DNA of 64,000 nt from Candidatus Sysuiplasma acidicola (GTDB lineage: Archaea; Thermoplasmatota; Thermoplasmata; Sysuiplasmatales; Sysuiplasmataceae). The stretch covers positions 76,020-140,019 of the forward strand of contig JAHEAA010000002.1 of the NCBI GenBank assembly GCA_019721035.1. The letters are read 5' to 3'. Made by a program: the position numbers and the translations under genes. Below, one piece after another: positions 1 through 64,000 of this stretch. Each line of letters starts with the position of its first letter. Positions within the stretch are counted from its first letter, which is position 1. The notes beneath the pieces are model-generated. The model did not search any database, was not told where the DNA came from, and saw nothing but the letters and a program-made list of their open reading frames with translations.

Positions 1-826
1 CCTCTATCCTCTTGTCTTCCGAGCTGCTCTCGCCGATTCCAACGAAGGCGACGCCTCCCTCGTTCATCACAGTCATTATGTCTGCGTAATCCAGATTCAC
101 GAGACCGGGTCTTGTGACTATTTCCGTCAGTCCCTTAAGTGTCTGCATGAGCACTTCGTCTGCCACCTTGAAAGCGGCCTCAATCGGCAGCTTTGGCACA
201 AGATCCAGCAGTTTGTCGTTCGGTATCACGATGGTCGTGTCGCATATGCGCCTGAGTTTCTCGAGACCGGCCATCGCGTTTTCCATTCTCAATTCCCCTT
301 CAGCCTTGAACGGAAGAGTGACGACGCCTATTGTCAGAGCCTTCATCTCCTTGGCCAGGCGAGCGACATAGTGCGCGCTGCCAGTTCCGGTTCCGCCGCC
401 CATTCCGGCCGTTATGAAAACAATCTGACCACCCTGAAGGAAGGACCTGATGTCCGGATCTGCTTCCCTTGCAGCCTCCTCACCGACTTCGGGTATGGCA
501 CCGGCGCCAAGACCCTGTGTCAGTCTCTTCCCTATCAGTATCTTCCTCGGGGAGTGTACCGACAGCAGATGCTTTGCGTCAGTGTTGACGGCACACATCT
601 GCGCTCCCTGTATCTGGGAGTCGTGGCATCGCGTAATGGTGTTGGTTCCGCCGCCTCCGCATCCGATAATCTTTATGCATACGTCCAGAGCCGACGCGAT
701 TTTCGCCAGCTCTTCGTCATCCTTGCTCACAGGCTGCGCATTCGCATTTCCCTGCGCATACACAACCTTCTCAGTCGGAACGGAATACTCCGTTCCAAGC
801 GCATCCTTCACTAGAGAATTTGGCAT
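1..826 (-). CDS. ftsZ: Cell division GTPase FtsZ, N-terminal part (gene runs off the window start; start codon at 826..824)
   Basis: Manual reverse-strand translation from ATG at 826 gives MPNSLVKDAL...IIGCGGGGTNTI...NTDAKHL...FITAGMGGGTGTGSA...TLPFKAEG. It carries the tubulin/FtsZ GGGTGTG signature and the T7-loop region. The ORF is not in the supplied track because it is edge-truncated. The + strand ORFs 371..814 and 450..869 are its antisense shadows. Confidence 0.85.
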   Translation of the reverse strand, partial: MPNSLVKDALGTEYSVPTEKVVYAQGNANAQPVSKDDEELAKIASALDVCIKIIGCGGGGTNTITRCHDSQIQGAQMCAVNTDAKHLLSVHSPRKILIGKRLTQGLGAGAIPEVGEEAAREADPDIRSFLQGGQIVFITAGMGGGTGTGSAHYVARLAKEMKALTIGVVTLPFKAEGELRMENAMAGLEKLRRICDTTIVIPNDKLLDLVPKLPIEAAFKVADEVLMQTLKGLTEIVTRPGLVNLDYADIMTVMNEGGVAFVGIGESSSEDKRIE

Positions 827-962
827 AAGTGCATCCCTTGTTCCACCAGATAGCGTGCTGGAGTTATAAATTTTTCTGCACTGTCCAACCAAAATGACTA
901 ATCCGTACGCCAAATGTCAGACACAGACAAGGTGACAGGAGCGGCTTGCCTCTGCAGCTGAA

Positions 963-1709
963 TTGCGAAAGTTTAATCATGGCGGCCGGATAATCAGCGG
1001 AGTTGCTATGACATTCATAGATGTGAAAACGACAGGCTGGCACATGCAGCAGGAGAGCGCCGGCAGGGCGGTATGCCTCATTTCCGGAGGCATAGATTCC
1101 CCGGTAGCCGCATGGCTCACCATGAGGTCCGGCATCAGGCTTGACCTGGTCCATTTCCACAGTTATCCGTTTTCCTGCACTTCGGCCATACAGAAAGCCA
1201 AGGAACTATCTGGGAAGCTCCTTCCGCTTCAGGGAGGGGGAAAACTCCATCTTGTCCCATTCCTGGATTTGCAGGAAGCAGTATTCAGAAACACACCGAA
1301 CAGCCTGAGGATCGTCATCTACAGGAGGGCGATGGCCAGGATCGCAGAAAAAATTGCAAACAGACTGGGTGCTTCCTTTCTTGTCACAGGGGACAGCCTT
1401 GGTCAGGTGTCCTCTCAGACGCTGCAGAATCTCGCAACGGTGGATCAGGCCGTAAAGATGCCGATTTTGAGGCCGCTGATTGGCTTTGACAAGGCAGAAA
1501 TCATTTCGGCGGCGAAAGGCATAGACACATACGAAATATCGATAAGGCCGCACGAAGACTGCTGCACGCTCTTCTCGCTTGGCAATCCTGCCACGAGGAC
1601 AACGGCTGCAAGGGTCGAAATACAGGAGCAGAAAGTGGAGATGCGCGCATTAATAGACAGATGCGTGGAAGCTGTTGAAACGATTCCGATAGGGATTCGG
1701 GAGAACTGA
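963..1709 (+). CDS. thiI: ThiI-like tRNA sulfurtransferase, stand-alone PP-loop catalytic domain (no THUMP domain)
   Basis: It has the PP-loop SGGIDSPVAAW and aligns with the ThiI C-terminal domain (LHFHSYPF, LVTGDSLGQVSSQTL, ILRPLIGFDK, EISIRPHEDCCTLF with the CC catalytic cysteine). The N-terminus is uncertain; internal Met at 1008 or 1044 are alternatives. Confidence 0.8.
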   Translation: MRKFNHGGRIISGVAMTFIDVKTTGWHMQQESAGRAVCLISGGIDSPVAAWLTMRSGIRLDLVHFHSYPFSCTSAIQKAKELSGKLLPLQGGGKLHLVPFLDLQEAVFRNTPNSLRIVIYRRAMARIAEKIANRLGASFLVTGDSLGQVSSQTLQNLATVDQAVKMPILRPLIGFDKAEIISAAKGIDTYEISIRPHEDCCTLFSLGNPATRTTAARVEIQEQKVEMRALIDRCVEAVETIPIGIREN

Positions 1710-1712
1710 CAT

Positions 1713-2483
1713 ATGTGCGCCGCAGCGGTGGGCGCGAAGAATGCCCGCAGGACATGCGCTGTTGTGACGGGCGGCTCGCGCGGCATAGGCAGGGCAATTG
1801 CGCTTGAGCTTGCGGTAAAGGGCGTGAATGTATGCGTGTGCTTCAAGTCAGATGAAGCTGCCGCAGGCGACTCAGTCGCGCAGGCAGTGAAGACAGGTGT
1901 GGACGCATTTTATTTCAGAGCAGACGTGTCGAAAGAGACGGAAGTCCGCTCCCTGTTCTCGGCTGTGGAAGACAGATGGGGCGGTGCCGAGATACTTGTC
2001 AACAACGCAGGCATATATGAGCGATCTTCGTTCACTCAGATGGGATTTGCGGACTGGAAAAGAACAATCGAAAACGATCTCGACAGCATATACCTCTGCT
2101 GCAGCGCCGCTGTTCCGTACATGAAAAAGAACGGATTCGGAAGAATCATAAACATTTCGTCGCAGCTTGCACTGAAAGGCTCGAGGCATGGAGCGCACTA
2201 TGCAGCGGCAAAAGCCGGCATCCTCGGATTCACACGTTCTCTCGCAATCGAACTCGGCGGTGCGGGCATAACAGTAAATGCCGTTCTGCCCGGCTCGGTG
2301 AAAACGAGAATTCTCGGCAGATACAGCGAAGAGCAGCTTGAGGAAATGGCGCGCTCGATTCCGGCTGGAAGGATAGGGACGGCTGAGGATGTTGCGCACA
2401 CCGTCGCTTTTCTCGCTTCAAGGGAGGCGGACTACATCAACGGCGCATCAATCAACGTCTCCGGCGGACTCCTGATGTACTGA
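1713..2483 (+). CDS. SDR family NAD(P)-dependent oxidoreductase (FabG-like)
   Basis: TGGSRGIG Rossmann motif, NNAG, YAAAKAG (YxxxK), about 250 aa. Confidence 0.8.
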   Translation: MCAAAVGAKNARRTCAVVTGGSRGIGRAIALELAVKGVNVCVCFKSDEAAAGDSVAQAVKTGVDAFYFRADVSKETEVRSLFSAVEDRWGGAEILVNNAGIYERSSFTQMGFADWKRTIENDLDSIYLCCSAAVPYMKKNGFGRIINISSQLALKGSRHGAHYAAAKAGILGFTRSLAIELGGAGITVNAVLPGSVKTRILGRYSEEQLEEMARSIPAGRIGTAEDVAHTVAFLASREADYINGASINVSGGLLMY

Positions 2484-2486
2484 GCG

Positions 2487-4328
2487 CTAAACAGAGAAAT
2501 CCACGCGCCTGGAAAGGTCGGACGGCAGATAGAGCGGCTTTTTCGGGTAGCCCGCCGATTTCAGTTCCGCCTCCGCGCTCAATTCCTGCAGTGTCATCTG
2601 TCTGCTAGAGTCTGTCTCGCGATCATACACGTTCAGCACCTGAGATGAAAGTTCCTTATCTCCGATCACGATGACATAGCTTACCCAGTCCTGCTTTGCC
2701 TCTCTCACCTTCTTTGAGATGGTTAGCTCCCTGTCATCGATTCCCGTCCTGAAGCCCAGTGCGCTGAGCATGCCCGATATTTCCCTGCACTTCTGAATAT
2801 GGTTTGAAGACATCGGCAGCAGCCTGAACTGTTCCGGTGAAAACCAGAATGGGAGGAAGCCGGGCTTTCCGCTCATGGAAGCCCTGCGCAGCGCCTGATC
2901 AAAAACAGTGTACATGAAGCGCTCGATAGTGCCAACTATGGCCGTGTGCAGTATGATGGGGTAATTCTTTTTCCCTCCGGCATCGGCAAATGTGATGTTG
3001 AATCGTTTCGCGTTGCCTGTGTCAATCTGCACTGTGCCTATCTCCCTGGCCCTGCCCATCATGTCAAGCACGTGATACTCAATATTGACAGTCCAGTAGA
3101 AATTGGCACCCTCCGGATAGACGTGTATGAGACAATCCCTGCCCTTTTCCTTCAGCAGCGAAAGAATGAATTCCCTGTTCGATTCGAATGCCTGCATGGA
3201 CGATACATTCACGAGCATCTCGTAGTCCGCTCCGAGTTTGCCGACCTCGGCATATATCTCGTTGTGTATCTTCCTGAACCAGAAATATGCCTCATCTGTA
3301 TCCCTGCACAGCACATGCAGATCCGGCATATTGAGCCTCCTCAGCCTGAACAGAAGCATTGTTTCGCCGGACTGCTCGTATCTGTATGCATCCGCGATTT
3401 CGAATGCGGCTACAGGCATCTGTTTGTAACTTATGTTCCAGCCGCTCATCATCGAAAACTGCTGATGACATGCCGCATATCTCAGCACGTATCGTTTATT
3501 GTCCGATTCCAGTGAATAGAGGCGATCGCCGAAGAGTTCTGCATGTTCCCTGACTGCCGGCTCGTCAAGATTGAACATGTTAGTGCCCTTGACCGAAAAA
3601 ACGGAGAGACCGAACCCTGTCACAACCTGTCTGGCATAGTCTGAGCTCAGATCGAACATGAGCGCAGCATTTGGATGATAAACTTCATGCCCGACATCGC
3701 TCATCCGTTCCCATTCTATGCCGAACTTTTTGCAGAGTTTCAGGTATCCGGGGGCATCGCTGCTGCCCACCTGCTCCCTGAGCGCCTCCTTCCTGAGCAT
3801 TGCCATGAAACATTCGCTTCCAGAGGAGTACTCTCCGGGTTTGACGACCTCTCCTTCCTTTGTGAAAACAAAATATCTGTCTTCGCCTTTCTCCTTTGTC
3901 TCCTGAACATTGACCGTGACTGTCCTGGAGAGTTCTGAAAGCGGATGCCCCTTGCATGATACGGTGAACGACTTGTACCATCCGAATGGTGCCCTTTTCG
4001 TTTCGAATTTTCCGCTCACAGCGGTCTCGAGAGCCTTGAGAATCTTAAGAGCATCCGATGGTGATCCGAGTGAGGACGAAAGATGCGCGTACGGGTATAT
4101 CAGGAGCCTTGTGGCCTTCACCATCGTGGCAACTTCTGCAACATCTGCAGCAGCACTGCGTATGAGTGCCTCACCCTTGGACGCGTCATCCTTTTCCACG
4201 GACGTGAAACAGACAAGAACGTCATCTACCGAGAAATGTTTTTCATCCTCGCCTATGTCCTCTGCAGCCTTGGTTTTGCTCTTTGCTTCATAGCTCATCC
4301 GGTCCGCGTGAATGAAGAGGAGTTTCAA
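2487..4328 (-). CDS. thrS: Threonyl-tRNA synthetase, archaeal type with N-terminal editing domain
   Basis: The homology-consistent start is TTG at 4328 (LKLLFIHADRMSYEAK, the typical archaeal ThrRS-ed N-terminus). The supplied ORF extends to 4445 with 39 low-complexity N-terminal codons. The class II catalytic core and anticodon-binding domain are present (FRLRRLNMPD, GTVQIDTG...). Confidence 0.9.
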   Translation of the reverse strand: MKLLFIHADRMSYEAKSKTKAAEDIGEDEKHFSVDDVLVCFTSVEKDDASKGEALIRSAAADVAEVATMVKATRLLIYPYAHLSSSLGSPSDALKILKALETAVSGKFETKRAPFGWYKSFTVSCKGHPLSELSRTVTVNVQETKEKGEDRYFVFTKEGEVVKPGEYSSGSECFMAMLRKEALREQVGSSDAPGYLKLCKKFGIEWERMSDVGHEVYHPNAALMFDLSSDYARQVVTGFGLSVFSVKGTNMFNLDEPAVREHAELFGDRLYSLESDNKRYVLRYAACHQQFSMMSGWNISYKQMPVAAFEIADAYRYEQSGETMLLFRLRRLNMPDLHVLCRDTDEAYFWFRKIHNEIYAEVGKLGADYEMLVNVSSMQAFESNREFILSLLKEKGRDCLIHVYPEGANFYWTVNIEYHVLDMMGRAREIGTVQIDTGNAKRFNITFADAGGKKNYPIILHTAIVGTIERFMYTVFDQALRRASMSGKPGFLPFWFSPEQFRLLPMSSNHIQKCREISGMLSALGFRTGIDDRELTISKKVREAKQDWVSYVIVIGDKELSSQVLNVYDRETDSSRQMTLQELSAEAELKSAGYPKKPLYLPSDLSRRVDFSV

Positions 4329-4569
4329 TGCGTTCAACCCTTGGCACGCTAGGCACCGTCTGATTAAATGCCTTTGCTTTGACGTGAGCTCCGAAGCAGG
4401 TCCGACAGTGACTGTCTGAGCTGCCGGCAGGACAGGTGCAAACATTGCACGGTGCTTCGAGAAAGGAAGACTGAAGTCAAAGACAATGTCTCAATCGAGT
4501 TCACACCCTGTAAGTGCGCCGGAATAGTACAGAGACGCCTGAGGCATCAGAAATCATAAGGAAAAAATC

Positions 4570-5517
4570 TCAGAGCTCTGTGTTGAGCGAGAGAGTGCCC
4601 GTGATATCTTTGAACCTGTTTCTGAGCGTCACTTCCGTGACGCCGGAAATATTTGCTATCTCCTCCTGCGTCCTCTTCTTTCCGCACAGGATGGCTGCGA
4701 TGTAGATGGCTGCCGCTGCTATGCCGGTTGGTCCCTTGCCCACGTTTGAAGAGCCGTCATTCAAACTCTTCAGTATTTCCATCGCCTTTGTTTCAACGTC
4801 GTTTCCCAGATTGAGTTCACTGCAGAATCTCGATATGTAATCTTCAGGCGTAGTAGGGAGAAGCGAAATCCTGAGTTCACGCACAAGGGTACGGTAATTC
4901 CTGCCTATTTCCTTCCTTCCGACCCTGCTTGCCCTCGCAACTTCCTCTATTGCCCGCGGGAAGCCAAGCTGCCTTGATGCCGCATATATCGAGGCGGAAA
5001 CTACACCTTCGATGCTCCTTCCCCTTATGAGATCCCTGGAAGCGGCCTTCCTGTAAATCACGGCCGCCTCTTCCCTGGCATTCTTCGGAAGCCCCATATT
5101 CGAGCTGATCCTTTCTATTGAGGCCAGCGCAACCATGAGGTTCCTCTCAACAGCGTTTGCCGCTCTGAGTCTCTTCTGCCACTTTCTCATCCTGTAAAGC
5201 TGCGGCTTGTTTCTTGCAGGGATGCTCTTGCCGTAAATGTCGACATTCTTCCACGATATTTCGGTGGAAAGTCCCTTGTCATGAACAGTGAACGTGGCGG
5301 GAGCTCCGGTCCTCGCCCGCTTCTCATTCTGTTCGGTATCGAAACCACGCCATTCCTGACCATGATCGATAATATTCTCGCTTATCACGAGTCCACAATC
5401 GGCGCATACTAGTTCGCCGCGCTCATAATCTTCCTCTAGGTGCGAACTGTTGCACTCCGGACAGAATTCGACGTCATCTACCTCAACCTTCTCCCTTGTC
5501 TTGCTAAATGCGGTCAT
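4570..5517 (-). CDS. tfb: Transcription initiation factor IIB (TFB)
   Basis: N-terminal Zn ribbon CPECNSSHLEEDYERGELVCADCG, B-finger/linker and two cyclin-fold repeats; about 315 aa, typical TFB. Confidence 0.95.
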   Translation of the reverse strand: MTAFSKTREKVEVDDVEFCPECNSSHLEEDYERGELVCADCGLVISENIIDHGQEWRGFDTEQNEKRARTGAPATFTVHDKGLSTEISWKNVDIYGKSIPARNKPQLYRMRKWQKRLRAANAVERNLMVALASIERISSNMGLPKNAREEAAVIYRKAASRDLIRGRSIEGVVSASIYAASRQLGFPRAIEEVARASRVGRKEIGRNYRTLVRELRISLLPTTPEDYISRFCSELNLGNDVETKAMEILKSLNDGSSNVGKGPTGIAAAAIYIAAILCGKKRTQEEIANISGVTEVTLRNRFKDITGTLSLNTEL

Positions 5518-5906
5518 TAAATCACACTCCGTTCAGGCAGTGTACGGTGGGAATGCGAACCGCCACATAGGGAACTGTTCTCCCGGAGACCAGCCTGCAC
5601 AAGGAATCGGAAGAACATTTCTGTATTTCCAGCCACCATATTCTGTCTTTTTTTTTCTCCGTCTTGTTCTACGTCATGTATCCTATTTAATAGTTTTGAA
5701 CTTATTAAGATACTTAAAGTTTACAAATATTACAAATATCCTCACTTCAAAACATATAAAGATACTAACAGACGGCAAAACATGAATGCATGCATCTGCC
5801 ATGACATCTCCCGCGATTGAGGCTGCTGACGTGCTGGGGGCGTCTAGCGTCGATGCGTGACAGGATGAACAAAATCTGCATTTCTGTGGATTCCGATCGC
5901 CTTTCA

Positions 5907-5915
5907 TTTAAATAA
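5907..5915 (+). promoter_or_regulatory. TATA-like box (TTTAAATAA) about 26 bp upstream of the thpR ATG; leaderless-type promoter
   Basis: An A/T octamer in an otherwise GC-neutral context at the canonical archaeal -26 distance from ATG 5939. Confidence 0.35.
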
Positions 5916-5938
5916 GCCTGCAGCGTGATCTGTCTGGC

Positions 5939-6490
5939 ATGCGCGAATTCATCTGCATCGATATCACAGACTTTTCCTGTTTTGAAGAGCTCTGCTCCAG
6001 CAGGCTCTTCAGGGACGCATGTATAAGGGCGGTGCAGGCAGCGGGACTTCACTTCACGCTGCATTTCCTCGGTGAGGTGAATGAAGAAATGAACACCGAA
6101 ATATCCGGGCTCTTGGAGGATGTTGTTTCCCGCCACAGGAGATTTTCGGTCGCATTCGGCGGAACTGGAGCGTTCCCGACCGTGCAGAGGCCCGAAGTCA
6201 TCTGGGCAGGCATTACGGCCGGAGAAGAACTGGGAATAATTCACCGTGAAATAGGGAAGGGTCTTGATGCGCTTGGCATACCGATTGAGCACAGAAGATA
6301 CAAGCCGCATGTCACGCTCGCACGTCTCAGATGCAGACCGGATGCCGCTTCCCTGGAAGACTTCTTCAGCACGTGGGGTGACAGGCGCATTGGAGAGCAG
6401 GAGATAAGGTCAATCAAACTGAAGCAGAGCGTACTTTCACAAACCGGCGCACTGCACCGGACGATTCATGATGCTTATCTCGGCCAGTAG
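5939..6490 (+). CDS. thpR: RNA 2',3'-cyclic phosphodiesterase / 2'-5' RNA ligase (ThpR/LigT, 2H phosphoesterase)
   Basis: Two H-x-T/S-x motifs (HFTLHFLG and HVTLARL), about 183 aa. Confidence 0.8.
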   Translation: MREFICIDITDFSCFEELCSSRLFRDACIRAVQAAGLHFTLHFLGEVNEEMNTEISGLLEDVVSRHRRFSVAFGGTGAFPTVQRPEVIWAGITAGEELGIIHREIGKGLDALGIPIEHRRYKPHVTLARLRCRPDAASLEDFFSTWGDRRIGEQEIRSIKLKQSVLSQTGALHRTIHDAYLGQ

Positions 6491-6493
6491 CTG

Positions 6494-6862
6494 TCAGGCT
6501 CTCTGATGAGCAAAGTGGTCCCACTCAACGGTGTTCTTTATCCCTTTCTTCTGAAGAAGCTTGCTTATGCGCTCAGATATCCTTACCACTTCGGTACTTG
6601 CGGAATTCCCTGAGATGTACAGTTCCTTGCAGTCTATCGGAAAGATAAGCCTCATTCTGCCCTTGCGGTTATATCCTTCCGGTTTCCTGTTCATCTTCAG
6701 GTCCATCATATTGAGTTCGATGAACATGTTGAGAATCTCCTTCTCCTCGGGCATCTGATCTGTCTCCTGGAGGAAAACAGTCAGCAGTTCGGGAAAGACA
6801 TCCTTCAGCTGTTTGTACCTGAAACTTGGAGTGAACCTTATGTGACCGGTTTCTGCCTTCAC
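6494..6862 (-). CDS. Hypothetical protein (122 aa)
   Basis: Clean ORF with typical coding composition, convergent with thpR. No motif that I recognise. Confidence 0.4.
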   Translation of the reverse strand: MKAETGHIRFTPSFRYKQLKDVFPELLTVFLQETDQMPEEKEILNMFIELNMMDLKMNRKPEGYNRKGRMRLIFPIDCKELYISGNSASTEVVRISERISKLLQKKGIKNTVEWDHFAHQRA

Positions 6863-7267
6863 GCTGCCCTCTAAGAGTGCTGTTCTTTTAATCTCTTCGG
6901 ATGGAATGTCCCCACCAGCAGTGTATTAAGACATATTTAAGCAGACATTATAGCACGTTAAATCATACCATGCTATCAGTTTTGACCCGCACTGTACACA
7001 CGTCTGGCATGTGATTATGCCGTGCCCGGCCAGAGCTCACAGGCATACTGAAATTGGATCGATAGGTTAAAATACTCACCCTCAAATCGTTTCAGGGGTC
7101 GGCACGGCGCTAATACGGTCGATCCGATAGAGTCAGAGCGGAGAAAAGGAATGCAGACAATCCTGGAAATAAAAATCCTTCAGAACTGAATAGCGAGAGG
7201 GGAAAATGTCAAAGTATCAAGGCAGTCCATACCTCTGTGAAACTGTTTGTCGCGGGGTGTTCATCCG

Positions 7268-8425
7268 ATGAAGATAGCGATGTTCACTGATTCGTATTAT
7301 CCCGCAGTCGACGGTGTTGTAAACTCTGTATCTACCATATCCAGGGAGCTTGAGAGGATAGGGCACGAAGTGTTCATCTTTGCACCCGAGCCGACAAACG
7401 GCGAAGTGATCAACGACATAACGAAGGGCGGAACCTTCTTCTTCAAATCAATGAAATTCAGGCACTATCCGCAGTACAGGACGGCCTTCCTTCCTTCAAA
7501 CAAGACAAAGGTTCTTGACCGGCTTGGAATTGACCTGATACACACCCACGGCATAACGACCGTAGGCCTTAAGGGTCTCAGTGCATCGAGAAAATTCGAT
7601 GTGCCGGTGGCAACCACTTATCATACAATGGTGCATGAGGCAATGAATTATTACAAGCCTATCCCGCTTCCCACCAGCATCATAGTAAATCTTGCAGTGC
7701 GGTACATGCGTTTCTTCCTAAGCAGATCAGATGTTGTCGTTGTGCCCACAAAACCCATACTGGAGGAGCTTGTCAGAATTGCACCGCGCATGCCCTATGC
7801 AGCCGTGATACCCACAGGCATAGATACGAAGCGTTTCAGCCCCCAGGGCAGGGGCGATGCAGTGAGAGAAAAGTACGGCATCGGAGATGCACCCCTTCTG
7901 CTCTACGTCGGCAGAGTCGCCTTTGAAAAGAGCATAGACAGGATCATCATGCAGATGCCTCTGCTGAAGGACAGGTCAACCAAACTCATGATAGCCGGGG
8001 ATGGGCCGGCAAGAAGCCGCCTCGAACAACTGGTTTCGTCGCTGAAGCTTAATGACAGGGTGATTTTCACCGGATTCATACCTGATGCCGAACTGCCTGA
8101 CTATTACAAGGCGGCCGATGTTTTTGTGTCCGCTTCCAAATTTGAAACTCAGGGCATAACGATGCTCGAGGCAATGGCGTGCGGCAAACCGGTGGTGAGC
8201 ATCAACTACAGGGCAGTAACCGATTTCGTGGTCAGCGGTGAGAATGGCTTCCTGTATGACGAGTACTCCGAGAACATCGCGGGCACTATAGAGAGGGCCA
8301 TGAATGCAGAAGCGCGTGTAAAGAAGAATGCCAGGAGAACGGCGGAGAAATATTCAAAGGAAAACTGTGCCAGGACACTGAGCGAACTTTATACGAGAAC
8401 GCTCAACATACACCTTAGCAGGTAG
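7268..8425 (+). CDS. Glycosyltransferase family 4 (GT-B fold)
   Basis: N-terminal MKIAMFTDSYYPAVDGV and C-terminal GT1/GT4 core (FVSASKFETQGITMLEAMACGKPVV, E-x7-E). The supplied ORF starts 21 nt earlier at 7247. Confidence 0.85.
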   Translation: MKIAMFTDSYYPAVDGVVNSVSTISRELERIGHEVFIFAPEPTNGEVINDITKGGTFFFKSMKFRHYPQYRTAFLPSNKTKVLDRLGIDLIHTHGITTVGLKGLSASRKFDVPVATTYHTMVHEAMNYYKPIPLPTSIIVNLAVRYMRFFLSRSDVVVVPTKPILEELVRIAPRMPYAAVIPTGIDTKRFSPQGRGDAVREKYGIGDAPLLLYVGRVAFEKSIDRIIMQMPLLKDRSTKLMIAGDGPARSRLEQLVSSLKLNDRVIFTGFIPDAELPDYYKAADVFVSASKFETQGITMLEAMACGKPVVSINYRAVTDFVVSGENGFLYDEYSENIAGTIERAMNAEARVKKNARRTAEKYSKENCARTLSELYTRTLNIHLSR

Positions 8426-8430
8426 TATGG

Positions 8431-9021
8431 ATGATCACTGTCGGCCAGTTTGTTTACGCACTGTTCAGGCCATACGGTGAAAGCGGACTCATATTAGCGC
8501 TGTTCATAATTTTCTTTCTGGATGCTACCTTCTTCCCTACGCTTCCCGAACTGTTTACGGTTGTCATATTCCTAGCCATGCCTACGTCCTCCTTTGCGTT
8601 GCTCATGCTGGCTACGATCAGTGTCGCGGAATTCTCAGGCATAAACAGCCTGTATTACATCGTGAAGCACCATGATCTGCCGCTGTGGATCAAGAGCAAA
8701 ATGATCTCTTATTCAAGGTTCTTCATCGTGAAGGACGAGAAGATAATACTGTTGAACAGGGTTGCGCCTGTGATACCTTTTCTTGGAGCGTTCATAGCAA
8801 CATGCGAGTGGCGCTACGGCCGGAGCATAGCTTACAATTTCATAGGAGGCATCGCAAAGTATGCGCTGATAATACTACTCGCGTCTTTTCTTCTCAGCGT
8901 CTTTTCCAACCAGTTCGAAGCCGAAGTCATAACCATAGTTGCCGTCGGTTTGCTCATAGGCTTCAGCGCATATCTCTCGAACAGGGAAAAGAGAAGACTG
9001 GGCATGGGAGCTGAGAGCTGA
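8431..9021 (+). CDS. DedA/VTT-family-like integral membrane protein
   Basis: Multi-TM 196-aa protein sandwiched between two GT4 genes with 5 and 1 bp spacers. Its topology and size resemble DedA/SNARE-associated proteins. Confidence 0.55.
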   Translation: MITVGQFVYALFRPYGESGLILALFIIFFLDATFFPTLPELFTVVIFLAMPTSSFALLMLATISVAEFSGINSLYYIVKHHDLPLWIKSKMISYSRFFIVKDEKIILLNRVAPVIPFLGAFIATCEWRYGRSIAYNFIGGIAKYALIILLASFLLSVFSNQFEAEVITIVAVGLLIGFSAYLSNREKRRLGMGAES

Positions 9022-9022
9022 T

Positions 9023-10081
9023 TTGAGAATTGTCGAGCTGAATCCGTTCTACCTGCCGTATGACGGTGGAATTGAGAAGAGGATAGCGGCGATAACCTCC
9101 AGGCTCTCCGGAAAGCACGAGATGTTTGTGGTGACATCCAGACTGCCGGGAACGCCGGAACGGGAGAATATCAGAGGGGCGACAGTCATAAGACTTCCGA
9201 GCAGCTACAGAGGAACATACAATCCACCCATGGTAAAGAGCACCGGAGTAACGGACACGCTCAGGATGCTCAATGCGGACGTGGTGGATTATCATTACCG
9301 CTGGGCGCATACATACAACAGCGCTTTCTTCCGGTATGACGGAAACAGGATTGTCACGTTTCACAATCAGTACGGGGAAGGCACCGGCCTGCTGGCAGTA
9401 GCCAGCAGACTGAACGACTTTTTCTACCTCCGCCGCATGAGAGGATTGAGGGTGATGGCCATATCCGATTTTGTGCGTTCCCAGCTGCTAAAGAAAGGCA
9501 TAGAGCCGCACATGGTAAGGACTGTTGTAAACGGCATTGACATACATGAGCACGTGACAGCAGACGACGGTTTCGCTCTTTTCATAGGCAGACTGGTGCC
9601 GACCAAGGGAGTAGCACACCTGGTGGATGCCGCTGTCCGGACAGGAATTTCGCTGAAAGTTGCAGGCACTGGACCGATGTTTGAAATGCTGAGAAAGAGG
9701 GCAGCCGGGAGCTCGGTTGAACTCCTGGGCAGGATTGACGAAGAGCAGAAGGAGAGGCTGCTCTCGAGATGTTCATTCTTCGTAATGCCCTCTCTGCAGG
9801 AATCATTCGGCATAGCATTACTTGAGGCCATGGAGCACGGAAAGGCCGTGATTGCTTCCAGCGCCGGAGGCCTCGCCTCGGTTGCCGGAAATGCAGGCAT
9901 CATCGTCCCGCCTGGAGACAGCGCCGCAATAGCTGGAGCAATGAAACAGCTGTGGGAGGACGCAGAACTCAGGAAGAAACTCGGTGAGAATGCGGTGAAG
10001 AGGGCCAAGGCCTATTCATGGGACAACATAGTTACGGAGATAGAATCGGTCTACAGCTCTCTCTGTGATACCGGAGCATAG
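9023..10081 (+). CDS. Glycosyltransferase family 4
   Basis: MRIVELNPFY...; GT4 C-terminal motif FVMPSLQESFGIALLEAMEHGKAVIAS. Confidence 0.85.
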   Translation: MRIVELNPFYLPYDGGIEKRIAAITSRLSGKHEMFVVTSRLPGTPERENIRGATVIRLPSSYRGTYNPPMVKSTGVTDTLRMLNADVVDYHYRWAHTYNSAFFRYDGNRIVTFHNQYGEGTGLLAVASRLNDFFYLRRMRGLRVMAISDFVRSQLLKKGIEPHMVRTVVNGIDIHEHVTADDGFALFIGRLVPTKGVAHLVDAAVRTGISLKVAGTGPMFEMLRKRAAGSSVELLGRIDEEQKERLLSRCSFFVMPSLQESFGIALLEAMEHGKAVIASSAGGLASVAGNAGIIVPPGDSAAIAGAMKQLWEDAELRKKLGENAVKRAKAYSWDNIVTEIESVYSSLCDTGA

Positions 10082-11031
10082 ACCACGTAGCCGGCTATGC
10101 CGACGCTCTTGCCTGTTGTCGGATTGCTTATGTAGGTTATCGTCACGGTGAAGTCCAGCGTTCTTCCTGTCACCGGCCTGTTGTAATTGAGCGTTAACGT
10201 TCCGTTTGAATTTATGGACCACAGCATGAATTTGCTCCCGTTCTGATCCTGACCACCGAGATTCTTCACCATCTGCTGGGAAACGTCATTGCGCAATGTG
10301 ATCTGACCGAGTCCTCCGTTCGCCGAGCTGTTTATGTCCATAACGGTGACTGGCCAGGCACCGTAACCAGGTTCGGTGCTGGAGTTGAAAGAATATGGAT
10401 ATATGACCATGCCGGCAGAAGGGGTGTACTGATAGACTACAGTGCTGTTCTGGGTGCTCATTATCGTGTCTGTCCAGTGCCAGAATGGATCTCTGAACGT
10501 CATGCCGCTGTATGGCTGCTGGCCGGTTGAAGAGATGAACTGGGTTCTGTTGACTGTGTGCACCATTGTCAGATGCTGAAATATAGGCATATAGGTGAGC
10601 AGTGACATGTTGAGCGGGCCGTATCCCTGGGACGCGGGTATTATCAGGAATTTGGTCTGATTTACATGCATGCCGACAATACCGCTGTCCATGCCGGCAA
10701 CCACCTGACCCGTTCCGACATTGCTTATCTGCAGTGGCGTATATGTGCTGCTGTTTCCCCTCCATGTGAATCCCGGCCCCTTGGGATATGTGGCGTTGTT
10801 CTTGGCAACGGAATAAATGGATGTGTCAAATATTTGTCCGTTGGAATACTGGCCGGTATAGTTCAGATATACGTTGTCGCCGTTCTGAACGGTGAGAGCC
10901 GGCCTGGCTTTTGACGAGACATAATACTGGTATCCAACATAACTGAGAAGGGCCGCGCCGATCAGGAGCATGACTATAACAAAAGCACCCGCCCTCGAAA
11001 TCCTGCCACGTACTGGAGCACCGTCACGCAT
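10051..11031 (-). CDS. Membrane-anchored, secreted FKBP-type peptidyl-prolyl cis-trans isomerase with Asn/Ser/Thr-rich C-terminal domain
   Basis: N-terminal TM anchor (AFVIVMLLIGAALLSYVGY), then FKBP core (VYLNYTGQYSNGQIFDTS...GQVVAGMDSGIVGMHVNQTKFLIIPASQGYG). At least 11 N-x-S/T sequons. It overlaps the 3' end of the GT4 gene by 31 bp, tail to tail. Confidence 0.75.
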   Translation of the reverse strand: MRDGAPVRGRISRAGAFVIVMLLIGAALLSYVGYQYYVSSKARPALTVQNGDNVYLNYTGQYSNGQIFDTSIYSVAKNNATYPKGPGFTWRGNSSTYTPLQISNVGTGQVVAGMDSGIVGMHVNQTKFLIIPASQGYGPLNMSLLTYMPIFQHLTMVHTVNRTQFISSTGQQPYSGMTFRDPFWHWTDTIMSTQNSTVVYQYTPSAGMVIYPYSFNSSTEPGYGAWPVTVMDINSSANGGLGQITLRNDVSQQMVKNLGGQDQNGSKFMLWSINSNGTLTLNYNRPVTGRTLDFTVTITYISNPTTGKSVGIAGYVVYAPVSQREL

Positions 11032-11051
11032 TGCGGACCGATTAAAACATC

Positions 11052-12410
11052 ATGCTAATAAAGCTTCTCCGCAATGGAGCCCCGCGCGGCAAGGGAAAAG
11101 TGGTCTGTTTGGCGAACGTTTTTACGAGCATTCGTGATGTGATTTCTTCCGGAGAAGAAGGAAAGAGTTTCAGCATCAGGGGATGGATTTACAGGACAAG
11201 AAGCAGCGGCTCCATAGTGTTCACTGTCATGAGGGATGCCACTGGCATAGTGCAGTGCACAGTGAAGAAGTCCGGCGTGCCCCCCGAGGATTTTGAGCAG
11301 GCGGCAAAGGCGCTGATTGAGACTTCGGCCGAATGCACGGGCAGTTTGAAGGCGGATGCCAGGGCACCGGGCGGATATGAACTGGTCGCCACATCATTCA
11401 AAGTCATTTCATTCGCCGAACCGTTCCCGATAACCGAAAATCAGAGCGAACCGTTTCTGCTCGACAACCGCCATTTGTGGATCAGGTCACGGGAACAGAC
11501 GGCCATAATGAAGGTGAAGGCGTCGATTCTGCTCGGAGCGAGGGAGTGGTTTACTGAAAACGACTTCTGCGAAGTCACGCCGCCGATACTCACCACGAAT
11601 GCCTGTGAGGGAGGCACCACACTGTTTCCGCTGAAATATTTCGACCAGAATGCGTATCTGAGCCAGAGTGCCCAGATGTACCTCGAGGCGCTGACCTTCA
11701 GCCTGGAGAGAGTTTTTGCCGTGACGCCATCGTTCAGGGCAGAAAAATCCAGGACGCCGAGACATCTGACTGAATACTGGCACCTGGAAGGGGAGGAGGC
11801 TTGGGTGAATAACGAGGGCAACATGCACATACAGGAGGAGCTTGTATCGCATGTTGTCCGCCATGTTCTGCAGAAGAGGAAGGAGGAGCTCGCCGTCCTC
11901 AAACGCAATGTGGAAGACCTGAAGGCTGTTGAGCCGCCGTTCGTGCGGCTCACATACGAAAATGCGCTGAAGATGCTTTCAGAGCGAGGTATGAACGCGA
12001 AATGGGGCGACGACTTTGGAACGGAGGAGGAGAAGATGCTCACTCTGGACAGCGTGAAGCCGGTGTTTGTCACAAACTTCCCGAAAGAGATAAAGGCGTT
12101 TTACATGAAGGAGAATGAGCAGGACAGCAGAACGTACAGCTGCGCTGATCTTATTGCTCCGGAAGGTTTCGGCGAAGTGATCGGCGGCAGCGAGAGGGAA
12201 ACGGATGTGCGGAAGCTGGTCGCGCGCATGGAAGAACAATCCATACCGCTTGAACCTTATGCGTGGTATCTCGACCTCAGGAAATACGGTTCCGTACCAC
12301 ATTCCGGTTTCGGCCTCGGTGTGGAGAGGCTCGTAAAGTGGATATGCAAACTGGATCACATCAGGGACGCAGTGCCCTTCCCGAGGACTCCGTCGAGGAT
12401 ATACCCCTGA
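11052..12410 (+). CDS. asnS: Asparaginyl-tRNA synthetase
   Basis: Class IIb motifs; FRAEKSRTPRHLTEYWHLEGEEAW matches the AsnRS-specific motif 2 region (E. coli [21 protein letters not shown]); GFGLGVERL motif 3. Confidence 0.85.
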   Translation: MLIKLLRNGAPRGKGKVVCLANVFTSIRDVISSGEEGKSFSIRGWIYRTRSSGSIVFTVMRDATGIVQCTVKKSGVPPEDFEQAAKALIETSAECTGSLKADARAPGGYELVATSFKVISFAEPFPITENQSEPFLLDNRHLWIRSREQTAIMKVKASILLGAREWFTENDFCEVTPPILTTNACEGGTTLFPLKYFDQNAYLSQSAQMYLEALTFSLERVFAVTPSFRAEKSRTPRHLTEYWHLEGEEAWVNNEGNMHIQEELVSHVVRHVLQKRKEELAVLKRNVEDLKAVEPPFVRLTYENALKMLSERGMNAKWGDDFGTEEEKMLTLDSVKPVFVTNFPKEIKAFYMKENEQDSRTYSCADLIAPEGFGEVIGGSERETDVRKLVARMEEQSIPLEPYAWYLDLRKYGSVPHSGFGLGVERLVKWICKLDHIRDAVPFPRTPSRIYP

Positions 12411-12416
12411 CAACGG

Positions 12417-13520
12417 TCAGCGCACGAACGGCGGCTTTACGACAACGCCATCTATTGTCCTGCCGCGTATGTCTATGCGTACTTTCGTCGAAACGGGCGG
12501 CACCGGATATGCATATCCCATCGCGACCGGTGTTCCGAGGACAGGCGAAAAACCGCCGCTGGTGACAGTGCCGGTTCCTCCGTCAAAACTGAATCTGTCT
12601 CCATGCCTTGGTATGCTCCTGCCCTCCACCCTTATGCAGATGAGGCGGCTGTATCCGCCTGCCCTCTTCTGCTCCTCCAGCGCTTCTCTGCCAATGAAAT
12701 CATGATCCCACTTGATGACCCAATCATAACCTGTTTCAAGGGTCGACTGCCTGCCGTCGAAATCGGTGCCGGAGAGCAGATACCCTTTCTCCAGTCTGAG
12801 CGAGTCTCTCGCACCCAGACCGGCGGGCACCGTTGCTGCATGATCTGACGAGAGTATGTCGCTCCATATACCGGGGGCATCGGAAGCGTGCGTGAAAAGT
12901 TCAAAACCGTCTTCGCCGGTGTAACCGGTCCTGGAGACGAAGAACGAGGAGTTTTTCAGCCTGTCCATGAAGGGTCCCTGTCCACCGGAAAATGTGCCTG
13001 TGAAACTGCGCAGGGGAACTGAGTCCGGCAGAATAGCGCCGATAGTCTTCACTGCCTCCGGACCCTGCAAAGCGATACAGCACACTTCAGCACTGACGTC
13101 GGAGACGTCACAGCTCACATTATTCACCACCCAGTTCAGTATCTCTTCCGTTCTGGAGGCGTTGGGAACTATGACAAACTCATCGGCCCCAGTCCTGATG
13201 GCAATAGTATCGTCGATTATGATGCCCCTGTCGTCGAGGAAATGTGTATAGGTGCATGAGCCGATTTCGCGACCGGCTATCCTGTTTGTCGACAGTCTAT
13301 CGAGATCGCTCTCGCAGCTCTTTCCGGACAATATGACTTCACCCATGTGCGAGACGTCAAAAAGTCCGGCACTTCTCCTCACATTCATGTGCTCCTCCAG
13401 TATGGAAGTGTAATAGAGGGGCATCTCCCAGCCTGCAAACGGTACGATGTGCCCCCCGAGCCCGACATGCTTTTCAAAAAGAGGGGTCTTCTTCAACGCA
13501 GCTCCTTTATCATCCGTCAC
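12417..13520 (-). CDS. gcvT: Glycine cleavage system T protein (aminomethyltransferase)
   Basis: MPLYYTSILEEHMNVRRSAGLFDVSHMG, the characteristic GcvT N-terminus; 367 aa. Confidence 0.9.
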   Translation of the reverse strand: MTDDKGAALKKTPLFEKHVGLGGHIVPFAGWEMPLYYTSILEEHMNVRRSAGLFDVSHMGEVILSGKSCESDLDRLSTNRIAGREIGSCTYTHFLDDRGIIIDDTIAIRTGADEFVIVPNASRTEEILNWVVNNVSCDVSDVSAEVCCIALQGPEAVKTIGAILPDSVPLRSFTGTFSGGQGPFMDRLKNSSFFVSRTGYTGEDGFELFTHASDAPGIWSDILSSDHAATVPAGLGARDSLRLEKGYLLSGTDFDGRQSTLETGYDWVIKWDHDFIGREALEEQKRAGGYSRLICIRVEGRSIPRHGDRFSFDGGTGTVTSGGFSPVLGTPVAMGYAYPVPPVSTKVRIDIRGRTIDGVVVKPPFVR

Positions 13521-13547
13521 GTGTTCACCGTCCGCACACTGTGCATA

Positions 13548-14708
13548 TTATCTCTTCCTTGATGAAAGCATCTCCTCGAGCCTCATTACCATTATATCCG
13601 CAGGGATGTCAAGGAGAGTAATCATGCCGGTCACACCGGAGGCGCCCCTCTTTTTCGACCTGAGATCTATGAGTCCGAGACCAACAAGCTCCTTCATGTG
13701 AGAATAGAACTGGGTGTGTCCCCTCGGCTTCTCACTGTACTCTTCACATACAATCCTGTAGATGTTTTCAACCTCGGTTGTTTCGGCGTACGCCCTTGTT
13801 CTCAGCAGGCGGGATGCAGAAAGCAGAACAAGCATCTGCTGTCTGCTCAGGCTGGACACTTTTTCTTCTGTCACAAACGAATAAGTTGATGCTTTTGCCG
13901 CGCGCACATCTTCGATCCCTATCTTCTGCGACATGCGTTCGTTTGCCAGCATGCCTGAGTTTTCCAGCAGCTCAAGTGCAAATCTCGCATCACCCCATTC
14001 GCCTGCGCTCTCTGCAATCATATCGAGCAGTTCGTCATCGACGGCACCGCTGACGAGCGCAAGCTCGGCTCTCGCCGACACAATATCGCGGAGCTGCTTC
14101 ACAGTATATTTGCCGAATTCTATCACGTTTGTTCTCTTGAAGGTGGACATGGCGGACATGTCCAGCAATTCGAAGAGGTGCCGTTGTGATATCAGTATAA
14201 GCGAAATCCTGTGCTTGAGCGTGTCGGACTCTTCCGGCAGCCTGCTCAGATAATATACAAGATCGCTTGCACCACTCCTGATCAGTGCATCCACTTCATC
14301 GAGCACGAAAACGCAGTGAGCCTGTTTCTTCTCTATGTGCCTGCGCAGAACCTTCCTCAATTCCTGTGAGGAGAATCCCCTGTCGGGAAAGTTGGGATCG
14401 AAATAATTTATCAGCTTGAGAAGTGTCGAAACTTCGCTGTTCCTCTGCCTGCAGTTAACGATTGTCCATTCTATCTTGCGCCCGGCTTTCGCCGTCCTGA
14501 GCGAAAGGTCTGAACAGAAACTCTTCGACGTTACAGTTTTGCCCGTGCCTATGCTGCCGACCAGCAGTACATTCTGGCTGTACCCTCCCTCCTGCACTGG
14601 TTCGAACATCACCTGGAGCCTGCGCATCTGCTCCTCCCTGTGAGGCAGCTTGTCGGGGATGTAATCGAATGAGAGCTTTCCAATGTCCTTGAAAACACCG
14701 CTAGGCAT
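13548..14708 (-). CDS. cdc6: Orc1/Cdc6 replication initiator (AAA+ plus winged helix)
   Basis: Walker A VLLVGSIGTGKT, Walker B VFVLDEVD, sensor motifs and a C-terminal wH domain. Confidence 0.9.
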   Translation of the reverse strand: MPSGVFKDIGKLSFDYIPDKLPHREEQMRRLQVMFEPVQEGGYSQNVLLVGSIGTGKTVTSKSFCSDLSLRTAKAGRKIEWTIVNCRQRNSEVSTLLKLINYFDPNFPDRGFSSQELRKVLRRHIEKKQAHCVFVLDEVDALIRSGASDLVYYLSRLPEESDTLKHRISLILISQRHLFELLDMSAMSTFKRTNVIEFGKYTVKQLRDIVSARAELALVSGAVDDELLDMIAESAGEWGDARFALELLENSGMLANERMSQKIGIEDVRAAKASTYSFVTEEKVSSLSRQQMLVLLSASRLLRTRAYAETTEVENIYRIVCEEYSEKPRGHTQFYSHMKELVGLGLIDLRSKKRGASGVTGMITLLDIPADIMVMRLEEMLSSRKR

Positions 14709-15257
14709 GGTTTCAGTCTGGACGTTAACAACTGCACTTTAATTAGCTTTGGCGGTAACGACCTTGTCAAGTTTTCATTGATATTCCAATTGCTTCATGA
14801 CTTCTGTGAACGCTCCCCGCTGCAAGCTATCTTGTAGTCAGCAGTTGCAGACAACGACAAGGTTACTGCGGCCGACACTGTTTATGTTATGCGGAATTGG
14901 CATGCTTCGGCGACCTCCCCCTGTCGCCGTTTAAATAGCCTGTAGGAGTGGAATGATGACATGCTGACGGCACGTTATCGGCTCCGTGGCAATGCCCATG
15001 CGGTGCCACATATGATCGCGACAGAACCAGGATGTCTGCCCGTGACCCGGGCAGGAGCAGGAGGCTGATGAGGCAATGAAGCAGTTCAAAGATGCTGAGC
15101 GGAAGCCTTCAAGTCAATGTTTTCAAGGAAAAGTTGACAGAGTCGTAAACATGTTTCAGCCGAACGTGAGGCGTAGAACTGTCAGCAATCATGCTTCCCT
15201 GCCGGTAAACGTGACGCCCGACTTTCAGGCAGAGGTGGCGTCACAGACACCGGCGTT

Positions 15258-16875
15258 GGTAACTGGTCAGTCTTATGAAAAGAGCCTAATGAAAGTGTTG
15301 TTTTCATTGAATTGACCGAAAGTTTTTTCGGGTAGGATCGCCATACACCCCTCTGATGAACCGGATTCTGAACGAAGAATTTGCAGGCAGGATTGAATTC
15401 CTTCTCTCCGCCGATGAGAAGAAGTTGAGACTCTCGCAGGATGCGAGACAGGAACTTCTCAGGAAGTTCCGTGAAATGATCGAGATGATCAGGAAGCTGG
15501 AGAAGGAGAATCAGAGACTCAAGGAGGATCTGAAGAAGGTACGTGACGATTACGAAGAGTACAGGCACCGCCATCCAGAGACAGTCGGCGTGAAGAACGG
15601 CAAGGCATACGCCATACCTGAGAACGCAAAGGATGAAGGCGAAGGCGGGAACGGGACCGGCAGGAAGCCGGGCGCTCAGCCCGGCCACAAACCGTTCTTC
15701 AGGGAAAAGCCGGCACCGGACTGGACGGAGGAACTGCCTGTCGATGTGTGTCCCGACTGCGGAAGCGGCGAACTCGGCGCGCCTTCACTGCGTGCAAGGA
15801 CAGTGGAGGGCATCACACTGCCGGTGCACTTTGCAGTGGAGTATCTCATTCAGCGCAGATGGTGCGGCACATGCCGCACTTTTGTCGAGTCCGATGTGCC
15901 CGATGTACTGCCAGGGTCCAGGATTGACCTGAGGACGATGCTCGTCATGACATACATGCGCATCGCACTCAGGCTTCCGGTGCAGTCCGTCGCAGAGGCG
16001 ATGCAGCGACTCTTCTCATTCCATGTCTCAGAAGGCGAAATCATAGGCGTGGAGAGGAAACTCGCTGACGCGTTCACAGACTACTACGAACAGCTGCTCG
16101 GGGACATACGCAATGCGCCTGTCCGCCACATGGACGAAACCACATGGCGTGTCGACGGCGAGAACAGCTGGTTATGGGCATTCGTCACAAAGTGGACCGT
16201 TGTCTATGCAATAAGGAAGAGCAGGAGTCATGAGGTGCCGCTCAACATACTCGCAGAACATGTTGCCGGCATCAACATCACTGACCGTTACAGGGCATAC
16301 GACACGCTCGCCGCAAAGACGGGCGACCTGCAGTCATACTGCTGGTCGCATGTTCTCGGCGATGCGAAGGAACTGGCGGAGTTCTACGGCGAGGAGGGAA
16401 AGCGCATACACGACACGCTCCATTCCATACATGAAGATGCAGCGAAACTGAAACACATGGGAAATGAATATGATGTCGAGGCATTCGTATCGAGACTGAA
16501 AACACTCGACGTGCCGTACAAATCGGCACAGTGTGCCAGGTTCGTGAAGAACCTCATAGCAGACAGGGAAAAGCTGTTCCTGTTCGTCGAACTGGACATA
16601 GAGAGCACGAACAACCGTGCCGAGAGGGCAATAAGACCGGTTGTCATCTCGAGGAAGATATCTGGAGGCAGCCGCTCAGACAGCGGCGCCACCATGTTCG
16701 AGAAACTCGCGAGTATCGTACAGACGATGAAGCTCAGGGATCTCAATTTCCTCACAGACGGCATGAGAATACTGCGGACATCACACGGGTGAATGCCGCA
16801 ACATACATTCTGACGGCGGGCGGCCGAATAATATTCGGAAACTCATGTCACTGTACACAAGACTGAATAGTTACC
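15258..16875 (+). mobile_element. IS66-family insertion sequence (single-ORF, ISBst12-like group), about 1.6 kb
   Basis: An imperfect 20-bp terminal inverted repeat: GGTAACTGGTCAGTCTTATG at 15258..15277 versus the reverse complement of 16856..16875 (GGTAACTATTCAGTCTTGTG), 17 of 20 matching. It begins GTAA like IS66 TIRs and encloses the transposase ORF. No clean 8-bp TSD was found. Confidence 0.6.
15356..16792 (+). CDS. IS66-family transposase (TnpC-like)
   Basis: N-terminal leucine zipper/coiled coil, CPDCG...CGTC zinc finger, DDE region (HMDETTW, WLWAF, QSYCWSHVLGD), C-terminal TNNRAERAIRPVVISRKISGGSRS signature of IS66 TnpC. Confidence 0.9.
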   Translation: MNRILNEEFAGRIEFLLSADEKKLRLSQDARQELLRKFREMIEMIRKLEKENQRLKEDLKKVRDDYEEYRHRHPETVGVKNGKAYAIPENAKDEGEGGNGTGRKPGAQPGHKPFFREKPAPDWTEELPVDVCPDCGSGELGAPSLRARTVEGITLPVHFAVEYLIQRRWCGTCRTFVESDVPDVLPGSRIDLRTMLVMTYMRIALRLPVQSVAEAMQRLFSFHVSEGEIIGVERKLADAFTDYYEQLLGDIRNAPVRHMDETTWRVDGENSWLWAFVTKWTVVYAIRKSRSHEVPLNILAEHVAGINITDRYRAYDTLAAKTGDLQSYCWSHVLGDAKELAEFYGEEGKRIHDTLHSIHEDAAKLKHMGNEYDVEAFVSRLKTLDVPYKSAQCARFVKNLIADREKLFLFVELDIESTNNRAERAIRPVVISRKISGGSRSDSGATMFEKLASIVQTMKLRDLNFLTDGMRILRTSHG

Positions 16876-16887
16876 GATTGTAAGAAG

Positions 16888-16900
16888 TTATTTATAATAT
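16888..16900 (+). promoter_or_regulatory. TATA-like box (TTATTTATAATAT) just outside the IS right end, upstream of the Lys-rich ORF / rpl15e
   Basis: A/T 13-mer about 26 bp before a predicted TSS near 16921; ATG at 16953. Confidence 0.3.
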
Positions 16901-17309
16901 AGCCAAATTCGAAACCAGTTCAGATTTACAATCGATCATATTGGTGTGCCAGATGAATAAGGAAGAAGAGAAGAAGGGCGCAAAGGAGAAGAAAACAAAG
17001 CAGTCCAGAGCAGCAAAGGACGAGAAAGCAGTTGCGAAACATGCTTCGAAGGAGACGCCTGAAAGGAAGGAGAAGAAGAGCAGGAAGGAGGGGAAGGAGG
17101 TAGTAGCTGCCGAGGCTGTTGAAGCCGAAACGGAGAAAGTCACAAGATCGGAGAAGCCCAAGAAGAAGAGAACACGAAGCAGGAAAGGATCCGGTGCAGC
17201 AGCGAAGTCGGGCAAGCCAACTGTTCCTGCAGAACCCGGCGCTCCTGTTTCACAGCTTGCTCCGGAAATGCCGCCTGCCATGAAATTGAAATATGGCAGT
17301 GGCACGAGC

Positions 17310-17888
17310 ATGTATGCTCACATATCTTCCTATCGCAAGAACAGCTTCAACAAGGCACTCGGCAGGACTGAGTGGGAGAGGCTGATACGCTGGCGCAAAG
17401 AGGAAAATTACAGAACCATTGAACATCCGACAAGACTCGACAGGGCACGCTCCCTCGGCTATAAGGCCAAGCAGGGTGTTACGCTGGTCAGGGTCAGGGT
17501 ACGCAGAGGCGGACTCAGAAAGAGAAGGATAGCCAAGGGGCGCAGGGCGAAGAGAAAGGGTATACTGCGCATCACCATGAAGAAGAATACACAGAGAATG
17601 GCTGAGGAGCGTGTAGGAAAGAGATACCCTAACATGGAAGTTCTCAATTCCTACCCCGTAGGTCAGGACGGCATGCACCGTTGGTTCGAGGTCATACTCG
17701 TCGACCCATACAGCCCGTCTGTTCAGAGCGACAGGCATCTCAACTGGCTTTCAAACCAGACACATTCCAGCAGGGCCTTCCGCGGCCTGACTTCCGCCGG
17801 CAAGAAAGGAAGGGGACTGCGCTGGCGGGGCAAGGGCGTCGAGAAGGTCAGACCTTCCGTAAGGGCCAACGACAGGAAGGGTAAGTAA
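17310..17888 (+). CDS. rpl15e: 50S ribosomal protein L15e. Core protein only; an in-frame Lys/Glu-rich 123-codon ORF extends upstream to 16941.
   Basis: MYAHISSYRKNSFNKALGRTEWERLIRWRKEENYRT...RGLTSAGKKGRGLRWRGKG is canonical L15e (193 aa). The supplied ORF (16941..17888, TTG start) adds a KEEEKKGAKEKKTKQ... extension. A second TATA-like element (AAATTGAAATAT, 17283..17294) lies 26 bp before the 17310 ATG. Confidence 0.85.
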   Translation: MYAHISSYRKNSFNKALGRTEWERLIRWRKEENYRTIEHPTRLDRARSLGYKAKQGVTLVRVRVRRGGLRKRRIAKGRRAKRKGILRITMKKNTQRMAEERVGKRYPNMEVLNSYPVGQDGMHRWFEVILVDPYSPSVQSDRHLNWLSNQTHSSRAFRGLTSAGKKGRGLRWRGKGVEKVRPSVRANDRKGK

Positions 17889-18746
17889 TCAGGATATTCT
17901 GGCGAGCAGAGCAAGGCGCTCGCCTTCGGTCATTCCCGCCGCCGGATAAAAGAATGCGAAATTGGACTTTACCATCGCCGCTGCGTCCGCGATCCTGTCC
18001 ACACTCAACGCAATGCCTGAGCATCGCGCCTGGGCTGCGATCGAAAGCAGTTGTTCCAAACCATTTACAGAGACAATGCTTATTTTTGCATTCCATTTCC
18101 TGATAGGCTCGATGTCATCATCCGTATTTCTGCCTATGACAACGCTGCATCCTCTCCTCATCATCATCCAGGGAATAATGATGTCATCACGCTTTTCCAC
18201 CAGACAGGCGACACTGCCCTGCGTACCCATCGGCAGGCCACCGGGTCCCTGTTCGGAATTCCCGTAGATGTACGCCGCCTTCTCTCTTGCCTCGACGAAC
18301 ACTTCCACGTCCGGATGATCGAGCGAAACACGCAGTTCCATGTCCTCATGGTCTCCGATGATGCGCGATCCTGCTTCTCTGGCGAGTTCCATGCTCGTGT
18401 ACTTCTGTCCGCCTGATCTGCGCGCTCTAACCGCGAATGCACAGCCTCTGTAAAGCAATCCTGACGCATAAGCCGAGACAGCGCTGACCAGTTCATTCAT
18501 ACCCACTGGAGCCTCCACCACTTCACTGAAGGAGGCTATGCCAAAGGTGCGCGAGATGATCTCTCTGCTCCTCTCGGCATTGCCGGATAGAACGTATATT
18601 CTGCCTCTGTCTGAAGAGACGATACATTCCTGCCCGGAGCCTAGGAATGCGTTCTCTATGTTTTCGATGAGTGTGTTGATGAATCTTCTTCGAACCCTTT
18701 CGCTCTTGAGACCTATCTCGGCATATCTGAGCAGGAATAGTGTCAT
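17889..18746 (-). CDS. ThiI-like protein: N-terminal ferredoxin-like/THUMP tRNA-binding domain plus a truncated, degenerate PP-loop domain
   Basis: The YAEIGLKSERVRRRF start is the typical ThiI N-terminus and a THUMP domain follows. GLPMGTQGSVACLVEKRDDIIIPWMMMRRG aligns to the ThiI G-x-x-G-K-vlvLlSGGiDSPVAaylmmkRG region, but SGGIDS is replaced by EKRDDI. The protein ends about 115 aa after this. Confidence 0.75.
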   Translation of the reverse strand: MTLFLLRYAEIGLKSERVRRRFINTLIENIENAFLGSGQECIVSSDRGRIYVLSGNAERSREIISRTFGIASFSEVVEAPVGMNELVSAVSAYASGLLYRGCAFAVRARRSGGQKYTSMELAREAGSRIIGDHEDMELRVSLDHPDVEVFVEAREKAAYIYGNSEQGPGGLPMGTQGSVACLVEKRDDIIIPWMMMRRGCSVVIGRNTDDDIEPIRKWNAKISIVSVNGLEQLLSIAAQARCSGIALSVDRIADAAAMVKSNFAFFYPAAGMTEGERLALLARIS

Positions 18747-18972
18747 CGGGCACTGTTAGTCTTCATTGTAATTAAAGAATGTCTGCCGTATGCATCTTCA
18801 GCGTCTGCCAGATTTGTTGCAGGTGGCATGTTCATGGAAACTGAAAGTGCAGGCCAGTGATTTACATCGATGGCAGCTGATCCCGTTCCTTCCAACACAT
18901 TTTGTCGACGCTGGCCTGCAATAGCCGCCAGCAGACAAGCGCTTGCCGGACCACATAGGAACGACTAAATAA

Positions 18973-20394
18973 GTGTCGGTAAGTGACGGCACAGGGATGG
19001 GTGCAGTGAGCTCTGACTCCGGGCGTTATAACTGGTTTTATTCATTTTTCCTGACGAATGTACCAAATGGCGGTACTGCCCCGCTGATACCGTTGTTCCT
19101 TGTGGTCGCGTTTTCAGGCACAGTCTTGCAGGTCGGACTCGTCACCGCAGCGACTTCAGTTGCGTCCATTCCTGCATTTATAGTCTGGGGCAATCTTTCA
19201 GATCACCTTCACATGAGGAGGGTTTTCATCATCGAAGGGTTTGCAGGCCTCGCCGTATCCATGCTTGTTATGGCGTTCAGCGTTAACTTCCTCATGTTCT
19301 TCATAGCGAACTTTCTCCTTGGCCTGCTCTACACTGCCAGCGCTCCGGCGGCCACAGCACTGCTCATAGAACAAACGCCGCGTGAGCTTTGGTCAACAAT
19401 GCTGGGCAAGTTCAGCAGACTAGGTGGTGCAGGTTATCTGGCGGGCCTGCTTCTTGGAGCACTCTGGTTCGAGGCATTGCCATCAACCGCATTCGACATG
19501 CGCCTGTTTTTCACTACTGTCGGCATCATAGCGGTTGCCGGCACATTCCTCGCTGTTTTTCAGATAAAAGAGAAGCGCGGTGAGACTCGTAGCGGACGCA
19601 AAGGCAACCACTGGAACACGATTGCAACTGTTCCGCTCGGTCTGAACGAACGGGCGAAATATCTTCCTTCGCGGATTGGCTCTTTTGCCAGGCTCGCGAC
19701 TCCGACATCGGGGGAGAGAGCCGAGCTCGGACGGAGGCTCATGATCTATTATCTCGTCACCATACTAATATCCACAGGCTTTACGAGCTTCTACGCTGTG
19801 TATCCTAACTATCTGGTCGATTATCTGGGTCCCAGATACGGCATCAGGGAACCCTCGGTTTTCATCATCTATATCGGAAGCTCGCTTGCGTCGACGCTCA
19901 GTTACGGTGCAGTTTCAAAATTTTCTTCCGCCATCGGAGAGAAGAAGCTGCAGGCCACTGCCCTTGCAGCACGCGTCCTGCTCATACCGTCATTCTTCGC
20001 AGCGCCTTTTTTTCTTCACAGCAGTTCTGAAGTTTTTATATCCATGCTTGGGCTGAATGCAGCGATGGGCCTCTGCTGGGCCGTAATAAGTGTAACGGGA
20101 CAATCCATCGTTGCCGGTATGGCCGGACCACATACAAGAGGAGAGGCGATAGGACTGTATAACTCGTCCCTCGGAATAGGTGCCATATCCGGAGCACTGA
20201 CTGCAGGACTGATTACCGAATTGTCCGGATATTTCACCGACTTCCTCTTCTCATCGCTTTCCATTGTGTCAGGCATGCTTGTCCTGGCAGGATTGGACGT
20301 GCGATCTGCGAGAGTTGCTCCAGCAAGCAAGACGGAAGAGAACAGGCGCAAAGGACTGATGAAGCGCATCAGACTGATGATAGGAATGAATTAA
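18973..20394 (+). CDS. MFS transporter
   Basis: About 12 predicted TM helices with an inter-domain loop, 473 aa. Confidence 0.8.
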   Translation: MSVSDGTGMGAVSSDSGRYNWFYSFFLTNVPNGGTAPLIPLFLVVAFSGTVLQVGLVTAATSVASIPAFIVWGNLSDHLHMRRVFIIEGFAGLAVSMLVMAFSVNFLMFFIANFLLGLLYTASAPAATALLIEQTPRELWSTMLGKFSRLGGAGYLAGLLLGALWFEALPSTAFDMRLFFTTVGIIAVAGTFLAVFQIKEKRGETRSGRKGNHWNTIATVPLGLNERAKYLPSRIGSFARLATPTSGERAELGRRLMIYYLVTILISTGFTSFYAVYPNYLVDYLGPRYGIREPSVFIIYIGSSLASTLSYGAVSKFSSAIGEKKLQATALAARVLLIPSFFAAPFFLHSSSEVFISMLGLNAAMGLCWAVISVTGQSIVAGMAGPHTRGEAIGLYNSSLGIGAISGALTAGLITELSGYFTDFLFSSLSIVSGMLVLAGLDVRSARVAPASKTEENRRKGLMKRIRLMIGMN

Positions 20395-20412
20395 TGCTAC
20401 GAAGCATCTGCA

Positions 20413-21636
20413 TCAGAGTCTTGATAATATCTTATTCACTTCGTCCTCAAGAGTCGCGGACCCCGTCCCCCCGTCGCCCGAGCCAAGCTCCGTCAATTCC
20501 GCACGGAGCTCCTCGACACTCTTCTCAAGCTCCTGTCTGATCTGAACAAATATCTCGAGATTTTTGCCGGCCTCCTGTCTAACCGATTCCTTTTCCTTCC
20601 GGATGCTGTCAGTGCCTTCAAATGTGATAGTCAATTCCCTGAGTCTCGTGATTTCATCTTCAAGCGCCTGCTTTCTTTCTCTGGCCTTAAGGACCTTGTT
20701 GTAATCAGTAAGTGCTTCGGAATTATTGTGTATGTAGTTAAGCGCACTCCTGATCAGATCGTTCCCGATTAAACTCAGGGGGTCATCATCCGCCAGTTCA
20801 GCCGTGAATTTGTCCAGTCGTGAAATTGCGACATCCACATCCCACTCAGTCAGCTCTCTGCTTCCAGACTTGACAACACTGCTGGTCATTTCACGTATTC
20901 TCGGCATCACTCTGACAACCGGATCTAGCAACGAGCCTGATGAATGAAGAAAGCTCTTCAGCTTCTCCATGGCCTCCGTCTCCTCTACGATTGCTGAGCG
21001 CAGACTCGATTTAGCCTCGTCCATTGCACGCAGGAGCTCCCGTTTCTTTTCCTCCTGTCTGGCGCCGGCGACCGTTTCAATGTCAAGAAACCCTTCGGGC
21101 TTTGGAATCTTTTGCCTGTATGCCTGCAGCTCATCTGTAAGATCAGCGATCTTCTTTCTGAGATAGAGAATATTCTCGATTTTTCCGTCAATTTCCTCAA
21201 GCCTTTCAAACATTCGCTGCTCTTTTTTGGAAAAACTCGAATAGTTGAAAATCTCCCTGTCCAGTTCGGCGACCGTTTCCTCAATCCGTTCCAATGCAAC
21301 CTGAAGTTGCTTTTTTCTGGCAGGTTCGCAATCCAATTTTAACAGAGGCGGCTTGAGTTTTTCCGATATTTTTGCCGGTTTCATTCTGAGAGCCTCCCTG
21401 AGATCCGGGAATCCGCCATGCCTCAGGAAGAGTTTCATTTGCTTTACGTCCTTGGGGGAGTAATCGCTGAGGAGCAGTTTGTAGAACTGCTGGAGTTGCA
21501 TCACAGCCCTTTTTTGTAAATCTCTTATCGTCTTGTCCGAGCTTTCACTCTTTCTGGCCTCCTCCAGCTTGGTGGTGATGCTCTTCCGGGTCTTCTCCAA
21601 CTTGTCGAAATCATAGGGGATGTCGCTCTCCTGCAT
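20413..21636 (-). CDS. Coiled-coil protein, function unknown (407 aa)
   Basis: Long ORF with heptad-like K/E/L/R-rich composition throughout and no enzymatic motif. Convergent with the MFS gene. Confidence 0.5.
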   Translation of the reverse strand: MQESDIPYDFDKLEKTRKSITTKLEEARKSESSDKTIRDLQKRAVMQLQQFYKLLLSDYSPKDVKQMKLFLRHGGFPDLREALRMKPAKISEKLKPPLLKLDCEPARKKQLQVALERIEETVAELDREIFNYSSFSKKEQRMFERLEEIDGKIENILYLRKKIADLTDELQAYRQKIPKPEGFLDIETVAGARQEEKKRELLRAMDEAKSSLRSAIVEETEAMEKLKSFLHSSGSLLDPVVRVMPRIREMTSSVVKSGSRELTEWDVDVAISRLDKFTAELADDDPLSLIGNDLIRSALNYIHNNSEALTDYNKVLKARERKQALEDEITRLRELTITFEGTDSIRKEKESVRQEAGKNLEIFVQIRQELEKSVEELRAELTELGSGDGGTGSATLEDEVNKILSRL

Positions 21637-21789
21637 CGTTCCGAGTATTCGCTCTTCTACAATTAATGTTTCTTTGCGGATGCCTCATTTGTCTATACAG
21701 CCAGTGTCGGCTGCCATAAGACAACAGTATGCCGGGCCTCAGCGACAGCAAACTTTTAACATTAGGTCGGTTAATCGCCTTAAGTCGAA

Positions 21790-21874
21790 GCAGGGATAAC
21801 CAAGCTTGGCCAAAGGTGCCAGATTCAGGGTCTGGTTGCGCAGGCATTCGGGGGTTCAAATCCTCCTCCCTGCA
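21790..21874 (+). tRNA. tRNA-Leu (anticodon CAG), type II with long variable arm
   Basis: Hand-folded cloverleaf: acceptor GCAGGGA/TCCCTGC, 3-bp D stem ACC/GGT, anticodon stem CCAGA/TCTGG with loop TTCAGGG, long variable arm, T arm GGGGG-TTCAAAT-CCTCC, discriminator A. CCA is not encoded. Confidence 0.8.
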
Positions 21875-21949
21875 CCGTTATTGGTGCTCAAAGTTCAAGT
21901 CATGAAAACGGCGAAGAGTACAGGGACCGGTGCAAAACCAGTGTAACTA

Positions 21950-22702
21950 ATGAGATATGCTGATATGTTCACTATAGAATTCAGGGAATATATTCATGAA
22001 AGAATCCTGGAATTTGCAAAGGCAGACAAACGAATAAGTCAAGCGGCTCTGGTTGGTTCTACCTCAGAAACGCCTGATCGCTGGTCAGATTTGGACATCA
22101 CGTTTGGCGTTTCCTCAAAATCCAACATTGAAGATGTACTGCGGGATTGGACATCGCATTTTGAATTTGTATTCAACGGGGTTTCACTATTCGACATTAC
22201 ATACAAAAGTTCAGTGTATATGGTGTTTATTCTTCCCGGTGGCCTTCAAGTTGATATCTCTTTCACTCCAGAATCCGACTTCGGTCCCCATGGACCCAGG
22301 TTCAGACTGTTATATGGTAATGTGAATAAAAGAATCCTTCACGAGGAGCCAGATCCAAAGCGTATGTTCGGGATGGCTGTACATCATTTACTAAGAACGC
22401 GTGTTTGTCTCGAACGCAGGAAAATTTGGCAGGCGGAATACTGGCTAAGCTCAGCCCGAAACGAACTCTTGTCCATTATCTGCATTAACCACAAATTACC
22501 TTACTCGAATGGAAAAGGATATGATAAACTGCCAAAAGAAGTGGTGGATTCTTTCACTCCAGCCTTTCCAAAATCACTAAACGGGATTGAATTGTGCATG
22601 GCCTTAAAGATTCTGATAGAAAACATCCCTAACAACAAGGAATTTTCACTGTTCTTGACTCAAAGGTTGGAAAACATATTGAAAGAGTTGATATCATCGT
22701 GA
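21950..22702 (+). CDS. Nucleotidyltransferase-domain protein, ANT(6)/Lnu-like (aminoglycoside/lincosamide nucleotidyltransferase fold)
   Basis: LVGSTSETPDRWSDLDITFGV matches the GS-x(n)-[DE]-x-[DE] minimal NTase motif of the KNTase/ANT(6)/Lnu families, followed by an all-helical C-terminal domain. The gene is clearly lower in GC than its neighbours. Confidence 0.6.
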   Translation: MRYADMFTIEFREYIHERILEFAKADKRISQAALVGSTSETPDRWSDLDITFGVSSKSNIEDVLRDWTSHFEFVFNGVSLFDITYKSSVYMVFILPGGLQVDISFTPESDFGPHGPRFRLLYGNVNKRILHEEPDPKRMFGMAVHHLLRTRVCLERRKIWQAEYWLSSARNELLSIICINHKLPYSNGKGYDKLPKEVVDSFTPAFPKSLNGIELCMALKILIENIPNNKEFSLFLTQRLENILKELISS

Positions 22703-22801
22703 GCGGTCACTCTTACACTTTTCCAACTTGAGCAGATATGCTAATAACCGAAATGAAATTTTGATTTGTTAAAAGATGCGAAGATCGGCCGCAAGTTGTA
22801 G

Positions 22802-22886
22802 TGCGGAGGGCCGGATTTGAACCGGCGAACCCCTGCGAGACAAGACCCTCAATCTTGCGCCGTTGACCATGCTTGGCTACCTCCGC
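22802..22886 (-). tRNA. tRNA-Leu (anticodon GAG), type II
   Basis: Reverse strand: acceptor GCGGAGG/CCTCCGC, D stem GCC/GGC, anticodon stem CAAGA/TCTTG with loop TTGAGGG, long variable arm, T arm GCCGG-TTCAAAT-CCGGC, discriminator A. Confidence 0.8.
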
Positions 22887-22997
22887 TCTGCAGGTACGAC
22901 TGGAAAACAGCAGTGGTATTAAGCTTTTATTTACAGGCTTATGTCTGTTCAAAAGCAGGCTGAGTGCAGATTATGGTTGAATAAATCCAAGATGCTT

Positions 22998-23963
22998 TCA
23001 GTTCAAGTGCAGATTCCTGTCTCCTTTTTTTGACCGGAACTGCAAATTTACTATCATATCGGACACCATGCCCGGCATGTCAAATTTCGGGTTAAATCCC
23101 CATTCTCTAACTGCGCATGTTGAGTCGACGGAAGCGGGCCATGAATCGGCAATTTTCTGTCTTCCGTCAGGTGAGTACTTTGTTGTAAAATCGGGAAAAT
23201 GTTTCTGGAGCTCCTTTTCGAGTTCTGCCGGAGTGAAATCGAATGCAGCCACGTTGAAATCTGTTCTATGTGTCAGACCAGAAGCAGGCGCTTCTGCTAT
23301 GTTTACAAGTGATTCTATTGCGTCAGGCATATACATCATTGGAAGCCTGGTGTCATTTTTAAGGAAACATTCATAATTGCGGCTGGAAACAGCTGCTCGT
23401 ATCATCTCTATCGCGTAGTCTGTCGTTCCACCGCCGGGTGCAGTCTTGTAGCTTATTATGCCAGGAAATCTCATGCCTCTGGCGTCAATAAGGCCCCTTC
23501 TGCTGTAATATTCACAGAGTTCCTCGCAGAAAAGCTTCGTTATGCCGTATATCGTCGAGGGCCTGGTGACGGTGTCCACTGGCACATTGTTTTTTGGTGT
23601 CGTGGGTCCGAACACTCCTATTGTGCTAGGCAGAATAAATCGCTCTACGCCGGAATGCATGGCCGCGTCGAGCACGTTTTTTGTACCGATAAGATTGACA
23701 TTGAATGCCAATTCGGGTTGCTCTTCTCCCCTTGCCGAAAGCACTCCCGCGAGATGAAACACAACTGTAGCAGCTGTGTCTGAGAATGTCCTGAAGACCG
23801 ACGGCCTGTCCGTGACGTCGAGGGAAACGAACTCACAGTGAGTGTCAGCAGGCTTTTTTATGTCGGTCGCCACAACGTTTTCACTGCCGTACCGAAGACA
23901 AAGTTCCCTGACGAGCTCGGAACCTATCTGACCGCATGAACCTGTAACAATTATTCGTTTCAT
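22998..23963 (-). CDS. tdh: L-threonine 3-dehydrogenase, SDR/UDP-galactose-4-epimerase-like type
   Basis: Start MKRIIVTGSCGQIGSELV (GxxGxxG); extended-SDR core with YxxxK (YGITKLF). It is divergently paired with kbl, the classical tdh-kbl arrangement. The supplied ORF has 33 extra N-terminal codons. Confidence 0.8.
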   Translation of the reverse strand: MKRIIVTGSCGQIGSELVRELCLRYGSENVVATDIKKPADTHCEFVSLDVTDRPSVFRTFSDTAATVVFHLAGVLSARGEEQPELAFNVNLIGTKNVLDAAMHSGVERFILPSTIGVFGPTTPKNNVPVDTVTRPSTIYGITKLFCEELCEYYSRRGLIDARGMRFPGIISYKTAPGGGTTDYAIEMIRAAVSSRNYECFLKNDTRLPMMYMPDAIESLVNIAEAPASGLTHRTDFNVAAFDFTPAELEKELQKHFPDFTTKYSPDGRQKIADSWPASVDSTCAVREWGFNPKFDMPGMVSDMIVNLQFRSKKGDRNLHLN

Positions 23964-24047
23964 CAAACTCACACGTGCAACAAGAAACAGCCTTGCGGGG
24001 AGTAGCATTGAGAACTTATTTAAGCCTACTTCGGCTACGCAACTGCT

Positions 24048-25232
24048 GTGACAAAAAACCATCCATGGATAGCTGAAGAACTGAAGGGAATCAGGGATGC
24101 CGGACGATACGTACCCATCAGAGCGCTGCAGTCACCGCAGGGAGCATGGGTCACCATCGGCAGGAGAAAATTACTGAATCTCTGCTCAAACAACTATCTT
24201 GGCTATGCCAACCATCCTGAGGTGAAACGCGCCGCGATAGATGCAATCGAAGCGTATGGTGTCGGTGCAGGTGCTGTGAGGAGCATTGCCGGGACGTCGG
24301 AACTTCATGTAATGCTTGAAGAGGAGATTGCGTCGTTTAAACACATGGAGGCAGCACTCGTGTTTCAGGGTGGCCTGCTAGCTAACGCCGGCACCATTCC
24401 TGTTCTGGTCGGCAAGGATGATGTAGTGTTCAGCGAGGAGCTGAACCATGCGAGCATCATCGACGGCGTAAGATTGAGTTCTGCGAAGCGTATTGTTTAC
24501 AGGCATGTGGATGTGGAGGATTTGGGAAGACAGCTGAACCAGCACAGATCAGATGGAAAGAGATCCCTCATCATAACAGACGGTGTGTTCAGCATGGACG
24601 GGGACATTGCGCCGCTCGACAGGATCGCTCAGCAGGGCATGGACTCTGACTCAATGATATATGTTGATGACGCTCACGGGGAAGGTGTTCTGGGAGACCA
24701 CGGTCGTGGCATAGTCGATCATTTCAGCCTTACAGATCGTGTCGATGTGGAAATGGGCACATTTTCAAAGGCAATTGGAAGCATGGGAGGCTTCGTAGCC
24801 GGTTCATCCGAATTGATAGAACTTCTGAGACAGAGATCTCGCCCATTCCTCTTCAGCAGCGCGCTGAATCCCGGGGATGCAGCCGCAGTTCTCAAATCGA
24901 TTCAGCTCATGAAATCAGATGATTCGCCGCTCAGACGCCTTTGGGCTAATTCGGGATCTCTGAAGTCCGGGTTGAGGGCTGCAGGGTATGACACAGGCAA
25001 TAGCAAGACTCCAATCACTCCGGTCATGATAGGGGATGAAAAGAAAACTGTGGAGCTTAGCAGGGTTCTGTATGAGGAGGAATCACTTTTCGCCTCCCCA
25101 ATTGTGTATCCGACAGTCGCGCCCGGGGCTGCAAGAATCAGACTGATGCCGTCTTCTGTTCACAGCGACGATGACATCAGATTTGCGATTGATGCGTTCC
25201 GCGCAGCAGGCTCAAAGCTTGGACTTGTCTGA
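24048..25232 (+). CDS. kbl: 2-amino-3-ketobutyrate CoA ligase (glycine C-acetyltransferase), alpha-oxoamine synthase family
   Basis: PLP-dependent AONS-family motifs (NNYLGYANHPEV, DDAHGEGVLGDHGRG, GTFSKAIGSMGGF) plus tdh adjacency. Confidence 0.85.
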   Translation: MTKNHPWIAEELKGIRDAGRYVPIRALQSPQGAWVTIGRRKLLNLCSNNYLGYANHPEVKRAAIDAIEAYGVGAGAVRSIAGTSELHVMLEEEIASFKHMEAALVFQGGLLANAGTIPVLVGKDDVVFSEELNHASIIDGVRLSSAKRIVYRHVDVEDLGRQLNQHRSDGKRSLIITDGVFSMDGDIAPLDRIAQQGMDSDSMIYVDDAHGEGVLGDHGRGIVDHFSLTDRVDVEMGTFSKAIGSMGGFVAGSSELIELLRQRSRPFLFSSALNPGDAAAVLKSIQLMKSDDSPLRRLWANSGSLKSGLRAAGYDTGNSKTPITPVMIGDEKKTVELSRVLYEEESLFASPIVYPTVAPGAARIRLMPSSVHSDDDIRFAIDAFRAAGSKLGLV

Positions 25233-25352
25233 ACTCTCGCGCATGAGCATTCCAAGGATGCAATACATTGTTGGCATAAGGTGCAACGTGCCTGCTGGAA
25301 TACCGATGTGTCTACGCAAAGATTATTACCGTTCAGGAGAATGCGAGTCCTG

Positions 25353-25650
25353 CCAGGAGAAGAAGGGCGGCCGACGGTAGCCATCTCAGGATGGCAGCTG
25401 AGGAAAGTCCCCTCTCCAGAGAAAGGTGGCCTGTTTAAACGCAGGGGGGCGAGAGCCCCGGCAAGGGCGCAGAAACGACACAGCCAGGATGCAGAATGAT
25501 TCGCCCGGCGATGACGTTGTCCTGGATTTGATGAAACGGCGACACCCCATCGGAGCAAGTCCAAATGGCCGGCATTTCTCAAATCCGGCAGGTAGGACGC
25601 ATTAGTCGAATGCTGCCTGAAACAGAAAGGGGCTTACTACCTTCACCTGG
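25353..25650 (+). ncRNA. rnpB: Candidate RNase P RNA
   Basis: Universal P4 5' motif GAGGAAAGUCC at 25400..25410 and the P4 3' motif ACAGAAAGGGGCUUA at 25622..25636. The two strands are complementary, including the conserved U-G wobble (AAGUCCC / GGGGCUU). P2 is GGUAG (25376..25380) / CUACC (25637..25641). P3 is a hairpin CCAUC-UCAG-GAUGG immediately 5' of the P4 motif. There is candidate P1 pairing between 25353..25361 and 25642..25650. The exact ends are uncertain. Confidence 0.55.
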
Positions 25651-25733
25651 CTCTGTTGAGCTGATGTCAAGCATAAGATTTATTAAGGCAAGATTATTTA
25701 TTCTATTAACATAATATTGAGTTGGGTCAGGAA

Positions 25734-25865
25734 ATGGAAAAATGCGAGCGCTGCAAGAAGCGGTTCGACACGCCGCTCAAACTGTACATACATTTGGTTG
25801 AGAAACATGAAGTGACCGATGATGAGGCCAGAAGGATTTCATGGCCCAAAGGAGCATTGCTCTAA
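25734..25865 (+). CDS. Small C2H2-type zinc-finger protein (43 aa); not in the supplied ORF track
   Basis: ATG at 25734; translation MEKCERCKKRFDTPLKLYIHLVEKHEVTDDEARRISWPKGALL gives C-x2-C-x12-H-x4-H. An A/T-rich TATA-like block (25697..25718) lies 17 to 38 bp upstream. Confidence 0.45.
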   Translation: MEKCERCKKRFDTPLKLYIHLVEKHEVTDDEARRISWPKGALL

Positions 25866-25878
25866 ACGCGAATGACAT

Positions 25879-27108
25879 TCAGGACTCCAGCTTGAAATTC
25901 AATCCTTTTCTTCTGAATGAATCGATCAGTTTGTCGAGATGAAGGCTGTCTTCCACCTCGACAACGATCCTTGCGCGGAATCTGTTCAGTACTTCGGTCG
26001 AAATGCCTGAACTCTCCTGAAGGCTCATTACGGTGGCTCCGCCTTCGGCAATCAGATTCAGAGCGTCGCGCATCGCGCCGGGCCTGTCAGGTATGTCAAA
26101 TTCAATGGCTGCAATCCTCCTGTGCATAATCATCCCCCTCATGATCATCTTCCTCACCAGACTCAGATCAACGTTTCCTCCGCTCAGGACGAGACCGACT
26201 CTCTTCCCCTCTACACTGAGCTTTCCGGAAAGCAGTAGTGCAAGAGTCGCGGCTGCGGCTCCCTCCACGAGCAGTTTCGAACGCTCCAGCAGCATGAACA
26301 TCGCCTCTGTTATCTCGTCCTCGCTGACTGTATATATGGCATCGACAAGCCTGGAGACTATGCTGAAGGCCAATTCGCCGGGTTGTTTTATGGCAATGCC
26401 GTCGGCTATCGTTTCCCCTGCTTTCCCCCTGACTATTCTTCCTTTCCTGAGCGATTCTGCGAACGCGGGCATCGCGGCACTCTGGACACCGACTATATGT
26501 GTACCGGGACTGAGCTCCTTCATCGCGACAGCCACGCCAGAAATCAGGCCCCCTCCACCAACCGGAACAATGAGATAATCAAGGTTTCTGTTCTCCCTCG
26601 CGATTTCCATGCCGAGTGTACCCTGTCCTGCGATGACCAAAGGGTCGTTGTATCCGTGAACAAACGTTAATCCGCGCTGCTTCTGAATTTCTATCGACTT
26701 CGAGAGCGCATCGTCGAACGAAGCACCGTGGAGCACGACATCAGCCCCGTAGCTCCTTGTTGCAGCAACTTTGGCCAGCGATGCGTACTGCGGCATGACG
26801 ACAACGCTCTTTATGCCGTTAAGTGTCGCTGATAGCGCAACGCCCTGTGCGTGGTTGCCGGCCGAAGCTGTTATCACGCCGCGTTCCTTCTGTTTTGCAG
26901 TCATATTGTATATCTTGTTGTATGAGCCGCGCATCTTGAACGATCCTGTACGCTGCAAATTTTCCATTTTAAGAAAAACGGTGCATCCGAACTTTTTTGA
27001 ATAAGAGGAGGAAGTGTCAAAGGGGGTTTTGCTAACGACCCGACTCACTATGTCAGATGCTTTCTCGATATCGTCGAACCGGACGGTCTTGCCCTGTGCA
27101 GCAGTCAT
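25879..27108 (-). CDS. ilvA: Threonine ammonia-lyase (threonine dehydratase), PLP-dependent, with C-terminal regulatory domain
   Basis: PLP lysine motif GSFKMRGSYN, glycine-rich loop GGGGLISGVA, 409 aa with an ACT-like C-terminus. Confidence 0.85.
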   Translation of the reverse strand: MTAAQGKTVRFDDIEKASDIVSRVVSKTPFDTSSSYSKKFGCTVFLKMENLQRTGSFKMRGSYNKIYNMTAKQKERGVITASAGNHAQGVALSATLNGIKSVVVMPQYASLAKVAATRSYGADVVLHGASFDDALSKSIEIQKQRGLTFVHGYNDPLVIAGQGTLGMEIARENRNLDYLIVPVGGGGLISGVAVAMKELSPGTHIVGVQSAAMPAFAESLRKGRIVRGKAGETIADGIAIKQPGELAFSIVSRLVDAIYTVSEDEITEAMFMLLERSKLLVEGAAAATLALLLSGKLSVEGKRVGLVLSGGNVDLSLVRKMIMRGMIMHRRIAAIEFDIPDRPGAMRDALNLIAEGGATVMSLQESSGISTEVLNRFRARIVVEVEDSLHLDKLIDSFRRKGLNFKLES

Positions 27109-27294
27109 GTATCATTCAATAGACAAGGCTGATTTAAAGTTGCGTGGTCGTAGTTGAGTAATACATTCTTTGCGAAAACAGATGCCAGTGTTCGGTTAGT
27201 ACCTGAATGAACGGTGCTGCCAAATGCTCAAAACCAATACAATTCCTAATAGAATGAAAAGCATTATTATTATGACCGCATTAAGGCGGCGTCG

Positions 27295-27322
27295 CTCTGC
27301 CAGCCAGACGAATCTGGCAGAG
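27295..27322. promoter_or_regulatory. Perfect 9-bp inverted repeat (CTCTGCCAG-10 nt-CTGGCAGAG) in the leader/promoter region of the metE-like operon
   Basis: Read directly from the sequence, 39 bp upstream of ATG 27361. It could form an RNA hairpin or be a dimeric operator. Confidence 0.4.
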
Positions 27323-27360
27323 AAACAATTGCGTGAAAGCACAGTTGCAGTGGTAATATT

Positions 27361-28329
27361 ATGCGCGTCGACAGATATCTTGTTGGCATTCAGCCAAGAA
27401 CAGAAGAGCTTATAGCAGGCACAAGAGACAGGGACAGGAACAGAATCACAGAGGAGGAGCTGGAAGAACTCAGAACGGCTGCTGCAATGAGAGATTTGTC
27501 GATACAGATGCAGGAGCAGTACACGTTTCTTTCCGACCCTATGTTCCACTGGCAGGACCTGATCAGGCCTTTTGTAGATCTGCTTGAGGGACAGGACAGT
27601 GTGCCTCAGCTGACGAGGTGGTTCGACAACAATACCTTTTACAGACGACCTGTTATCGATACATATCCCAGCATTTCCCACAGAAAATTGTTGAAGTACT
27701 ACTTTCCCAGACTTTGGGAATCGGGCAAAAGGGCTAAAGTTATCGTTCCCTCACCTTACACGCTATATGCTTCTTCAGAAGACAGTTATTTCCCTGACAG
27801 AAGGTCGGGCGTGCTTTCGTTCGCGCAGGAGATGGAGAGGGTGGCACTATTCCTGGAAGAGAAGGGTGCCCGGCAGATAGAGTTCGTCGAACCCTTCCTA
27901 TTCTTTGGCCATCCCGAAGCGGAAGACATCGAACTCGCGGCGGATGCGTTTAATCTTTCCACTCAGAAGTTGAAGTGCGAAGTGATGATACACTTTCCCT
28001 TTGGCAAACTCGAGGGGCACTTCAAACAGGTGATGGAATTCAATGCTACGGTCATCGGAATAGATTTTTTCTCGACAGCATTATCATCGGTGACCAATTT
28101 CGACAGGTCGAAGGGAGTGGCCATCGGCTGTCTTGATGCTAGAAACAGCAGGCTCGAAAGCGTTGAGTGGGTTGTCAACTTTGCACGCTCTGTCGCAGAG
28201 AGAATAGGCGGGGTGGAACATGTGGCGCTCATTCCCAGTGCGGACATGGAATTTCTGCCACGGTCTATTGCTGAGGAGAAGATGAAGATAATTGGAGAAG
28301 CTGCAAGGAGGCTTGATAATGATGGATAA
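27361..28329 (+). CDS. MetE N-terminal-domain-like protein (cobalamin-independent methionine synthase family paralog lacking the Zn site)
   Basis: Weak but consistent similarity to the MetE/UROD (beta/alpha)8 fold. There are no His/Cys/Glu/Cys zinc ligands. It is translationally coupled (ATGATGGATAA overlap) to the catalytic metE that follows. Confidence 0.55.
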   Translation: MRVDRYLVGIQPRTEELIAGTRDRDRNRITEEELEELRTAAAMRDLSIQMQEQYTFLSDPMFHWQDLIRPFVDLLEGQDSVPQLTRWFDNNTFYRRPVIDTYPSISHRKLLKYYFPRLWESGKRAKVIVPSPYTLYASSEDSYFPDRRSGVLSFAQEMERVALFLEEKGARQIEFVEPFLFFGHPEAEDIELAADAFNLSTQKLKCEVMIHFPFGKLEGHFKQVMEFNATVIGIDFFSTALSSVTNFDRSKGVAIGCLDARNSRLESVEWVVNFARSVAERIGGVEHVALIPSADMEFLPRSIAEEKMKIIGEAARRLDNDG

Positions 28330-29470
28330 GTTGTTTCCTACACAGGAAATTGGAAGCATTGCAAAGCCCAATTGGAGGGTTCTAGGTTATCGTGGCGCTC
28401 CGATACCGGATCATGATTTCAACGAAGCGAAGTACTGGGGAAGGAAACTGAAAATAGAGGGGCATGAACAGCTGCTTGAATTGCTGAAGTCTGACGACTC
28501 CGCAGAGACTCGTGAGGCCATCAGGGAGTGGTCTGCAATATATGCCATCAGACTGCAGGAGGTTTCTGGTCTTGACATCGTTTTTGATGGGGAACAGTGG
28601 AGGACTGAAATGTATGAGGCGCTGGTCAGGGATATCGAGGGCTTCAAGTTTGTCGGACATGTACGTTCGTGGGATAACAAGTACTACAGGAAGGCTGCAG
28701 TTGTCGACGAGATAAAGTGGAAAAAGCCGATTTATCTTAATGAATTCCTCTTCACTAAGGAACACACCGACAGGGTAGTTAAGATTCCGTTCACCGGACC
28801 GTATACAGTAACGGATTGGTCGTTCAACGAGTTCTATCAGAAGAGGTTGGAGAGCCTTCATATCGATCCGCTCGAGCTGAAAAAGAAAGCGTATTCTGAC
28901 TTGCTCTTTGAAGTTGCGAGAAAACTGATACGGCCCGAAATAGAGTCGCTCGTGTCTGCTGGTGCCCGCTGGATACAGATTGATGAGCCAGCTTTAAGCA
29001 CCCAGCCCGGAAAGGACCAGGTGTTAAATTTTGTCCAGGCGATAAATGATGCGACGAAGGGTTTCGATTGCAAGTTTTCGCTTCATGTCTGCTATTCCAC
29101 TGACTACACGACGATGTTCCCCGAACTCCTCGAGGCGCGTACACTGAGTCAATATGCCCTTGAGTTTGCAAACAAGGACAGTATGAAAAACGGGGGCACT
29201 AAACGCACAGGTTATGACGTTGTTAAATTGCTCGGAGAGTATGGCGCCGCCAAGCAGGTGGGTCTCGGCGTGATAGATGTCCACGATGACCGAATAGAAT
29301 CGCCAACTCTAGTCAGAGATAGAATCTTGCACGCAGCGAGTCTGATAGGTGACCCTGCGCTCATCTATGTTAATCCTGACTGTGGAATTAGAACCAGAAC
29401 CTGGAAGAACACCTACAATAAATTTGTGAATATGGTAAAGGGTGCTGAGTTGGCCAGAAAACAGACATGA
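28319..29470 (+). CDS. metE: 5-methyltetrahydropteroyltriglutamate--homocysteine methyltransferase (cobalamin-independent methionine synthase, archaeal short form)
   Basis: IQIDEPAL, HVCYS and PDCGIRTR provide the Zn-binding His/Cys/Glu/Cys set of MetE; 383 aa. The start was taken at MMDKLF (28319); the supplied ORF starts at 28292. Confidence 0.85.
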   Translation: MMDKLFPTQEIGSIAKPNWRVLGYRGAPIPDHDFNEAKYWGRKLKIEGHEQLLELLKSDDSAETREAIREWSAIYAIRLQEVSGLDIVFDGEQWRTEMYEALVRDIEGFKFVGHVRSWDNKYYRKAAVVDEIKWKKPIYLNEFLFTKEHTDRVVKIPFTGPYTVTDWSFNEFYQKRLESLHIDPLELKKKAYSDLLFEVARKLIRPEIESLVSAGARWIQIDEPALSTQPGKDQVLNFVQAINDATKGFDCKFSLHVCYSTDYTTMFPELLEARTLSQYALEFANKDSMKNGGTKRTGYDVVKLLGEYGAAKQVGLGVIDVHDDRIESPTLVRDRILHAASLIGDPALIYVNPDCGIRTRTWKNTYNKFVNMVKGAELARKQT

Positions 29471-29765
29471 TTTGCCGGCACAGCTCCATACAGGTTGTCT
29501 TTGCAGTCCCCTGATTGAATTTGATGGATGTCATTTCATCGTCCGAGGAGCTGCTAGTTATCCGGCAGCATGCGTGCTATACCCGACTTCAATGGGCATA
29601 ATAAGCTCAATTAACGCCCCGTCTAACTACAACTGCTGGCGCCTGCATCTCCCGCGAGACGGTGGCTGAGTAGTGCACGATGAACCTTCGTGCTCACTGT
29701 TGCGCAGGGAGTGAAAAAAATTACTTATACATTATGGGGGTTGAAATCGGCGAGGGAAAGAATCC

Positions 29766-30668
29766 ATGAGCGGTCACCCGGCAGGTCCACCAATGGCTGA
29801 ATGCGGCGTTCCGCAGATGCTCGGCAGACAGGTAATAAAGCCACCGGATCTCGTTCTGGTGGTCGGGGCAGAAGGCATTATTGGCGGGACACTCTTCTAC
29901 GAGCTTCTGAAATCGGAATTCAACGTAAGATGCCTCATTCGCATGGAGGATGAGGCTCGTATCGACAGGAAGCCAGGTGTGGAATTTTTCTACTGCGACC
30001 CCTGGGGCGGTGACATACCGGAAAAGGCATTTGATGGCGTGAAGTATGTTGTCAATGCCGTATCTCCGCTGAACACTGGAAGCATGCCATCGGACAATGT
30101 GGAAGCATTCGAAAGGCTCTCCAACATACTCATTACGAGATGTGTTGCAAAGCGCCTTGAACGGTACGTGGGCATCAGTTCTGTCAATCTGTCAGAGAGG
30201 GAGAACGACAGTTGGGCATTCGCAAACAGGCACATTGAGATTTCTGCAATTCGAAGCGGCGCTCCCTATACGATTCTCAGATCAGGGTTGATGCTTGATG
30301 CACTCAATGAAGAAGTACTCAGACGCATCGGCTCAGCCGGACTTGGCTCACTTATCGGCAGAAAGGGTGCCGAACGACTGTGCGTTACACCGATGAAGAA
30401 GCTTGCCGAAACAGTGGCAAGAGTGCTGAAAACCGATCAGTCACTGAACAGAATATATGAAGTTGTGCTTGGCAGTCAGATGAGCAGAAAGGAGATTGGA
30501 AAGACGGTGGCTCACAGCCGTCGGGGGAGCCAACATAATCCATGGGAGATTGACATTCAGGCGGAACTTTCTGCTGGCAGATATGGTGGTGAAATAGCCG
30601 ATTTGTCTGAGCTGGAAATCATGCTTCCAGACAAGGGTGCGCTCTTGGCACCTCAGGGCGCGGCTTAG
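29766..30668 (+). CDS. NAD(P)-binding domain protein (NmrA-like / atypical SDR)
   Basis: VVGAEGIIGGTL Rossmann GxxGxxG motif near the N-terminus; no catalytic YxxxK is evident. Confidence 0.6.
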   Translation: MSGHPAGPPMAECGVPQMLGRQVIKPPDLVLVVGAEGIIGGTLFYELLKSEFNVRCLIRMEDEARIDRKPGVEFFYCDPWGGDIPEKAFDGVKYVVNAVSPLNTGSMPSDNVEAFERLSNILITRCVAKRLERYVGISSVNLSERENDSWAFANRHIEISAIRSGAPYTILRSGLMLDALNEEVLRRIGSAGLGSLIGRKGAERLCVTPMKKLAETVARVLKTDQSLNRIYEVVLGSQMSRKEIGKTVAHSRRGSQHNPWEIDIQAELSAGRYGGEIADLSELEIMLPDKGALLAPQGAA

Positions 30669-31318
30669 CCATGTATTGTCATTGTCGAAAGCACCTGGAT
30701 CAGTTCAGGAATGACCACGTCGGTTAGCAGCAATCTGTTAAAATTAAGGCTCCAGCTCCTCTTTGACGCAGAAGAAATCATGCCGTTGTTCTTCAGAGCT
30801 GTGTCTGCCTCCTTCAGCCGCGCTACGTCGAAAGCACTGTCGTGAAGCGTGAGCGTCAAGCGTGCTTCATCCATTGGCTTCAGATCGCGCACCTGCAGCA
30901 GAACTTTTTCGGTTTCTTCGAGCAACGTACGCTGCTGCAGGATTGTCCCGGTAATCGAAGCACCCCTGGTATCGGATTGCGACTTACATGAAATCCTTAC
31001 CCTTGGATCGCGGTAGAACGACTTTTCTTCTTCAAACACCGGCATCAGATTCTCTATTCTGATTTCCTGTCCGCGTGGCTTCCGCTCAACCTCAATCGTG
31101 AGCTCCTTCATTATTCTGTGTCCAATCTTCCTCAGGCGGCTGTCCCTGCTGCCAGCAGGGCTGAAGTAAGCGCCGAGCACCATGTCTCCCTGTATTCTAT
31201 ATATTGGTTCGAATTTCCCGGAGTAGTAGAGTGCATCATATATCTCCAAAGGTACATCACCTGTCCTCGATGCTTTTATACTGATGGCGAGTTCTGATGA
31301 CACTCTCTGCTTTGACAT
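30665..31318 (-). CDS. Hypothetical protein (217 aa)
   Basis: Well-formed ORF with no recognisable motif. It is divergent from the PurM-like gene. Confidence 0.45.
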   Translation of the reverse strand: MSKQRVSSELAISIKASRTGDVPLEIYDALYYSGKFEPIYRIQGDMVLGAYFSPAGSRDSRLRKIGHRIMKELTIEVERKPRGQEIRIENLMPVFEEEKSFYRDPRVRISCKSQSDTRGASITGTILQQRTLLEETEKVLLQVRDLKPMDEARLTLTLHDSAFDVARLKEADTALKNNGMISSASKRSWSLNFNRLLLTDVVIPELIQVLSTMTIHG

Positions 31319-31363
31319 CGGACGATGCGATTGGCTTGATTATTAAAAAACATATGTGGTGAT

Positions 31364-32491
31364 ATGCGGCGAACCAGTCATCGGTTAAAGAATCGTGATC
31401 TTCACGGCGGTCATGACCCCTACGATCAGGGAAAGGCAGACTACAGGCTGTTCAGATCCATCTCAAAACTGACGGGCAGCAAACGGTCGGATGTGCTGCT
31501 TGGACCGATGTTTGGAGCAGATTTTGGCGTCATCGACACCGGCAATGGAAGGGTACTTGCGATTAGCACCGACCCAATCTACATCAATCAGCAAATGGAA
31601 CTCGATAACGCTGCCTGGTTTGCCTTTCACATAGTAGTTACAGATGTCGCGCTTTCCGGTCTCGCACCGTCACATCTTGCACTCGACTGGAATCTTCCGC
31701 CTGGGTTAGATGACTCTATATTCCTCACCATCAGCAGAGTATTCCACGCCGAGGCTAAGGCCCTGAACATGTCGATCGTCACCGGGCACACCGGCAGATA
31801 CGGCGGCTGCAAGGCACCGATACTCGGTGCCGGCACATCGATAGCAGTAGGAAGAAAAGAGAATCTCATCCTCCCGACAGGCATGAGGGCAGGGGACAGG
31901 CTCATACTCACAAAATATCCTGCGCTAGAAACAGCGATCCTGCTGTCCTACGAGTTCGACGACCTTCTTCGGGAGAATGTTGGTGGGAGCACATTGACCA
32001 GATTGCGGAAGAAGATTCGCATGCTTTCGCCACTCAACGAAGCGGCCGTTGTCTCATCTGCAGGAGGTGTCAGTGCGATGCATGATGCAAGCGAACGCGG
32101 CATCTATGGTGCGCTACATGAACTTTCAAAGGCGACCGGTCTGTCTTTTACCATCGAGCCTGACAACATCGCTATGGATTCAGATGTCAAGAAGGTGGCT
32201 GACTTTCTACGATTCAATCCCCTGGAAAGCAGCAGTGAAGGAACGCTGATACTAACCGCAAGAGAAGAGAGGGTACCGCAGATTGTACGCAAACTCGCAA
32301 GTGCGGGTGTAAGGGCAAGCGTGTGTGGTACTGTCATTCAGGGCAGGAACAGCGTGGCGGAGGTGACGGACGACGGGAGGTTACGAGCTGTTGGGATGCC
32401 GCTAACCGACGGATATCTCATCGCTCGACATGCTGCAAAGAGGATATTGCGCACTGCCGGGAGCAACAGCGCGCATCAGATAAGCGACTGA
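31364..32491 (+). CDS. AIR synthase-related protein (PurM-like fold; HypE/ThiL-like)
   Basis: N- and C-terminal PurM-like domain architecture (GADFGVIDTG...STDP; GHTGRYGG). The exact subfamily is unresolved. Confidence 0.6.
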   Translation: MRRTSHRLKNRDLHGGHDPYDQGKADYRLFRSISKLTGSKRSDVLLGPMFGADFGVIDTGNGRVLAISTDPIYINQQMELDNAAWFAFHIVVTDVALSGLAPSHLALDWNLPPGLDDSIFLTISRVFHAEAKALNMSIVTGHTGRYGGCKAPILGAGTSIAVGRKENLILPTGMRAGDRLILTKYPALETAILLSYEFDDLLRENVGGSTLTRLRKKIRMLSPLNEAAVVSSAGGVSAMHDASERGIYGALHELSKATGLSFTIEPDNIAMDSDVKKVADFLRFNPLESSSEGTLILTAREERVPQIVRKLASAGVRASVCGTVIQGRNSVAEVTDDGRLRAVGMPLTDGYLIARHAAKRILRTAGSNSAHQISD

Positions 32492-32533
32492 TGCCATTCG
32501 TCAAATAAATCGCAATTCTTAAGAAGTTGCTAC

Positions 32534-33835
32534 ATGTGCTCCGGGAGCAAAAACAGGATAAACGCTAAAATGAAAAACGATTACATCCTGGCGGTAAGGA
32601 CCCTTGCGATATCGGTGGGTGCAGGCGCCGCTTCAATGTTCGTTGGAGTTTATGGCGTTCTAATCGGCGCCTCTGCAGCGGAAATGGGCTGGCTCCAGTC
32701 TTCGGCAAACTCTATAGCAAACTCAGGTCAGCTGCTGTGGGGAAGGATCAGCGACAGGTTCGGAAGGAGAAAGCCCTTTCTGTTCTTCGGCAGCATCGCC
32801 CTGGCCGTACTCTGGCTGTTCATGGCAGTCATTTCAACGCCTGTCGAGCTGGTGATCACATATGCTGCAGTTTCACTCGTGGCAGCCATGATAACGGTGA
32901 ACTGGTTCTCATTGATTGCAGACATAACCGCCTCCAGCAGGAGAGGCAGGTTCCTGTCCGTCCTGAATAATGTGGGCTCTGTTGGAACACTTCTTGCTGT
33001 TGGAGTCATGATATTCGTCCTTCATGGCTCTGCCAGAAGAGAAATACAGATACCATTCATCGCCGCAGCCGTATCGTACGTTGCGTCTGCCATACTGGTC
33101 ACACAGATAAGTGAAAAGGAACATGCAACACGCCTAACAAGCAGTATACGACAGACATTTTCAAGCATGAAAGAGCACGATTATTTTTACAGATATTTCG
33201 TGGCTATGAATGTGCAGGGATTCTTCTGGTCCATGGCGTGGCCCATATTTCCGATAACAATGGTTTCAGTCATGCATTTCGACCTGCCAACAATTGCGCT
33301 GCTGACAGTCATCGCGCTTGTTTCAACCATTGTTGGGCAATTTCTCGTTGGCAGATTTGTGGATCGTGTGGACAGGATGCCGCTGATTTTCATTAACAGG
33401 CTGATGCTTTCCGCGATACCGCTATTCTATGCCATATTCAACACATTTGATGAATTTGCATTTCTCGAGCTGTACAGCGGTATTGCCGGGGCAATCCAGA
33501 ATGTTGTCATGATGTCATACCTGATGGACGTTTCACCGGAAACCCATCGTGCCGAGTTCATTTCCATAATGAACGGATTCAACGGTGCAGTCTATTTCGC
33601 AGGCGCCCTCACAGGAGGCTATATGCTGGAATTTATGCTTAAAACCCATCCGCTGTTGATCGCACTTCCGATTGTCTACGGCATCATTGTGGCAGGCCGT
33701 TTTGGAACATCTTTCATGTTCCTGAGGCTCAAGGAGCCAGAGAACAGAGGAAGAGGCAGGCTTGGCATATTTGCCATACTCTACAGGCTCAAATTCCCGG
33801 GCATACCTTCGGGAGCCACTGTCAAACCACGATAG
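32534..33835 (+). CDS. MFS transporter
   Basis: MFS signature G-R-[IL]-S-D-R-F-G-R-R between TM2 and TM3 (WGRISDRFGRRKPF), 12 TM segments. Confidence 0.8.
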   Translation: MCSGSKNRINAKMKNDYILAVRTLAISVGAGAASMFVGVYGVLIGASAAEMGWLQSSANSIANSGQLLWGRISDRFGRRKPFLFFGSIALAVLWLFMAVISTPVELVITYAAVSLVAAMITVNWFSLIADITASSRRGRFLSVLNNVGSVGTLLAVGVMIFVLHGSARREIQIPFIAAAVSYVASAILVTQISEKEHATRLTSSIRQTFSSMKEHDYFYRYFVAMNVQGFFWSMAWPIFPITMVSVMHFDLPTIALLTVIALVSTIVGQFLVGRFVDRVDRMPLIFINRLMLSAIPLFYAIFNTFDEFAFLELYSGIAGAIQNVVMMSYLMDVSPETHRAEFISIMNGFNGAVYFAGALTGGYMLEFMLKTHPLLIALPIVYGIIVAGRFGTSFMFLRLKEPENRGRGRLGIFAILYRLKFPGIPSGATVKPR

Positions 33836-33957
33836 TAATTATTTACGCGGTGTGCCAGCCGGTGGCAGTGTGGGCGGGGGCTGGATTACCGGCACTGTCA
33901 TGTTTTCAGGTAAAATAGCCTTGAAGAAACAATTATAAAGACACCGGCCTGATATAT

Positions 33958-35061
33958 TTGGCACCGATGGTGATTCAACTGGCATCAATTGACGTGGTGG
34001 TTGTAAGCGAGAGCGGGTCTGACAACCAGGAAGACCTGAAAGCGCTTTCTTCCGTTCCAGGACTCAATGTATCGGCTTCGACACCACTCATGCTTATGCT
34101 GTCGCTGCATTCGATAAATTTCGGCACTGTCGCCGTGCTCGAGCTACCTTTTCTGCAGGAGAGTGAGGAGGAGTTTCTGGAAATACTGCTGAAGGGACCT
34201 TCTCCTGTTCCTGCTGTGCTTGTTACAGACGAACCCGTGAAATACCTGCGGCACCTTGGCAGGGGAACAGTCAAGCTAGTTCTGAGAGAGCCGGGATACC
34301 TGAATTCACTCCCTGATTCCATAAAAGATGCGAGCGATGGAGCGAGAGTGGTTTTTGAACGGGATGCGCTTGAGAAAAGACTCCAGGAATACGCGCAATA
34401 TCTGGAGATCATAAACAAGATCATGGAGCATGACATAGGTGATCTAAACCAGGCGATACTGACCTTTTCAGAACTGCTCGGTAGGACTGAGGGGAAGGTC
34501 AGCAAGCATCTCATCGACAACATCATCGCGCAATCAAAGACTGTGGGAAATCTGATTAATGCGTTTTCCAATCTGGCTCGTCTTGCCAAGGGCAATGTTC
34601 AGGAGCTTGCATTCAGAGTTCATCCTCTGAAGCAGGAAATAGACGATGGCGTAGAAAAATTTGCTTCGGAGTCTGGCAGAGAATACAATGTGGCGATAAA
34701 TTGCAGCAAGGATGAATCTGTTCTCGGCGACGCTCAACTGTCGAACCTTTTCGAATATTCACTCGCGCTTCTCGCCAGCATACAGAAAGATACGAATAGT
34801 TTTGATATAGACGTTCGTGAGGAAACGGCACTTCAGAAGTCGGCGGTGATAACAATCTCACCAAGGGGCGTGCCCAAATCGAGCATTCCGCGTGTTATGT
34901 CTCATGTGGACGACATAGATACGCTGCTGCGAGGCAACGTCGACCTCATGGCTGTCACAATACTCACACGGCGATATGGTGGAAATGCCTCAATCGGCAC
35001 ACTCGAAGTCGGGGGAAGGAATGTAACGTTTCTGACCATCATGCTTCCCCTGAGTGCCTGA
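33958..35061 (+). CDS. Histidine-kinase-like protein with N-terminal pseudo-receiver domain (HisKA-like H-box plus degenerate HATPase_c)
   Basis: The H-box-like IMEHDIGDLNQAILTFSELL resembles sHDLrnPLnaIlgfsElL. The C-terminus RRYGGNASIGTLEVGGRNVTFLTIMLP resembles the G2/G3 end of HATPase_c, but the G1 box is unclear. The N-terminal CheY-like fold has SE in place of the acidic DD pair. Confidence 0.5.
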   Translation: MAPMVIQLASIDVVVVSESGSDNQEDLKALSSVPGLNVSASTPLMLMLSLHSINFGTVAVLELPFLQESEEEFLEILLKGPSPVPAVLVTDEPVKYLRHLGRGTVKLVLREPGYLNSLPDSIKDASDGARVVFERDALEKRLQEYAQYLEIINKIMEHDIGDLNQAILTFSELLGRTEGKVSKHLIDNIIAQSKTVGNLINAFSNLARLAKGNVQELAFRVHPLKQEIDDGVEKFASESGREYNVAINCSKDESVLGDAQLSNLFEYSLALLASIQKDTNSFDIDVREETALQKSAVITISPRGVPKSSIPRVMSHVDDIDTLLRGNVDLMAVTILTRRYGGNASIGTLEVGGRNVTFLTIMLPLSA

Positions 35062-35066
35062 GCACA

Positions 35067-35993
35067 TCAGTTGTTTTCTTCCAGGAACTTCTGCACATCA
35101 AGTGCGGATACGCATCCCATTCCTGCGGCAGTTATTGCCTGACGGTATCTGTGGTCATGCACATCACCTGATGCGAAAACGCCATCAATGCCAGTCCTGC
35201 TGCCGTCATGTATTATGATGTAACCCTTTTCATCCAGAGGCAGCTGTCCCCTGAACACGTCTGTGTTAGGTCTGTGGCCTATGGCCACAAACAGCCCACC
35301 GACTGAAACGTCTTTCACTTCGCCGGTGCTGATATCCTTTACGACAAGGCCCGTGACTGTCTTGTCACCGGTTACTTCCTTTATTTCGCTGTTCCACATG
35401 AATGAGATTTTCTCATTGTCCATTGCCTTCTTCTGCATAAACGGGGAGGCTCGCAGCTTGTTCCTTCTGTGTATTACAGTAACGTGCGATGCATAACGCG
35501 TCAGAAACAGCGCCTCTTCCATGGCGGAGTCTCCGCCACCAGCTACTGCAACGTCCCTGTTCTTGAAAAAAGCACCGTCGCATGTCGCACACCCCGAAAC
35601 GCCTTTTCCCATAAACTTCTTTTCTGATTCAAGGTTAAGCCAGAGTGCGCTCGCTCCAGTGGCTATAATCACAGTTTTCGCTAGATATCTATCATCGCCA
35701 ACCATGATTTTAAAAGGTCTTGAGCTGAAGTCTACAGCACTGACGTCGTCATCCACGAAGTCCGTACCGAATCTTGCAGCCTGTTCTCTCATCTTTACCA
35801 TGAGCTCTGGGCCGAGTATCCCCTCAGGGAAGCCAGGGTAGTTCTCCACTTCGCTCGTGATCATTAGCTGCCCGCCCGGAGTCCTGCCCGCAATAACGAG
35901 CGGCCTGAGAAGTGCGCGTGACGCGTATACTGCCGCAGTAAGCCCGGCTGGACCGGATCCGATGATTATTACGTTTCTTGTTTCTTCATTCAT
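35067..35993 (-). CDS. trxB: Thioredoxin-disulfide reductase
   Basis: FAD motif IIIGSGPAGLTAAVYA, redox-active CATCDG, NADPH motif. The start was taken at MNEETRNVIIIG; the supplied ORF has 22 extra codons. Confidence 0.9.
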   Translation of the reverse strand: MNEETRNVIIIGSGPAGLTAAVYASRALLRPLVIAGRTPGGQLMITSEVENYPGFPEGILGPELMVKMREQAARFGTDFVDDDVSAVDFSSRPFKIMVGDDRYLAKTVIIATGASALWLNLESEKKFMGKGVSGCATCDGAFFKNRDVAVAGGGDSAMEEALFLTRYASHVTVIHRRNKLRASPFMQKKAMDNEKISFMWNSEIKEVTGDKTVTGLVVKDISTGEVKDVSVGGLFVAIGHRPNTDVFRGQLPLDEKGYIIIHDGSRTGIDGVFASGDVHDHRYRQAITAAGMGCVSALDVQKFLEENN

Positions 35994-36239
35994 ATCCTTG
36001 CCGGTCAAAGTTAGATTTAACCCAATTAAAAACGTTTGCCGTGAAAGAAGGCTCACCATTCAACTGTCAATGGGCCTGTTGCAGGGGCCCGTTGCAGGAA
36101 ACATTTGAATTTGACAACAGGCGTTAACACGAGCTCGTGGCATCGAGTCATACGGATTTATCGCTTTATTCGCCGGGAACAGATGGAGAAAGCCGCTCTT
36201 CAAGGAGCAAACGATCCGGATCAGCTGCAGGCATATCAT

Positions 36240-36578
36240 TCAGAGATGCTGAGATGTAGGCAGCATGCTCTGGTGGTTCAGCGCTCTACGTCTCGGAACG
36301 CGATATCTCAGCACTTCATCCAGTGGATAGTCTATATAATTGCACAATATTGCGAGACGGTCCATTGTGAATGGCTGCGCCCCGTTCATCAATTGCCTTA
36401 CACTCCATCCAGGATGAACTCTGGATCTGTATCCCAATACCCTTCCTAACTGGTTGACGCTTCCCGCCTTCCTGATGCCTTCGGCAAGAAGAGATTCCCG
36501 GAAATCCGCCGCCAGCCAAATTTTCTCATTTCGCACCCCATCAGAAGTGATGTACGAGTCTGCTATTCCTTCTGTCAT
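36240..36578 (-). CDS. Possible small HTH-containing protein (112 aa). Weak call.
   Basis: AGSVNQLGRVLGY resembles an HTH turn. It sits in a roughly 760-bp gap between trxB and the MDR gene. The overlapping + strand ORF 36105..36449 has non-protein-like composition. Confidence 0.3.
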   Translation of the reverse strand: MTEGIADSYITSDGVRNEKIWLAADFRESLLAEGIRKAGSVNQLGRVLGYRSRVHPGWSVRQLMNGAQPFTMDRLAILCNYIDYPLDEVLRYRVPRRRALNHQSMLPTSQHL

Positions 36579-36754
36579 GTTCTTTATTTAGCATTGCACT
36601 TTATATCCGTATTTTGGTTCAAGCGTTTGACAGCATAACGAAATCCGAAGTTTCGTGTCCAAATTTATCATGCTGTTGTCATGCCAAAAGACTAATGATG
36701 TGAACGGTATTCAGGTGCGTGTCTGGCACTGCATCGTCTGATCATACAGGGAAT

Positions 36755-37807
36755 ATGTATGCTGTTTATTTCAGAAGGCACGGCGAATCTGATGTTCTGG
36801 AGTCCGGCCGCCTTCCCATGCCGTCTCCCGGGCGGCATGAAGTGCTCATTCAGGTCGAGGCGACTTCCGTCAACAGGCTCGACATTGCTGTCAGGAAAGG
36901 CTTTCCAGGACTTTCGCTGCCGTTGCCGCATATACCGGGTAGCGATGCCGTGGGTCGCATCATTGAAGCGGGAGGTGAAGTTTCTGGCTGCGCACCCGGA
37001 CAGAGGGTTGTGATTAATCCCGGAATTGGTTGCGGGAGATGTCTTGAGTGCCTTTCGGGAAGAGTTACAATGTGCGGCCGTTTTGTCATTCTCGGTGAGC
37101 ATATAAACGGCGCTTATGCGGAGTACGTCGCAGTTCCTGCCTCGAATTTGAAACGCGTTCCTGATGATTATCCCCTCATAAAAATCGCTGCAGCCCCCCT
37201 CGTCTACATCACGGCGTGGCATTCACTTGTTTCCAGAGCTGGTTTGAAGTTTGGCGACAGAGTTCTTGTCACCGGAGGAAGCGGTGGGGTATCTACTGCG
37301 GCCATACAGATCGCTAGGCTCTTCGACGCGTACGTCGTCGCCACGACAAGGTCAGCGGACAAAACAGACATCTTGCGCAGAATAGGTGCCCATGAAATCA
37401 TTGTCACCGAGAAGCCAGAAGGATGGGCCAAGACTTACACGGCTTCAGGAGGTCGCCCATTTGATATTATCATCGATTCCGTTGGTTCGGCACTCTGGAA
37501 CGACAACATGCGCCTTCTTGTCAAGGGTGGAAGACTGGTCAACTACGGGCGGACTTCCGGTGGCCAGGTTTCGATGGATTTGTCATTCATATTTTGGAAG
37601 CAGCTGCAGGTCACCGGATCCACCATGGGCGATCCTGGCGATTTTGAAACAGTCATGAACCTGATATTCAGCAGGAAGCTTGATCCTGTCGTGGACAAGG
37701 TGTTTACGATGCGCGAAGCCGCAGCAGCTCAGGATTATGTTGAGGCGTCTAGACACACAGGCAAGGTTGTGCTTGTCAATGGTGAACGAAATGCTGCTGA
37801 CAGTTAG
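36755..37807 (+). CDS. MDR-superfamily oxidoreductase (Zn-ADH / quinone oxidoreductase-like)
   Basis: GroES-like N-domain, structural-Zn cysteine cluster GCGRCLECLSGRVTMC, Rossmann VTGGSGGVSTAAIQIA. Confidence 0.8.
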   Translation: MYAVYFRRHGESDVLESGRLPMPSPGRHEVLIQVEATSVNRLDIAVRKGFPGLSLPLPHIPGSDAVGRIIEAGGEVSGCAPGQRVVINPGIGCGRCLECLSGRVTMCGRFVILGEHINGAYAEYVAVPASNLKRVPDDYPLIKIAAAPLVYITAWHSLVSRAGLKFGDRVLVTGGSGGVSTAAIQIARLFDAYVVATTRSADKTDILRRIGAHEIIVTEKPEGWAKTYTASGGRPFDIIIDSVGSALWNDNMRLLVKGGRLVNYGRTSGGQVSMDLSFIFWKQLQVTGSTMGDPGDFETVMNLIFSRKLDPVVDKVFTMREAAAAQDYVEASRHTGKVVLVNGERNAADS

Positions 37808-37943
37808 TCGCTATTACCCAGTCACACAGTCCCTCTGAGTCGACGATATGGAAGTAGCAGCAGCTTCTGCCAGAGGATGACACTCAGCCTGACAGAGTCG
37901 AAAGAAAATAAGCTTAAATACCAAGTGTGGCAATTCAAAGATA

Positions 37944-38285
37944 GTGATTCACATGTTCGATGTCACAATTTCAGAAAAAGCCATAGAGAAGGTTAAAACA
38001 CTCATGCCAAAGGAGAATGACAAGCAGGTCTTCCTCAGGGTCTACGTGGCCGGAGGAGGATGTGGCGGCTTCAAGTATGGTCTCAGCTTTGAGAACAAAG
38101 CGGACATGCTCAACGACTTCAAGCTGGAGAAGGCAGGGGTTAACATAGTCGTCGACCGGGAGAGTGCGGCTTATCTGGAAGGGACCGAAATAGATTACGT
38201 GGACAGCCTGGAGGGCTCAGGATTCACATTCATTAATCCGAACGCAAAGAGCACCTGCAGCTGCGGTCAGTCGTTTACCGCCTGA
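37944..38285 (+). CDS. Iron-sulfur cluster insertion protein (HesB/IscA/SufA family)
   Basis: C-terminal C-x-C motif STCSCGQSF plus the conserved upstream Cys (GGGCGGF); 113 aa. Confidence 0.85.
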   Translation: MIHMFDVTISEKAIEKVKTLMPKENDKQVFLRVYVAGGGCGGFKYGLSFENKADMLNDFKLEKAGVNIVVDRESAAYLEGTEIDYVDSLEGSGFTFINPNAKSTCSCGQSFTA

Positions 38286-38728
38286 AGGGTGCTGTCGAGC
38301 CCCAGCTTTCTGAACAGCAGTTTCCTTCCCTCTTCAGGATTATCCAGACCGAGCACAAACTCGACTCTGCCGTCCTTCTTGTTGATTATGTATGTTGAAT
38401 TCACCTTTACCCTTGACTTATCCAGCTTTTTTAGAATCTTTGCCAGAGATCCGGGCTTGTCATCGATCACAACAGTTATGATTTCATCTTCCGTGAACTC
38501 ATACTTGCCGTGATTAAGCATATCTCTGCACGTCAGTTCGTCAGATGTGATCAGCCTGACTTGTCTTGAATTGCGCGAGCTGCTCATCGTCAGCGTAATT
38601 ATGTTAATGCCGCTGTTCCCGAGTGTGTCTGTCAGCTCGGCTAGCCCACCGTCTTTATCATTTAGGAGAACGGCAAATTCCTTCGTTTTTACCCCTTCGG
38701 GGGAATGAGCGTTTTCTCCATATTTCAA
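38267..38728 (-). CDS. Tandem ACT-domain protein
   Basis: Two beta-alpha-beta-beta-alpha-beta-like repeats (FAVLLNDKDGGLAELTDTLGNSGINII and ITVVIDDKPGSLAKILKKLDKSRVKV). It has a 4-bp overlap with the upstream M48 gene. Confidence 0.55.
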   Translation of the reverse strand: MKYGENAHSPEGVKTKEFAVLLNDKDGGLAELTDTLGNSGINIITLTMSSSRNSRQVRLITSDELTCRDMLNHGKYEFTEDEIITVVIDDKPGSLAKILKKLDKSRVKVNSTYIINKKDGRVEFVLGLDNPEEGRKLLFRKLGLDSTLQAVND

Positions 38729-39969
38729 CCTTCTTTTGCCGCTTCGGCGGAACTACGCCACGCTTCGCCCATTCTGACCCTCTCAGCCGTCGACGGGTGC
38801 GTGGCAAAGAGTATCTTCCTGATCGTGCCTGGATCGTCGTCCATCAGGTTGAGGTCGCACAGCCTTTTCTCGCTAGAAATGAATGCTACCGGGTTGCGAT
38901 ATGCGTTGAGTGAGAAAAGATCTGCACATCGCTCTCTCTTTCTCGAAATGTAGTTTGTCAGTGGAGTCAACGCTGCTCCGGTGATACTCAGTGTGATCGA
39001 GAACAACAGAAGGACATATGGATCAGTCGGGGAATAGAGTGAATGCATATGAAGCGCGAGACTGTAGACGGCATAAAGAAGTAATGCGGAAATGTAGGCC
39101 ATCAGAACGTTCGACACCCATGACTTCCAACTGTCCCCGGCAAGATAGTGGCCCAGTTCGTGGGCTGTTATGCAGGTAACCTCTTCAGGCGTGAAAAAGC
39201 GGATTGTATTGTCGTAGAGCACGATGCGTTTCTTCTTTCCTATGCCGGCAACGAATGCATTGGCCATCGTGGATCTCGAGCTTTCATCAATCACGTAAAT
39301 GCTCATCCGGTCGAGTGAGAGGGACTTGAGCAGCGCCATTATTTTACGACTCACTTCACCATCTTCCAGGGGTCTAATGCGATAGAAGAAACGGAGCGCA
39401 AGGAAAGGGAAAAAACGGGAATATGTCACTGTGAAGAGTACGTAGGCTGTTGCTGCGAGCAACCACCAGAGATTCGACAGGCTTATTAACGCTAAGAGCA
39501 GCGTTGACGCTCCAGTAATGAAGACCATGGAAATTAACAATGCCTTCAGACTGTCCGTCAGCCAGTTGACGGTGCCTGCAGTCGCTATGCCGTATCTCTT
39601 CCTTATCCCATGAATCCGGTAAGCGAACGGCATGCCGACAGCGTAGAACAGCAGAACAATGGTTGACGAAAAGATGCAGACCCTCGGAAACCATGACAGA
39701 TATTCGAGCGACGAAGCTATCCATTTTCCCGGGCCAGCAAATGTAATGAAAAACAGCAATGATAATTCAACCGCAGTCGACACGACTGACATCCACAACA
39801 GTTCTGACGATACGCTGCGCGCCCTGCGCCTTATCTCCTGATTAAACTCATAAGGGTACTGATGAACATCAGCACCTGCCGAAACGGTTCTGTTTACTGT
39901 ATCGTTGTTCATGGTTTCCAATCCGGATCTGTGAGAACGATAGCAATATGGCGCCATGATGCGCGTCAC
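38725..39969 (-). CDS. M48-family zinc metalloprotease (Ste24/HtpX-like), integral membrane
   Basis: HExxH zinc motif ITAHELGHYLAGDSWKSWVSNVL preceded by multiple TM helices. Confidence 0.8.
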   Translation of the reverse strand: MTRIMAPYCYRSHRSGLETMNNDTVNRTVSAGADVHQYPYEFNQEIRRRARSVSSELLWMSVVSTAVELSLLFFITFAGPGKWIASSLEYLSWFPRVCIFSSTIVLLFYAVGMPFAYRIHGIRKRYGIATAGTVNWLTDSLKALLISMVFITGASTLLLALISLSNLWWLLAATAYVLFTVTYSRFFPFLALRFFYRIRPLEDGEVSRKIMALLKSLSLDRMSIYVIDESSRSTMANAFVAGIGKKKRIVLYDNTIRFFTPEEVTCITAHELGHYLAGDSWKSWVSNVLMAYISALLLYAVYSLALHMHSLYSPTDPYVLLLFSITLSITGAALTPLTNYISRKRERCADLFSLNAYRNPVAFISSEKRLCDLNLMDDDPGTIRKILFATHPSTAERVRMGEAWRSSAEAAKEG

Positions 39970-40466
39970 TCGTTCTCTTTCACCTGATGCTGTTCTTCAA
40001 TCTCCCTCATCTTATGGGAAAGGTTCAGAGCCGCGCTCTCTTTTATTGTGGAGAGTGCTATTATTGACTTGGTTCTGCTGAAGTGGCCCGACCTGGAAAG
40101 CCTGAGGATTATATCCTCCAGCGTCGCCATGTTTTCCGTTTTGACCTTTATGATCAAATCCTCGTCGCCGGCCAGATGATGGCATTCCTCGATGTCGCCA
40201 ATGCTGTTTATGAGATCAACCACCTTCTGATCACCAAGGGATCCGCCAGTCTTGAAATAGAGCATGATGAACGCCGTGATGTCCAGATTGACACTTTTTG
40301 GATCCACAAGCGTCGTAAAACCGGTAATGACGCCTTTTCTCATCAACGATTGAACACGTTCGTGAACGGTAGGCGCAGCCAGCTTCACCTGCCGGCTTAT
40401 CTCTTTGAGAGAGGTACGCGAATTCCGCTGAAGCAGTTCGAGTATTAGTATATCTTTTTCATCCAT
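39966..40466 (-). CDS. Lrp/AsnC family transcriptional regulator
   Basis: N-terminal HTH (DILILELLQRNSRTSLKEISRQVKLAAPTVHERVQSL) plus a C-terminal RAM domain; 166 aa. It has a 4-bp overlap with the M48 gene. Confidence 0.9.
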   Translation of the reverse strand: MDEKDILILELLQRNSRTSLKEISRQVKLAAPTVHERVQSLMRKGVITGFTTLVDPKSVNLDITAFIMLYFKTGGSLGDQKVVDLINSIGDIEECHHLAGDEDLIIKVKTENMATLEDIILRLSRSGHFSRTKSIIALSTIKESAALNLSHKMREIEEQHQVKENE

Positions 40467-41065
40467 TTAGTCACTATACCTTATTTTCTTCGGATAAATC
40501 TTTCCTTTTATTAGTCGTTTTTTACATCTATTCGTTATCAACTGAATAATTTTCATACTAATCCTTATATACCAAATATTTTTAGGACTATTCTGAAAAT
40601 AAACTAGGATGTGAAGAAAAATGTGGGATATGCTCATACTAAATTCAAGCACACAGAATAGTAACAGACGAAAGAACTACCTTGATCTTGTTGCCATTGA
40701 AAGGGCAAACGAGGAGTCGGCTAAGGTGCATCACACCAGGAAAGCCGGAAGTCTCTTCAACAGGATGGCACAAAAGATACATTTCTGAGTTTGAACACCG
40801 GTGCATACCGATTACAAACCTCTTCCTTTCAATATTTTTCCTTTCCTCCCTTTAGAACAATTGCACCATTCCCGCACGAATGATTTTTAGCGGCACCAAA
40901 ACTGTTATGGAGTCTCGGCGAGTGCTGAAACACACAATCCGGAGAGGAGAGTACTATGGATGCAGTGAAGCGCAGTTAGCCAATGTCCAAATCTCTCCGC
41001 CGAGCGAGACCGGCTTAATGGAATCTTTTTTGTGCCCGTGCCGCCATATCACGGACGGTGATATC

Positions 41066-41452
41066 GTGTCTCTGAATAGTATAAGTACGAATGATGCTCC
41101 TGCTGCAATTGGACCTTATTCCCAGGCAATCGATTCTGGAAGCATAGTTTTCTGCTCTGGCCAGATAGGTCTGGATCCTGTGACAGGTAAACTTATATCT
41201 GACGACGTCGAAGCTCAAACAACAAGGTGTCTTGCCAATATGGAGGAAGTGCTGAAGGCTTCAGGCATTACGCGCGACCAGGTGGCAAAGACTACAATTT
41301 ACCTGACGAACATGGATGATTTCGGAAAGGTCAATGAATTGTATGGCGCCTATTTCGGCACACACCGGCCAGCACGAACAACAGTCTCGGTTGTCGCCCT
41401 CCCGAGGGGGGCGAAAGTGGAAATAGAGGCTCTTGCAGTTAAGCTGCGATGA
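41066..41452 (+). CDS. ridA: RidA/YjgF-family reactive-intermediate (enamine/imine) deaminase
   Basis: From the GTG at 41066 the protein is 128 aa and aligns end to end with E. coli RidA (NDAPAAIGPYSQA...RPARTTVSVVALPRGAKVEIEALAV). The supplied ORF begins at 40880 with an unlikely 62-aa leader. Confidence 0.85.
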   Translation: MSLNSISTNDAPAAIGPYSQAIDSGSIVFCSGQIGLDPVTGKLISDDVEAQTTRCLANMEEVLKASGITRDQVAKTTIYLTNMDDFGKVNELYGAYFGTHRPARTTVSVVALPRGAKVEIEALAVKLR

Positions 41453-41501
41453 CGTTCTATGCTACCGGCACGCATAACTTATTACGCCACAAAACCATTC
41501 C

Positions 41502-42350
41502 ATGCTGTTTGAAGTGCGGATAACGGACAATCGCGCTGCATCCCGGTTCCATGGCAGACCGGTGATTTCGCTGCTTACCGATTTCGGGACACTCGGTGGC
41601 TACGTCGGCGCAGTAAAGGGTGTCATACTTTCCAGGACGGATGCCGATATCGTGGATATATCACATGATATATCCCCCCAGTCGGTAATTGAAGGTGCTT
41701 TCGTTCTTAAGAGCGTTGTACCCTATTTTCCTGACGGTTCCGTCCATATGGCTGTGGTAGATCCTGGTGTGGGCGGGACAAGGAGACCGATTGCAGTAAA
41801 GTCGGGTAAACATTTCTTTGTTGGCCCAGACAATGGGCTGATCATCCCTGCTGCAAAGGAGTGCGGCCGAATGAGCGTCAGAGAGATTGATTTTAGAAAA
41901 TTGGATATTTCAAATGTTTCAAACACATTTCATGGACGGGATGTATTTGCGCCTGCGGCCGCCTATCTTTCTGCCGGAGGCGCGTTCGAGAAAGTTGGCA
42001 GAGAAGTCAGGTCTTACAGAGAGATCGATATCGGGGAAGTTAGATTCATTCCTTCAGGCATATCCGGCATTTGTATTTATGCGGATGCCTTTGGAAACGT
42101 GATTACAAATCTCAACGGTACAAGATTTAGCAGGCTGTTTTCAGTCGGTCAAAGGTTGAAGGTGACCTGTGGAGATTTTGAGGACGTAATAGAATTCACA
42201 CGCACTTACGCCGACAAGCAGGACGGAGAACCACTGGTATTGATTGGCTCCCATGGCAACATCGAGATTGCTGTCGCCGGCGGCAATGCCAAGCATCTTA
42301 TCGGATACCGGCAGGGCGTGGAAATTGAATTCAGAAAAATCAGAATCTGA
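41502..42350 (+). CDS. SAM hydroxide adenosyltransferase family protein (DUF62; fluorinase/chlorinase-like fold)
   Basis: N-terminal LLTDFGTLGGYVGAVKGVI...DISHDISP matches the conserved DUF62 (SalL/FlA-like) N-domain motif; about 280 aa. Confidence 0.7.
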   Translation: MLFEVRITDNRAASRFHGRPVISLLTDFGTLGGYVGAVKGVILSRTDADIVDISHDISPQSVIEGAFVLKSVVPYFPDGSVHMAVVDPGVGGTRRPIAVKSGKHFFVGPDNGLIIPAAKECGRMSVREIDFRKLDISNVSNTFHGRDVFAPAAAYLSAGGAFEKVGREVRSYREIDIGEVRFIPSGISGICIYADAFGNVITNLNGTRFSRLFSVGQRLKVTCGDFEDVIEFTRTYADKQDGEPLVLIGSHGNIEIAVAGGNAKHLIGYRQGVEIEFRKIRI

Positions 42351-42832
42351 CACTATTTGTATATAGTCATATCGTCATCTGAATAGTAATCTGATTACAT
42401 AATTGAATACAATCGTGATTTTATATTAGAATACAGACATGAATATTAATAAGATAATAGACAACAGTTCTTGGATTCCATATCAGGTTCAAAAAGCCTA
42501 TTATATGCCAAAAGTATTCCCATAAAACTCACCCATGGCGGGGATGCACCACCAGTTAATGGGGAAACAGTAGTCGCAAAGTGTGCTATAATTTAACTGG
42601 CATCGGAATCTAACGCGATCGTGCAACTGCACTCTCGCATCACAAATCGGGAAAGTCTTCAGAAAATGCTTAAGTCAAGCAGGTGTGTGTTTATTATATG
42701 AGTGTCAGAAATGCCGTGAAAGTGGACAGGGAAGAAGTTCCGCAAGTGGTACCCGGCAGCGGGAGCCAGAAAAGGGCGGGAAAGAACATAACCCCGAAGA
42801 AGAGCCATGCTGGAGACCAGGCGGGATCACAC

Positions 42833-45814
42833 ATGAAATTTGAAAGGAAATTTGTAGCGGACGGAGAAGATCCGTATTCCACAGTCAGGTGGGTGGAAAG
42901 AGTTTCTCGTATTACCGAACCTGATGGTAAAATTGTCTTTGAAATGGACAACATTATGGCTCCAGAGGGTTGGAGCCAGCTGGCAGTGGACATTGCAGTT
43001 TCCAAATATTTCCGAAAGGCAGGCGTTCCAGGCACCGGAACAGAAACTAGTGTGATGCAGCTCATTCACAGAGTGGCTCACACCATCAGGTGGGCCGGTG
43101 AGCAATATGATTATTTTGAGGGAGTCGATGCGGAAAATTTTGAAGCTGAACTCACGTACATGCTGCTACATCAGATGGCTGCCTTTAACTCACCTGTCTG
43201 GTTCAATGTCGGCCTCTATCACGAGTATGGCATAAAGGGAAGCGGTGGCAGCTGGGCATGGGATGCGACAAAAGGCAAGGTAACGCAGACGGAAGACGCT
43301 TATTCGAGACCACAGTGCTCCGCATGCTTCATACAGTCCGTTACTGACGATCTGATGTCGATATTCGACCTGCTGAAGAATGAAGCAAGGCTGTTCAAAT
43401 ACGGTTCCGGGACTGGCACCAACTTCTCCAAGATCAGGGCCGCCGAGGAGAAGCTGTCCGGCGGCGGCACGTCCTCCGGCCTCATGTCTTTTCTGAAAGT
43501 TCTTGATGCCGGCGCAGGTGCCACTAAGTCAGGCGGAACAACAAGAAGGGCCGCAAAGATGGTCGTACTCGATATAGATCATCCCGAAATCGCGTCGTTC
43601 ATCAACTGGAAGGTGAAGGAAGAGGAGAAGGTCAGGGCGCTGATCAGAGAAGGATATCCTGCCGATTTCAACAGCGAAGCGTACCTCACCGTGTCTGGCC
43701 AGAATTCCAATAATTCTGTGAGAGTCACAGATGATTTCATGAATGCTTTCCTTTCTGACGGCAGCTGGAATACCACCTACAGGACCACTGGAGAGATAGC
43801 ACACACATACAAGGCAGCAGAACTCATGGAACAGGTGAGCAAGGCAGCCTGGGCTTCCGCCGATCCAGGCATGCAGTTTGACACGACAATAAACAGATGG
43901 CACACGTGCCCCAATTCCGGCAGAATCAACGCGTCCAATCCCTGTTCGGAATATATGTTCCTCGACAATACTGCGTGCAATCTCGCATCCATAAATCTGG
44001 TCAAATTCATCGACGAGGAAGGCAATTTTGACATTGACGGTTTCAGGCAGACGATACGGGTATTCACTACCGCAATGGAGATCATCGTGGATTTTGCATC
44101 ATATCCGACCGAAGTAATCGCCGCCAACAGTCACACGTTCAGAACGCTCGGACTGGGTTTTGCGAATCTTGGAACGTCTGTAATGCTGCTTGGATATGCC
44201 TACGACAGCGACGAGGCAAGGACTTTCGCCGCCGCGATATCTGCCATCATCACCGGCCATTGCTATAGAACGTCGGCCGAGATAGCAGCAATAACAGGTC
44301 CATTCCCGGGCTTCGAGGTAAACAAAGAGGCAATGCTCAGAGTCATGGGCATGCACCGTGATGCCATATTCCGCATAGATTCGACTAAACTTCCACCGCT
44401 GCTGCTCAAAGCGGCAATGGATGACTGGAACGAATGCATCAAGCTCGGAGAGATGTATGGCTACAGGAACGCACAGGCTTCAAACGTGGCTCCGACAGGG
44501 ACGATTGGTCTCCTCATGGATTGTGATACAACAGGCATAGAGCCGGATTTTTCCATCGTCAAATGGAAAAAGCTGGCGGGCGGTGGTTATTTCAAAATTG
44601 TCAATAAATCCGTCGAGATTGCGCTCAGGAGACTTGGATACGGTACAGAGAAACGCAGAAGCATAATAACCGCTCTTACCGGCACTGGCACACTGGACGG
44701 TTCGCCGTTCATCAACAGGGATTCCCTGGCTGCAAAGGGAATGAGTGCTGAAGAGATCAGAGAAGCGCTGGAATACATAAGCCGGACGCACACAATGGAT
44801 GATTTCACACCGCATATGTCGGAAAAGGAGCTCATCGCCATGGGCTTCAGCAGGGAACAGGTACAGGCCACACGCGACTTCGTAAACGGAGTTCAGTCCA
44901 TGGAACTGATCGAAGATGTCCTGCCTGAGCATGTCCGGATATTCGACTGTGCAAACAGGAGCGGACGCGGTAAACGCTTTATCGCACCAATGGGGCACGT
45001 GAAGATGATGGCTGCCGTGCAGCCGTTCATATCCGGCGCCATTTCCAAGACTGTCAACCTCCCCGCAGATGTCACTTGGGAAGATGTACGCGATGTGTAC
45101 GTTAATTCATGGCGGATGGGTCTCAAGGCACTGGCCGTCTATCGAGACGGATCCAAGGCATCACAACCGCTCAGCTCCGCCAAGGAAATTGGAGAGGAGG
45201 TGCTGGAACTTGGCCGGGGGGTCAAGAAAGAGCTGCCGAAAAAACGTGGAGGCTTCACGCTCGAGTCCACGATCGGCGGGCACAAGCTTTTCCTGCGTAC
45301 TGGAGAGTACAGCGACGGAACGCCGGGCGAAATATTCATAGATATGTACAAGGAGGGGTCGTCATACAGGAGCATACTGAATGGTTTCGCCATTGCCGTC
45401 TCTATTGGACTGCAGTACGGCGTGCCGCTGGAGAAATACGTAAATGCGTTCACATTTACGCGCTTCGAGCCGCAGGGATTCACCGATCATCCGAATGTGC
45501 GTACATGCACTTCTCCCCTCGACTTCATCTTCCGCGTGCTTGGTATGGAGTATCTGGGCAGGACGGACTTTGTACAGGTGAAACCTTCTGTCGATGAGAA
45601 AGAGACGGCCAGGGAACCGAGGCCTTCTTTCATACATCCTTCGACAAAGTCTCTGGACGAGTTCAGCAGAGAAGAGCCTGCGCCCGATTTAATGGACAGG
45701 AGTTTGATGTTCGATTCCGACGCGCCGCTCTGTTCGGTTTGCGGGCACGTGACAGTTAGGAACGGCAGCTGTTACAAATGCCTGAACTGTGGCAGCACTA
45801 CCGGTTGTTCGTAA
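42833..45814 (+). CDS. nrdJ: Ribonucleoside-triphosphate/diphosphate reductase, class II (adenosylcobalamin-dependent), with C-terminal zinc ribbon
   Basis: Active-site NPCSEYMF...CNLASIN, radical-site Cys region SACFIQSV, C-terminal CSVCGHV...CYKCLNCGSTTGCS. The start was taken at MKFERKFVADGEDPY; the supplied ORF has 50 extra codons. Confidence 0.9.
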   Translation: MKFERKFVADGEDPYSTVRWVERVSRITEPDGKIVFEMDNIMAPEGWSQLAVDIAVSKYFRKAGVPGTGTETSVMQLIHRVAHTIRWAGEQYDYFEGVDAENFEAELTYMLLHQMAAFNSPVWFNVGLYHEYGIKGSGGSWAWDATKGKVTQTEDAYSRPQCSACFIQSVTDDLMSIFDLLKNEARLFKYGSGTGTNFSKIRAAEEKLSGGGTSSGLMSFLKVLDAGAGATKSGGTTRRAAKMVVLDIDHPEIASFINWKVKEEEKVRALIREGYPADFNSEAYLTVSGQNSNNSVRVTDDFMNAFLSDGSWNTTYRTTGEIAHTYKAAELMEQVSKAAWASADPGMQFDTTINRWHTCPNSGRINASNPCSEYMFLDNTACNLASINLVKFIDEEGNFDIDGFRQTIRVFTTAMEIIVDFASYPTEVIAANSHTFRTLGLGFANLGTSVMLLGYAYDSDEARTFAAAISAIITGHCYRTSAEIAAITGPFPGFEVNKEAMLRVMGMHRDAIFRIDSTKLPPLLLKAAMDDWNECIKLGEMYGYRNAQASNVAPTGTIGLLMDCDTTGIEPDFSIVKWKKLAGGGYFKIVNKSVEIALRRLGYGTEKRRSIITALTGTGTLDGSPFINRDSLAAKGMSAEEIREALEYISRTHTMDDFTPHMSEKELIAMGFSREQVQATRDFVNGVQSMELIEDVLPEHVRIFDCANRSGRGKRFIAPMGHVKMMAAVQPFISGAISKTVNLPADVTWEDVRDVYVNSWRMGLKALAVYRDGSKASQPLSSAKEIGEEVLELGRGVKKELPKKRGGFTLESTIGGHKLFLRTGEYSDGTPGEIFIDMYKEGSSYRSILNGFAIAVSIGLQYGVPLEKYVNAFTFTRFEPQGFTDHPNVRTCTSPLDFIFRVLGMEYLGRTDFVQVKPSVDEKETAREPRPSFIHPSTKSLDEFSREEPAPDLMDRSLMFDSDAPLCSVCGHVTVRNGSCYKCLNCGSTTGCS

Positions 45815-46637
45815 GCGCTATATTCATGCTCCCGCTGCGGAAGCCTTCCATGTCGAGCGTCACATAGAGGAAGCCGAGCGACTTGAACTTTGCAACGGTG
45901 TCCTCTCTCAGGGACGGCAGCGAAAAACAACCTATGTCCTCCGTGCCGACCTCGATCCTCGCCAGAGGTCCGTGAACCCTCACCCTGACACTCTTCATGC
46001 CCATACGGTGCAGATATGCCTCCCCTTCAGCGACCGCCCTGAGCGTCCGCTCATCTATGGGCTGCCCATACTGTATGCGCGAGGAAAGGCATGCGTTTGA
46101 TGGCCGGTCATGTACGCTGAGCCCGACTTCCCTTGCGGCCGCACGGACATCATCCTTTTCCATGCCGCATTCGGCAAGCGGAAACCAGACGCCTTCGGAT
46201 CGTGCGGCTGCAATGCCCGGTCTGTAATCAGAAAAGTCGGATTTGTTGACACCGATAGCAACTGTCGAAAGGCTGAGCTCCGACGCCTTTCTGCGCAGCA
46301 CGGTTGAAAGCTCGATTTTGCAGCGGTAGCATCTTCTCTCGTCATTCCGCAGATATGCGGGATCTTCCATTTCGTGAGTCTCCACAAACATGTGCATGAT
46401 TCCGATCTCGGCCGCCACGCTGCGTGCACACTCCTTTTCCTCATCAGACAGGGAAGGCGACAGGGCGGTGACTGCCACAGCACTGTCGCCAAGCTGTTCA
46501 TGTGCGACATAGGCAACTAGTGCGCTGTCCACTCCGCCGGACAGACCGACGAGTATGGAGTGCCTGTTCTTAATGGATGCCCTAAGCGTCCCCAGAGCGG
46601 CATTCGTATCAACAATGACTTTCTCTGCAGTATTCAT
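45798..46637 (-). CDS. PP-loop ATP pyrophosphatase, LarE-like (TIGR00268 family) sulfur transferase
   Basis: SGGVDS PP-loop, about 279 aa with conserved Cys (CYRCK). It has a 17-bp convergent overlap with nrdJ. Confidence 0.6.
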   Translation of the reverse strand: MNTAEKVIVDTNAALGTLRASIKNRHSILVGLSGGVDSALVAYVAHEQLGDSAVAVTALSPSLSDEEKECARSVAAEIGIMHMFVETHEMEDPAYLRNDERRCYRCKIELSTVLRRKASELSLSTVAIGVNKSDFSDYRPGIAAARSEGVWFPLAECGMEKDDVRAAAREVGLSVHDRPSNACLSSRIQYGQPIDERTLRAVAEGEAYLHRMGMKSVRVRVHGPLARIEVGTEDIGCFSLPSLREDTVAKFKSLGFLYVTLDMEGFRSGSMNIALTNNR

Positions 46638-46743
46638 CTACGGACCTGGAAGTAAGGCGATTCTATATTAAATAATTGAGAACATTCAACATCAGACAGC
46701 TGCTGAAGCATCTATATATTTGAATTCGGTCCGCAGAGGCTAG

Positions 46744-47724
46744 GTGAAAATGAGACAATACCCGGTATCGAGGCTGAGGAGGTACAGGAAAAAGAGCGTA
46801 AGGAGAATGCTCTCCTCTTTTGAAATCAGTCCTTCGAAGCTCATCTACCCGGTCTTTGTCGACGAAACGCTGGATGAGAAAAAGGAAATCGCACCTATGC
46901 CTGGTCAATTCAGGTATCCGGTAGACGGACTCCAGGAAATTTGCAAAAGGGCCGAGGAACTTGGCATCGGCGCAGTCATGTTGTTCGGCATCCCCTCAGA
47001 GAAGAACGACGGTGGTACAGGCGCATATGATGATGACGGCATAGTGCAGAAGGCTGTCAGAGCGATCAGGAAAAAGAGCTCTATCGCCATTATCACCGAT
47101 CTCTGCCTATGCGAATACACGACTCATGGACAATGCGGCATAATGAACAGCGACGGTGTAGATAACGACGCCACGCTTGAACTGTACGGTCGCATAGCAG
47201 TTTCACAGGCCATGGCCGGTGCAGAATGGATTGCGCCGAGCGGCATGATGGACGGGCAGGTCGGCCACATACGCAAGGCGCTTGACACAGCAGGCTTTCA
47301 GGATGTTTCAATCCTCGCATATGCCGCCAAGTCAGCGTCCTCGTTTTATGGACCGTTCAGGGAGGCGGCCGGAAGCACGCCTTCCGATGGCGACAGGAAA
47401 GGACATCAGCTGAACTATGCAAGCAGGTTCGAACAGATGCTGGAGATCGAGGCAGACATCGCGGAGGGCGCAGACATTGTCATGGTGAAACCGGCACTGC
47501 CAAACCTCGACATAATCTGCAAGGCGAGGGACAGATACGGTGTACCGGTTGCAGCTTACAACGTGAGCGGCGAGTATTCGATGCTCAGGGCCTCGGCCAT
47601 GAACGGCTGGACCGACTACAGGGGGACCGTGGAGGAGACGCTCATCTCCATATTCAGAGCAGGAGCGGACCTGATCGTAACATATCATGCCATCGAAGCG
47701 TCTGAATGGATTACCGGGAAGTGA
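46744..47724 (+). CDS. hemB: Porphobilinogen synthase (delta-aminolevulinate dehydratase)
   Basis: Active-site lysine region VMVKPAL and conserved blocks GIPSEKNDGG and DLCLCEYTTHGQCG. Confidence 0.9.
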   Translation: MKMRQYPVSRLRRYRKKSVRRMLSSFEISPSKLIYPVFVDETLDEKKEIAPMPGQFRYPVDGLQEICKRAEELGIGAVMLFGIPSEKNDGGTGAYDDDGIVQKAVRAIRKKSSIAIITDLCLCEYTTHGQCGIMNSDGVDNDATLELYGRIAVSQAMAGAEWIAPSGMMDGQVGHIRKALDTAGFQDVSILAYAAKSASSFYGPFREAAGSTPSDGDRKGHQLNYASRFEQMLEIEADIAEGADIVMVKPALPNLDIICKARDRYGVPVAAYNVSGEYSMLRASAMNGWTDYRGTVEETLISIFRAGADLIVTYHAIEASEWITGK

Positions 47725-47739
47725 TGCCGGACGATACGT

Positions 47740-48609
47740 GTGGGTACCAGGGGAAGCGAGCTTGCAATGGCACAGACCGAACTTGCGCTCTCCGTTCTGA
47801 GTCATTCAGGCATCGAAGAAAAGATGGACGTGCAAATCATACGGACGAGCGGTGACAGCGGAACATCGAAACCCGCGGAAGGTTCATTTGTGGACACAAT
47901 CAATGATCGTGTCATAGACGGGCGGCTCGATATAGGCGTTCACAGCATGAAGGACCTTCCTGCCATTCTCCCGCCGGAAATCGAGATAGCAATGGTACCA
48001 AAAAGGGCAAGCCGGCATGACTGTCTAGTTGGCCCGGCTACGCTGTACCGATTACCCTCGGGAACGACAGTGGGAACCTCCAGCCCGAGGAGGATAGCAC
48101 AGCTTGCGCGCATCCGGCCCGATCTTAGAGTGGTCCAGATGAGAGGAAACGTCACGACACGTATCGCACGGCTGTCAACGGGCAAAGCCGGTTCTGCGTT
48201 GCTGGCGCTTGCCGGACTCGAACGGCTGGGCATCCACCCTTCTGATGGAATGGGTATTTATCCCCTGCCCCTGGATCATTTTGTTCCTGCAGCCGGCCAG
48301 GGCGCAATTGCGCTGGTCTGCAGGAAAGGCTATTTTACTGAAGCGGTTAAAAAGGCGGCTTCGGACAGACAGACGCTGGGGGAAACAGGCATAGAGAGGG
48401 CGCTGCTTCTCGGACTCGGCGCAGGATGCAGCGTCCCGCTGGGCATCAGCGTGGTATCGTTCGGCCGCGGGTACACAGTTCGTCTGCAGCTTTTATCGCC
48501 TGACGGTTCCAAGGAAGCGAAACTGACCGCACGCGTGTCCGCTGATGACGGCGTCAATGGCATTCTGTCGTCGTTTGAACGATTGCGTGCATCGAGGTTT
48601 GGACAATGA
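47740..48609 (+). CDS. hemC: Hydroxymethylbilane synthase (porphobilinogen deaminase)
   Basis: GTRGSELAMAQT N-terminus, dipyrromethane cofactor Cys region. It begins with GTG 13 nt after the hemB stop. Confidence 0.9.
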   Translation: MGTRGSELAMAQTELALSVLSHSGIEEKMDVQIIRTSGDSGTSKPAEGSFVDTINDRVIDGRLDIGVHSMKDLPAILPPEIEIAMVPKRASRHDCLVGPATLYRLPSGTTVGTSSPRRIAQLARIRPDLRVVQMRGNVTTRIARLSTGKAGSALLALAGLERLGIHPSDGMGIYPLPLDHFVPAAGQGAIALVCRKGYFTEAVKKAASDRQTLGETGIERALLLGLGAGCSVPLGISVVSFGRGYTVRLQLLSPDGSKEAKLTARVSADDGVNGILSSFERLRASRFGQ

Positions 48610-49382
48610 CGTCAGGGAGAAAACATGAGGAGAAGGGTATCGTCTACCTTACCGGAGCCGGGCCCGGCGATCCATCGTTGCTCACCGTTAGGGCCAGGGA
48701 GCTGATTGCATCATCACGCCATATCGTCTACGATGCGCTCGTCGGAAGTGCCATAATGGAGCTTTTCCCGGCGGAAGCGAAAGTTTACAATGCCGGGAAG
48801 CGGAGCGGAAGGCACACAATGTCGCAGGATCAGATAAATAATCTGTTGGTTGAACTCGCCGATTCCGGTGCTGATGTGCTGAGGCTCAAGGGAGGCGATC
48901 CGTTCATCTTCGGCAGGGGAGCCGAGGAGGCGGAATTTTTGCTTGCCCAGGGAGTCAGGGTGGAAGTTGTGCCAGGAGTGAGTTCTGCGACGGCCGGTCC
49001 AGAACTGGCGGGTATACCGCTGACCAGGAGGGGTGTTTCCGACAGAGTGCTGATCATATCTGCTCGCGGACCGGGCGGTATGGACATCAACTGGAACGGC
49101 ATATGTGAGGAGAGACAGACAACGGTGTTCATGATGGGTCTTTCCATGGCTCCTGAAATATCCGCCCATCTCATCGAAAGAGGCGCTCCGCGTAACACGC
49201 CGGTGGCGCTGATATTCGGGGCGTCTCTTCCGGAGCAGAGGACGGTCATAACAGATCTTGAACGACTCGGGCGTGAGGGACATGCTGACAGCGGCAGCGG
49301 GCCGGCGCTGATAGTGGTAGGACCGACGGTGTCCGGCAGGATTAAACGAGGTGATGAAAAAGATGAAAGTAGGAGTGCTTAG
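48606..49382 (+). CDS. cobA: Uroporphyrinogen-III C-methyltransferase (SUMT)
   Basis: VYLTGAGPGDPSLLT SAM-binding motif; about 258 aa. It has a 4-bp overlap with hemC. Confidence 0.85.
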   Translation: MTSGRKHEEKGIVYLTGAGPGDPSLLTVRARELIASSRHIVYDALVGSAIMELFPAEAKVYNAGKRSGRHTMSQDQINNLLVELADSGADVLRLKGGDPFIFGRGAEEAEFLLAQGVRVEVVPGVSSATAGPELAGIPLTRRGVSDRVLIISARGPGGMDINWNGICEERQTTVFMMGLSMAPEISAHLIERGAPRNTPVALIFGASLPEQRTVITDLERLGREGHADSGSGPALIVVGPTVSGRIKRGDEKDESRSA

Positions 49383-50112
49383 ACCGGCTGATGAATGGGA
49401 GGAAAGTGCGGCAATACTCAGAAACGCGGGCCTTGAACCGGTAGCGGCTCCGGCTCTTGAAATCAGAAAATTGACTCCACATAAAGCTCTGCTGGAACGA
49501 TTGAGCGGGGCCGACATTGTCATCTTCGCGAGCGCCAGGGCCGTGAGAACATTCTTTTCAGAAGGTGAGAATAAAACAGGCTTTCCGTCAGTGGCCAGAG
49601 TTATCTCTATCGGCGAAAGAACACACGCCGAACTCGCCCGGCACGGAGTTGATTCGCTCAAGCCCGCTGCTTATTCTTCGGCGGGCATAGTCGAACTGGT
49701 GCGGACGATGCGCACTGAAGGAGTGTCTGTCGTCGTGATGCGCAGCCGCGAGGGCAGCTCAACGCTTATGGAGGGACTTCGAAGCATGGGTTTTGACGTT
49801 ACAGAGATTCCGCTGTACAGTGTGGCATACCCGCGTAACGACGATGCACTCAGGACGCTGGTAAGAGACATAGCCAGGGGCGGCATATATGCACTGCCGT
49901 TCACCAGCGCCATGATGGTACGAAATTTTTTCAGATGTGCCGAAATGAACTGCATCATGCCGCAGTTCTTGCAGAAGCTTGCAGACTGCAGTCTCTGGTC
50001 CATAGGGCCCGAAACCTCCGCAGTGCTGCGCGAAGCTGGTGCGGTATTCACAGAAGCGGCCGTTGCCGACTACGCCTCCATTGCGGCAACAATCGCGTCG
50101 GTAGACAGATGA
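49351..50112 (+). CDS. hemD: Uroporphyrinogen-III synthase
   Basis: Size and two-lobed HemD-like layout. It is last in the hemB-hemC-cobA operon, with a 32-bp overlap with cobA. This family is weakly conserved. Confidence 0.6.
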   Translation: MMKKMKVGVLRPADEWEESAAILRNAGLEPVAAPALEIRKLTPHKALLERLSGADIVIFASARAVRTFFSEGENKTGFPSVARVISIGERTHAELARHGVDSLKPAAYSSAGIVELVRTMRTEGVSVVVMRSREGSSTLMEGLRSMGFDVTEIPLYSVAYPRNDDALRTLVRDIARGGIYALPFTSAMMVRNFFRCAEMNCIMPQFLQKLADCSLWSIGPETSAVLREAGAVFTEAAVADYASIAATIASVDR

Positions 50113-50127
50113 TCCGGAACGGGCCTG

Positions 50128-50364
50128 TCAGGATATCCTTTCTTTTTTCAATCTGAGCACTTTGACCTGAGAAACAATTCGGTCCACCTTCATCTGGGCC
50201 AGCGCCGAGAGGCGCTCGTATTTTTCTTTGCTAATGTCGTCGCGTTTGAGCCTCTTCTTGAGGTCAGCGATATCCGCCTCGTACTCCGCCCGTATGGCGT
50301 TGAGCCGCTTTATTTTGCGTTCTATCCTGTCGGTGTCACTGCCGCCTAAGATACCGTCCAACAC
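50128..50364 (-). CDS. Small coiled-coil protein (78 aa), function unknown
   Basis: K/E/R-rich helical ORF 91 bp downstream of, and co-oriented with, fibrillarin. Confidence 0.35.
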   Translation of the reverse strand: MLDGILGGSDTDRIERKIKRLNAIRAEYEADIADLKKRLKRDDISKEKYERLSALAQMKVDRIVSQVKVLRLKKERIS

Positions 50365-50455
50365 GTGATTGCTGCCTCCTGTGCAGGATATAAGGACGGA
50401 CGCCTATAAAATGCCAGAACCCCTGCAAGCTTAAGGCTGTCGTCTCGCGTGCGCA

Positions 50456-51124
50456 TCAGACGGCTGTGACGGCGTCCCGAACGCCTGTGGATGCATAAAT
50501 TACCGCATGATCCTTCTCGAAGGCAGATATGTCCAGCATACCTGAATGAACGCCAAGCGCACTGTTCACACTCTTACGCGCCAGGGCATAAACGTGTTCG
50601 GGCGACGCAGCCGAGTCTATGCTGCGTGCTTTAACGACCAGAAAGAGTGATTTGAGTGAGCGGAAATACGACGCATTTTTGATGAATATTTCGACGCTAT
50701 TGCCCTGTGCGATGTCCTGGTAGAGCACATCCGGATCGCCTGCTATCGCCGCGTACTCTTCCGGCCTTGATGCATCGGCAAGCACTGGAATCATATTCGG
50801 GTGGTGGCTGGCGACCTCAGCCAGCCTTGCATAGGATGTGAATGATATTTCGACGCAACATACCCTGCCTGAGGGCACAATATCGGCCACGTGACTCGCC
50901 GTCGTGCCGGTTGAGGCACCGAGATACAGCACATTGCTATGTTTGCTGAACGGAAAAAAAGTGCCACCTCCTGCGAGGAAGGCGGCAAGCTTGCTCCTGT
51001 ACGGATCCCATTCCCGGTATTCCCGGCCATTTGATGTGATGAGCTGCTGTCTGGCCAGCTTCCAGCCGGGAGAGCTGTTTAGTGTAAATAACTTCCCGTC
51101 AAACTTTGAAACAGTTTCTTCCAT
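50456..51124 (-). CDS. flpA: Fibrillarin-like rRNA/tRNA 2'-O-methyltransferase
   Basis: VLYLGASTGTTASHVADI SAM motif, EWDPYRSKLAA, 222 aa. Confidence 0.9.
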   Translation of the reverse strand: MEETVSKFDGKLFTLNSSPGWKLARQQLITSNGREYREWDPYRSKLAAFLAGGGTFFPFSKHSNVLYLGASTGTTASHVADIVPSGRVCCVEISFTSYARLAEVASHHPNMIPVLADASRPEEYAAIAGDPDVLYQDIAQGNSVEIFIKNASYFRSLKSLFLVVKARSIDSAASPEHVYALARKSVNSALGVHSGMLDISAFEKDHAVIYASTGVRDAVTAV

Positions 51125-51483
51125 TTATCTCACCATCTTGACTGTCTCTTTGAACCGACATCTTTTCGGGATTAAAAGTATGATGTTGTTCACTTTCGGT
51201 TTTTGCTCGTGATTTGACGGTAACATTTTACGGGACAACGGAAGGAAATACAGGTTCAAGTTGAATCTGACATGCACTCCGCCGCACTCTACCTGTGTGG
51301 ATTCGCTCATGCGCTGTCCTGTTGATTGGATTGAGATGAATACACATTTAACCGTACTGCGGGCCTCATTCAAGGGTCAGTTCATGAGTCTGTGCTGGCA
51401 ATGGGGCAGGATGCAGAGGTCCGAAACGGTCGACGTTACACCGACAGTGGAAAGAATTTAACCATGCAGCGCGATACAACGTC

Positions 51484-52257
51484 GTGGAAGAGGAACTGAA
51501 AAGGATTGCAGTAAAGGTGAGGGAAGCGCTGCTCACCACGGGATTGGGCGAAAATGCGAGGGATGTCGTTGGTAAAGGAGTTGACGGAGGACCAAGCTAT
51601 CGCGCTGATGTTGTTGCAGACAGAGCGGCGATTGAGGCGATAGATGCTCTCTCCCTTAACATGAACATACTGAGTGAGGAGTCGCCGTTTATTGACAGAA
51701 AGGCGGAGCAGACGATTATCATAGATCCGCTTGACGGAAGCGAAAACATGGTCAACGGCATTCCATTCTACGCTGTTTCACTGGCCGTAGGCACTAAATC
51801 GCTCTCAGGCGTCAAGTACGGCCTGGTGATGAACATCGTCACCGGCGACGTCTTTTATGCCGAGAAGGGCAAGGGAGCGTTCTTCAACAGCAAACCGATC
51901 CATGTGAGAAAGTATGACGAAAAACAATCATTGTTTTTCATTTACATGGGCGCAAATGCGTCTTTGAACTCATACGACATAGCGAGAAAGTCGTCACGCA
52001 TCAGATCACTCGGTGCTGCATCGCTTGAAATGTGCTACCTTGCGGGCGGCATCGCAGATCTGTTTTTTATGCGCTGCTCCGACAACAACTTCGCACTTCG
52101 GATTGTGGACATAGCTGCTTCATCTCTTATTCTCAGGGAGGCCGGCGGCGAAGTGTACGACCTGACAGGAAATCTGCTTGACATGAAATTTGATATTGGC
52201 GACAGGAAGAGTCTCTTGGCCGTGGGGGACAAGAACCTCAGGAGGCTCGCCATTTGA
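51484..52257 (+). CDS. suhB: Inositol monophosphatase family protein (archaeal IMPase/FBPase)
   Basis: Metal-binding IIDPLDGSEN; Li-sensitive phosphatase fold. It has a 4-bp overlap with nadK. Confidence 0.8.
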   Translation: MEEELKRIAVKVREALLTTGLGENARDVVGKGVDGGPSYRADVVADRAAIEAIDALSLNMNILSEESPFIDRKAEQTIIIDPLDGSENMVNGIPFYAVSLAVGTKSLSGVKYGLVMNIVTGDVFYAEKGKGAFFNSKPIHVRKYDEKQSLFFIYMGANASLNSYDIARKSSRIRSLGAASLEMCYLAGGIADLFFMRCSDNNFALRIVDIAASSLILREAGGEVYDLTGNLLDMKFDIGDRKSLLAVGDKNLRRLAI

Positions 52258-53051
52258 AGTTCGGCCTGTATGCTAATCACAACATACCCGTAGCAGTGGA
52301 AAAGGCGAAGGAACTGTTCAGACTGCTAAGTGGTGAGATGGAACTGGAACAGTCGACTGCTGAAGCAATAGGCGAAAAGGGCGTCAGGCTGGAGAAAATG
52401 AAGCCTGATGTGCTTGTTGTCATCGGAGGTGACGGGACGATTCTAAAAACACTCATGCGCTGTGATGCACCGGTGCTAGGGATAAATGCGGGCGACGTCG
52501 GTTTCCTCACAGAAGTCGGACTGAACGGTATGAAAGGAGCCATGGATCGCATTACCTCCGGTAAGTACAGGATCGAGGAGAAGCTAAAGCTCAGAACATC
52601 GGTGGATGGGAAAAGGGTAGAGGATGCGGTGAACGAAGCCGTAGTCCATACTGCAGAGACAGGCAAAGTAAGGCATTTCATTCTGGCTGTCGACAGGAAC
52701 AGCGTGGGGGTCGTGAAGTCGGACGGCGTCATCATTTCGACCCCGACCGGGTCGACATCTTACTCGCTGGCTGCCGGCGGTCCGATAGTAGACCCTTCAG
52801 CTTCGGTTCTGGTCATTTCGCCGATAGCGCCGTACGGAATATCCTCGAGACCTATTGTGGCCGGTTCGAGGTCGGTAATCAGGCTGGCTGTTGAAGGGGA
52901 AAGGACATGCAGACTGGTCATTGACGGACAGGTTGAGCACAAACTCAGCGGCCATGAAGTTATCGAATTCTCCTCTTCGGAGCATGCCGCCAGATTCGTC
53001 CGGTTTGACTATGACTTTTACAGAAGGATCCACACCAAACTGACGGGCTGA
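52254..53051 (+). CDS. nadK: NAD kinase
   Basis: GGDGT motif (VIGGDGTIL) and NAGDVGFLTE. Confidence 0.9.
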   Translation: MKFGLYANHNIPVAVEKAKELFRLLSGEMELEQSTAEAIGEKGVRLEKMKPDVLVVIGGDGTILKTLMRCDAPVLGINAGDVGFLTEVGLNGMKGAMDRITSGKYRIEEKLKLRTSVDGKRVEDAVNEAVVHTAETGKVRHFILAVDRNSVGVVKSDGVIISTPTGSTSYSLAAGGPIVDPSASVLVISPIAPYGISSRPIVAGSRSVIRLAVEGERTCRLVIDGQVEHKLSGHEVIEFSSSEHAARFVRFDYDFYRRIHTKLTG

Positions 53052-53056
53052 CTTCG

Positions 53057-53467
53057 ATGCCTGTTTTCAGCAGAAGAAGGATACCGAGGAGAGCATCGGC
53101 AGAGATACTGTACATAAGGAGGGAACTGCTCGATTCCGTCATGGAGGCGGCCATGCATTCACTTCCGAATGAGTTTGCTGCCGGCCTGTCTGCCCGAGGC
53201 GACACGATATACGACCTTGTGCTCATACCCAGCACGAAAAGCAACTTCCATTCCGCGACATTCAATTACCATTCCATACTGGGCGACTTTAGCACCGTCG
53301 GAACCATACATTCACACCCGTCCGGTCATATCATTCCAAGCATGCCCGATCTGCGCCTTTTCAGCAACGTCGGAAGGGTTCACATTATTGTAGGTTTCCC
53401 TTTCGCGCAGAACAGCTGGGCCGCTTTCGACAAAACAGGCAGCAGGATAACACTAACTGTTGTGTGA
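53057..53467 (+). CDS. JAB1/MPN/Mov34 (JAMM) metalloprotease-domain protein
   Basis: JAMM motif E...HSHPSGHIIPSMPD (H-x-H-x7-S-x2-D). Confidence 0.7.
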   Translation: MPVFSRRRIPRRASAEILYIRRELLDSVMEAAMHSLPNEFAAGLSARGDTIYDLVLIPSTKSNFHSATFNYHSILGDFSTVGTIHSHPSGHIIPSMPDLRLFSNVGRVHIIVGFPFAQNSWAAFDKTGSRITLTVV

Positions 53468-54592
53468 TGTCACAACAGCCCTGTAAATTTCAAGGAGTCG
53501 TTCTGCGACGACCCTGCTCGAGAATTCTCTTGCCCTAACTATGCACGCCTCTGCCATTGCCTGCCTGAGAACAGCGTTCTCGAGTATCGTGTTTATTTTC
53601 GAAGCCATGTCACTAGGATTCATTGGTTCAGATCTCAATCCCTGCACTCCGTCATTTATGATCTCCCTGACGCCGGGTATGTCGCTCACAACAACCGGTG
53701 TACCGCTGGCCATCGCCTCAATTGCCGAAATGCCGAAAGCCTCCAGTCTTGACGTCGATGGAACGACGAGAACGTCGGCCGCCCTGTAGATCGACGGAAG
53801 GACTGGATCGGGGACGTCGCCGATGAATGTCACCTTCGAGGGATCAGAAAGGAGTCTGGCAGCCCTCTTGAGCCTGGGCGCATATTCGCCATCACCTGCT
53901 ATCATGAGTCTGGTTTGCGATCCTGTGTGCTTCATGGCCTCGATGAGATACTGCACACCCTTGTGCCTGACGAGTCTTCCGACGAAGAGGACGATACCCT
54001 TCCCGTCGATTCCTAGCCTGCGTCGAGTCCGCAACCTGTCCTCCGGATTCGGGAAGAAGCGCCTCGTATCTGCTCCGACCGGCACTATGTCCGGAGCGAT
54101 GCGCCATGTGTTTGCCGAGGTCGATGCATATGTCTCCGTCGTGACTACGATCCTTGAATAGCCGGCAATGATGCTCGAGCTTATGCGCCTGTCGAGGAAT
54201 CTGACAACTGGTCCAGCAAGTCTCGAGGGGAGGTCGGAATCGCAGTGATATGTGACAACTGATGGAATACTTTCCCGTTTCAGCCGGCGGGAGGCAAGAT
54301 AAGCAAAGCTTGGAGGTGGTGTATGTGCGTGCATCACGTCGAATTCATCCATAATGCGCGAATGCAAGCCGCGTGGAATTGGTGTACGCAGGAGCGTAAT
54401 CAGCAGAGGAACTCGTCTGACCGTTACGCCATTGATCACCTCCTCCGCAGGCAGGGAGCGATCATTGCGCGAGGTAATCACGGTAAGCTCATGGCCTAGC
54501 CTTGTGAGTTCGACAGATATGTCCCTGACAAACGATTCGACACCTCCGTGATGCGGAGTGTAGTAAGGAGAAATCTGGGCAATCTTCAGCAC
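53453..54592 (-). CDS. Glycosyltransferase family 4
   Basis: MLKIAQISPYYTPHHGGVE N-terminus; C-terminal VVPSTSRLEAFGISAIEAMASGTPVV. Confidence 0.85.
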   Translation of the reverse strand: MLKIAQISPYYTPHHGGVESFVRDISVELTRLGHELTVITSRNDRSLPAEEVINGVTVRRVPLLITLLRTPIPRGLHSRIMDEFDVMHAHTPPPSFAYLASRRLKRESIPSVVTYHCDSDLPSRLAGPVVRFLDRRISSSIIAGYSRIVVTTETYASTSANTWRIAPDIVPVGADTRRFFPNPEDRLRTRRRLGIDGKGIVLFVGRLVRHKGVQYLIEAMKHTGSQTRLMIAGDGEYAPRLKRAARLLSDPSKVTFIGDVPDPVLPSIYRAADVLVVPSTSRLEAFGISAIEAMASGTPVVVSDIPGVREIINDGVQGLRSEPMNPSDMASKINTILENAVLRQAMAEACIVRAREFSSRVVAERLLEIYRAVVTSHNS

Positions 54593-54685
54593 ATCACCAG
54601 CGGGTTATGCCGTCGTTTTATTCCGACTCTTCTGCCGGCAGCCTGACGGCTCCCGGGGCACCGTCTGCTTTGCCGCAGCATCGGG

Positions 54686-55630
54686 TCACGCCTTCTTCGA
54701 TGCAATGCATGAACCGACAATGAGCGGCAGTGTAATGGTCGCATCGCCCTCCACAGTGACGTGTCTTGCACCCGGCCTTACCTTTCCCCATGAAATGGCT
54801 TCCCTCACCGGTGCACCCGAAAGGCTGCCATCGTACTCCTGAGCCGTAGTGAGATAAACGACATAGTCCAGCCCTCCCCTGAACTGGTTCCACCATATCG
54901 TGTGGTGCTTGGATATGCCTCCACCGATCATAAGTGCGCCAGTCCTGGATGCCGTGTAGACTATGTCTGACAGTGCGTGTTCATCCTTGAGCAAATCGAT
55001 GGTGAAATCTTTGTGCTCCTGCCAGAAGAGCCAGAGCTGAGAACCGACAGCACCGTCGGTTATGCCAGGCACAAAAACAGGTATGCGGTTCCTGTGAGCC
55101 CAGTAGAGTATGCTCCGCTCGTCGTCGACATAGGCGCCGAGTTCATCACAGAGTTCTGCAGTGGATATTCTCTTCTTTCCCTCGCGATACAGCCGGGAAA
55201 GGAACGGGCGCATCTTTCTTTCAAGAACGACGCCGTAACTGCCGTCCGGAATCAGTATGTTTCCGAGCCTGTTAACTCCTTCCTTCCTCAGTTTGGCGTC
55301 GTCCATGAGGAAATCGCCGTGGTAGTAACTCTTCCAGCTTCTTGCCAAGTCGTGGTCAAGCGTGCCGCAGGTTGTCACTATGGCTGACACGAGGCGTTCC
55401 CTGACAAGATATCTTAGCACCCCTCTTGTACCCGTGGATACAATATCTGCGGGAAAGGAAAGAAAGATATACGCACCATCGTCGATCATCCGGCGGAGTA
55501 TTCTGGCCGCTTCGCCGACTTTCTTCGCTGTGAAACCGCCGGACCTGTACATCTGCTCTGTCAGATCTTTCAGGTCTCGGCAGTTTTCGAGTTCTATGTC
55601 TTCCACTTTTTCCGCACGGGAACGTTTCAT
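54686..55630 (-). CDS. dys: Deoxyhypusine synthase
   Basis: GGGISKHH NAD/spermidine-site motif; 314 aa from MKRSRAEKV. The supplied ORF has 38 extra codons. Confidence 0.85.
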   Translation of the reverse strand: MKRSRAEKVEDIELENCRDLKDLTEQMYRSGGFTAKKVGEAARILRRMIDDGAYIFLSFPADIVSTGTRGVLRYLVRERLVSAIVTTCGTLDHDLARSWKSYYHGDFLMDDAKLRKEGVNRLGNILIPDGSYGVVLERKMRPFLSRLYREGKKRISTAELCDELGAYVDDERSILYWAHRNRIPVFVPGITDGAVGSQLWLFWQEHKDFTIDLLKDEHALSDIVYTASRTGALMIGGGISKHHTIWWNQFRGGLDYVVYLTTAQEYDGSLSGAPVREAISWGKVRPGARHVTVEGDATITLPLIVGSCIASKKA

Positions 55631-55699
55631 GATGGATGAATGTATGCCATATAGAAATAATGTGACTGTCGGCACATCTGCGTACCTCATCTCATTCAG

Positions 55700-55999
55700 A
55701 TGGACAACAATCCTCGACCGGCTGGCACCGACAACACGGAACACGGTGTCGGAAAGATTGATTTAGTCAGAACATCTTCGAAGCCCCGGAAAGTGTTTGA
55801 ATTGGCGGAACGCGTAGCTCCTCACCGGCACTGCAGACAGTGTGGCAAGCCTGTGGCACTTGAAGCCACGTTCTGCTCTGACGAATGCAACAACAGTTTC
55901 AAAAACGGACTCAGAAGAAAGAAGAGACAACTCTACCTCTATTACATCATGGTTATTGCACTGCTGTTCCTGGCGCTGGCCTACGTTGGTAAGTTATGA
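55700..55999 (+). CDS. Small zinc-ribbon protein with C-terminal TM helix
   Basis: CRQCGKPV...FCSDEC (C-x2-C-x13-C-x3-C) followed by the hydrophobic LYLYYIMVIALLFLALAYV. The true start may be internal. Confidence 0.45.
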   Translation: MDNNPRPAGTDNTEHGVGKIDLVRTSSKPRKVFELAERVAPHRHCRQCGKPVALEATFCSDECNNSFKNGLRRKKRQLYLYYIMVIALLFLALAYVGKL

Positions 56000-56982
56000 C
56001 GCGAAGAGAAGTGTGCCTCGGCGGCACGTTCAATGCATTGCATGCTGGACACAGGCTGCTGCTTCAGTCGGCGTTTCATAATGCAGATGCGGTGTACATC
56101 GGCCTTACATCAGATGAAATGGCACAATCGAAACGGACTGCAGTCAGATCCTTCGCCCTCAGGCGGAGGTCGCTGGTCTCATTTTGCACCGGGTTCCAGA
56201 AGCCGTTTTTCATAACCATGCTGCATGACCCGTATGGCCCGGCGGTAAGCATGGCATCTCTGAGTGCAATAGCCGTGACTCCGGACACTGTTTTTCGCGT
56301 TCCTGTGATCAACAGGATGAGGTGCACCAGGGGCATGAAGCCTCTGGAACGCATCATTGTGCCCCTGGTCCGATGTGCTGATGGAATTAAGCTCAGCTCC
56401 TCCAGGATTGTCGCGGGAGAATGCGACAGAGATGGAAATGTGCTCCGGCGCATTACAATAGGCATCGGTTCGGCTAATCCGTCGAAAATCAAGGGAGTGG
56501 AAATGGCTTTCCATCGGTATGCGCATGTTTTCCGTAATCCGATGTTCAAAGAACAGGATGTGAAGTCGTCGGTTTCCGATCAGCCGTCGGGTGATGATAC
56601 TGTCAGAGGTGCCATGAATCGCGCGCGCCTGGCTTTGATTGGAAACGACATCGGTATCGGCATCGAAGCAGGTTTGTTCAGAAACAGGGTACTCCACAGA
56701 ACCTTCGATGTCCAGTATTGTGTCATAGTGGACAGGGCAGGGTACGTTTCGTCGGGCCACGGAATGGGTTTTTCCTATCCGCCGTCGGTGCTCAAGGATA
56801 TTTCCGAGGGAAAGACCGCTGGGCACTCGATGTCATCGATCAGCGGCATTAAAGACATAGGAAGGAAGGAGGGAGCCGTAGGTTATCTTACCAGGGGTGC
56901 GATTGGTCGGGCAGAATTGACAGAACAGGCTGTTATCGCTGCACTGATTCCGCGCATCAACAGAACGCTGTACACCGCGTAA
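55996..56982 (+). CDS. coaD: Fusion protein: archaeal phosphopantetheine adenylyltransferase (PPAT, CoaD) N-domain plus DUF84/YjjX-type inosine/xanthosine triphosphatase C-domain
   Basis: N-domain: GGTFNALHAGH, IGLTSDEMA, LHDPYGPA and KPLERIIV match archaeal PPAT block for block. C-domain: IKDIGRKEGAVGYLTRGAIGRAELTEQAVIAAL matches E. coli YjjX [33 protein letters not shown]. Confidence 0.8.
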   Translation: MTRREVCLGGTFNALHAGHRLLLQSAFHNADAVYIGLTSDEMAQSKRTAVRSFALRRRSLVSFCTGFQKPFFITMLHDPYGPAVSMASLSAIAVTPDTVFRVPVINRMRCTRGMKPLERIIVPLVRCADGIKLSSSRIVAGECDRDGNVLRRITIGIGSANPSKIKGVEMAFHRYAHVFRNPMFKEQDVKSSVSDQPSGDDTVRGAMNRARLALIGNDIGIGIEAGLFRNRVLHRTFDVQYCVIVDRAGYVSSGHGMGFSYPPSVLKDISEGKTAGHSMSSISGIKDIGRKEGAVGYLTRGAIGRAELTEQAVIAALIPRINRTLYTA

Positions 56983-56993
56983 CTTACAAGGGG

Positions 56994-57094
56994 GCGCTGA
57001 GGGGGAGATTTGAACTCCCGAGTCGCAGAGCGACACCGGCTTTCCTGAGAGATTCTCAAGGCCGGCGCCTTGAACCGGGCTTAGCTACCTCAGC
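56994..57094 (-). tRNA. tRNA-Ser (anticodon UGA) containing a 13-nt intron at the canonical 37/38 position
   Basis: Reverse strand: acceptor GCTGAGG/CCTCAGC, discriminator G, D stem GCT/GGC, anticodon stem CCGGC/GCCGG, loop CUUGAG|intron|A with a bulge-helix-bulge-like TGAGA/TCTCA helix. Long variable arm GTCGC-TCT-GCGAC. T arm GGGAG-TTCAAAT-CTCCC. The 5' end overlaps the pheT stop codon. Confidence 0.7.
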
Positions 57095-58713
57095 AGCTGG
57101 ATTCGCGTCACATCGAGTTCCAATCCGACGACCGGATTAAACAGGTTGAAGTTGGTAATGACTTCCGGGTGTATTTCTCCCACATACCCTATCGCTTCAA
57201 CTCCATCACTTATGCGCATTTGCCTGCCTTCGATGAATCTCGGATCTGTCGATTCGGAGTATGTGAGGTTCAGCCTCAAATCTCTTCCTATCGCGTCAAT
57301 CAGTGATTTCGATTCTGAAAACGTGGCGCGCGGATGCGTATTGAGCGATGCGAGGAAGAGCCTGCGTTCAGGTGTCTGAACATGGCCTATCTCGAAAACC
57401 CTCTGCGGAAGTTCATTGTGCTTGTTCGCTTCGAGCAGCCTGAACAGGCCAGGAAGCAGCGATGTTCTCATAATCTCTGTATCCTCGGTAACGGGATTGA
57501 GTACTCTCACCACACCGGTGGGCTCAGTCCGCATCATCTTGAAGTTGGAGCTGACCGAAGCGAGCAGGAGCGTGATGCAGTGGATATATCCGTAGCCGGA
57601 CATGAGTTCCGATAGCACGTCTGAAAGTTTCGTCGAGGGAAGCAATTCGCCGTTTGTCTGATGCGCCGGCATGGACTTGCCGAACGATTCGAAACCATGC
57701 GCTATTGCAATATCCTCCGCAAGGTCCACCTCATGAAGCACGTCCATTCGATACGGCGGAACGCCTGCGGTGATGAAATCTCCATCTGGCTCGGCCGAGT
57801 GACCCATCCGCCTCAGGTGTTCTGCGTTCTCGTCGTCGGTGAGCTTGATGCCGGTGACTGCATTAATCCGCCGGGAAGTTGTCTGCATACGCCTGAAGCT
57901 CATGTCGGGAGATGTTGAGGAGTCATCGCCACGCAGGATCGACACGGACTCGATGGAAGCACCTCTGTCCGCAAGGTTTGAGCACAATATATTGAGCACA
58001 CCCGCGCATGCAGTCCTGCTGGTGCCAGTCACATCGATAAACATGTCCCTGGTATTTTCGTCCAGCACCGTTACAGTTCCGTTTATTATCGGCGGCATCG
58101 AGAGGACCGCTCCATTTGCGTCCGCAAGCACGGGATAAGGCCCCTGTCCCACGATCCGGCCATATTCCCTGCCCTTCTCATGCTTCAGCACAATATCTCC
58201 TAGCGAAAGTTCTTCATCCATGCCGAGCGGTGTGAAGCGAACTTCATCAGCAGCCATTGCCGCATACGTAAACGGAGGTTTCACTGTCCGCACGTTGTGG
58301 AGACCGATCGATACCTTTCTTCTGCGCCTGCCCACGGTGAGATGCAATTTCTCCTGAAGTTCGATGAGCGATCTGAGGGCACCGTTAGAAAGGTCGACAT
58401 GGCGTGCAACCGCACAGACAATAACCGGCCTTACTGCTTCAACAGACCTGTCAACGGTGAGATTGATTGCGCCGGTCTTCACATCATATTGTCTGACTTT
58501 CCGGTTCCCGTGGAGAAAGGAGAGCGTCCGGGCAATGCCCTCAACGGAGTAGTGGTCAGGCCTGTTCGGGAAGAACTCAAACCGCATACAGTCGGCCTCC
58601 ATGCCCTCAAAGCTGGCTCCTGTCATGGGAATAACCGATGCAAACCAGTCTGAGTCCCTGTTAATACCGGAAAGTCTCACGAGCTCATCGAGCCTTATGT
58701 CGATTACGGGCAT
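57085..58713 (-). CDS. pheT: Phenylalanyl-tRNA synthetase beta subunit (archaeal/eukaryotic type)
   Basis: MPVIDIRLDEL N-terminus, B3/4 and B5 domains; about 542 aa, typical of archaeal PheT. Confidence 0.9.
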   Translation of the reverse strand: MPVIDIRLDELVRLSGINRDSDWFASVIPMTGASFEGMEADCMRFEFFPNRPDHYSVEGIARTLSFLHGNRKVRQYDVKTGAINLTVDRSVEAVRPVIVCAVARHVDLSNGALRSLIELQEKLHLTVGRRRRKVSIGLHNVRTVKPPFTYAAMAADEVRFTPLGMDEELSLGDIVLKHEKGREYGRIVGQGPYPVLADANGAVLSMPPIINGTVTVLDENTRDMFIDVTGTSRTACAGVLNILCSNLADRGASIESVSILRGDDSSTSPDMSFRRMQTTSRRINAVTGIKLTDDENAEHLRRMGHSAEPDGDFITAGVPPYRMDVLHEVDLAEDIAIAHGFESFGKSMPAHQTNGELLPSTKLSDVLSELMSGYGYIHCITLLLASVSSNFKMMRTEPTGVVRVLNPVTEDTEIMRTSLLPGLFRLLEANKHNELPQRVFEIGHVQTPERRLFLASLNTHPRATFSESKSLIDAIGRDLRLNLTYSESTDPRFIEGRQMRISDGVEAIGYVGEIHPEVITNFNLFNPVVGLELDVTRIQLLR

Positions 58714-58850
58714 TCTCTCACCCATCAACTGTTGGTTATATTTTAATTTATGAGGTTGTCACCCCCCACAGACCCCCCTGAGAGCACATGCGGCACACCG
58801 CCAGTTTAAAATGCAATGCAATTATAGCGAACACCATTGAGGGAAATGAC

Positions 58851-59657
58851 ATGAAGATCGCAGTAATCGGCGCGGGAAAGATAGGTGAGGCAGTCGCTCG
58901 ATGCCTGGCGTCGTCTGCAATTGCAGACAGCGTAACAGTGACCAAGCGTAATACGTCCACGCTGAAATTCAGCGACAGGAAGGTCAGGGTAATTTCGGAC
59001 AATGCGGAGGCAGCGTCGAAGTCCGACGTGGTTATCATTGCCGTCAAACCGGGTGACGCCAGAGCGGTGCTCACAAAGATTGCCGAGCACACGGAAGGGA
59101 AAATTGTCATTTCACTGATGGCGGCCATAAAAATAGACAGGCTGCAGTCGGTGCTGCCCGGAAGCAAGATAGTCAGAGCAATGCCGAATATTGCCGCGAC
59201 CATAGGGGAATCCATGACAGCCTACGCCATGGGCGGAGGGTTCAGCGCAGCAGATGCGAAAAAGGCCACAGATGTGTTGGGCACATTCGGCGAGTTCATT
59301 CAGGTCAATGAATCGCTGATGGATGCAATAACCGCTCTTTCCGGAAGCGGACCTGCCTATATAGCAATCATCATAGATGCACTTGTCAGTGCGGGCCTGA
59401 AGGTCGGCATACCAAGAGATGTTGCTTTCAGGCTCGTTGCCAAGACGCTGACAGGCACGGCGAACCTGCTCTCGAGCCACCCTGTTCATCCGGCAGAGCT
59501 GCGCGACGCCGTAACCACACCGGCGGGGACGACGATTGCAGGCATCTATGAACTGGAAAAAGGTTCCGTCAGGACCAGCATAATGAACGCGGTCGACGCC
59601 GCTACAGAAGCGTCCAGGAAAGTTGCTGCAACATTCGACTCGGCATTTGAACCATAG
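58851..59657 (+). CDS. proC: Pyrroline-5-carboxylate reductase
   Basis: MKIAVIGAGKIGEAV NAD(P) motif and C-terminal dimerisation domain (SGSGPAYIAIIIDAL). The supplied ORF has 21 extra codons. Confidence 0.85.
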   Translation: MKIAVIGAGKIGEAVARCLASSAIADSVTVTKRNTSTLKFSDRKVRVISDNAEAASKSDVVIIAVKPGDARAVLTKIAEHTEGKIVISLMAAIKIDRLQSVLPGSKIVRAMPNIAATIGESMTAYAMGGGFSAADAKKATDVLGTFGEFIQVNESLMDAITALSGSGPAYIAIIIDALVSAGLKVGIPRDVAFRLVAKTLTGTANLLSSHPVHPAELRDAVTTPAGTTIAGIYELEKGSVRTSIMNAVDAATEASRKVAATFDSAFEP

Positions 59658-59688
59658 AAGCTGTCTCGGGTGCGGAATGTCACACTGA

Positions 59689-60708
59689 TTACACTATCAG
59701 CGAAAGGTCACCAAACTCATGCCAGCTGTAACCTATCTCCTTTGCGACTGAGTAGGCTGACAGGAGTGTTGAATCGTCGACAAGGGCGGAAACCATATCC
59801 ACATGGGAACCGTCCGGTTCATGCAGACCGGTTATGAGGCCGTCTATCATGCCGAATCTGAAACCCGGCGTGATGTAGATGTCGGTCCTTCCATGAATGG
59901 GCTTTCTGCCTGAGATTGCACATGATTCCAGCGCTCTCGCAACAGTGGTACCCACTGCCAGAACGCGACCGCCCTCTTCGTGCGTTTTCTGAATTTGTTC
60001 AAGCGTCCTCCTGCTAACTGCGTATTCCTCATCGAGCAGCCTGGTCGCGTTTTCGAATTCTGATGACTCAAGAGAAGAAAGATTGCAATGCAGAGTAATT
60101 GTGGCAAAACGCACCCCATTCTTCTCCAGCGACTGCATCACCCTTTGGGTAAATGGCCGCGACGCAGAAGGAAATTCGACGGAGCCAGGCAGCGACGAGA
60201 AAACAGTATCGTATGTTTCCGGAGGTAGATCGAAAGGTATGTGACCGTATCTTATATACTGCCCGAATTTGCTCATCACAGACGTGAATTCGAAGTAATC
60301 CGCAGGCTCAACCCACCAGTACCTGTGGAAGAGACTGTGCCTTTTCACCAGTTTCACTCCCGTAGATTCAGGCACTGTCAGTGCTATTTCTCTTTCCGAC
60401 AGTAATTCACCTATGTTCCGCGGACGCGGCTCGCACAGCATCATCCCGTGCACTGAACTCGTGCCGAAATTCAGTTTGCCTCTTCGGCCGCTCTCCGTGA
60501 AGAATACGTTGAGTGAAGACGGAATCATGAGTGAATCATTGAACACCAGAAGATCACCCGGACGAAGAAAGTCCCGCAGGCCGATGAAAGGTGATCCGCT
60601 GACCATCCCTCTGCTCCTGTCTATCGTGAGCAGTTTGACCTCGTCTTTCGCTGCGCCGTAGAATTCCGGCGGAAGGTGTGCGGTGTTGTAATCGAACATG
60701 TGTTTCAT
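59689..60708 (-). CDS. queA: S-adenosylmethionine:tRNA ribosyltransferase-isomerase (QueA) homolog
   Basis: Collinear blocks versus E. coli QueA: PGDLLVFNDSLMIPSSL / PGDLLVFNNTRVIPARL; ATITLHCNLSSLE / AFVTLHVGAGTFQP; RVLAVGTTVARALES / RVIAVGTTSVRSLES; IYITPGFRFGMIDGLITGLHEPDGSHVDMVSA / [32 protein letters not shown]. Confidence 0.8.
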   Translation of the reverse strand: MKHMFDYNTAHLPPEFYGAAKDEVKLLTIDRSRGMVSGSPFIGLRDFLRPGDLLVFNDSLMIPSSLNVFFTESGRRGKLNFGTSSVHGMMLCEPRPRNIGELLSEREIALTVPESTGVKLVKRHSLFHRYWWVEPADYFEFTSVMSKFGQYIRYGHIPFDLPPETYDTVFSSLPGSVEFPSASRPFTQRVMQSLEKNGVRFATITLHCNLSSLESSEFENATRLLDEEYAVSRRTLEQIQKTHEEGGRVLAVGTTVARALESCAISGRKPIHGRTDIYITPGFRFGMIDGLITGLHEPDGSHVDMVSALVDDSTLLSAYSVAKEIGYSWHEFGDLSLIV

Positions 60709-60718
60709 AGTCTCAGCC

Positions 60719-61375
60719 TCACCTCGCCGTGAGTTGCTCACAAATCAGTTTATAGACATCTGTAGCGGCTGTATCGGGGTGCTTTAGCTGACTGACGTCC
60801 GCATCCGGGATCGCAAGCCGATGCATTTCAGTGTCCATGTCACCTGGATCTATGTTCATCGCACGCACTCCCGCTTTGGCGAGCTCGACATCAAGCACAT
60901 TGATTGCCTGGTTGAAGGCTGCCTTCGAAGCGCCATATCCTGACCATCCCGCATATGGAGTGCGCGATGCGTCGGATGTAATGTGAACGATTATGCCTTT
61001 CGCATTCATCAACGGCAGGAGCTTCTGAACAACATTGAAATTTGCGAACACATTGGACTCAAACAACCTTCTCAGTTCCATAAGATTAATCTGATCGAAT
61101 GCAGGAAGTGGAAGTTGTCCTATGGTGCCGGCATTCAGCACCAGAGCGTCGATGTAGCCAGGCTTCGCCCTGATCACGCTCCTGAGATTCAGCACGTGAT
61201 TTTCCAGCCTGATATCACATGGAACAGTACTAGCATCCGCATTTTTGTCTTCTTTCAGGGATTCCAGCAGTTGTATCCTGCGCCCGCACCCTGTAACCGA
61301 CCAGCCCTCTGCCGAGAATTTGTTGAACAAGCTTCTGCCGAGTCCGGAAGTGCAGCCGGTAACAACTGCAGACAT
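60719..61375 (-). CDS. SDR family oxidoreductase
   Basis: MSAVVTGCTSGLGRSL (TGxxxGxG), LVLNAG, YGASKAA (YxxxK). It sits 10 bp upstream of queA on the same strand. Confidence 0.75.
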   Translation of the reverse strand: MSAVVTGCTSGLGRSLFNKFSAEGWSVTGCGRRIQLLESLKEDKNADASTVPCDIRLENHVLNLRSVIRAKPGYIDALVLNAGTIGQLPLPAFDQINLMELRRLFESNVFANFNVVQKLLPLMNAKGIIVHITSDASRTPYAGWSGYGASKAAFNQAINVLDVELAKAGVRAMNIDPGDMDTEMHRLAIPDADVSQLKHPDTAATDVYKLICEQLTAR

Positions 61376-61481
61376 CTTCTCTCTGTGTTCGTTCATTGCA
61401 GACATGTAATGAGGATGGTAATTGATATTCATAAGCTTTACAGTTTAATAATTTTATAAACATGGCAGCAACCTGCGCGGC

Positions 61482-62756
61482 TCATGCTCTAAAATACAGA
61501 TAGATGTCAGCCACATTCGTGCCAGTGTCTCCAGTGTTTATGGTCGTATGGTTAGATGCGAAATATGTGCCGGTGTCAAAGTTCCTCAGAAAGGTGTATG
61601 AATCGCCGTTGGCCGATGAAAGGCCGCCGGCGGCAGATGTGTTTCCGTCTCTGCCATCCGTTGCGAATGCTGCAACAAATTCGCCCTCGCGCAATAGACC
61701 GGCGCACGACAGTGCGAAATGCTGGCACCTGCCTCCTTTCCCTTTCCTGGTAACACGTACACGCACCTCTCCTCCTCCGACGTAAAGTCCCGGCCCCTTC
61801 AGCGACGCTCGAGCATTGCCGACAAATCGCGCTGCCTCGTAGTCGACATCACCAACAAGCTTACCGGGAAATGCCAATGCCTTGTAACCTTCATAAGAAG
61901 CTGCTGCCACGGCAGATGCGACTGCCGCAGAATTGTCCGCAATTATGGTGTTGGTCGTCATGTCGAGCGATTGATCACCGGGTTTGACAGTTTCGTATCT
62001 GCCTGACAGTAAGGTCTCTTCCAACCCTTCCAAGAACTCGATTGCCCCGTATCGTCTCATCAGGGCGATCGCGTCTGATGAGGTCGTGTAGTCAGGAGAA
62101 GTCGGGCCGGAACCTATGTCTTCGAGCGAGTTTCCCATTACGTCAGAAATGATCAGTGATGTTATGCCGCGCGGATGACAAAGACGCGAAAGTTTTCCAC
62201 CCTTTATCCTTGAAAGATGTCGTCTGACGCAATTAATTTCAGATATGCTCGCTCCGGCAAGCATCATTCGTTCAGACACTGCTCTTTTCCTCTCAAGTCC
62301 CACGAAGTCGATGGGTGCTGAAAGCATCGATGAGGCTCCGCCGCTCAGCAGGAAAATAATCCGAGTGGCTTCTGAACTGTCGAGCAGCATTTCGACACAT
62401 TCATTCGTATTCTCAACAGTCGTTTCATCAGGAAAAGGATGAGAGCACTTCCGCAGGATTACGTCGCCCACATTCCCTTCGGTATTGCAATTTATCTGAC
62501 CGCGTCCAAGCGGTATGCCCGATGCCTTCAGCGCGGAAGCCATCTGTGCCGACGCTTTTCCTCCGCCGGCGCAGATTATGTCTGCGCCGGACAGAAATGA
62601 TACAAACTTTCTGCCGGCGTCGGTTGCGAGATATTCAGGTATGCAACGGGACGGATGAACTGCATGGATTGCAGACTCAAGGGACCTGCATATCAGCCCT
62701 GCCGCTGCCTCGCCTGCGAATGCTGCGAGTTCACCGAAATTTGTTATCAGACTCAT
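61482..62756 (-). CDS. Glycerate 2-kinase (MOFRL family)
   Basis: MOFRL-family architecture (ICAGGGKASAQMA, LLSGGASS, LYVGGGEVRVRV, ATDGRDG). ATG at 62756; the supplied ORF starts with TTG at 62762. Confidence 0.8.
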   Translation of the reverse strand: MSLITNFGELAAFAGEAAAGLICRSLESAIHAVHPSRCIPEYLATDAGRKFVSFLSGADIICAGGGKASAQMASALKASGIPLGRGQINCNTEGNVGDVILRKCSHPFPDETTVENTNECVEMLLDSSEATRIIFLLSGGASSMLSAPIDFVGLERKRAVSERMMLAGASISEINCVRRHLSRIKGGKLSRLCHPRGITSLIISDVMGNSLEDIGSGPTSPDYTTSSDAIALMRRYGAIEFLEGLEETLLSGRYETVKPGDQSLDMTTNTIIADNSAAVASAVAAASYEGYKALAFPGKLVGDVDYEAARFVGNARASLKGPGLYVGGGEVRVRVTRKGKGGRCQHFALSCAGLLREGEFVAAFATDGRDGNTSAAGGLSSANGDSYTFLRNFDTGTYFASNHTTINTGDTGTNVADIYLYFRA

Positions 62757-62762
62757 CTTCAA

Positions 62763-63911
62763 CTATCTTGCCATTCTTGCATGCGCCGCAGCCAGTTCAC
62801 CCTTTGACTGGGCGGCAAGCGTGGAGAGTTCTCCTGCCAGTATTACTGCCCCCATTATTTCCGCGAGTTTAAGCGCGCGTCCGCGACCGCGGCATCCCAT
62901 CAAATCGAGCGCTTCGCTCTGCGTCGGCAACGAAGTGCCGCCGCCCACTGTGCCCACTTCTAGTGCGGGAAGTCTAACGGAAATGTAGAGGCCCCCGTTA
63001 ACCTTCTCGGCCAGAGAGATTCCCATGCTTGCTTCAACAACCTGCGCGGCGTCCTGTCCGGTGGCTATGAACATGGCGGCCGCCATGTTAGCGAAATGAG
63101 AATTGAAGCCATAAGACAGGGACATGGCGCTGCCGACCATGTTCTTCCTGATCGAGGTATCGGCAATTTCGTCCGGTGTTGAATGAAGCTTCGCCTTCAC
63201 AATCCTTTCAGATATCACAGCTTCGGCGAGGACCGTCTTTCCCCTCCCCTCAAGGAAATTCATTGCAGATGGCTTCTTGTCGACGCACATGTTGCCTGAA
63301 ACAGATATCGTCTTTGCGCCTGTCTCACGCCCAATCAGGTCGCACATCTTCTGTGAGGCTATCGTCGCCATATTCATTCCCATGGCATCCTGCGTCGAGA
63401 ATGAAAAGCGCACAAACAGTGTTCTTCCGGCCATATAGGAAGTGGCTGAAAGCAACCTGCCGTGCTTCGTCGTGGAACGTGTCGCTGCCTGCAATTTTCT
63501 GAAATTACTGGAAACCCATTCTGAAACCTGAAGGGCGTGCTCAATGCCCTCTGTTATGAAGACCGGTGCTCTCGTCATCTCATCCTTTATAACACGAACG
63601 AGAGCTCCACCGGATTCCGTGACGACTGAACATCCCCTGTTGATCGTTGCAACTAGTGCCGCTTCGGTAGTCGCAAGTGGTATGAAGAAGTCACCTCTTG
63701 CATGCTCTCCTCTGACGCTCAGAGGCCCGGCGATACCCAAGGGAATCTGCGCGACACCAAGGAAATTCTCTATGTTCCTTGACGCATCTTCAGGCTCAAA
63801 TGAATGCGAAGAGGTGTGTTTCAACTTTACCCCTGTTTCCCTCTCGAGCAGGTTTCTCCTCGCGGCTGTATCAGACTTCGTTCCCCCTCGTGGAAGCGCG
63901 ATGCGATCCAT
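62763..63911 (-). CDS. hmgA: Hydroxymethylglutaryl-CoA reductase (NADPH)
   Basis: HMGR signature DAMGMNMAT plus GTVGGGT and ENFLGVAQIPLGIAGPL. It abuts the glycerate kinase gene. Confidence 0.9.
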   Translation of the reverse strand: MDRIALPRGGTKSDTAARRNLLERETGVKLKHTSSHSFEPEDASRNIENFLGVAQIPLGIAGPLSVRGEHARGDFFIPLATTEAALVATINRGCSVVTESGGALVRVIKDEMTRAPVFITEGIEHALQVSEWVSSNFRKLQAATRSTTKHGRLLSATSYMAGRTLFVRFSFSTQDAMGMNMATIASQKMCDLIGRETGAKTISVSGNMCVDKKPSAMNFLEGRGKTVLAEAVISERIVKAKLHSTPDEIADTSIRKNMVGSAMSLSYGFNSHFANMAAAMFIATGQDAAQVVEASMGISLAEKVNGGLYISVRLPALEVGTVGGGTSLPTQSEALDLMGCRGRGRALKLAEIMGAVILAGELSTLAAQSKGELAAAHARMAR

Positions 63912-64000
63912 GTCTCCTCATCATTGAAGGAGTATAAGAAAATTCAAGGAACGGCCTAGTGACGGTTGCAGCTCCATGCCGTCACTGAGATTCGGGCACA

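Follow-up and report, generated by a model that had tools for sequence, protein, structure and literature searches.

The gene for ribosomal protein L15e (rpl15e) lies on the forward strand of the window (the whole 64,000-nucleotide stretch of DNA that was analysed, from Candidatus Sysuiplasma acidicola). It is in an open reading frame that begins with a TTG at 16941, ends at 17888, and encodes 315 amino acids. The earliest ATG in this frame is at 16953, which gives a protein of 311 amino acids and is 119 codons before the ATG of the L15e core at 17310. The first-pass annotation had reported that the frame stays open for 369 nt (123 codons) upstream of 17310 and is fused to L15e, and this is exactly what we find if we count from the TTG. 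The gene is single-copy and is in conserved synteny: the order of PolB, rpl15e, the convergent THUMP gene, and an MFS gene is kept in relatives. The features of the locus are listed in Table 1.

Upstream of rpl15e is an IS66-family element, whose right end is 13 nt from the TATA box of rpl15e; the conserved promoter block is intact. According to blastn, identity to a 99% identical relative (L081) begins at 16875 and everything upstream of that position is non-syntenic. The left junction of the element gave no alignment to L081.

Table 1. Features of the rpl15e locus (positions are those of the window; residues are numbered from the ATG at 16953)
Feature	Position	Strand	Basis or remarks
IS66-family insertion sequence	15258..16875	+	Imperfect 25-nt terminal inverted repeats; transposase match
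IS66 transposase	15356..16792		Within the insertion sequence; DDE_Tnp_IS66 match
Predicted archaeal core promoter of rpl15e: BRE-like purine-rich GTAAGAAG, then TATA box TTATTTATAATATA	16880..16901	+	Conservation
Predicted 5' UTR, ~32 nt	16921..16952	+	Standard archaeal TATA-to-TSS spacing
Shine-Dalgarno-like GGTG, 6 nt before the ATG	16943..16946	+	Present in every relative
Start codon (ATG) of the long L15e	16953..16955	+	First ATG of the ORF; ATG in 10/10 loci
N-terminal extension, residues 1-119	16953..17309	+	Lys/Glu/Ala/Pro-rich; predicted intrinsically disordered; net charge +15
Basic block 1, KKGAKEKKTKQSRAAK, residues 7-22	16971..17018	+	Positive block at an equal relative position in 16/16 extended sequences
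Acidic block, EVVAAEAVEAETE, residues 49-61	17097..17135	+	Negative block between the basic blocks
Basic block 2, KPKKKRTRSRK, residues 68-78	17154..17186	+	NLS-like; charge profile, +8 in 20 aa
Linker, Pro/Ala-rich and near-neutral, residues 79-105	17187..17267	+	Composition, charge profile
Conserved junction motif, MPPAMKLKYGSGTS, residues 106-119	17268..17309	+	Alignment; spans the second "TATA" (17283-17294)
Canonical L15e (eL15) core, residues 120-311	17310..17885	+	Pfam, phmmer, dN/dS
Stop codon (TAA)	17886..17888	+	Directly adjoins the stop of the THUMP/ThiI-like gene
THUMP/ThiI-like gene	17889..18746	-	Convergent with rpl15e

The core belongs to the L15e family by both its profile match and its similarity to solved chains. 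It matches the entire Pfam model for this family (Ribosomal_L15e or PF00827, model positions 1-191 of 191) over residues 119-306, with a score of 236 bits (the curated cut-off is 27 bits) and an E-value of 3.3e-70. Also, phmmer aligned residues 118/119-311 with positions 3-196 of solved ribosomal chains (E = 1.6e-63 for 9l94_G and 2e-61 for 1jj2_L). The core is very basic (pI 11.7, net charge +36). As in canonical archaeal eL15 (Haloarcula marismortui, 1JJ2 chain L; Thermococcus/Pyrococcus, 4V6U and 6SKF), it is a full-length, high-scoring eL15 domain, and it is under strong purifying selection. However, a canonical L15e has about 190-205 amino acids and begins with (M)A-R/K-S-x-Y-x-Y/H-I, while this protein has 311 amino acids, and 119 residues precede the position of that motif. 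The solved archaeal chains have 169-196 amino acids, align from residue 118 of our protein onwards, and include none with such a tail; the 119 extra residues are predicted to be disordered and increase the mass by about 60%. The excess size is a departure in architecture, not in the family membership of the core. The first-pass annotation began the core at 17310, which is slightly off, as the solved chains place the canonical N-terminus about 3-4 residues further upstream.

The tail is Lys/Glu-rich and basic, and is encoded by a purine-rich tract (A 0.36, G 0.33, T 0.11), as had been described at first pass. AlphaFold's confidence is low throughout residues 1-103 (pLDDT under 50), with no secondary structure. 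We did not find any Pfam domain in the tail, either with the full protein at E ≤ 0.01 or with three of the tails at E ≤ 10, which gave noise alone. A tandem-repeat search of the tract found just one 9-nt unit that is repeated twice, so the tract is not an expansion of the microsatellite type. Peptides predicted from the tail include VVAAEAVEAETE and PTVPAEPGAPVSQLAPEMPPAM.

The pattern of charges in the tail is shared with relatives. An acidic cap (MNKEEE) precedes basic block 1, and distant relatives carry MTEEEIKEAKPKRxRKTTTRK at the position of that block. Of the 16 extended sequences, 15 have an acidic block between the basic blocks (the acidic patch of P0017 sits earlier), and the counterpart of basic block 2 in distant relatives is KKPRAxRxxRK. 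The linker varies in length among relatives and tends to be acidic and Pro/Ala-rich. The junction motif has the consensus P-[PLSA]-h-h-K-L-K-Y-x-x-G-x-S (or, in another form, PP-h-h-K-L-K-Y-x-x-G-x-S); the alignment shows no variation at L112, G117, and S119 and almost none at P108. Relatives differ at synonymous sites of the motif but keep its amino acids, and the GxS of the motif corresponds in the alignment to the A-R-S at the canonical N-terminus of solved L15e.

We assign the start of translation to the ATG at 16953, because the TTG at 16941 is not conserved (L083 has TCG) and because L087 has an in-frame TAA between a GTG and the ATG. The first-pass annotation had marked a TATA box upstream of the extension, and this box (16888-16901) is real and conserved. 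Specifically, we compared the promoter block across L081, L089, L082, L001, L083, L085/86, L087/88, and L091. This block, AAGTTATTTATAATATAG (16885-16902 in the window) with a looser (C/G)CAAATTCGAA behind it, is near-identical among these relatives and is at an equal distance from the long ATG, even between lineages whose tail proteins barely align. Given the archaeal TATA consensus, we infer that this block acts as a promoter. The standard archaeal distance from a TATA box to the transcription start would place the start at about 16921 (± 3), or 26-27 nt downstream of the TATA centre. In every relative, GGTG is found at -10 to -7, in the context GGTGTGCCAG-ATG; GGTG is complementary to the 3' end of archaeal 16S rRNA. 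The combination of promoter, Shine-Dalgarno sequence, and ATG upstream of the long start is conserved across 10 loci, including the sister lineage L091, whose tail has 33 amino acids. A scan of 16700-17400 with Rfam did not identify a leader or any other RNA family, and the count of the promoter motif elsewhere in the 64-kb window is not above chance, so this count has no bearing on a general consensus for strong promoters.

The first-pass annotation also suggested that the ORF might have arisen by chance in low-complexity DNA. If so, the tract would be untranslated (a long 5' UTR or a spacer), the longer gene model would be an annotation artefact, and the protein would start at 17310. A T-poor, purine-rich composition does reduce the frequency of stop codons by itself: the probability of a stop-free frame per genome was 0.008-0.026 from mononucleotide shuffles and 0.03-0.11 from dinucleotide-like shuffles, so an open frame of 119 codons has 1-10% odds in any one genome. 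Also, the antisense frame is open in the window, as had been noticed (16892..17311, 139 amino acids). And a search for homologs of the tail alone found just 32 candidates that share words with it, none of them significant; but this search is uninformative, as it missed even the 99% identical relative, probably because of how low-complexity sequence is handled.

Comparison with relatives argues strongly against a chance ORF. In 8 of 8 loci compared as DNA, the tail has no stops in the frame that continues into the core, even though the tract varies from 315 to 366 nt and synonymous sites are saturated between lineages. The other sense frames have 1-10 stops. The antisense frame has five stops in L082 and in L001 and one in L083, so it is not conserved, and we view the antisense ORF as a by-product of the T-poor sense strand. 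Codon-position periodicity, which had been proposed as a check, is clear in the tail (position 1 is 81% purine and position 2 is 74% A or C). At moderate divergence, dN/dS is 0.09-0.29 for the tail and 0.03-0.07 for the core, and dN for the tail is about 5-12 times that of the core. For the two closest pairs, dN/dS of the tail is 0.68-0.85, which is near 1 as would be expected for a chance ORF, but is based on few substitutions (4 and 27 changes). These values imply that the tail is nearly free to change in its exact sequence, and what is constrained may be no more than its frame, length, and composition. The conservation of the junction motif and of the charge blocks, the promoter and Shine-Dalgarno sequence directly upstream of the long ATG, and the nine protein clusters whose core has no start codon are also at odds with an untranslated tract. 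The tail has the properties of a translated coding sequence (a conserved frame, conserved start signals, a conserved amino-acid pattern, and dN/dS below 1), and the comparative sequence data establish it as conserved coding sequence that is kept in frame under weak purifying selection. We consider it very likely that the extension is translated and the probability that the ORF is an accident to be nearly negligible, and we reject this suggestion of the first-pass annotation on the basis of frame conservation, dN/dS, and the shuffles.

A different question is whether a core-only L15e is made as well, from the ATG at 17310, through internal initiation or an internal promoter at 17283-17294. Tailed and tail-less ribosomes would then coexist in the cell. 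This ATG does have an A/T-rich dodecamer (aaattgaaatat) 26 nt upstream, which had been considered a possible second TATA box, and the Met is retained at this position in the lineage of the window and in its nearer relatives L081, L089, L082, L001, and L083. Furthermore, for a related cluster, NCBI's annotation selected the internal Met (OGS52830.1, 193 amino acids, versus 245 amino acids for JGI's); more broadly, pipelines are inconsistent in how they annotate the start codons of these L15e genes. But the dodecamer encodes K-L-K-Y of the junction motif, and the versions in relatives (aaactgagctac, aaactcgagtcc, aagctgaagtac, and tcactcaaatac) differ at synonymous positions. In other words, the putative second TATA box exists as sequence, but it drifts at synonymous sites and is not conserved as DNA. 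There is no Shine-Dalgarno-like GGTG or GGAGG within 15 nt upstream of 17310. The core ATG is replaced by TCA in L085 and by GCA in L087, and Met120 is Ala or Ser in nine protein clusters, while Tyr121 is invariant and there is no other conserved Met close by. Finally, the counterpart of M120 in solved archaeal L15e chains is residue 4-5 and not their start. Thus, rpl15e has neither the conserved internal start nor the separate promoter or ribosome-binding site that would mark an alternative start, and we consider a second, core-only product to be very unlikely. Among the options at first pass (the long form, the core only, or both), comparison with relatives favours the long form and speaks against the core-only protein, and the long form is probably the sole product.

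Extended L15e proteins are not limited to the window. We found 16 protein clusters from relatives, of 292-315 amino acids, that carry an extension of 100-122 amino acids. The first-pass annotation had pointed out that close relatives without the extension would count against it; all of the close relatives are extended, within that same range. Many other L15e from Thermoplasmata and from metagenome-assembled genomes (MAGs) of Methanomassiliicoccales have shorter tails, of 20-97 amino acids. The shorter tails (in Methanomassiliicoccales and in unclassified Thermoplasmata MAGs) are at the same position and are of similar low complexity, either Lys/Glu/Ala/Pro-rich or acidic, but neither the PP-h-h-KLKY junction motif nor the pattern of two basic blocks is present in them. 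Two of these shorter-tailed genes (L012 and L018) have their own Shine-Dalgarno-led start upstream of the tail. In Thermoplasmatales, Poseidoniales, and Halobacteria, L15e has the canonical start and no tail. In a profile search of 1.84 billion cluster representatives, P0013 alone covers the tail part of the profile. We sampled the other long matches (264-487 amino acids) as potential tailed archaeal L15e, and these are eukaryotic eL15 with mispredicted gene models. Similarly, tblastn matches in Halobacteria that seem to reach into the tail come from high-GC DNA whose frames stay open upstream of the gene; the genes themselves start with the canonical MARSFYSHI. Across the sequences we searched, only one narrow clade of uncultured Thermoplasmata has the tail of about 120 residues.

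The sister lineage with the 33-aa tail (L091) has the same promoter, Shine-Dalgarno, and ATG architecture as the gene in the window, so the tail grew by in-frame expansion, within an ORF that kept its promoter, Shine-Dalgarno sequence, and ATG fixed. We reject fusion with an upstream gene as the origin of the tail: whether the tail is long or has 33 amino acids, the next gene upstream is PolB, and promoter and ATG do not differ. Sister lineages share this promoter and start codon and have tails of intermediate length, which gives a natural series for studying how such extensions arise (through in-frame growth of low-complexity sequence) and act.

We judge the long L15e tail to be a variant of the ribosomal-protein extension, which is a kind of feature that is already known. 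Eukaryotic ribosomal-protein extensions are likewise basic or mixed-charge and largely disordered tails on a conserved core. For example, the N-terminus of eL15 from Trypanosoma (4V8M chain BQ, 221 amino acids) is about 17 amino acids longer. The tail in the window is far longer than any extension of eL15 among the solved structures; and the added contacts of eukaryotic eL15 are tied to rRNA expansion segments and extra proteins, while the host here is an archaeon. As a general idea, the tails of ribosomal proteins contact rRNA or neighbouring proteins (PMC9932298, PMC11764897).

Other similarities are compositional. The KKE/D disordered domains of snoRNP proteins (Nop56, Nop58, and dyskerin; PMC11528048) and the C-terminal tails of histone H1 are also Lys/Glu-rich polyampholytes on RNA- or DNA-associated proteins, but they are not homologous to the L15e tail, so we treat the resemblance as a lead and not as membership. 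The first-pass description of the tail as histone-H1-like holds for composition only: the scan of three tails matched no linker-histone or other Pfam domain even at E ≤ 10, and there is no folded element within residues 1-103 in the AlphaFold model. The winged-helix globular domain with Lys-rich tails that characterizes linker histones H1/H5 is not found in the L15e tail. Basic motifs of the NLS type were described in archaeal uL3, uL15, uL18, and uS12 (Melnikov et al., bioRxiv 10.1101/671966). Basic block 2 resembles a classical monopartite NLS-type cluster, as those motifs do. However, the motifs of Melnikov et al. are inside conserved parts and occur across Archaea, whereas ours is in a clade-specific disordered tail of eL15, which is not listed in that study (bioRxiv 10.1101/671966).

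We propose, with moderate confidence, that rpl15e is monocistronic and yields one product of 311 amino acids, with an eL15 fold and a disordered tail on the 50S subunit, and that this tail has an electrostatic role in RNA binding or assembly. The gene would be transcribed from its own BRE/TATA promoter and translated from the ATG at 16953, after a short 5' UTR with a Shine-Dalgarno sequence, into a single protein. From its N-terminus, this polyampholyte would present the acidic cap, basic block 1, the acidic block, basic block 2, the Pro/Ala linker, and the junction motif, and then the normal L15e N-terminus. The tail would stay on the assembled subunit, flexible and exposed to the solvent; because many lineages tolerate tails of 20-120 amino acids, we infer that the N-terminus of L15e has a path to the solvent. 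The two basic patches might bind the surface of the rRNA or other RNA electrostatically, and the acidic blocks might buffer the very basic core before and during assembly. The tail would then act in the manner of lineage-specific tails on ribosomal proteins of eukaryotes and some bacteria, with selection acting on the charge pattern and the length instead of the exact sequence. It is composition and analogy that suggest the RNA-binding or assembly role, which we view as probable.

The tail could also be removed after translation. It might be a cis-acting pro-region, that is, a built-in chaperone or solubility shield before or during assembly that is then clipped, so that mature ribosomes contain L15e of normal size. 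The acidic blocks of the polyampholyte beside such a basic core are consistent with this, as is the conserved junction motif just before the canonical N-terminus, which could be a processing site; and all of the solved archaeal L15e chains begin at the canonical N-terminus. However, no protease site or partner is known, and the GxS of the junction motif falls on residues of the canonical N-terminus, and solved ribosomes show these residues as ordered. An N-terminal propeptide is known for bL27 in Firmicutes, but processed pro-regions of prokaryotic ribosomal proteins are rare and short. We consider a clipped tail to be unlikely.

A moonlighting role seems highly improbable. An H1-like or KKE/D-like tail might allow L15e, whether ribosome-bound or free, to bind nucleoid DNA, tether ribosomes, or drive condensates, and the Lys-rich mixed charge and the NLS-like KPKKKRTRSRK do resemble linker-histone tails and nucleolar KKE/D disordered regions (PMC11528048). 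But this likeness is only compositional, the tail has no globular H1 domain or other DNA-binding domain, and the neighbouring genes give no hint of chromatin.

A more speculative variant of the ribosome-bound tail is a polyampholyte "tentacle" that is anchored on the ribosome and has a eukaryote- or nucleolus-like property, such as charge-driven clustering of ribosomes or pre-ribosomes, tethering to the nucleoid or to mRNA, or replacement of a lost rRNA or protein element. We consider this distinctly unlikely; if it were true, it would be an independent archaeal invention of a KKE/D-type disordered region in ribosome biogenesis.

Returning to the single tailed product, ribosomal proteins with long disordered tails are considered characteristic of eukaryotes, and archaeal ribosomal proteins are usually compact. 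It is unusual that an archaeal clade has enlarged a core protein of the large subunit by about 60% with a conserved, charged disordered region, and we did not find any description of an N-terminally extended archaeal L15e in the literature. The significance is moderate, as the clade is narrow and uncultured. Truncated gene models for L15e would conceal the tail in comparative studies of ribosomes. Within the 64-kb window, the L15e tail is the only Lys-rich charged low-complexity stretch; two weaker matches resemble helical or coiled-coil segments.

The ribosomal protein L15e (eL15) of Candidatus Sysuiplasma acidicola carries a clade-specific, unusually long disordered extension at its N-terminus (hereafter, the tail), and this is a real feature of the archaeal protein. 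The tail is encoded in frame with a complete L15e/eL15 domain, which makes up the C-terminal 192 residues of the open reading frame. By sequence, this core is an ordinary eL15 family member (Pfam PF00827, E = 3.3e-70, profile positions 1-191 of 191; solved archaeal eL15 chains by phmmer, E = 1.6e-63 to 2e-61). The first-pass annotation gave the extension 123 codons, which is correct if counted from the TTG at which the frame opens. It also had the core begin at the ATG at 17310, but this methionine (M120) aligns with residue 4-5 of the solved chains, and the canonical L15e N-terminus corresponds to about G116-T118. The first ATG of the frame lies 119 codons upstream of M120 (Table). Two other possible starts were rejected: the TTG is replaced by TCG in a relative (L083), and in another relative (L087) an in-frame TAA separates an upstream GTG from the ATG.

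Table. Features in and around rpl15e (window coordinates) and the ordered charge blocks of the tail.
Feature	Position	Strand	Details
Orc1/Cdc6 gene	13548-14708	-	
Orc1/Cdc6 gene to IS	13548-15257		includes ~550 nt intergenic region
IS66-family element	15258-16875		1,618 bp; 25-nt imperfect terminal inverted repeats (GGTAACTGG... and ...AGTTACC)
IS66-family transposase	15356-16792		single, 478 aa
Promoter block	16885-16902		AAGTTATTTATAATATAG
Antisense ORF	16892-17311	-	139 aa
rpl15e ORF from TTG	16941-17888	+	315 aa
First ATG (long form)	16953	+	311 aa
Proposed second TATA box	17283-17294		aaattgaaatat
ATG of M120	17310	+	
407-aa ORF	20413-21636	-	no Pfam match
No match in L081	21264-22122		
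tRNA-Leu	21790-21876	+	
Inverted relative to L081	22123-24768		
tRNA-Leu	22801-22886	-	
Tail block 1			acidic cap
Tail block 2			basic block 1, KKGAKEKKTKQSRAAK; KPKRxRKTTTRK in distant relatives
Tail block 3			acidic block, EVVAAEAVEAETE
Tail block 4			basic block 2, KPKKKRTRSRK
Tail block 5			Pro/Ala-rich linker
Tail block 6			conserved junction P-[PLSA]-h-h-K-L-K-Y-x-x-G-x-S

The possibility had been raised that the extension is a chance ORF in purine-rich DNA whose antisense frame is also open. The tract is indeed rich in purines and poor in T (A 0.36, G 0.33, T 0.11), and the antisense ORF does exist in the window, but it is not conserved (5 stops in L082 and L001, 1 in L083) and follows from the scarcity of T in the sense strand. 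In a homologue search over 5.8 billion proteins, we found 16 clusters (292-315 aa) that share an N-terminal extension of 100-122 aa and whose cores are 60-99% identical to that of the window. We compared the DNA of eight loci (the window and its relatives L081, L089, L082, L001, L083, L085, and L087). The frame in phase with the core is free of stops over 315-366 nt in all eight, and the remaining two sense frames contain 1-10 stops. In shuffled sequences, a stop-free frame arose with a probability per genome of 0.008-0.026 (mononucleotide) or 0.03-0.11 (dinucleotide-like). As synonymous sites are saturated between lineages (core dS 0.8-2.9), the joint probability is negligible. Codon periodicity is present, with one pattern shared by all lineages (~80% purine at position 1, ~74% A/C at position 2, and G-rich at position 3). 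We therefore reject a chance ORF, to which we give almost no weight.

At moderate divergence, dN/dS (Nei-Gojobori) is 0.09-0.29 in the tail versus 0.03-0.07 in the core, and the dN of the tail is ~5-12 times the core value. For two very close pairs, the tail's dN/dS is 0.85 (window and L081, 4 substitutions) and 0.68 (L082 and L001, 27 substitutions), so its exact sequence is weakly constrained.

The first-pass annotation allowed for a long form, a core-only form, or both, with a second TATA box just upstream of M120. The long form stands. Its promoter block is followed by a looser (C/G)CAAATTCGAA, within 110 nt upstream of the first ATG. All loci share this block almost letter for letter, even L083, L085/86, and L087/88, where the tail can hardly be aligned with that of the window. 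Every locus also has a GGTG ribosome-binding site at -10 to -7 (context GGTGTGCCAG-ATG). Even in a sister lineage (L091, protein P0019) with a tail of just 33 aa, the promoter, ribosome-binding site, and ATG are as in the long-tail loci. From the usual archaeal spacing between TATA box and transcription start, transcripts would begin near 16921, with a 5' UTR of ~32 nt. As for the second TATA box, it consists of the codons for K-L-K-Y; relatives conserve these amino acids but not the DNA (aaactgagctac, aaactcgagtcc, aagctgaagtac, tcactcaaatac). The ATG of M120 is replaced by TCA in L085 and by GCA in L087, and nine clusters (P0008-P0015 and P0017) have Ala or Ser at position 120. A start downstream of M120 would lose a conserved residue, as Tyr121 is invariant in 24 of 24 aligned L15e sequences. 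We infer a single long product from one promoter and one start codon. The long form is very probably the main translated product, a core-only form is unlikely, and dual isoforms are improbable.

The tail is a conserved disordered polyampholyte joined to eL15. In an AlphaFold2 model (24-sequence alignment), residues 1-103 have pLDDT below 50 and no secondary structure, and the core folds as expected. The tail has no Pfam domain (even at E ≤ 10) and no match to an Rfam family, and its only tandem repeat is a 9-nt unit present in two copies. With 33 Lys+Arg and 18 Asp+Glu, its net charge is +15. The charge blocks follow largely one order in the 16 extended sequences, from which individual lineages depart somewhat. 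Within the junction motif, L112, G117, and S119 never vary and P108 hardly does. No other stretch of the 64-kb window is Lys-rich, charged, and of low complexity; two weaker matches resemble helical or coiled-coil segments.

We suggest that the tail probably stays attached to the 50S subunit, from whose surface it would extend flexibly. Electrostatic binding of rRNA or other RNA would fall to the basic patches, and during assembly the acidic blocks may screen the core, which is very basic (pI 11.7). The traits under selection would then be the tail's length, its pattern of charges, and the junction motif. A ribosome-surface, RNA-binding, or assembly role is our leading but tentative reading. 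That the tail is a pro-region, cleaved from the core, seems unlikely to us. The tail resembles histone H1 tails, KKE/D nucleolar disordered regions (PMC11528048), and NLS-type basic motifs (bioRxiv 10.1101/671966) in composition, but it is not homologous to any of these, and we consider a moonlighting H1- or KKE/D-like role very doubtful. By functional analogy, and again without homology, it may be likened to lineage-specific tails of ribosomal proteins (PMC9932298, PMC11764897). No solved structure offers a counterpart of the tail: in the PDB, archaeal eL15 chains measure 169-196 aa, and the longest eL15 N-terminus belongs to Trypanosoma (4v8m_BQ, 221 aa), with ~17 extra residues.

We built a profile from the extended proteins and ran it against 1.84 billion representatives clustered at 50% identity. 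Just one of them (P0013) covered the tail and all other hits matched the core only, so the long tail is restricted to a single narrow clade of uncultured Thermoplasmata (GTDB representative "Thermoplasmata archaeon WH2.bin25"). Those long matches that we sampled proved to be eukaryotic eL15 with mispredicted gene models. Nearly all of the closest 104 scorable L15e proteins have 11-121 aa of extra N-terminal sequence, including Lys/Glu-rich tails of ~70-97 aa (P0094, P0107, P0120) and 45-aa Lys/Glu/Ser-rich tails with their own ribosome-binding site (L012, L018). Tails are absent from Thermoplasmatales, Poseidoniales, and Halobacteria, whose L15e begins at the canonical start. Gene order around rpl15e is conserved (PolB, rpl15e, convergent THUMP gene, MFS gene). 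Long-tail and 33-aa-tail lineages alike have PolB as the immediate upstream neighbour, which rules out fusion with an upstream gene. Instead, the tail grew in frame, by expansion of the stretch that separates the core from a start codon that stayed fixed. The rpl15e tails are a neat system for how ribosomal-protein tails evolve.

In the 45-aa-tail lineage (L012 and L018, ~3753-3862), rpl15e has a longer 5' UTR, with a TATA box at about -105 and a conserved hairpin-like ggccagacc...ggtctcg upstream of a GTGATT Shine-Dalgarno sequence; this may be a regulatory leader.

Our full-text literature search found no description of an N-terminally extended archaeal L15e. Long gene models are already in databases (JGI name "large subunit ribosomal protein L15e"). 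In the Thermoplasmata-related cluster P0072, the annotated start depends on the pipeline: NCBI's OGS52830.1 has 193 aa (from an internal Met), and JGI entries in the same 90% cluster have 245-249 aa.

The IS66 element stops 13 nt short of the rpl15e TATA box, without disrupting the conserved promoter block, and shows no visible target-site duplication. Where the window has the element, the relative L081 (99% identical) has PolB, and the window upstream of 16875 is wholly non-syntenic with L081 (window 1-16874 versus L081 1-5934). The genes left of the element (Orc1/Cdc6, AspRS, ThrRS, and others) are unrelated to what lies there in relatives, all of which carry PolB immediately upstream of rpl15e. 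The difference suggests either a rearrangement associated with the IS or a join made there in the assembly. The intergenic region next to Orc1/Cdc6 is a candidate replication-origin region.

The spacer between PolB and rpl15e is an insertion hotspot (L085 2472-3827, L087 1373-3902), with small unknown ORFs, including a DUF2080 protein, in relatives and the IS in the window; the promoter block is kept despite each insertion. Downstream, window 21264-24768, compared with L081 10305-12948, contains an inversion, and two tRNA-Leu genes lie in or near this stretch. In L081 the breakpoint has produced a chimeric gene of 516 aa in place of the 407-aa gene seen in the window and in other relatives. 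The 407-aa ORF of the window has syntenic counterparts after the MFS transporter gene in L082 and L083/84 (407 aa, with no Pfam match on record).

Follow-up and report, generated by a model that had tools for sequence, protein, structure and literature searches.

In crystals of T. maritima ThiI with RNA, the acceptor stem and the ACCA end are held by the ferredoxin-like and THUMP domains of one subunit, whereas U8 lies at the PP-loop site of its partner, and the authors of that work state that U8 can be positioned in this way by a ThiI dimer only (PMC4041423). These structures also show that Lys17 is directed into the active site of the other subunit, that the catalytic domain makes few RNA contacts and that the CCA ruler is essential, and loss of the CCA end recognised by THUMP lowers formation of 4-thiouridine at this position (s4U8) to below 0.1% (PMC4041423).

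PH1313 of Pyrococcus horikoshii (1VBK) is without residues that are conserved in ThiI, its PP-loop domain is smaller, and it is a dimer in its crystal structure and has an unconfirmed activity (PMC9957541), and it exists in Pyrococcus alongside an active full-length ThiI (PMC9957541; PMC9825150). A structure of the PH1313 type has been available for two decades, yet these proteins have no assigned function. The previously described ThiI domains that lack THUMP always occur with DUF814, and these ThiI+DUF814 proteins have been proposed to provide an alternative route to s4U (PMC4075521). In the literature searched, we found no description of a ThiI catalytic domain that lacks both THUMP and DUF814, and nothing on a split or heterodimeric ThiI.

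Here we analyse two genes for ThiI-related proteins in a 64,000-nucleotide stretch of the genome of Candidatus Sysuiplasma acidicola (the window). One of them, KIS30_01390 (17889..18746, minus strand, with an ATG start), encodes a 285-residue ThiI-like protein of the PH1313 family, a putative pseudo-enzyme that is referred to below as P1. The other, KIS30_01315 (1008..1709, plus strand), encodes P2, a 233-residue ThiI catalytic (PP-loop) protein without THUMP. An earlier note on this DNA, which gave no strand for P1, had placed the two genes about 17 kb apart; the gap between them is 16.2 kb. P1-type genes are currently labelled ‘thiamine biosynthesis protein ThiI’ in IMG, and P2-type genes ‘hypothetical protein’ at NCBI.

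A ThiI-like protein with a degenerate PP-loop domain

P1 opens with a ferredoxin-like domain (residues 1–75; 18522..18746, minus strand) that carries the invariant loop G12-L13-K14-S15 and is matched by the Pfam family ThiI_fer (PF22025, residues 4–74, E=4e-15), and continues with a THUMP domain (residues 76–165; 18252..18521, minus strand), in which PF02926 matches residues 101–161 (E=1e-9). A linker, QGPGGLPMGTQG (residues 166–177; 18216..18251, minus strand), leads to a third domain that comprises residues 178–285 (17889..18215 with the stop codon, minus strand) and that alignment to ThiI identifies as a truncated and presumably inactive PP-loop fold. When P1 is aligned by HMMER with B. anthracis ThiI (2C5S), E184-K-R-D-D-I189 stands exactly opposite S-G-G-I-D-S, and a translation check places this EKRDDI, in the position of the PP-loop motif, at 18180..18197 (minus strand). 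The third domain aligns with the first part of the PP-loop domain of ThiI and with the RPLxGxDKxEI segment of that domain, and it stops after the RPLxG-like part, so the segment with the catalytic cysteine (the equivalent of E. coli Cys344) is missing. In all, 108 residues follow the linker, compared to ~200 in ThiI, and the TGExxGQxxSQT loop, which forms part of the ThiI dimer interface, is missing or degenerate.

These features are reflected in the profile searches, in which all domain matches of P1 and P2 are far beyond chance. PF02568, the catalytic domain of ThiI, has no Pfam match in P1, and residues 5–204 align with positions 2–201 of the 373 in the NCBIfam ThiI profile (TIGR00342), with a score of 124.7 bits that lies under the curated cut-off of 264.5. 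As a candidate member of ThiI, P1 thus has the ferredoxin-like and THUMP domains and lacks SGGxDS, the catalytic cysteine and a score at the cut-off. The AlphaFold2 model (pLDDT 93.8) contains a small domain of alternating strands and helices at residues 178–285. The earlier note had described a ThiI N-terminus and THUMP followed by a shortened domain with EKRDDI for SGGIDS; all of this is borne out, and the PP-loop homology on which the description depends is seen with TIGR00342, 2C5S, the PH1313 profile and Foldseek. Taken together, the alignments predict P1 to be a ThiI-like protein without catalytic activity.

Assignment to another THUMP family was rejected, since matches to Trm14 or Trm11 cover the THUMP domain alone, with E=6e-9 or weaker. 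The view that P1 is a pseudogene or a chance open reading frame is ruled out by hundreds of relatives, by the confident model and by comparison with the closest relative (dN=0.16, dS saturated), values which point to strong purifying selection.

The P1 family is found in at least 574 species of GTDB, and clustering at 50% identity divides it into more than 150 groups; it is very common in Thermoplasmata and is present in other archaea. None of ~70 family open reading frames from 80 GTDB loci contains SGGxDS, and the position of EKRDDI is variable (27% pairwise identity). Mean pairwise identity is 34–48% across the domains, the lower value being that of the PP-loop-fold domain, and reaches 75% in the linker, where conservation within the family is highest. 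Across 31 members, L13 and K14 are invariant, as are F104, R109, R110, G112, S118, G126, V140, L142 and P145 of the THUMP domain. K14 aligns with Lys17 of T. maritima ThiI, and the invariant THUMP residues sit in the strand, helix and loop equivalent to the elements of that protein which bind the 3′-ACCA end.

PH1313 belongs to the same family: its residues 1–303 match positions 1–282 of the P1-family profile from end to end (E=1.4e-52), and 1VBK is the top Foldseek match of P1 (TM 0.83/0.78). The suggestion that P1 is a pseudo-enzyme paralog fits these matches and the size and age of the family. Claims that this architecture is unusual are weaker than they had seemed, because a P1-type structure (1VBK) has been public since 2005.

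A ThiI catalytic domain without THUMP

In P2, PF02568 is matched over its full profile (residues 32–226, E=4e-64, 216 bits). The ATP-binding PP-loop motif SGGIDSP (1083..1103, plus strand) is invariant with respect to full-length ThiI, and a D-C-C segment (1557..1565, plus strand), in which D199, C200 and C201 are invariant, contains the conserved ThiI catalytic cysteine. In the family alignment, SGGxDS, the dimer-interface loop TGxSxGQVxSQT, RPLxGxDKxEI and the catalytic cysteine are all invariant. P2 shares 40–41% identity with 2C5S and 4KR6 by Foldseek (41% and an rmsd of 1.7 Å for T. maritima ThiI, 4KR6) and about 50% with the closest ThiI in the databases. TIGR00342 aligns over its positions 171–368 and scores 224.1 bits against the cut-off of 264.5, a shortfall for which the absent N-terminal half accounts in full. 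NF006222 (PRK08349), a family of 198-residue stand-alone PP-loop proteins, scores 152 bits against a cut-off of 251, which makes P2 a relative of this family and not a member.

Pfam, the upstream reading frames and the structural model reveal neither a ferredoxin-like or THUMP domain nor any other RNA-binding domain in P2. The cysteines of the protein are at positions 38, 72, 200, 201 and 234 (numbered for a 248-residue open reading frame); none forms a CXXC motif, which puts P2 outside the [4Fe-4S] TtuI class (CXXC plus a further cysteine). A rhodanese domain is likewise not found by Pfam, and the protein ends 20–25 residues past the PP-loop domain.

The start of P2 is probably the ATG at 1008, given the NCBI annotation and the starts of homologues (at the equivalent of M16); a longer open reading frame from a TTG at 963 is possible (963..1709, 248 residues). 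In the AlphaFold2 model of this longer form, residues 33–248 are confident and residues 1–29 are predicted to be disordered. Sequence and six-frame translation define a divergent intergenic region (830..1007) between P2 and ftsZ, which is on the opposite strand, starts near 830 and lies 130–180 bp upstream of P2, so there is no coding room for a THUMP domain at this position. Therefore, the possibility that an alternative start extends P2 into THUMP can be set aside, the frame being closed upstream, and the earlier view of a PP-loop-only protein with SGGIDSP and DCC and without THUMP is upheld by Pfam and translation. The intergenic region contains a candidate TATA box, TTATAAATTTTT, at 865..876, and the ftsZ-P2 arrangement is kept in relatives. 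A short-chain dehydrogenase gene begins 4 bp downstream of P2 and is kept in one relative and missing from another; there is no gene for a sulfur donor near P2.

The P2 family consists of about 22 clusters from Sysuiplasmatales and relatives. Its members have diverged to 57–65% identity, with all of the ThiI-specific motifs invariant. P2 homologues open with M-x-x-F-I-E-V, which is what is left of the final strand of THUMP and shows that an N-terminal part of P2 was lost.

Ancestry of P1 and P2

One way to obtain two such genes, and the literal sense of the split of which the earlier note spoke, would be that one ancestral thiI broke in two, its N-terminal part becoming P1 and its C-terminal part P2, and that the two genes later drifted apart. 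The THUMP-strand remnant at the start of P2 homologues would be expected from such an event. In addition, identities to full-length ThiI of the DPANN type (35–38% for the N-terminal half of P1 and 46–52% for P2) are about those expected for one gene. This comparison is sensitive to the choice of reference: against 92 ThiI proteins picked for similarity to P2, the N-terminal half of P1 shows 29% identity and 52 bits where 37% and 107 bits are expected, a selection artefact, and against ThiI proteins picked by their match to a P1(N)+P2 chimera, the values are 35–38% and 100–112 bits.

Other evidence makes a literal fission very improbable. P1 is more than an N-terminal fragment, because it keeps an entire, degenerate third domain and is an end-to-end orthologue of PH1313, and its family is much older than the narrow P2 family. 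Moreover, P1 carries WLMMKRGC and the linker GPGGLPxGTQG, as do archaeal ThiI proteins of the CXXC type, and the P1 family grades into these by way of dead forms of full size in which CXXC is retained. In P2 the motif is WLTMRSG and CXXC is absent; its closest full-length relatives, bacterial and DPANN ThiI proteins of the non-CXXC type, share 50–52% identity with it, compared to 39% for a CXXC-type catalytic domain. On the strength of the motifs, the graded CXXC series and these identities, we conclude that P1 and P2 come from different ThiI lineages and not from gene fission, the P1 family being derived from archaeal ThiI of the Fe-S (CXXC) type.

Co-occurrence and gene neighbourhoods

Homologues of P1 and P2 occur together in all three genomes checked (S. 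acidicola, S. superficiale and GCA_046706185.1), and in GCA_046706185.1 they are on different contigs. Among the 80 best GTDB loci, no P1 homologue has a ThiI catalytic gene within 10 kb. These loci have rpl15e, PolB, YchF, KsgA and Pus10 as conserved neighbours of P1 and contain no operon partner for it, just sporadic unrelated PP-loop genes. An exhaustive search also found no fusion of the P1 domains to other domains, the longer matches being full-size dead or active ThiI proteins. The proximity of P1 and P2 in the window looks accidental. An IS66 transposase adjoins rpl15e in the window, so a rearrangement may have contributed to the distance of 16 kb.

A metagenome contig, L129, encodes a THUMP-less active ThiI of the CXXC type, a ThiF-like E1 and a protein with THUMP and a dead PP-loop domain, all on one strand within 4.6 kb. 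The dead protein has NGDISS where SGGIDS is expected. This single contig holds a second, independent pair of the P1/P2 kind.

A possible two-protein 4-thiouridine synthase

The in-trans mechanism of the ThiI dimer offers a ready explanation for the complementarity of P1 and P2, and this mechanism, the co-occurrence in three of three genomes and the clustered pair on L129 make the idea of a two-subunit enzyme plausible. We propose, with a little less than even confidence, that P1 and P2 could form a heterodimeric, two-protein tRNA 4-thiouridine (s4U8) synthase. In this enzyme, P1 would contribute the module that binds the tRNA acceptor stem and 3′-CCA end (ferredoxin-like and THUMP domains), which it retains along with the conserved linker, and its reduced PP-loop-fold domain would now serve as scaffold and dimerisation surface only. 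P1 would hold the tRNA and put U8 into the active site of P2, where ATP would be used for adenylation of this base and the conserved cysteine of P2 for sulfur transfer. Within a heterodimer of a dead and an active subunit, the THUMP domain of the active partner would feed the dead site only, so it would be dispensable and could have been lost.

We count in favour of the heterodimer that P1 retains K14, the residues of the CCA groove and the linker as its best-conserved segment, is under strong purifying selection and has nothing for catalysis, and that P2 has all of the catalytic motifs and no RNA-binding domain. In addition, among the best 120 matches to a P1(N)+P2 fusion, about a quarter of which are named, there is no full-length ThiI named as Thermoplasmata. 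We count against it the lack of linkage in all 80 loci and the separate contigs of GCA_046706185.1, the Pyrococcus case, in which PH1313 is present next to a full-length ThiI that is active, and the degenerate dimer-interface loop of P1. The family sizes (at least 574 species for P1 and ~22 clusters for P2) further indicate that the function of P1 proteins cannot depend on a P2 partner.

It is also quite conceivable, if doubtful, that the two proteins have independent functions, P1 performing whatever task belongs to the PH1313 family and P2 working without it. P1 could then act in non-catalytic tRNA binding, chaperoning or regulation, or as an adaptor like Tan1/THUMPD1, which is a precedent for such a THUMP protein; P2, either as a homodimer or together with some other RNA-binding protein, would be a thiouridine synthase with lower specificity or a different target. 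The far greater breadth of the P1 family and the unlinked loci fit this reading, and so does the presence of both dead ThiI-like proteins and active full-length ThiI in Aenigmatarchaeota, as in Pyrococcus, where the activity of PH1313 itself is unconfirmed (PMC9957541; PMC9825150). However, a lone ThiI catalytic domain should bind tRNA poorly, because this domain makes few RNA contacts and the CCA ruler is essential (PMC4041423); the ferredoxin-like/THUMP module and linker of P1 are specifically of the ThiI type, the lysine directed at an active site is invariant even though the site of P1 itself is dead, and genes for both kinds of protein are clustered on L129. An improbable further reading is that P2 is not an s4U8 enzyme at all and that P1 is unrelated to it, P2 being either a ThiI-derived enzyme of adenylation or sulfur transfer that acts on a different substrate, or a remnant in decay. 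Its score under the TIGR00342 cut-off, its lack of rhodanese, CXXC and THUMP and the dehydrogenase gene 4 bp downstream would all agree with this, but the low score goes with the absent N-terminal half while the catalytic half fits the full PF02568 profile, the structural similarity to T. maritima ThiI is close, and the dehydrogenase gene is missing from another relative. The ThiI motifs that stay invariant in a family diverged to 57–65% identity also argue for selection on ThiI chemistry.

If P1 and P2 do act as a heterodimer, a homodimeric RNA-modifying enzyme would have become a heterodimer of pseudo-enzyme and enzyme, and the way in which thiI is scored in the annotation of archaeal genomes would change. 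The presence of P1 and P2 in one genome, with complementary losses, also turns the role of PH1313 into a testable hypothesis. A broader version, which we consider rather unlikely, is that, in archaea at large, PH1313-type proteins present the tRNA within heterodimeric 4-thiouridine synthases and that their active partners shed THUMP at least twice, so that complementary degeneration would have led to an obligate pair of pseudo-enzyme and enzyme. This loss would have occurred independently in a non-CXXC partner (P2 of Sysuiplasmatales) and in a CXXC-type partner (in the L129 organism), the latter clustered with a ThiF-like E1. If the heterodimer does not exist, the window contains one more member of an orphan family and an oddly truncated ThiI.

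Comparison with known systems

PH1313 has the same three-domain layout as P1, with a short PP-loop-fold domain that lacks SGGxDS, and both proteins have a PVFYPL motif at the C-terminus. P1 is 22 residues shorter, identity in the structural alignment is ~23%, and an invariant cysteine of the P1 family (RGC) is a valine in PH1313. Pyrococcus has a full-length active ThiI, whereas the sole ThiI catalytic domain seen here is without THUMP. Archaeal [4Fe-4S] ThiI/TtuI proteins (CXXC plus C, as in M. maripaludis and P. furiosus) have the GPGGLPxGTQG linker and WLMMKRGC in common with the P1 family; P1 differs from them in having no PP-loop motif, no CXXC and no third cysteine.

P2 has the same PP-loop, dimer-interface loop motif and catalytic cysteine as rhodanese-free ThiI/TtuI (2C5S, 4KR6), and neither has CXXC, while the C-terminal rhodanese domain with its persulfide cysteine that characterises ThiI of the E. 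coli and Thermoplasma type is not in P2. Like P2, ThiI+DUF814 proteins have an active ThiI PP-loop domain without THUMP; these proteins have a fused DUF814 (NFACT-R) RNA-binding domain and an association with TusA, whereas Pfam finds no extra domain in P2.

Tan1/THUMPD1 with Kre33/NAT10 is a known case in which a THUMP protein without catalytic activity of its own brings tRNA to another protein, the enzyme. The chemistry in that case is acetylation, and the adaptor, unlike P1, does not contain a dead copy of its partner’s catalytic domain. In canonical rhodanese-free ThiI, with which the N-terminal 200 residues of P1 are colinear (2C5S/4KR6 type), recognition and catalysis reside in one polypeptide; here they are found in two genes 16 kb apart, each of which lacks what the other keeps.

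Properties of P1, a ThiI-like protein with a dead PP-loop domain

The gene at 17889..18746 on the reverse strand (locus tag KIS30_01390) encodes a ThiI-like protein of 285 residues, P1. Pfam assigns residues 4-74 to the ThiI ferredoxin-like domain and residues 101-161 to THUMP and yields no match to the ThiI catalytic domain, and residues 5-204 are colinear with positions 2-201 of 373 in the NCBI ThiI model TIGR00342, at a score (124.7 bits) well under the cut-off of 264.5. In alignments to solved ThiI structures, the position of SGGIDS is occupied by E184-KRDD-I189. Only 108 residues follow the linker; this third domain keeps the helix that follows the PP-loop (WMMMRRGC) and an FYPxxGM segment that is the counterpart of ThiI RPLxGxDK, and in the alignment it lacks the adenine-binding HFHS, the TGExxGQxxSQT loop and the end that bears the cysteine. 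The AlphaFold2 model has a pLDDT of 93.8. Pfam, TIGR00342 and the structure alignments thus confirm the earlier note, which described a ThiI N-terminus and THUMP domain followed by a truncated domain with EKRDDI in place of SGGIDS. Assignment of P1 to another THUMP enzyme, the alternative raised there, was rejected, as matches to Trm14 and Trm11 are weak and confined to THUMP.

P1 is a further member of an already known orphan family. A profile of 31 P1 homologs matches the Pyrococcus horikoshii ThiI-like protein PH1313 (PDB 1VBK) along its entire length (E=1.4e-52), whereas it matches true ThiI over the first 200 residues only, and 1VBK is the best structural match of the P1 model (TM 0.83), ahead of the ThiI structures. 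When GTDB was scanned with one genome for each species, at least 574 relatives were found, and the top 80 all come from Thermoplasmata or Methanomassiliicoccales; family ORFs extracted from ~70 of these 80 loci encode proteins mostly of 280-300 residues, none of which contains SGGxDS. In an exhaustive profile search, >150 clusters at 50% identity match the family profile end to end. Comparison with its closest relative (dN 0.16, dS saturated) indicates that the P1 gene is under purifying selection, and mean pairwise identity in the family is highest in the linker (75%) and falls from 48% in the ferredoxin-like domain through 42% in THUMP to 34% in the dead domain.

Properties of P2, a ThiI catalytic protein without THUMP

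P2, encoded at 963..1709 on the forward strand (KIS30_01315), matches the full Pfam ThiI catalytic profile (E=4e-64). Its SGGIDSP is encoded at 1083..1103 (+) and its DCC at 1557..1565 (+), so Pfam and translation uphold the proposal of a PP-loop domain alone, with both motifs intact and no THUMP. The start is probably the ATG at 1008, giving a product of 233 aa, since the NCBI annotation agrees and all close homologs begin at the equivalent Met. The reading frame is closed upstream, where the neighbor is ftsZ on the opposite strand with its start near 830, and the ftsZ-P2 gap of 130-180 bp holds a TTATAAATTTTT box; given the closed frame and the short gap to the divergent ftsZ, an extension of P2 into a THUMP domain is ruled out. 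By the numbering of the 248-aa ORF, the AlphaFold2 model is confident over residues 33-248 and disordered over 1-29, and the folded part superimposes on the Thermotoga maritima ThiI catalytic domain with an rmsd of 1.7 Å at 41% identity.

Distinct ancestries of P1 and P2

Among the hits of the exhaustive profile search were also proteins 333-442 residues long whose N-terminal halves resemble P1 and which, aligned with the P1 type, form a graded series from active to shrunken dead forms. It begins with the apparently active P0511 from Promethearchaeota (SGGIDSP, CXXC, TGENLGQVASQT and a C-terminal Cys), passes through full-size proteins with a spoiled PP-loop (SGNADC, RGDCGS, DGSVEA and similar) that often keep CXXC, continues with 357-residue forms and ends with the 285-residue P1 type. 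Among the full-size spoiled forms is one from Aenigmatarchaeota, and Thermoplasmata have a related form of 373 aa. Active archaeal CXXC-type ThiI in metagenomes carries the same hallmarks as P1, GPGGLPxGTQG and WLMMKRGC. From this series and these common hallmarks it follows that P1 is the reduced final stage of a dead branch within archaeal Fe-S (CXXC) type ThiI. The proteins P0464, P0473, P0503, P0504, P0518, P0446 and P0457 belong to the series, whose hosts are Aenigmatarchaeota, Thermoplasmata and other archaea; no description of it was found in the literature searched.

Close relatives of P2 fall into only ~22 clusters (224-248 residues; 57-100% identity by alignment), with named members from Ca. 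Sysuiplasma acidicola, S. superficiale, S. jiujiangense and a few other Thermoplasmatota metagenome-assembled genomes (MAGs), and the next-best matches of P2 are full-length ThiI of bacteria (47-55% identity) and of DPANN archaea. P2 lacks CXXC, has WLTMRSG where P1 has WMMMRRGC, and shares 50-52% identity with non-CXXC catalytic domains as against 39% with a CXXC-type one. In alignment with full-length ThiI, the N-terminus of the P2 family (M-x-x-F-I-E-V) falls on the final THUMP strand and the GGLPxG linker is lost; P2 was therefore derived from a full-length ThiI through N-terminal deletion.

An origin of P1 and P2 by breakage of a single gene was rejected, since P1 traces to a CXXC-type and P2 to a non-CXXC ThiI; a half-by-half identity comparison of their origins has an outcome that depends on the choice of reference set. 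The "split ThiI" of the earlier note therefore fails as an evolutionary statement, with distinct ThiI lineages behind the two proteins.

Co-occurrence and gene neighborhoods

Database entries identical to P1 and P2 come from Ca. Sysuiplasma acidicola, whose records are MAGs and which belongs to the order Ca. Sysuiplasmatales of the Thermoplasmata. Homologs of both P1 and P2 were present in all three genomes tested. The two protein accessions are 15 apart in S. acidicola; the homologs P0132 and P0013 lie on separate contigs of GCA_046706185.1; and the S. superficiale pair (KIY12_00815 and KIY12_07515/20) also occurs in a second MAG. A ThiI catalytic gene was found within 10 kb of a P1 homolog at none of the 80 GTDB loci, and neither a sulfur-carrier nor a desulfurase gene was found near P1 or P2.

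The conserved neighbors of P1 are rpl15e (convergent), PolB, YchF, KsgA, Pus10, a TauE-like membrane protein and an MFS transporter. In the window, an IS66-family transposase (15356..16792, +) lies between orc1/cdc6 (13548..14708) and rpl15e, at the place where PolB and YchF follow rpl15e in related genomes. This suggests a local rearrangement, which may have contributed to the 16-kb spacing of P1 and P2. The rpl15e product (16941..17888, +) has a Lys/Glu-rich N-terminal extension of ~120 residues, with the Pfam domain starting at residue 123; the extension is probably real, as it is weakly conserved in relatives (44% identity in L001, 33% in L089).

The site of P2 between ftsZ and thrS is kept in relatives. 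Threonyl-tRNA synthetase is a single 652-aa protein in the window (2487..4445) and is encoded by two genes in the related genome GCA_046706185.1 (L084:11521-13362), one for the editing domain (146 aa) and one for the catalytic/anticodon part (437 aa).

A metagenome scan with full-size dead ThiI-like forms as queries matched mostly active CXXC-type ThiI; six matches were truly dead, three of them at loci with long flanks. One of these, L129 (JGI contig Ga0315277_10003219), carries three genes, all on the same strand and spanning no more than 4.6 kb (L129:6569-11167): a THUMP-less CXXC-type ThiI (218 residues; SGGIDSP, CXXC, C-terminal Cys), a ThiF-family E1-like enzyme (358 aa) and a protein of 397 residues with ferredoxin-like, THUMP and dead PP-loop domains (NGDISS for SGGIDS, CXXC lost). 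The P1/P2 type of pairing thus recurs independently, here clustered and with a different ThiI subtype, although as one contig L129 is no more than suggestive.

Other genes in the window

A stand-alone PP-loop ATPase at 45798..46637 (-) scores 276.7 bits with TIGR00268, for which the cut-off is 150, and is clearly a sacrificial sulfur transferase of the LarE type; its gene adjoins a class II ribonucleotide reductase and a heme/siroheme precursor cluster (46744..50112: hemB, hemC, tetrapyrrole methylase, hemD). A QueA-like protein of the S-adenosylmethionine:tRNA ribosyltransferase-isomerase family is encoded in this archaeon at 59689..60741 (-), scoring 168 bits, under the equivalog cut-off of 324; queuosine is a bacterial and eukaryotic modification. 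Two adjacent, overlapping genes at 27361..29470 (+), of 322 and 392 aa, both resemble the catalytic domain of cobalamin-independent methionine synthase (MetE). No Pfam match at E<=1e-5 was obtained for the six sizeable ORFs 20413..21636 (-), 21950..22702 (+), 33958..35061 (+), 30665..31318 (-), 8431..9021 (+) and 5765..6310 (-), and the first two also gave no NCBIfam match. ORF 21950..22702 is flanked by tRNA-Leu CAG (21790..21876) and tRNA-Leu GAG (22801..22886), both with U8 followed by A9.

A possible P1:P2 heterodimer

In crystals of the T. maritima ThiI-RNA dimer, the acceptor stem and ACCA end are bound by the ferredoxin-like and THUMP domains of one subunit, and U8 sits in the active site of its partner, a positioning that the authors concluded is possible for the dimer only; the CCA end serves as a ruler, with activity <0.1% without it, and a ferredoxin-like-domain loop (Ser12-Arg21) reaches the partner active site, with Lys17 pointing in (PMC4041423). 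K14 of P1, which aligns with Lys17, is invariant, and the elements of the CCA groove (a strand, a helix and a loop) are filled by invariant residues, with several polar contact residues differing. Since ThiI works across the dimer and P1 keeps these features, a P1:P2 heterodimer would contain one complete composite site, with P1 holding the tRNA and P2 performing the chemistry. THUMP of the active subunit would then serve the dead site only and so be dispensable, which fits its loss in P2. We infer the P1:P2 interaction, its activity, its sulfur source and this step from composite site to THUMP loss. The earlier idea of a tRNA-recognition and a catalytic subunit is a reasonable one and mechanistically well grounded, and that P1 presents tRNA to P2 in a heterodimer is the reading we favor, if tentatively; the degenerate ThiI dimer-interface loop of P1 counts against it.

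The main rival, which we consider possible while leaning against it, is that the role of the P1 family is unrelated to heterodimerization with ThiI. Members of the P1 family occur far more widely than those of the P2 family, and in Pyrococcus, where genomes hold several ThiI homologs (PMC9957541), an active full-length ThiI, shown for the P. furiosus enzyme (PMC9825150), stands beside the dead protein; dead ThiI-like proteins and active ThiI also both occur within the phylum Aenigmatarchaeota. The general role of the family therefore cannot simply be to supply what a split enzyme is missing. In the more novel reading, P1-family proteins may pair with whichever active ThiI is present.

Comparison with known ThiI-like proteins

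No description of a split or heterodimeric ThiI was found in the literature searched, and ThiI domains have been thought to be always fused to THUMP, the exception being a DUF814 fusion (Burroughs and Aravind, PMC4075521). PH1313 is termed a "ThiI-like protein" in a 2023 review, without conserved ThiI residues and with a smaller PP-loop domain, and was solved as a dimer whose activity is not confirmed (PMC9957541).

Follow-up and report, generated by a model that had tools for sequence, protein, structure and literature searches.

A hypervariable slot between two tRNA-Leu genes of Candidatus Sysuiplasma acidicola holds a probably foreign gene for a candidate small-molecule nucleotidyltransferase

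Introduction

Between two tRNA-Leu genes of the acid-mine archaeon Candidatus Sysuiplasma acidicola lies a single gene of low GC content, which raises the question of whether the gene came from elsewhere and what its product does. The original prediction for this locus held that tRNA-Leu(CAG) and tRNA-Leu(GAG), on opposite strands, flank one gene lower in GC than its surroundings, and that this gene was probably acquired horizontally at a tRNA integration hotspot that has no integrase and no cognate HEPN partner. The product was said to combine a minimal nucleotidyltransferase (NTase) motif with a helical C-terminal domain in the architecture of the ANT and Lnu enzymes, and was proposed to be an antibiotic or small-molecule adenylyltransferase. 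We analysed the locus in the window, that is, the whole 64,000-nt stretch of DNA, and compared it with the loci of relatives. We read it as a hypervariable slot carrying a single foreign gene for a stand-alone, Mg2+-dependent small-molecule nucleotidyltransferase resembling LinB, ANT(6) and KNTase, and we put the probability of this whole reading at roughly 0.6.

Results

A low-GC gene between convergent tRNA-Leu genes

The window is archaeal: it encodes an archaeal RNase P RNA (Table 1), the genes for L15e, family-B DNA polymerase, Rpb4 and L21e lie close by on syntenic contigs, and an identical protein is found in NCBI under Candidatus Sysuiplasma acidicola (Thermoplasmata; Sysuiplasmatales). 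ARAGORN finds only two tRNAs in the window, which are convergent, with both 3' ends pointing into the spacer between them. Both are also recognized by Rfam; the match to tRNA-Leu(GAG), for which the gathering score is 29, was filtered out in the whole-window scan and appears in the local scan. The NTase gene is the one substantial ORF in the slot between the two tRNAs. The flanks of the slot are ordinary chromosomal genes, with an MFS transporter and a lineage-specific 407-aa coiled-coil protein on the left, and an NAD-dependent epimerase-family gene (L-threonine dehydrogenase-like, TDH) on the right, followed by a KBL-type aminotransferase, the RNase P RNA and a threonine dehydratase (Pfam/Rfam). 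The true start of the TDH gene is probably internal, given the 318–336 aa of its relatives; its GC3 is on the low side as well (z = −1.9). In the conserved flanks of the slot, we found neither an integrase or transposase gene nor a HEPN gene standing on its own.

Composition was compared across the window among its 52 non-overlapping ORFs that encode 150 aa or more. Both the GC content of the NTase ORF (0.412, against a mean of 0.517 with SD 0.028; z = −3.7) and its GC3 (0.426 vs 0.580; z = −3.3) are the lowest of the 52, GC1 and GC2 are likewise depressed, and in its choice of synonymous codons the ORF departs furthest from the rest of the window (z = −4.2, compared with −2.0 for the second most deviant ORF).

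Table 1. Features of the tRNA-Leu slot and its surroundings (positions in the window)
Feature	Position	Strand	Description	Evidence
MFS transporter	18973-20394		left flank	
407-aa coiled-coil protein	20413-21636	-	lineage-specific; left flank, synteny anchor, outside the islet	
tRNA-Leu(CAG)	21790-21876	+	left bound of the slot, 3' end towards the cargo	ARAGORN; Rfam 46.1 bits (whole-window scan)
Variable slot (islet)	21877-22800	.	924 bp; GC 0.412 vs 0.515 in the rest of the window	blastn, slot GC
Nucleotidyltransferase gene	21950-22702	+	250 aa from the first ATG	
tRNA-Leu(GAG)	22801-22886	-	right bound of the slot, 3' end towards the cargo	ARAGORN; Rfam 51.8 bits (local scan)
TDH gene	22998-24062	-	NAD-dependent epimerase family; right flank, outside the islet	Pfam, synteny
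Archaeal RNase P RNA	25355-25648		right side, beyond the TDH gene	Rfam, 192 bits

Unrelated cargos occupy the same slot in relatives

Relatives were picked through the 407-aa anchor, whose homologs in Thermoplasmata relatives show about 100%, 67% and 48% protein identity, and the contigs, all from Thermoplasmata/Thermoplasmatota, were compared with the window. A tRNA-Leu(CAG) of 94–100% identity adjoins the 407-aa gene at loci L005, L006, L007, L008, L091–L093 and L095–L097; L010 is the sole examined locus where it is not visible beside this gene, and there the contig stops just short of the position. The tRNA-Leu(GAG) adjoins the TDH gene wherever the contig extends far enough (L005, L006, L093 and L010). 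Moreover, DNA homology between the window and L005 or L006 (blastn) ends at 21874 and restarts at 22800–22802, which are the inner 3' ends of the tRNA genes.

The content of the slot differs among genomes. In the window, the slot (924 bp) holds the NTase gene; L005 and L093 carry the gene of a 538-aa protein without a Pfam match (their slots share 94% identity, and in L093 the gene is broken in two); L091, seen in a partial view, carries a SAM-dependent methyltransferase; L006 and L092 carry 5.1 kb with GDE_C glycosidase, transglutaminase-like and AlkZ-like genes (L096 has the same gene layout); and L095 carries an IS481-type transposase HTH fragment, a receiver-domain fragment, a 533-aa membrane protein and UbiA. 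These are five mutually unrelated cargos in one slot, window included, with no DNA similarity shared in slot-versus-slot blastn, and GC is below that of the flanks in every slot measured. A homolog of the NTase is encoded in none of the relatives' loci sampled, so that orthologs of native composition at the same position are not found there. The original prediction proposed to look for directly adjacent tRNAs that lack an insert; such an empty slot was found in none of the ten relatives' loci, and each sampled relative carries a different cargo instead. Because the relatives keep both tRNAs but hold other, unrelated cargos, the tRNA-Leu slot is a hypervariable hotspot of accessory genes and the NTase gene is foreign. 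It is also evident that mobile DNA does visit the slot, since L095 carries the IS481-type transposase fragment.

Within S. acidicola, the NTase gene is stable. Seventeen NTase variants of at least 90% identity are present on many contigs and were found in several metagenomes, and in at least four NCBI MAGs the NTase and the 407-aa gene have consecutive protein accessions, which shows that they are neighbours there. The evidence favours a gain of the NTase gene after the split from the lineage of about 67% identity.

A two-domain nucleotidyltransferase with a family-specific C-terminal domain

The real start of the gene is probably the second ATG at 21965, with a product of 245 aa, because the homologs begin where Met6 lies in the alignment and a 245-aa product is annotated in several assemblies. 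No convincing archaeal TATA/BRE promoter was seen by eye in the 90 bp upstream. The motif GSTSETPDRWSDLDITFGV is located at residues 36–54 of the 250-aa ORF, within an N-terminal pol-beta NTase domain (about residues 1–125; G36-S37, D47, D49 and D102) that shows the hG[GS] loop, the DxD pair and the third acidic residue on a downstream beta-strand of the pol-beta-like superfamily. The C-terminal HEPN-like helical domain (about residues 135–250) carries the invariant residues H145, H146, R149, R156, Q161, E163, W165 and R170. The family alignment has a mean column identity of 62% and 38 invariant columns, including G36, D47, D49 and D102, and every invariant residue is kept in the window protein. 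At the near-invariant positions where this protein differs, most substitutions are conservative and favour AT (L to I, R to K, A to S/T, D to N). Because the invariants are kept and the changes are conservative and AT-biased, the alignment suggests that the window protein is functional and has long resided in a low-GC background.

Similarity in sequence to characterised antibiotic nucleotidyltransferases was searched for in several ways. The sole Pfam family above its cut-off for the window protein is the streptomycin adenylyltransferase family PF04439 (24.3 bits vs a cut-off of 22), which matches residues 14–60 with positions 6–55 of the 279 in the profile; 7 of the 45 family members match PF04439 at E < 0.01, and the other 38 do not. 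In the PDB, the only match of the single sequence is ANT(6)-Ib (8vxb, E = 0.0025), and the family profile matches LinB (3jyy, E = 0.004 over 36 residues) and ANT(6)-Ib (E = 0.006 over 95 residues). The C-terminal segment of the LinB profile match is non-significant, and the profile alignment to ANT(6)-Ib places D47/D49 onto its DxD and D102 onto the Asp of its 'KIDL' strand. There is no match to the window protein in NCBIfam, even at E ≤ 10, nor in PADLOC. In sequence, the links to characterised antibiotic nucleotidyltransferases are thus marginal and confined to the N-terminal NTase core. The NCBI label of the window protein, 'aminoglycoside 6-adenylyltransferase', rests on about 50 residues of this generic core and is not justified by these results.

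The fold was compared using the AF2 monomer model (pLDDT 88.6). Foldseek gives six significant matches with both domains aligned, namely ANT(6)-Ib, LinB (two chains), ANT(6)-Ia and ANT(4')-IIb (two chains), among which ANT(6)-Ib is the best (E = 1.5e-9). Judged from this model, the fold relationship to LinB, ANT(6) and ANT(4') is clear, and the two domains of the antibiotic-type enzymes of the LinB / ANT(6) / KNTase class are both matched in one polypeptide. The HEPN RNase motif Rx4-6H is not conserved: at each column of the alignment, it is present in 14 of the 45 family members at most.

The predicted minimal NTase motif and helical C-terminal domain are therefore seen in the alignment and in the fold comparison, and housekeeping nucleotidyltransferases are not among the best matches. 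The ANT/Lnu architecture was correctly foreseen insofar as the nearest structures are LinB/Lnu(B), ANT(6) and ANT(4'), but membership in the ANT(6) or Lnu families finds no backing in a marginal N-terminal similarity of about 50 residues with no NCBIfam match. Likewise, it is right that no separate HEPN gene accompanies the NTase, but a HEPN-like fold is fused in cis in the C-terminal domain, as in KNTase.

A large family spread mostly in soil bacteria

A word-indexed search returned 218 proteins of about 245–260 aa that are 40–50% identical to the query, none with a precomputed Pfam domain, and an exhaustive profile search returned 1,887 clusters at 50% identity (E ≤ 1e-3), with 412 at E ≤ 1e-30. 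Among species-representative genomes, largely MAGs, 403 loci bear a relative. The main hosts are soil Chloroflexota (Anaerolineales, Ktedonobacterales, Chloroflexia) and Actinomycetota (Thermoleophilia, Gaiellaceae); further hosts belong to Acidobacteriota, Dormiibacterota, Eisenbacteria, Verrucomicrobiota and Planctomycetota, and the few archaeal hosts to Bathyarchaeia, Nitrososphaerales and one other member of Thermoplasmata. This family of about 250 aa has no Pfam or NCBIfam model, and literature searches found no characterised member. It was not found in phage genomes or IMG/VR contigs, and the plasmid search yielded two Curtobacterium replicons only, with distant copies of 31% identity.

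No neighbour gene is conserved in 66 family loci, the most-shared neighbour being found in 6 loci of closely related Anaerolineales, so the NTase acts alone. No tRNA lies within about 5 kb of the other archaeal copies (in Bathyarchaeia, Nitrososphaerales and the other member of Thermoplasmata), and the family is therefore not intrinsically associated with tRNAs.

Origin of the gene and route of arrival

The nearest homolog outside S. acidicola has 50% identity. In a neighbour-joining tree, the window protein groups with P0004, P0003, P0008 and two Nitrososphaerales copies with weak support, P0004 being its sister in 21 of 40 bootstrap replicates. The closest relatives, with this weak support, are accordingly archaeal copies of Nitrososphaerales-like type. 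These tree neighbours come from genomes of 45–49% GC in which the gene is compositionally native. A 246-aa gene beside P0004, considered as a paralog or partner, proved to be unrelated. Across 79 other genomes, the GC of the homolog minus that of its flanks has a mean of +0.017 (SD 0.038), compared with −0.10 for the window gene, whose GC (0.412) is lower than that of every homolog sampled (0.44–0.77). The donor was thus an unsampled organism of low GC, possibly an archaeon.

Horizontal acquisition of the NTase gene is supported by its atypical composition and codon usage, by its absence from the relatives' slots, and by the patchy, mostly bacterial spread of the family. On this point the original prediction agrees with our results, as it does on the two oppositely oriented tRNA-Leu genes around a single ORF (ARAGORN and Rfam), on the low GC relative to the surroundings and on the lack of an integrase in the conserved flanks. 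Of the tRNA integration hotspot, the variable slot is confirmed, but not site-specific integration: no integrase was found in the window flanks or in any relative's slot, and no att-like direct repeats (attL/attR) or partial tRNA copies longer than 11 nt (chance level) were found in the four complete slots compared, that of the window and those of three relatives; the insertion has left no trace. The slot does show the traits of a genomic island, as its cargo is atypical in composition, abuts tRNA 3' ends and varies in presence among genomes.

Discussion

How could a single gene have come to occupy this position, and what might its product do? A low-GC, unsampled donor would have supplied the NTase gene by horizontal transfer, and the gene would have settled as a single gene in the slot between two native, convergent tRNA-Leu genes and may now be fixed in the S. 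acidicola population. As to the route, there are two candidate explanations: the slots may be decayed integrative elements, or cassettes may have been swapped through homologous recombination, with the conserved tRNA genes and flanks as anchors.

The protein itself would work as follows. The G-S loop and the catalytic triad D47, D49 and D102, whose equivalents in characterised relatives bind two Mg2+ and an NTP, are predicted to do the same, and the fused HEPN-like C-terminal domain, with its invariant HHxxR and QAEYW, may form the acceptor-binding side. An NMP, probably AMP, would be transferred from an NTP to the hydroxyl of a specific small molecule, with release of pyrophosphate. LinB and KNTase are dimers whose active site is formed jointly by the N-domain of one subunit and the C-domain of its partner, and a dimer is likewise probable here by resemblance. 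Mg2+-dependent nucleotidylylation of a small-molecule hydroxyl is then the most likely function, by analogy with these enzymes. Of the proposed antibiotic or small-molecule adenylyltransferase, the small-molecule type is probable and an antibiotic substrate is conjectural. A defined natural product or xenobiotic as acceptor fits better than streptomycin or lincosamides specifically, because the family is strongly conserved, has no partner gene and is spread among soil microbes. Aminoglycosides and lincosamides act on bacterial ribosomes, so the benefit of classical resistance to an acidophilic archaeon is not obvious.

It could be argued that the protein is a genuine streptomycin 6-adenylyltransferase, ANT(6), that confers aminoglycoside resistance, since PF04439 alone passes the Pfam cut-off, ANT(6)-Ib is both the top Foldseek match and the sole single-sequence PDB match, and NCBI names the protein accordingly. 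This is improbable, however, because the PF04439 match neither extends across the protein (positions 6–55 of 279) nor is shared by most relatives (7 of 45), NCBIfam, which holds the curated naming models of NCBI, gives no match, and plasmids are almost free of the family. Furthermore, antibiotic nucleotidyltransferases use two Mg2+-binding Asp and a third acidic residue for direct NMP transfer (D40, D42 and E89 in LinB), and their specificity is set by divergent C-terminal domains (PMC4313920); the C-terminal domain is the very part of the ~250-aa family without a sequence counterpart in antibiotic nucleotidyltransferases, ANT(6) included. Membership in the lincosamide nucleotidyltransferases of the Lnu(B)/LinB type is not borne out in sequence either: the match comprises 36 residues of the NTase core at 16% identity, NCBIfam again has no match, and the invariant HHxxR and QAEYW have no detectable counterpart in LinB, which makes such an activity quite improbable.

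The presence of both an NTase and a HEPN-like domain would also suit a fused MNT-HEPN toxin or defence protein that regulates itself, the NTase domain AMPylating the HEPN domain or RNA. We hold this to be quite unlikely too, as Rx4-6H is unconserved (at most 14 of 45 members), PADLOC recognizes no defence model, the 66 loci show neither a conserved partner, such as an adjacent second gene, nor a defence-island context, and the best full-length matches are small-molecule nucleotidyltransferases whose C-terminal domains are likewise HEPN-like. Finally, the gene might be native and lost in the relatives, its low GC being due to chance, low expression or a mutation bias near tRNAs. The somewhat low GC3 of the neighbouring TDH gene (z = −1.9) and the below-flank GC of all slot variants in relatives, which could indicate a regional bias, are compatible with such a history, but GC and codon usage lie 3.7 and 4.2 SD off the window mean with GC1 and GC2 low too, the same slot holds five unrelated cargos, no sampled relative has a homolog, and the nearest one (50% identical) comes from unrelated lineages. 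A native origin is thus very unlikely, and a foreign gene for a small-molecule nucleotidyltransferase in a hypervariable slot is the reading that we prefer.

The slot is a clean, well-bounded case of gene gain between lineages in an uncultivated acidophilic archaeon, with repeated exchange of cargo. Resistome surveys of soil or mine-drainage metagenomes would have no grounds for counting the family among streptomycin-resistance genes, and a large, strongly conserved family without a model is a reasonable target for substrate discovery. More tentatively, and with considerable doubt on our part, the family might be an unrecognised class of small-molecule-inactivating nucleotidyltransferases that reaches acidophilic archaea and whose substrate is other than streptomycin, lincosamides or kanamycin, and would then belong to an unexplored side of the environmental resistome or of a xenobiotic-defence repertoire; separately, and equally speculatively, the tRNA-Leu pair may be an integrase-free cassette-exchange site among Sysuiplasmatales, with the tRNA genes as homology anchors. 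The event itself is a real but fairly ordinary gene acquisition, and it does not overturn current understanding.

Compared with known enzymes, the window protein is 16% identical to LinB / Lnu(B) (PDB 3jyy), with a profile match restricted to the 36 residues given above; its third acidic residue is an Asp (D102), whereas that of LinB is Glu89, and its C-terminal HHxxR and QAEYW motifs are specific to the ~250-aa family. Identity to ANT(6) (PF04439; PDB 8vxb, 2pbe) is 12–19%, the ~250-aa family is about 35–55 residues shorter, and the C-terminal domain cannot be aligned to ANT(6) by sequence; kanamycin nucleotidyltransferase ANT(4') (PDB 6nlt, 4ebk) shows 12% identity and no sequence-level match. 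The two-gene MNT-HEPN modules of archaea and bacteria consist of the same two folds, a minimal NTase and a HEPN-like four-helix domain, but these folds are fused in one polypeptide in the window protein, without Rx4-6H and without a separate partner gene. The slot, in turn, resembles tRNA-associated genomic islands in bearing foreign cargo of atypical composition at tRNA 3' ends, with a content that varies among relatives. Unlike the usual islands, which are bounded by a tRNA and a partial copy of it, it lies between two different and intact tRNA genes.

Alternative and possibly decayed cargo in the tRNA-Leu slot

In the slot of a relative of ~66% identity (L095; GCA_021830845.1, contig JAKBNW010000027.1), a 92-aa HTH fragment of an IS481-type transposase and a receiver-domain-like fragment lie beside tRNA-Leu(CAG); both have the look of mobile or regulatory genes that have decayed within this hotspot. 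L095 also lacks the MFS gene at the position between the 407-aa and THUMP genes. Two other relatives, L005 and L093 (both of ~67% identity), carry at the slot an alternative cargo encoding a 538-aa protein without a match in Pfam, and their copies share 94% DNA identity. This gene is whole in L005 and split in L093, which suggests pseudogenization of the slot cargo.

Features of the slot, its flanks and related loci
Feature	Location	Strand	Remark
Slot fragments	L095 2096-2725		adjoining tRNA-Leu(CAG)
538-aa alternative cargo protein	L005 7549-9165	-	intact
538-aa alternative cargo, split copy	L093 3099-4496	-	ORFs of 299 aa and 153 aa
Threonine-dehydrogenase-like ORF	window 22998-24062	-	mechanical ORF listing, 354 aa
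Archaeal RNase P RNA, full-length	window 25355-25648	+	Rfam, 192 bits
tRNA, 100 nt	window 56995-57094	-	Rfam, 44.4 bits
Inverted junction	L010 2805-2823; links window 24768 with 21263	reverse complement	one contig, ~5 nt of microhomology

Flanking genes and RNA genes

The threonine-dehydrogenase-like ORF as listed runs into the start of the KBL gene. Because the orthologs in relatives are 318-336 aa long, translation probably begins at a Met inside the listed ORF (MKRIIVTGSCGQIG...). The RNase P RNA gene is flanked by the KBL and threonine dehydratase genes, and several listed "ORFs" that overlap it are spurious. The 100-nt tRNA, not reported by ARAGORN, is probably an archaeal tRNA containing an intron.

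An inverted junction in a near-identical contig

A contig from a different sample (L010; ERZ27237492 k141_2408) shows 99% DNA identity with the window, and in it the KBL aminotransferase gene and the 407-aa gene, each broken off midway, are fused in inverted orientation, giving rise to a fusion ORF of 516 aa (P0123). The exact microhomology at the junction is only ~5 nt, and the join is seen in a single contig only. It is either a strain-level inversion of the islet-containing segment or a chimeric assembly.

Homologs of the nucleotidyltransferase in bacteria

Two bacterial homologs of the nucleotidyltransferase, in an Anaerolineae MAG (L077) and a Chloroflexia MAG (L064), are, like the window gene, strong low-GC outliers relative to their flanks (GC differences of -0.136 and -0.092, respectively). 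These outliers suggest that the family has undergone additional recent transfers within bacteria.

Follow-up and report, generated by a model that had tools for sequence, protein, structure and literature searches.

Genes and features at the locus

We analyzed a stretch of 64,000 nucleotides from Candidatus Sysuiplasma acidicola (referred to below as the window), and in particular the sequence between kbl and ilvA. The kbl open reading frame (24048..25232, + strand) matched the NCBIfam equivalog model NF005394 for glycine C-acetyltransferase with 477 bits (cut-off 460). The ilvA open reading frame (25879..27108, - strand) matched the equivalog model TIGR01127 for threonine ammonia-lyase with 458 bits (cut-off 379). 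An earlier reading of the sequence (the original prediction) had named these two flanking genes correctly. It had also described a gap of about 650 bp with no credible open reading frame. The size was right: 646 bp separate the kbl stop (25232) from the ilvA stop (25879). However, the gap is not free of reading frames. A small C2H2-like open reading frame of 43-47 aa starts at 25734 (or at a TTG at 25722), ends at 25865 (+ strand) and is an annotated gene on public contigs. The truly non-coding stretch is therefore approximately 25233..25721 or 25733, and on four public contigs no gene is called within 25233..25721. The product of the small open reading frame (25734..25865) has a C-x2-C-x12-H-x4-H pattern and a weak match to zf-C2H2_4 (E = 0.0023).

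By exact-protein look-up we found the same locus in GCA_019721095.1, in GCA_021798215.1 and in two ENA metagenome assemblies. In all four (L081-L084), the sequence corresponding to 25301..25720 is 100% identical to that of the window, while the flanks differ at 7-23 of 7185 positions. One of the contigs, L084, matches the window only to the right of 22802, the exact 3' end of a gene for tRNA-Leu(GAG) (22802..22886, - strand); positions 1..1754 of L084 contain different genes to the left of this point. The window and L081-L083 have there a 250-aa open reading frame (21950..22702, with a weak nucleotidyltransferase match) between two tRNA-Leu genes. This difference between L084 and the window (21790..22886) is an insertion or a rearrangement at the strain level, and its breakpoint coincides with a tRNA gene.

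A gene of the SDR/epimerase family (22998..24062, - strand) is divergent from kbl, and the two mechanical open reading frames overlap by 15 bp. It may encode an SDR-type L-threonine dehydrogenase, the partner of Kbl. If so, this gene, kbl and the downstream ilvA would make up a small threonine-catabolism neighborhood.

The tRNA genes of the window were not all recovered by a single program. The gene for tRNA-Leu(GAG) scored 51.8 bits in a scan of 1.5 kb and was found by ARAGORN, but was missed in the Rfam scan of the whole window at the gathering threshold; in large scans, even a well-scoring tRNA can be lost to the speed filters. Conversely, a class II tRNA at 56995..57094 (- strand) was detected by Rfam and missed by ARAGORN. 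It has a long variable arm and a 16-nt insertion in the anticodon loop, and can be read as a tRNA-Ser(UGA) gene that contains an archaeal intron. Among genomes, the Kbl protein has its nearest relatives in Oxyplasma meridianum (71%), a Thermoplasmata MAG (69%), a Thermoplasmataceae MAG (66%) and Cuniculiplasma (65%). From the intron-containing tRNA and these Kbl relatives we assigned the host to the archaeal order Thermoplasmatales, a context that fits the identification of the RNA described below.

Match to the archaeal RNase P RNA family

RNase P, a ribozyme found universally, processes tRNA precursors by trimming their 5' ends. We found that the region downstream from kbl matches the Rfam 15 model for archaeal RNase P RNA, RF00373, with 192.2 bits (gathering score 84; E = 1.3e-55) in a scan of the whole 64-kb window. 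The alignment is untruncated and spans positions 1-288 of the 288 positions of the model. At the gathering thresholds, this was the only ribozyme match in the window and it occurred once. The Rfam scan keeps the best member of a clan and suppresses matches of related models in the same clan; the best-scoring member of clan CL00002 here was RF00373. Thus, the archaeal model outscored the bacterial, nuclear and minimal-type models. The match was identical in all four public contigs.

The original prediction had claimed an archaeal-type RNase P RNA gene and had proposed a search with this model; the full-length match bears it out. Motif reading by itself had placed the gene at 25353..25650, within 2 nt of the Rfam boundaries (Table 1). 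Two signature motifs had been noted, and both are present and unique: GAGGAAAGTCC at 25400..25410 matches once in the window (0.03 matches expected) and ACAGAAAGGGGCTTA at 25622..25636 matches once (0.00 expected), also when one mismatch was allowed. Their starts are 222 nt apart, slightly more than the 220 nt claimed.

Based on these results and those below, we are nearly certain that the sequence at 25355..25648 (+ strand), possibly extending to 25352..25651, encodes the RNase P RNA subunit (gene rnpB/RPR) with archaeal type A architecture. The boundaries are constrained by the promoter-like box described below and by the ends of P1, which may be 3 bp longer (GCC at 25352-54 with GGC at 25649-51).

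Table 1. Positions of the RNase P RNA gene, its helices and conserved motifs, and the upstream box
Feature	Position	Strand	Remarks
Putative archaeal promoter (BRE + TATA box), GCAAAGATTATTACC	25316..25330	+	~25-36 nt upstream of P1
RNase P RNA gene, type A	25355..25648	+	RF00373; 25352..25651 with possible longer P1 (GCC/GGC)
P1	25355..25365 / 25637..25648	+	99.9% of cells paired; 6/9 pairs compensatory
P2, GGCGGC / GCUGCC	25366..25371 / 25612..25617	+	99.8% paired; 6/6 pairs compensatory
P3 hairpin	25375..25400	+	11 bp, one A.A mismatch, UCAG loop
CR-I, GAGGAAAGUCCCC	25400..25412	+	RF00373; P4 5' strand 25405..25412
P5, CUCC / GGAG	25414..25417 / 25552..25555	+	98.4% paired; 3' strand fixed by fetch pattern
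P6 pseudoknot, GAGAAA (J5/7) / UUUCUC (P16 loop)	25419..25424 / 25575..25580	+	6 bp
P7	25425..25429 / 25547..25551	+	95.7% paired; 4/5 pairs compensatory
P8 hairpin	25430..25445	+	5 bp; P8 and P9 form two hairpins in 103/108
P9 hairpin	25446..25459	+	GAGA (GNRA) tetraloop
P10/P11	25460..25468 / 25539..25546	+	P10 100% paired
CR-II, CAGAAACGAC	25470..25479	+	Half of T-loop anchor; A117-G123 invariant in 108 sequences
P12 hairpin	25481..25530	+	Single kink-turn; one long hairpin in 106/108
CR-III, GAUGAAACG	25530..25538	+	Second half of T-loop anchor; RF00373
P5-P15 linker CAA	25556..25558	+	Central A25557, the 'A anchor'; invariance set by fetch pattern
P15	25559-62 / 25595-98	+	100% paired; P15-L15-P16 unit 25559..25598
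P16	25568-72 / 25585-89	+	96.4% paired; 5/5 pairs compensatory
L15 GGU (G237 G238 U239)	25591..25593	+	Invariant in 108 sequences, outside fetch pattern
CR-V, ACAGAAAGGGGCUUA	25622..25636	+	P4 3' strand 25629..25635

Conserved regions and helices of the RNA

Using the Rfam alignment, we assigned positions in the window to the structural elements of the RNA, and we added the P4 and P6 pseudoknots (Table 1). The strands in CR-I (GAGGAAAGUCC) and CR-V (ACAGAAnGGGGCUUA) form the long-range helix P4 with its conserved uridine, and CR-II (AGAAACGA) and CR-III, both present, flank P12. The P4 strands are mutually complementary, as had been claimed, with 7 bp whether the uridine is bulged or forms a U.G pair. 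The conserved uridine, U54 (25408), is presumably the catalytic, metal-binding U. The original prediction described it as a universal U-G wobble. Its conservation holds, but the wobble reading needs correction, since the equivalent uridine in bacterial RNase P (U69 in Escherichia coli) is bulged. All P4 columns are invariant, so covariation does not separate the two registers. A uridine in stem P4, at the active site, is conserved universally (PMC6565675).

Several hairpins that had been pointed out in this region are parts of the structure. The claimed P3 hairpin is real. The hairpin GCCGG-12nt-CCGGC is also real and is P16; it lies at 25568..25589, one base away from the position given for it (25569..25590). 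The claim concerning P2 did not hold up. GGUAG (25376-80) and CUACC (25637-41), which had been assigned to P2, are complementary in this RNA, but only 42.8% of cells were paired in homologues and there was no covariation (score 0.012 vs 0.013 for shuffled alignments); the complementarity is due to chance. GGUAG is part of the P3 5' strand, and CUACC is part of the P1 3' strand. By standard nomenclature the helix directly 3' of CR-V is P1, and, in agreement with the Rfam consensus, the P2 3' strand precedes CR-V. The true P2 is listed in Table 1.

P3 of this RNA is 26 nt long (11 bp); it is 15 nt in 100 of 108 homologues. The long P3 extends, in a lineage-specific way, a helix that is in contact with proteins in RNase P enzymes of other kinds. 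P11 has just two standard pairs, together with a G.G and a G.A, and was paired in 59.7% of cells in homologues. Minimum free energy folding of the single sequence was not significantly better than that of shuffled sequences (z = -1.62) and recovered only P3, P8 and P9. Such a weak result is expected for a pseudoknotted ribozyme.

Covariation among homologues

Gene order around the RNase P RNA gene is not conserved. Among the loci around Kbl homologues, kbl was adjacent to the RNA only on the contigs of the same species (L081-L084); an Rfam scan did not find the RNA beside kbl in the Oxyplasma, Cuniculiplasma, Thermoplasmataceae Bin_77, YP3.bin60 and L060 loci. The original prediction had proposed that a lack of conservation of the intergenic sequence in related genomes would speak against the gene. 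This would have misled: the adjacency to kbl is absent from other Thermoplasmatales genera, but the RNA itself is conserved at other places in relatives of those genomes. Because synteny gave no divergent homologues, we scanned metagenome contigs instead, with a pattern of three blocks (CR-I, GGAGCAAGUCC and CR-V). The scan yielded 120 loci with 110 distinct RNAs that were 57-73% identical to the RNA in the window. The MAFFT alignment that we analyzed (alignment A1) has 108 sequences, the window RNA and 107 homologues.

The homologues support the fold; the original prediction had proposed a covariation analysis as a check. In the canonical structure 86.6% of cells were paired, compared to 75.7% in column-shuffled alignments and 36-48% when the pairing partners were slid. 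Compensatory changes, with both sides of the pair altered, occurred at 58 of the 78 proposed base pairs. The covariation score was 0.335; it was 0.146 for shuffled alignments (none of 500 shuffles reached 0.335) and at most 0.145 for slid partners. P1, P2, P3, P10 and P15 were paired in 99.8-100% of cells, and the outer 4 bp of P3 were paired in 100%, three of them with compensatory changes. The fetch pattern fixes the columns of CR-I, GGAGCAAGUCC and CR-V, so that the invariance of P4, of the 3' strand of P5, of the 5' strand of P15 and of the CAA linker is partly built in. CR-II, CR-III and the L15 GGU are free of the pattern and were invariant or nearly so, including A117-G123 of CR-II.

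Plain MAFFT alignment blurs the variable hairpins (P6 was paired in 57% of cells, P8 in 78%, P9 in 72% and P12 in 63%), and we replaced it for these helices with alignment-free tests. In 103 of 108 sequences (73 of them distinct) the P8/P9 region formed a pair of neighboring hairpins, and in 106 of 108 (97 distinct) the P12 region formed one long hairpin. P6 in the window RNA has 6 bp; 4 of 200 shuffles did equally well. Its complementarity is kept with differing sequences in different clades: GAGAAA/UUUCUC, UCUGGAC/GUCCAGA, GCCGGGCA/UGCCCGGC, CGAUGC/GCAUCG and CAGCGC/GCGCUG. The longest duplex between J5/7 and the P16 loop averaged 5.4 bp, compared to 3.9 bp with shuffled loops.

Some homologues differ from the window RNA in their details. 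In three of the four closest ones (70-73% identical; L173:1420-1712, L114:1671-1960 and L149:4111-4408) the P16 loop is not complementary to J5/7, and in two of these three the loop is very short, 6-7 nt. Unlike the window RNA, these three RNAs seem to have no P6 pseudoknot. The J2/4 spacer, from the 3' strand of P2 to ACAGAA, is 11-15 nt in 94 of the 108 sequences, which are marine homologues (loci L085-L204, for example L197:2114-2418). Most of these spacers fold into a mini-hairpin that is usually capped by a GNRA loop (for example AGCCGAAAGGUGA). The spacer is just 3-5 nt in the window RNA and its nearest relatives.

A putative promoter and the state of the gene

Upstream from the RNA there is a box (Table 1) that looks like an archaeal BRE plus TATA element. 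The homologues have an AT-rich box at -33..-28, with an A+T content of 0.80-0.93 at -32, -31, -29 and -28 (106 homologues), and an upstream motif is recognizable in them as AAAG(G/A)TT(T)ATTA. The box AAGATTATT occurs again at 25690..25698, upstream from the small zinc-finger open reading frame; there were two matches where 0.37 were expected. The RNase P RNA gene most likely has a BRE/TATA promoter of its own, at ~25316-25330, from which it is transcribed. Judged from its distance to the box, the transcription start would be near 25350-25352, where a P1 of maximal length begins. We saw no clear oligo-T terminator 3' of the gene.

It is conceivable that the sequence is a decayed, non-functional extra copy, or that the motifs occur together by chance. 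P11 contains two non-standard pairs, P1 and P3 have one mismatch each, and there could be a second copy elsewhere in the genome, as our comparison covered the window. Several observations argue against decay or chance. The match to RF00373 is full length with a very low E-value, the conserved regions are all intact, with CR-II and the GGU invariant, and the RNA has its own conserved promoter-like box. In addition, the RNA locus is identical in the four independent public assemblies while its flanks differ. The sequence of P10/11 is the same in the closest relatives and is thus a trait of the lineage and not a sign of decay. We consider a decayed copy or a chance combination very improbable, although of the alternatives to a functional RNase P RNA of archaeal type A it is the one that survives best.

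Structural type

As the next alternative, the RNase P RNA encoded here could belong to a different class, which would be archaeal type M, the minimal type T/P, or a bacterial type A or B acquired by transfer. CR-I, CR-V and P4 are common to all of these classes, so the two motifs of the original prediction cannot by themselves tell the classes apart. The rest of the structure does. P8, P16, the P6 pseudoknot and the L15 GGU are all present, and the specificity domain (P7-P12 with CR-II and CR-III) is complete. P13 and P14 are absent and there is no room for them, as P12 leads through the 9-nt CR-III directly into the 3' strand of P11. There is also no room for P18, which is absent, in the 13 nt between the 3' strands of P15 and P2. 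Archaeal RNAs resemble bacterial type A but are without P13/P14 and P18; type M is additionally without P8, P16, P6 and the L15 recognition loop, and the Pyrobaculum type is without the specificity domain (PMC4919922). This combination of present and absent elements is that of archaeal type A. The features of the window RNA argue against each of the other classes in turn, as does the top score of RF00373 within its clan, and we regard a different class as even less probable than a decayed copy.

The RNA shares with the archaeal type A RNAs (RF00373; for example those of Pyrococcus furiosus, Pyrococcus horikoshii and Methanothermobacter) helices P1-P12, P15 and P16, the P4 and P6 pseudoknots, CR-I to CR-III, CR-V, the L15 GGU and a kink-turn in P12, as well as the lack of P13, P14 and P18. 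It differs from them in some respects. Its P12 is short and has one kink-turn, whereas the RNAs of Thermococcales, Methanococcales and Methanobacteriales have a double kink-turn (PMC5499556). No kink-turn was evident in P16-17 of the window RNA. P3 is longer than in most of the homologues that we collected (26 nt and 15 nt, respectively), and P11 has just two standard pairs.

Type M RNAs (Methanocaldococcus jannaschii and Archaeoglobus; cryo-EM structure, PMC6565675) have the same catalytic core, with the P4 uridine and the 3-nt P5-P15 linker with its central A, and also the same CR-II/CR-III T-loop anchor; the same protein partners would be expected. They are without P8, P16, P6 and the L15 loop (PMC4919922), all four of which the window RNA has. 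The type A RNAs of bacteria (RF00010; M1 RNA of E. coli and the RNA of Thermotoga maritima) have the same plan of catalytic and specificity domains, the P4 and P6 pseudoknots and the L15 GGU, which pairs with the 3' RCCA of tRNA. In contrast to the archaeal RNAs, which need 4-5 proteins, they have P13, P14 and P18 and one small protein (RnpA). RNAs of type T/P (Pyrobaculum and relatives) share the catalytic domain and P4 but are without nearly the whole specificity domain, which is complete in the window RNA.

The weakest alternative, that the stretch is protein-coding, is effectively refuted: a 140-aa open reading frame (25160..25582, - strand) and a 72-aa one (25281..25499, + strand) overlap the gene and do exist mechanically, but neither has a Pfam match even at a cut-off of E = 0.01, the 140-aa frame overlaps the 3' end of kbl, public gene calls leave the region empty, and substitutions among homologues follow the compensatory pattern of base pairs.

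Discussion

There is nothing of substance in our results that speaks against an RNase P RNA gene between kbl and the small zinc-finger gene. In archaeal RNase P, the interleaved T-loops of CR-II and CR-III stack on the tRNA T and D loops, and base pair 1-72 is where the A in the middle of the 3-nt P5-P15 linker stacks (PMC6565675). Two Mg2+ for leader hydrolysis are coordinated by the P4 region, to which the conserved uridine belongs (PMC6565675). The T-loops, the linker A and the P4 uridine are all intact in the window RNA. The RNA has a catalytic domain made of P1-P5 and P15/P16, with the CR-I/CR-V P4 pseudoknot and the P6 pseudoknot, and a specificity domain made of P7-P12 with the CR-II/CR-III T-loop module. 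By homology to the solved RNase P structures, this module would stack on the elbow of the tRNA, and the A in the middle of the CAA linker (P5-P15) would stack on the first base pair of the acceptor stem. P4 and the uridine at 25408 would position two Mg2+, and the bond 5' of tRNA nucleotide +1 would be hydrolyzed, removing the leader.

The L15 GGU can pair with the 3' RCCA of tRNA (PMC4919922). The window has three tRNA genes, and a 3' CCA is encoded in none of them: they are followed by CCG, CTA and CCC (from 21875, 22801 and 56994, respectively). The contact between the L15 GGU and RCCA would thus need prior addition of CCA.

In the cell, the RNA would probably be part of a ribonucleoprotein with Pop5, Rpp30, Rpp21, Rpp29 and L7Ae. 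The kink-turn in P12 is well formed and consists of G25494, the bulge AAU (25495-97), the G.A/A.G pairs of 25498-99 with 25513-14, and C25515. Its signature is kept in homologues, while the flanking closing pair switches between G-C and C-G. By analogy to other archaeal RNase P RNAs, this kink-turn is likely a binding site for L7Ae (PMC5499556). No gene for an RNase P protein was found among the 26 open reading frames of up to 260 aa in the 64-kb window, so the genes for these partners are probably elsewhere in the genome. The window does contain a gene for fibrillarin (50456..51124, - strand; Pfam E = 7e-57), the methyltransferase of C/D-box sRNPs. L7Ae, the partner common to the fibrillarin sRNP and RNase P, was not found in the window.

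It is possible, though we would not bet on it, that the window RNA is a mildly reduced variant of type A: its P12 is short and has a single kink-turn, its P16 has none, its P11 is degenerate and its P3 is extended. If so, the stoichiometry of the proteins or the contact between P3 and protein may differ from the Pyrococcus and Methanocaldococcus models, with perhaps one copy of L7Ae compared to two or three elsewhere. Such a variant would still be a known ribozyme, with a nuance specific to its lineage, and not an element of a new kind.

As a housekeeping gene, the RNase P RNA gene is routine and already known, and it is no discovery. Its family, structural types and mechanism are well described, including by cryo-EM structures, and it raises no new biological question. 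The value of the finding is in annotation. That is, an essential RNase P RNA gene is now placed on the genome map, and it explains ~500 bp between kbl and the small zinc-finger gene that had no annotation.
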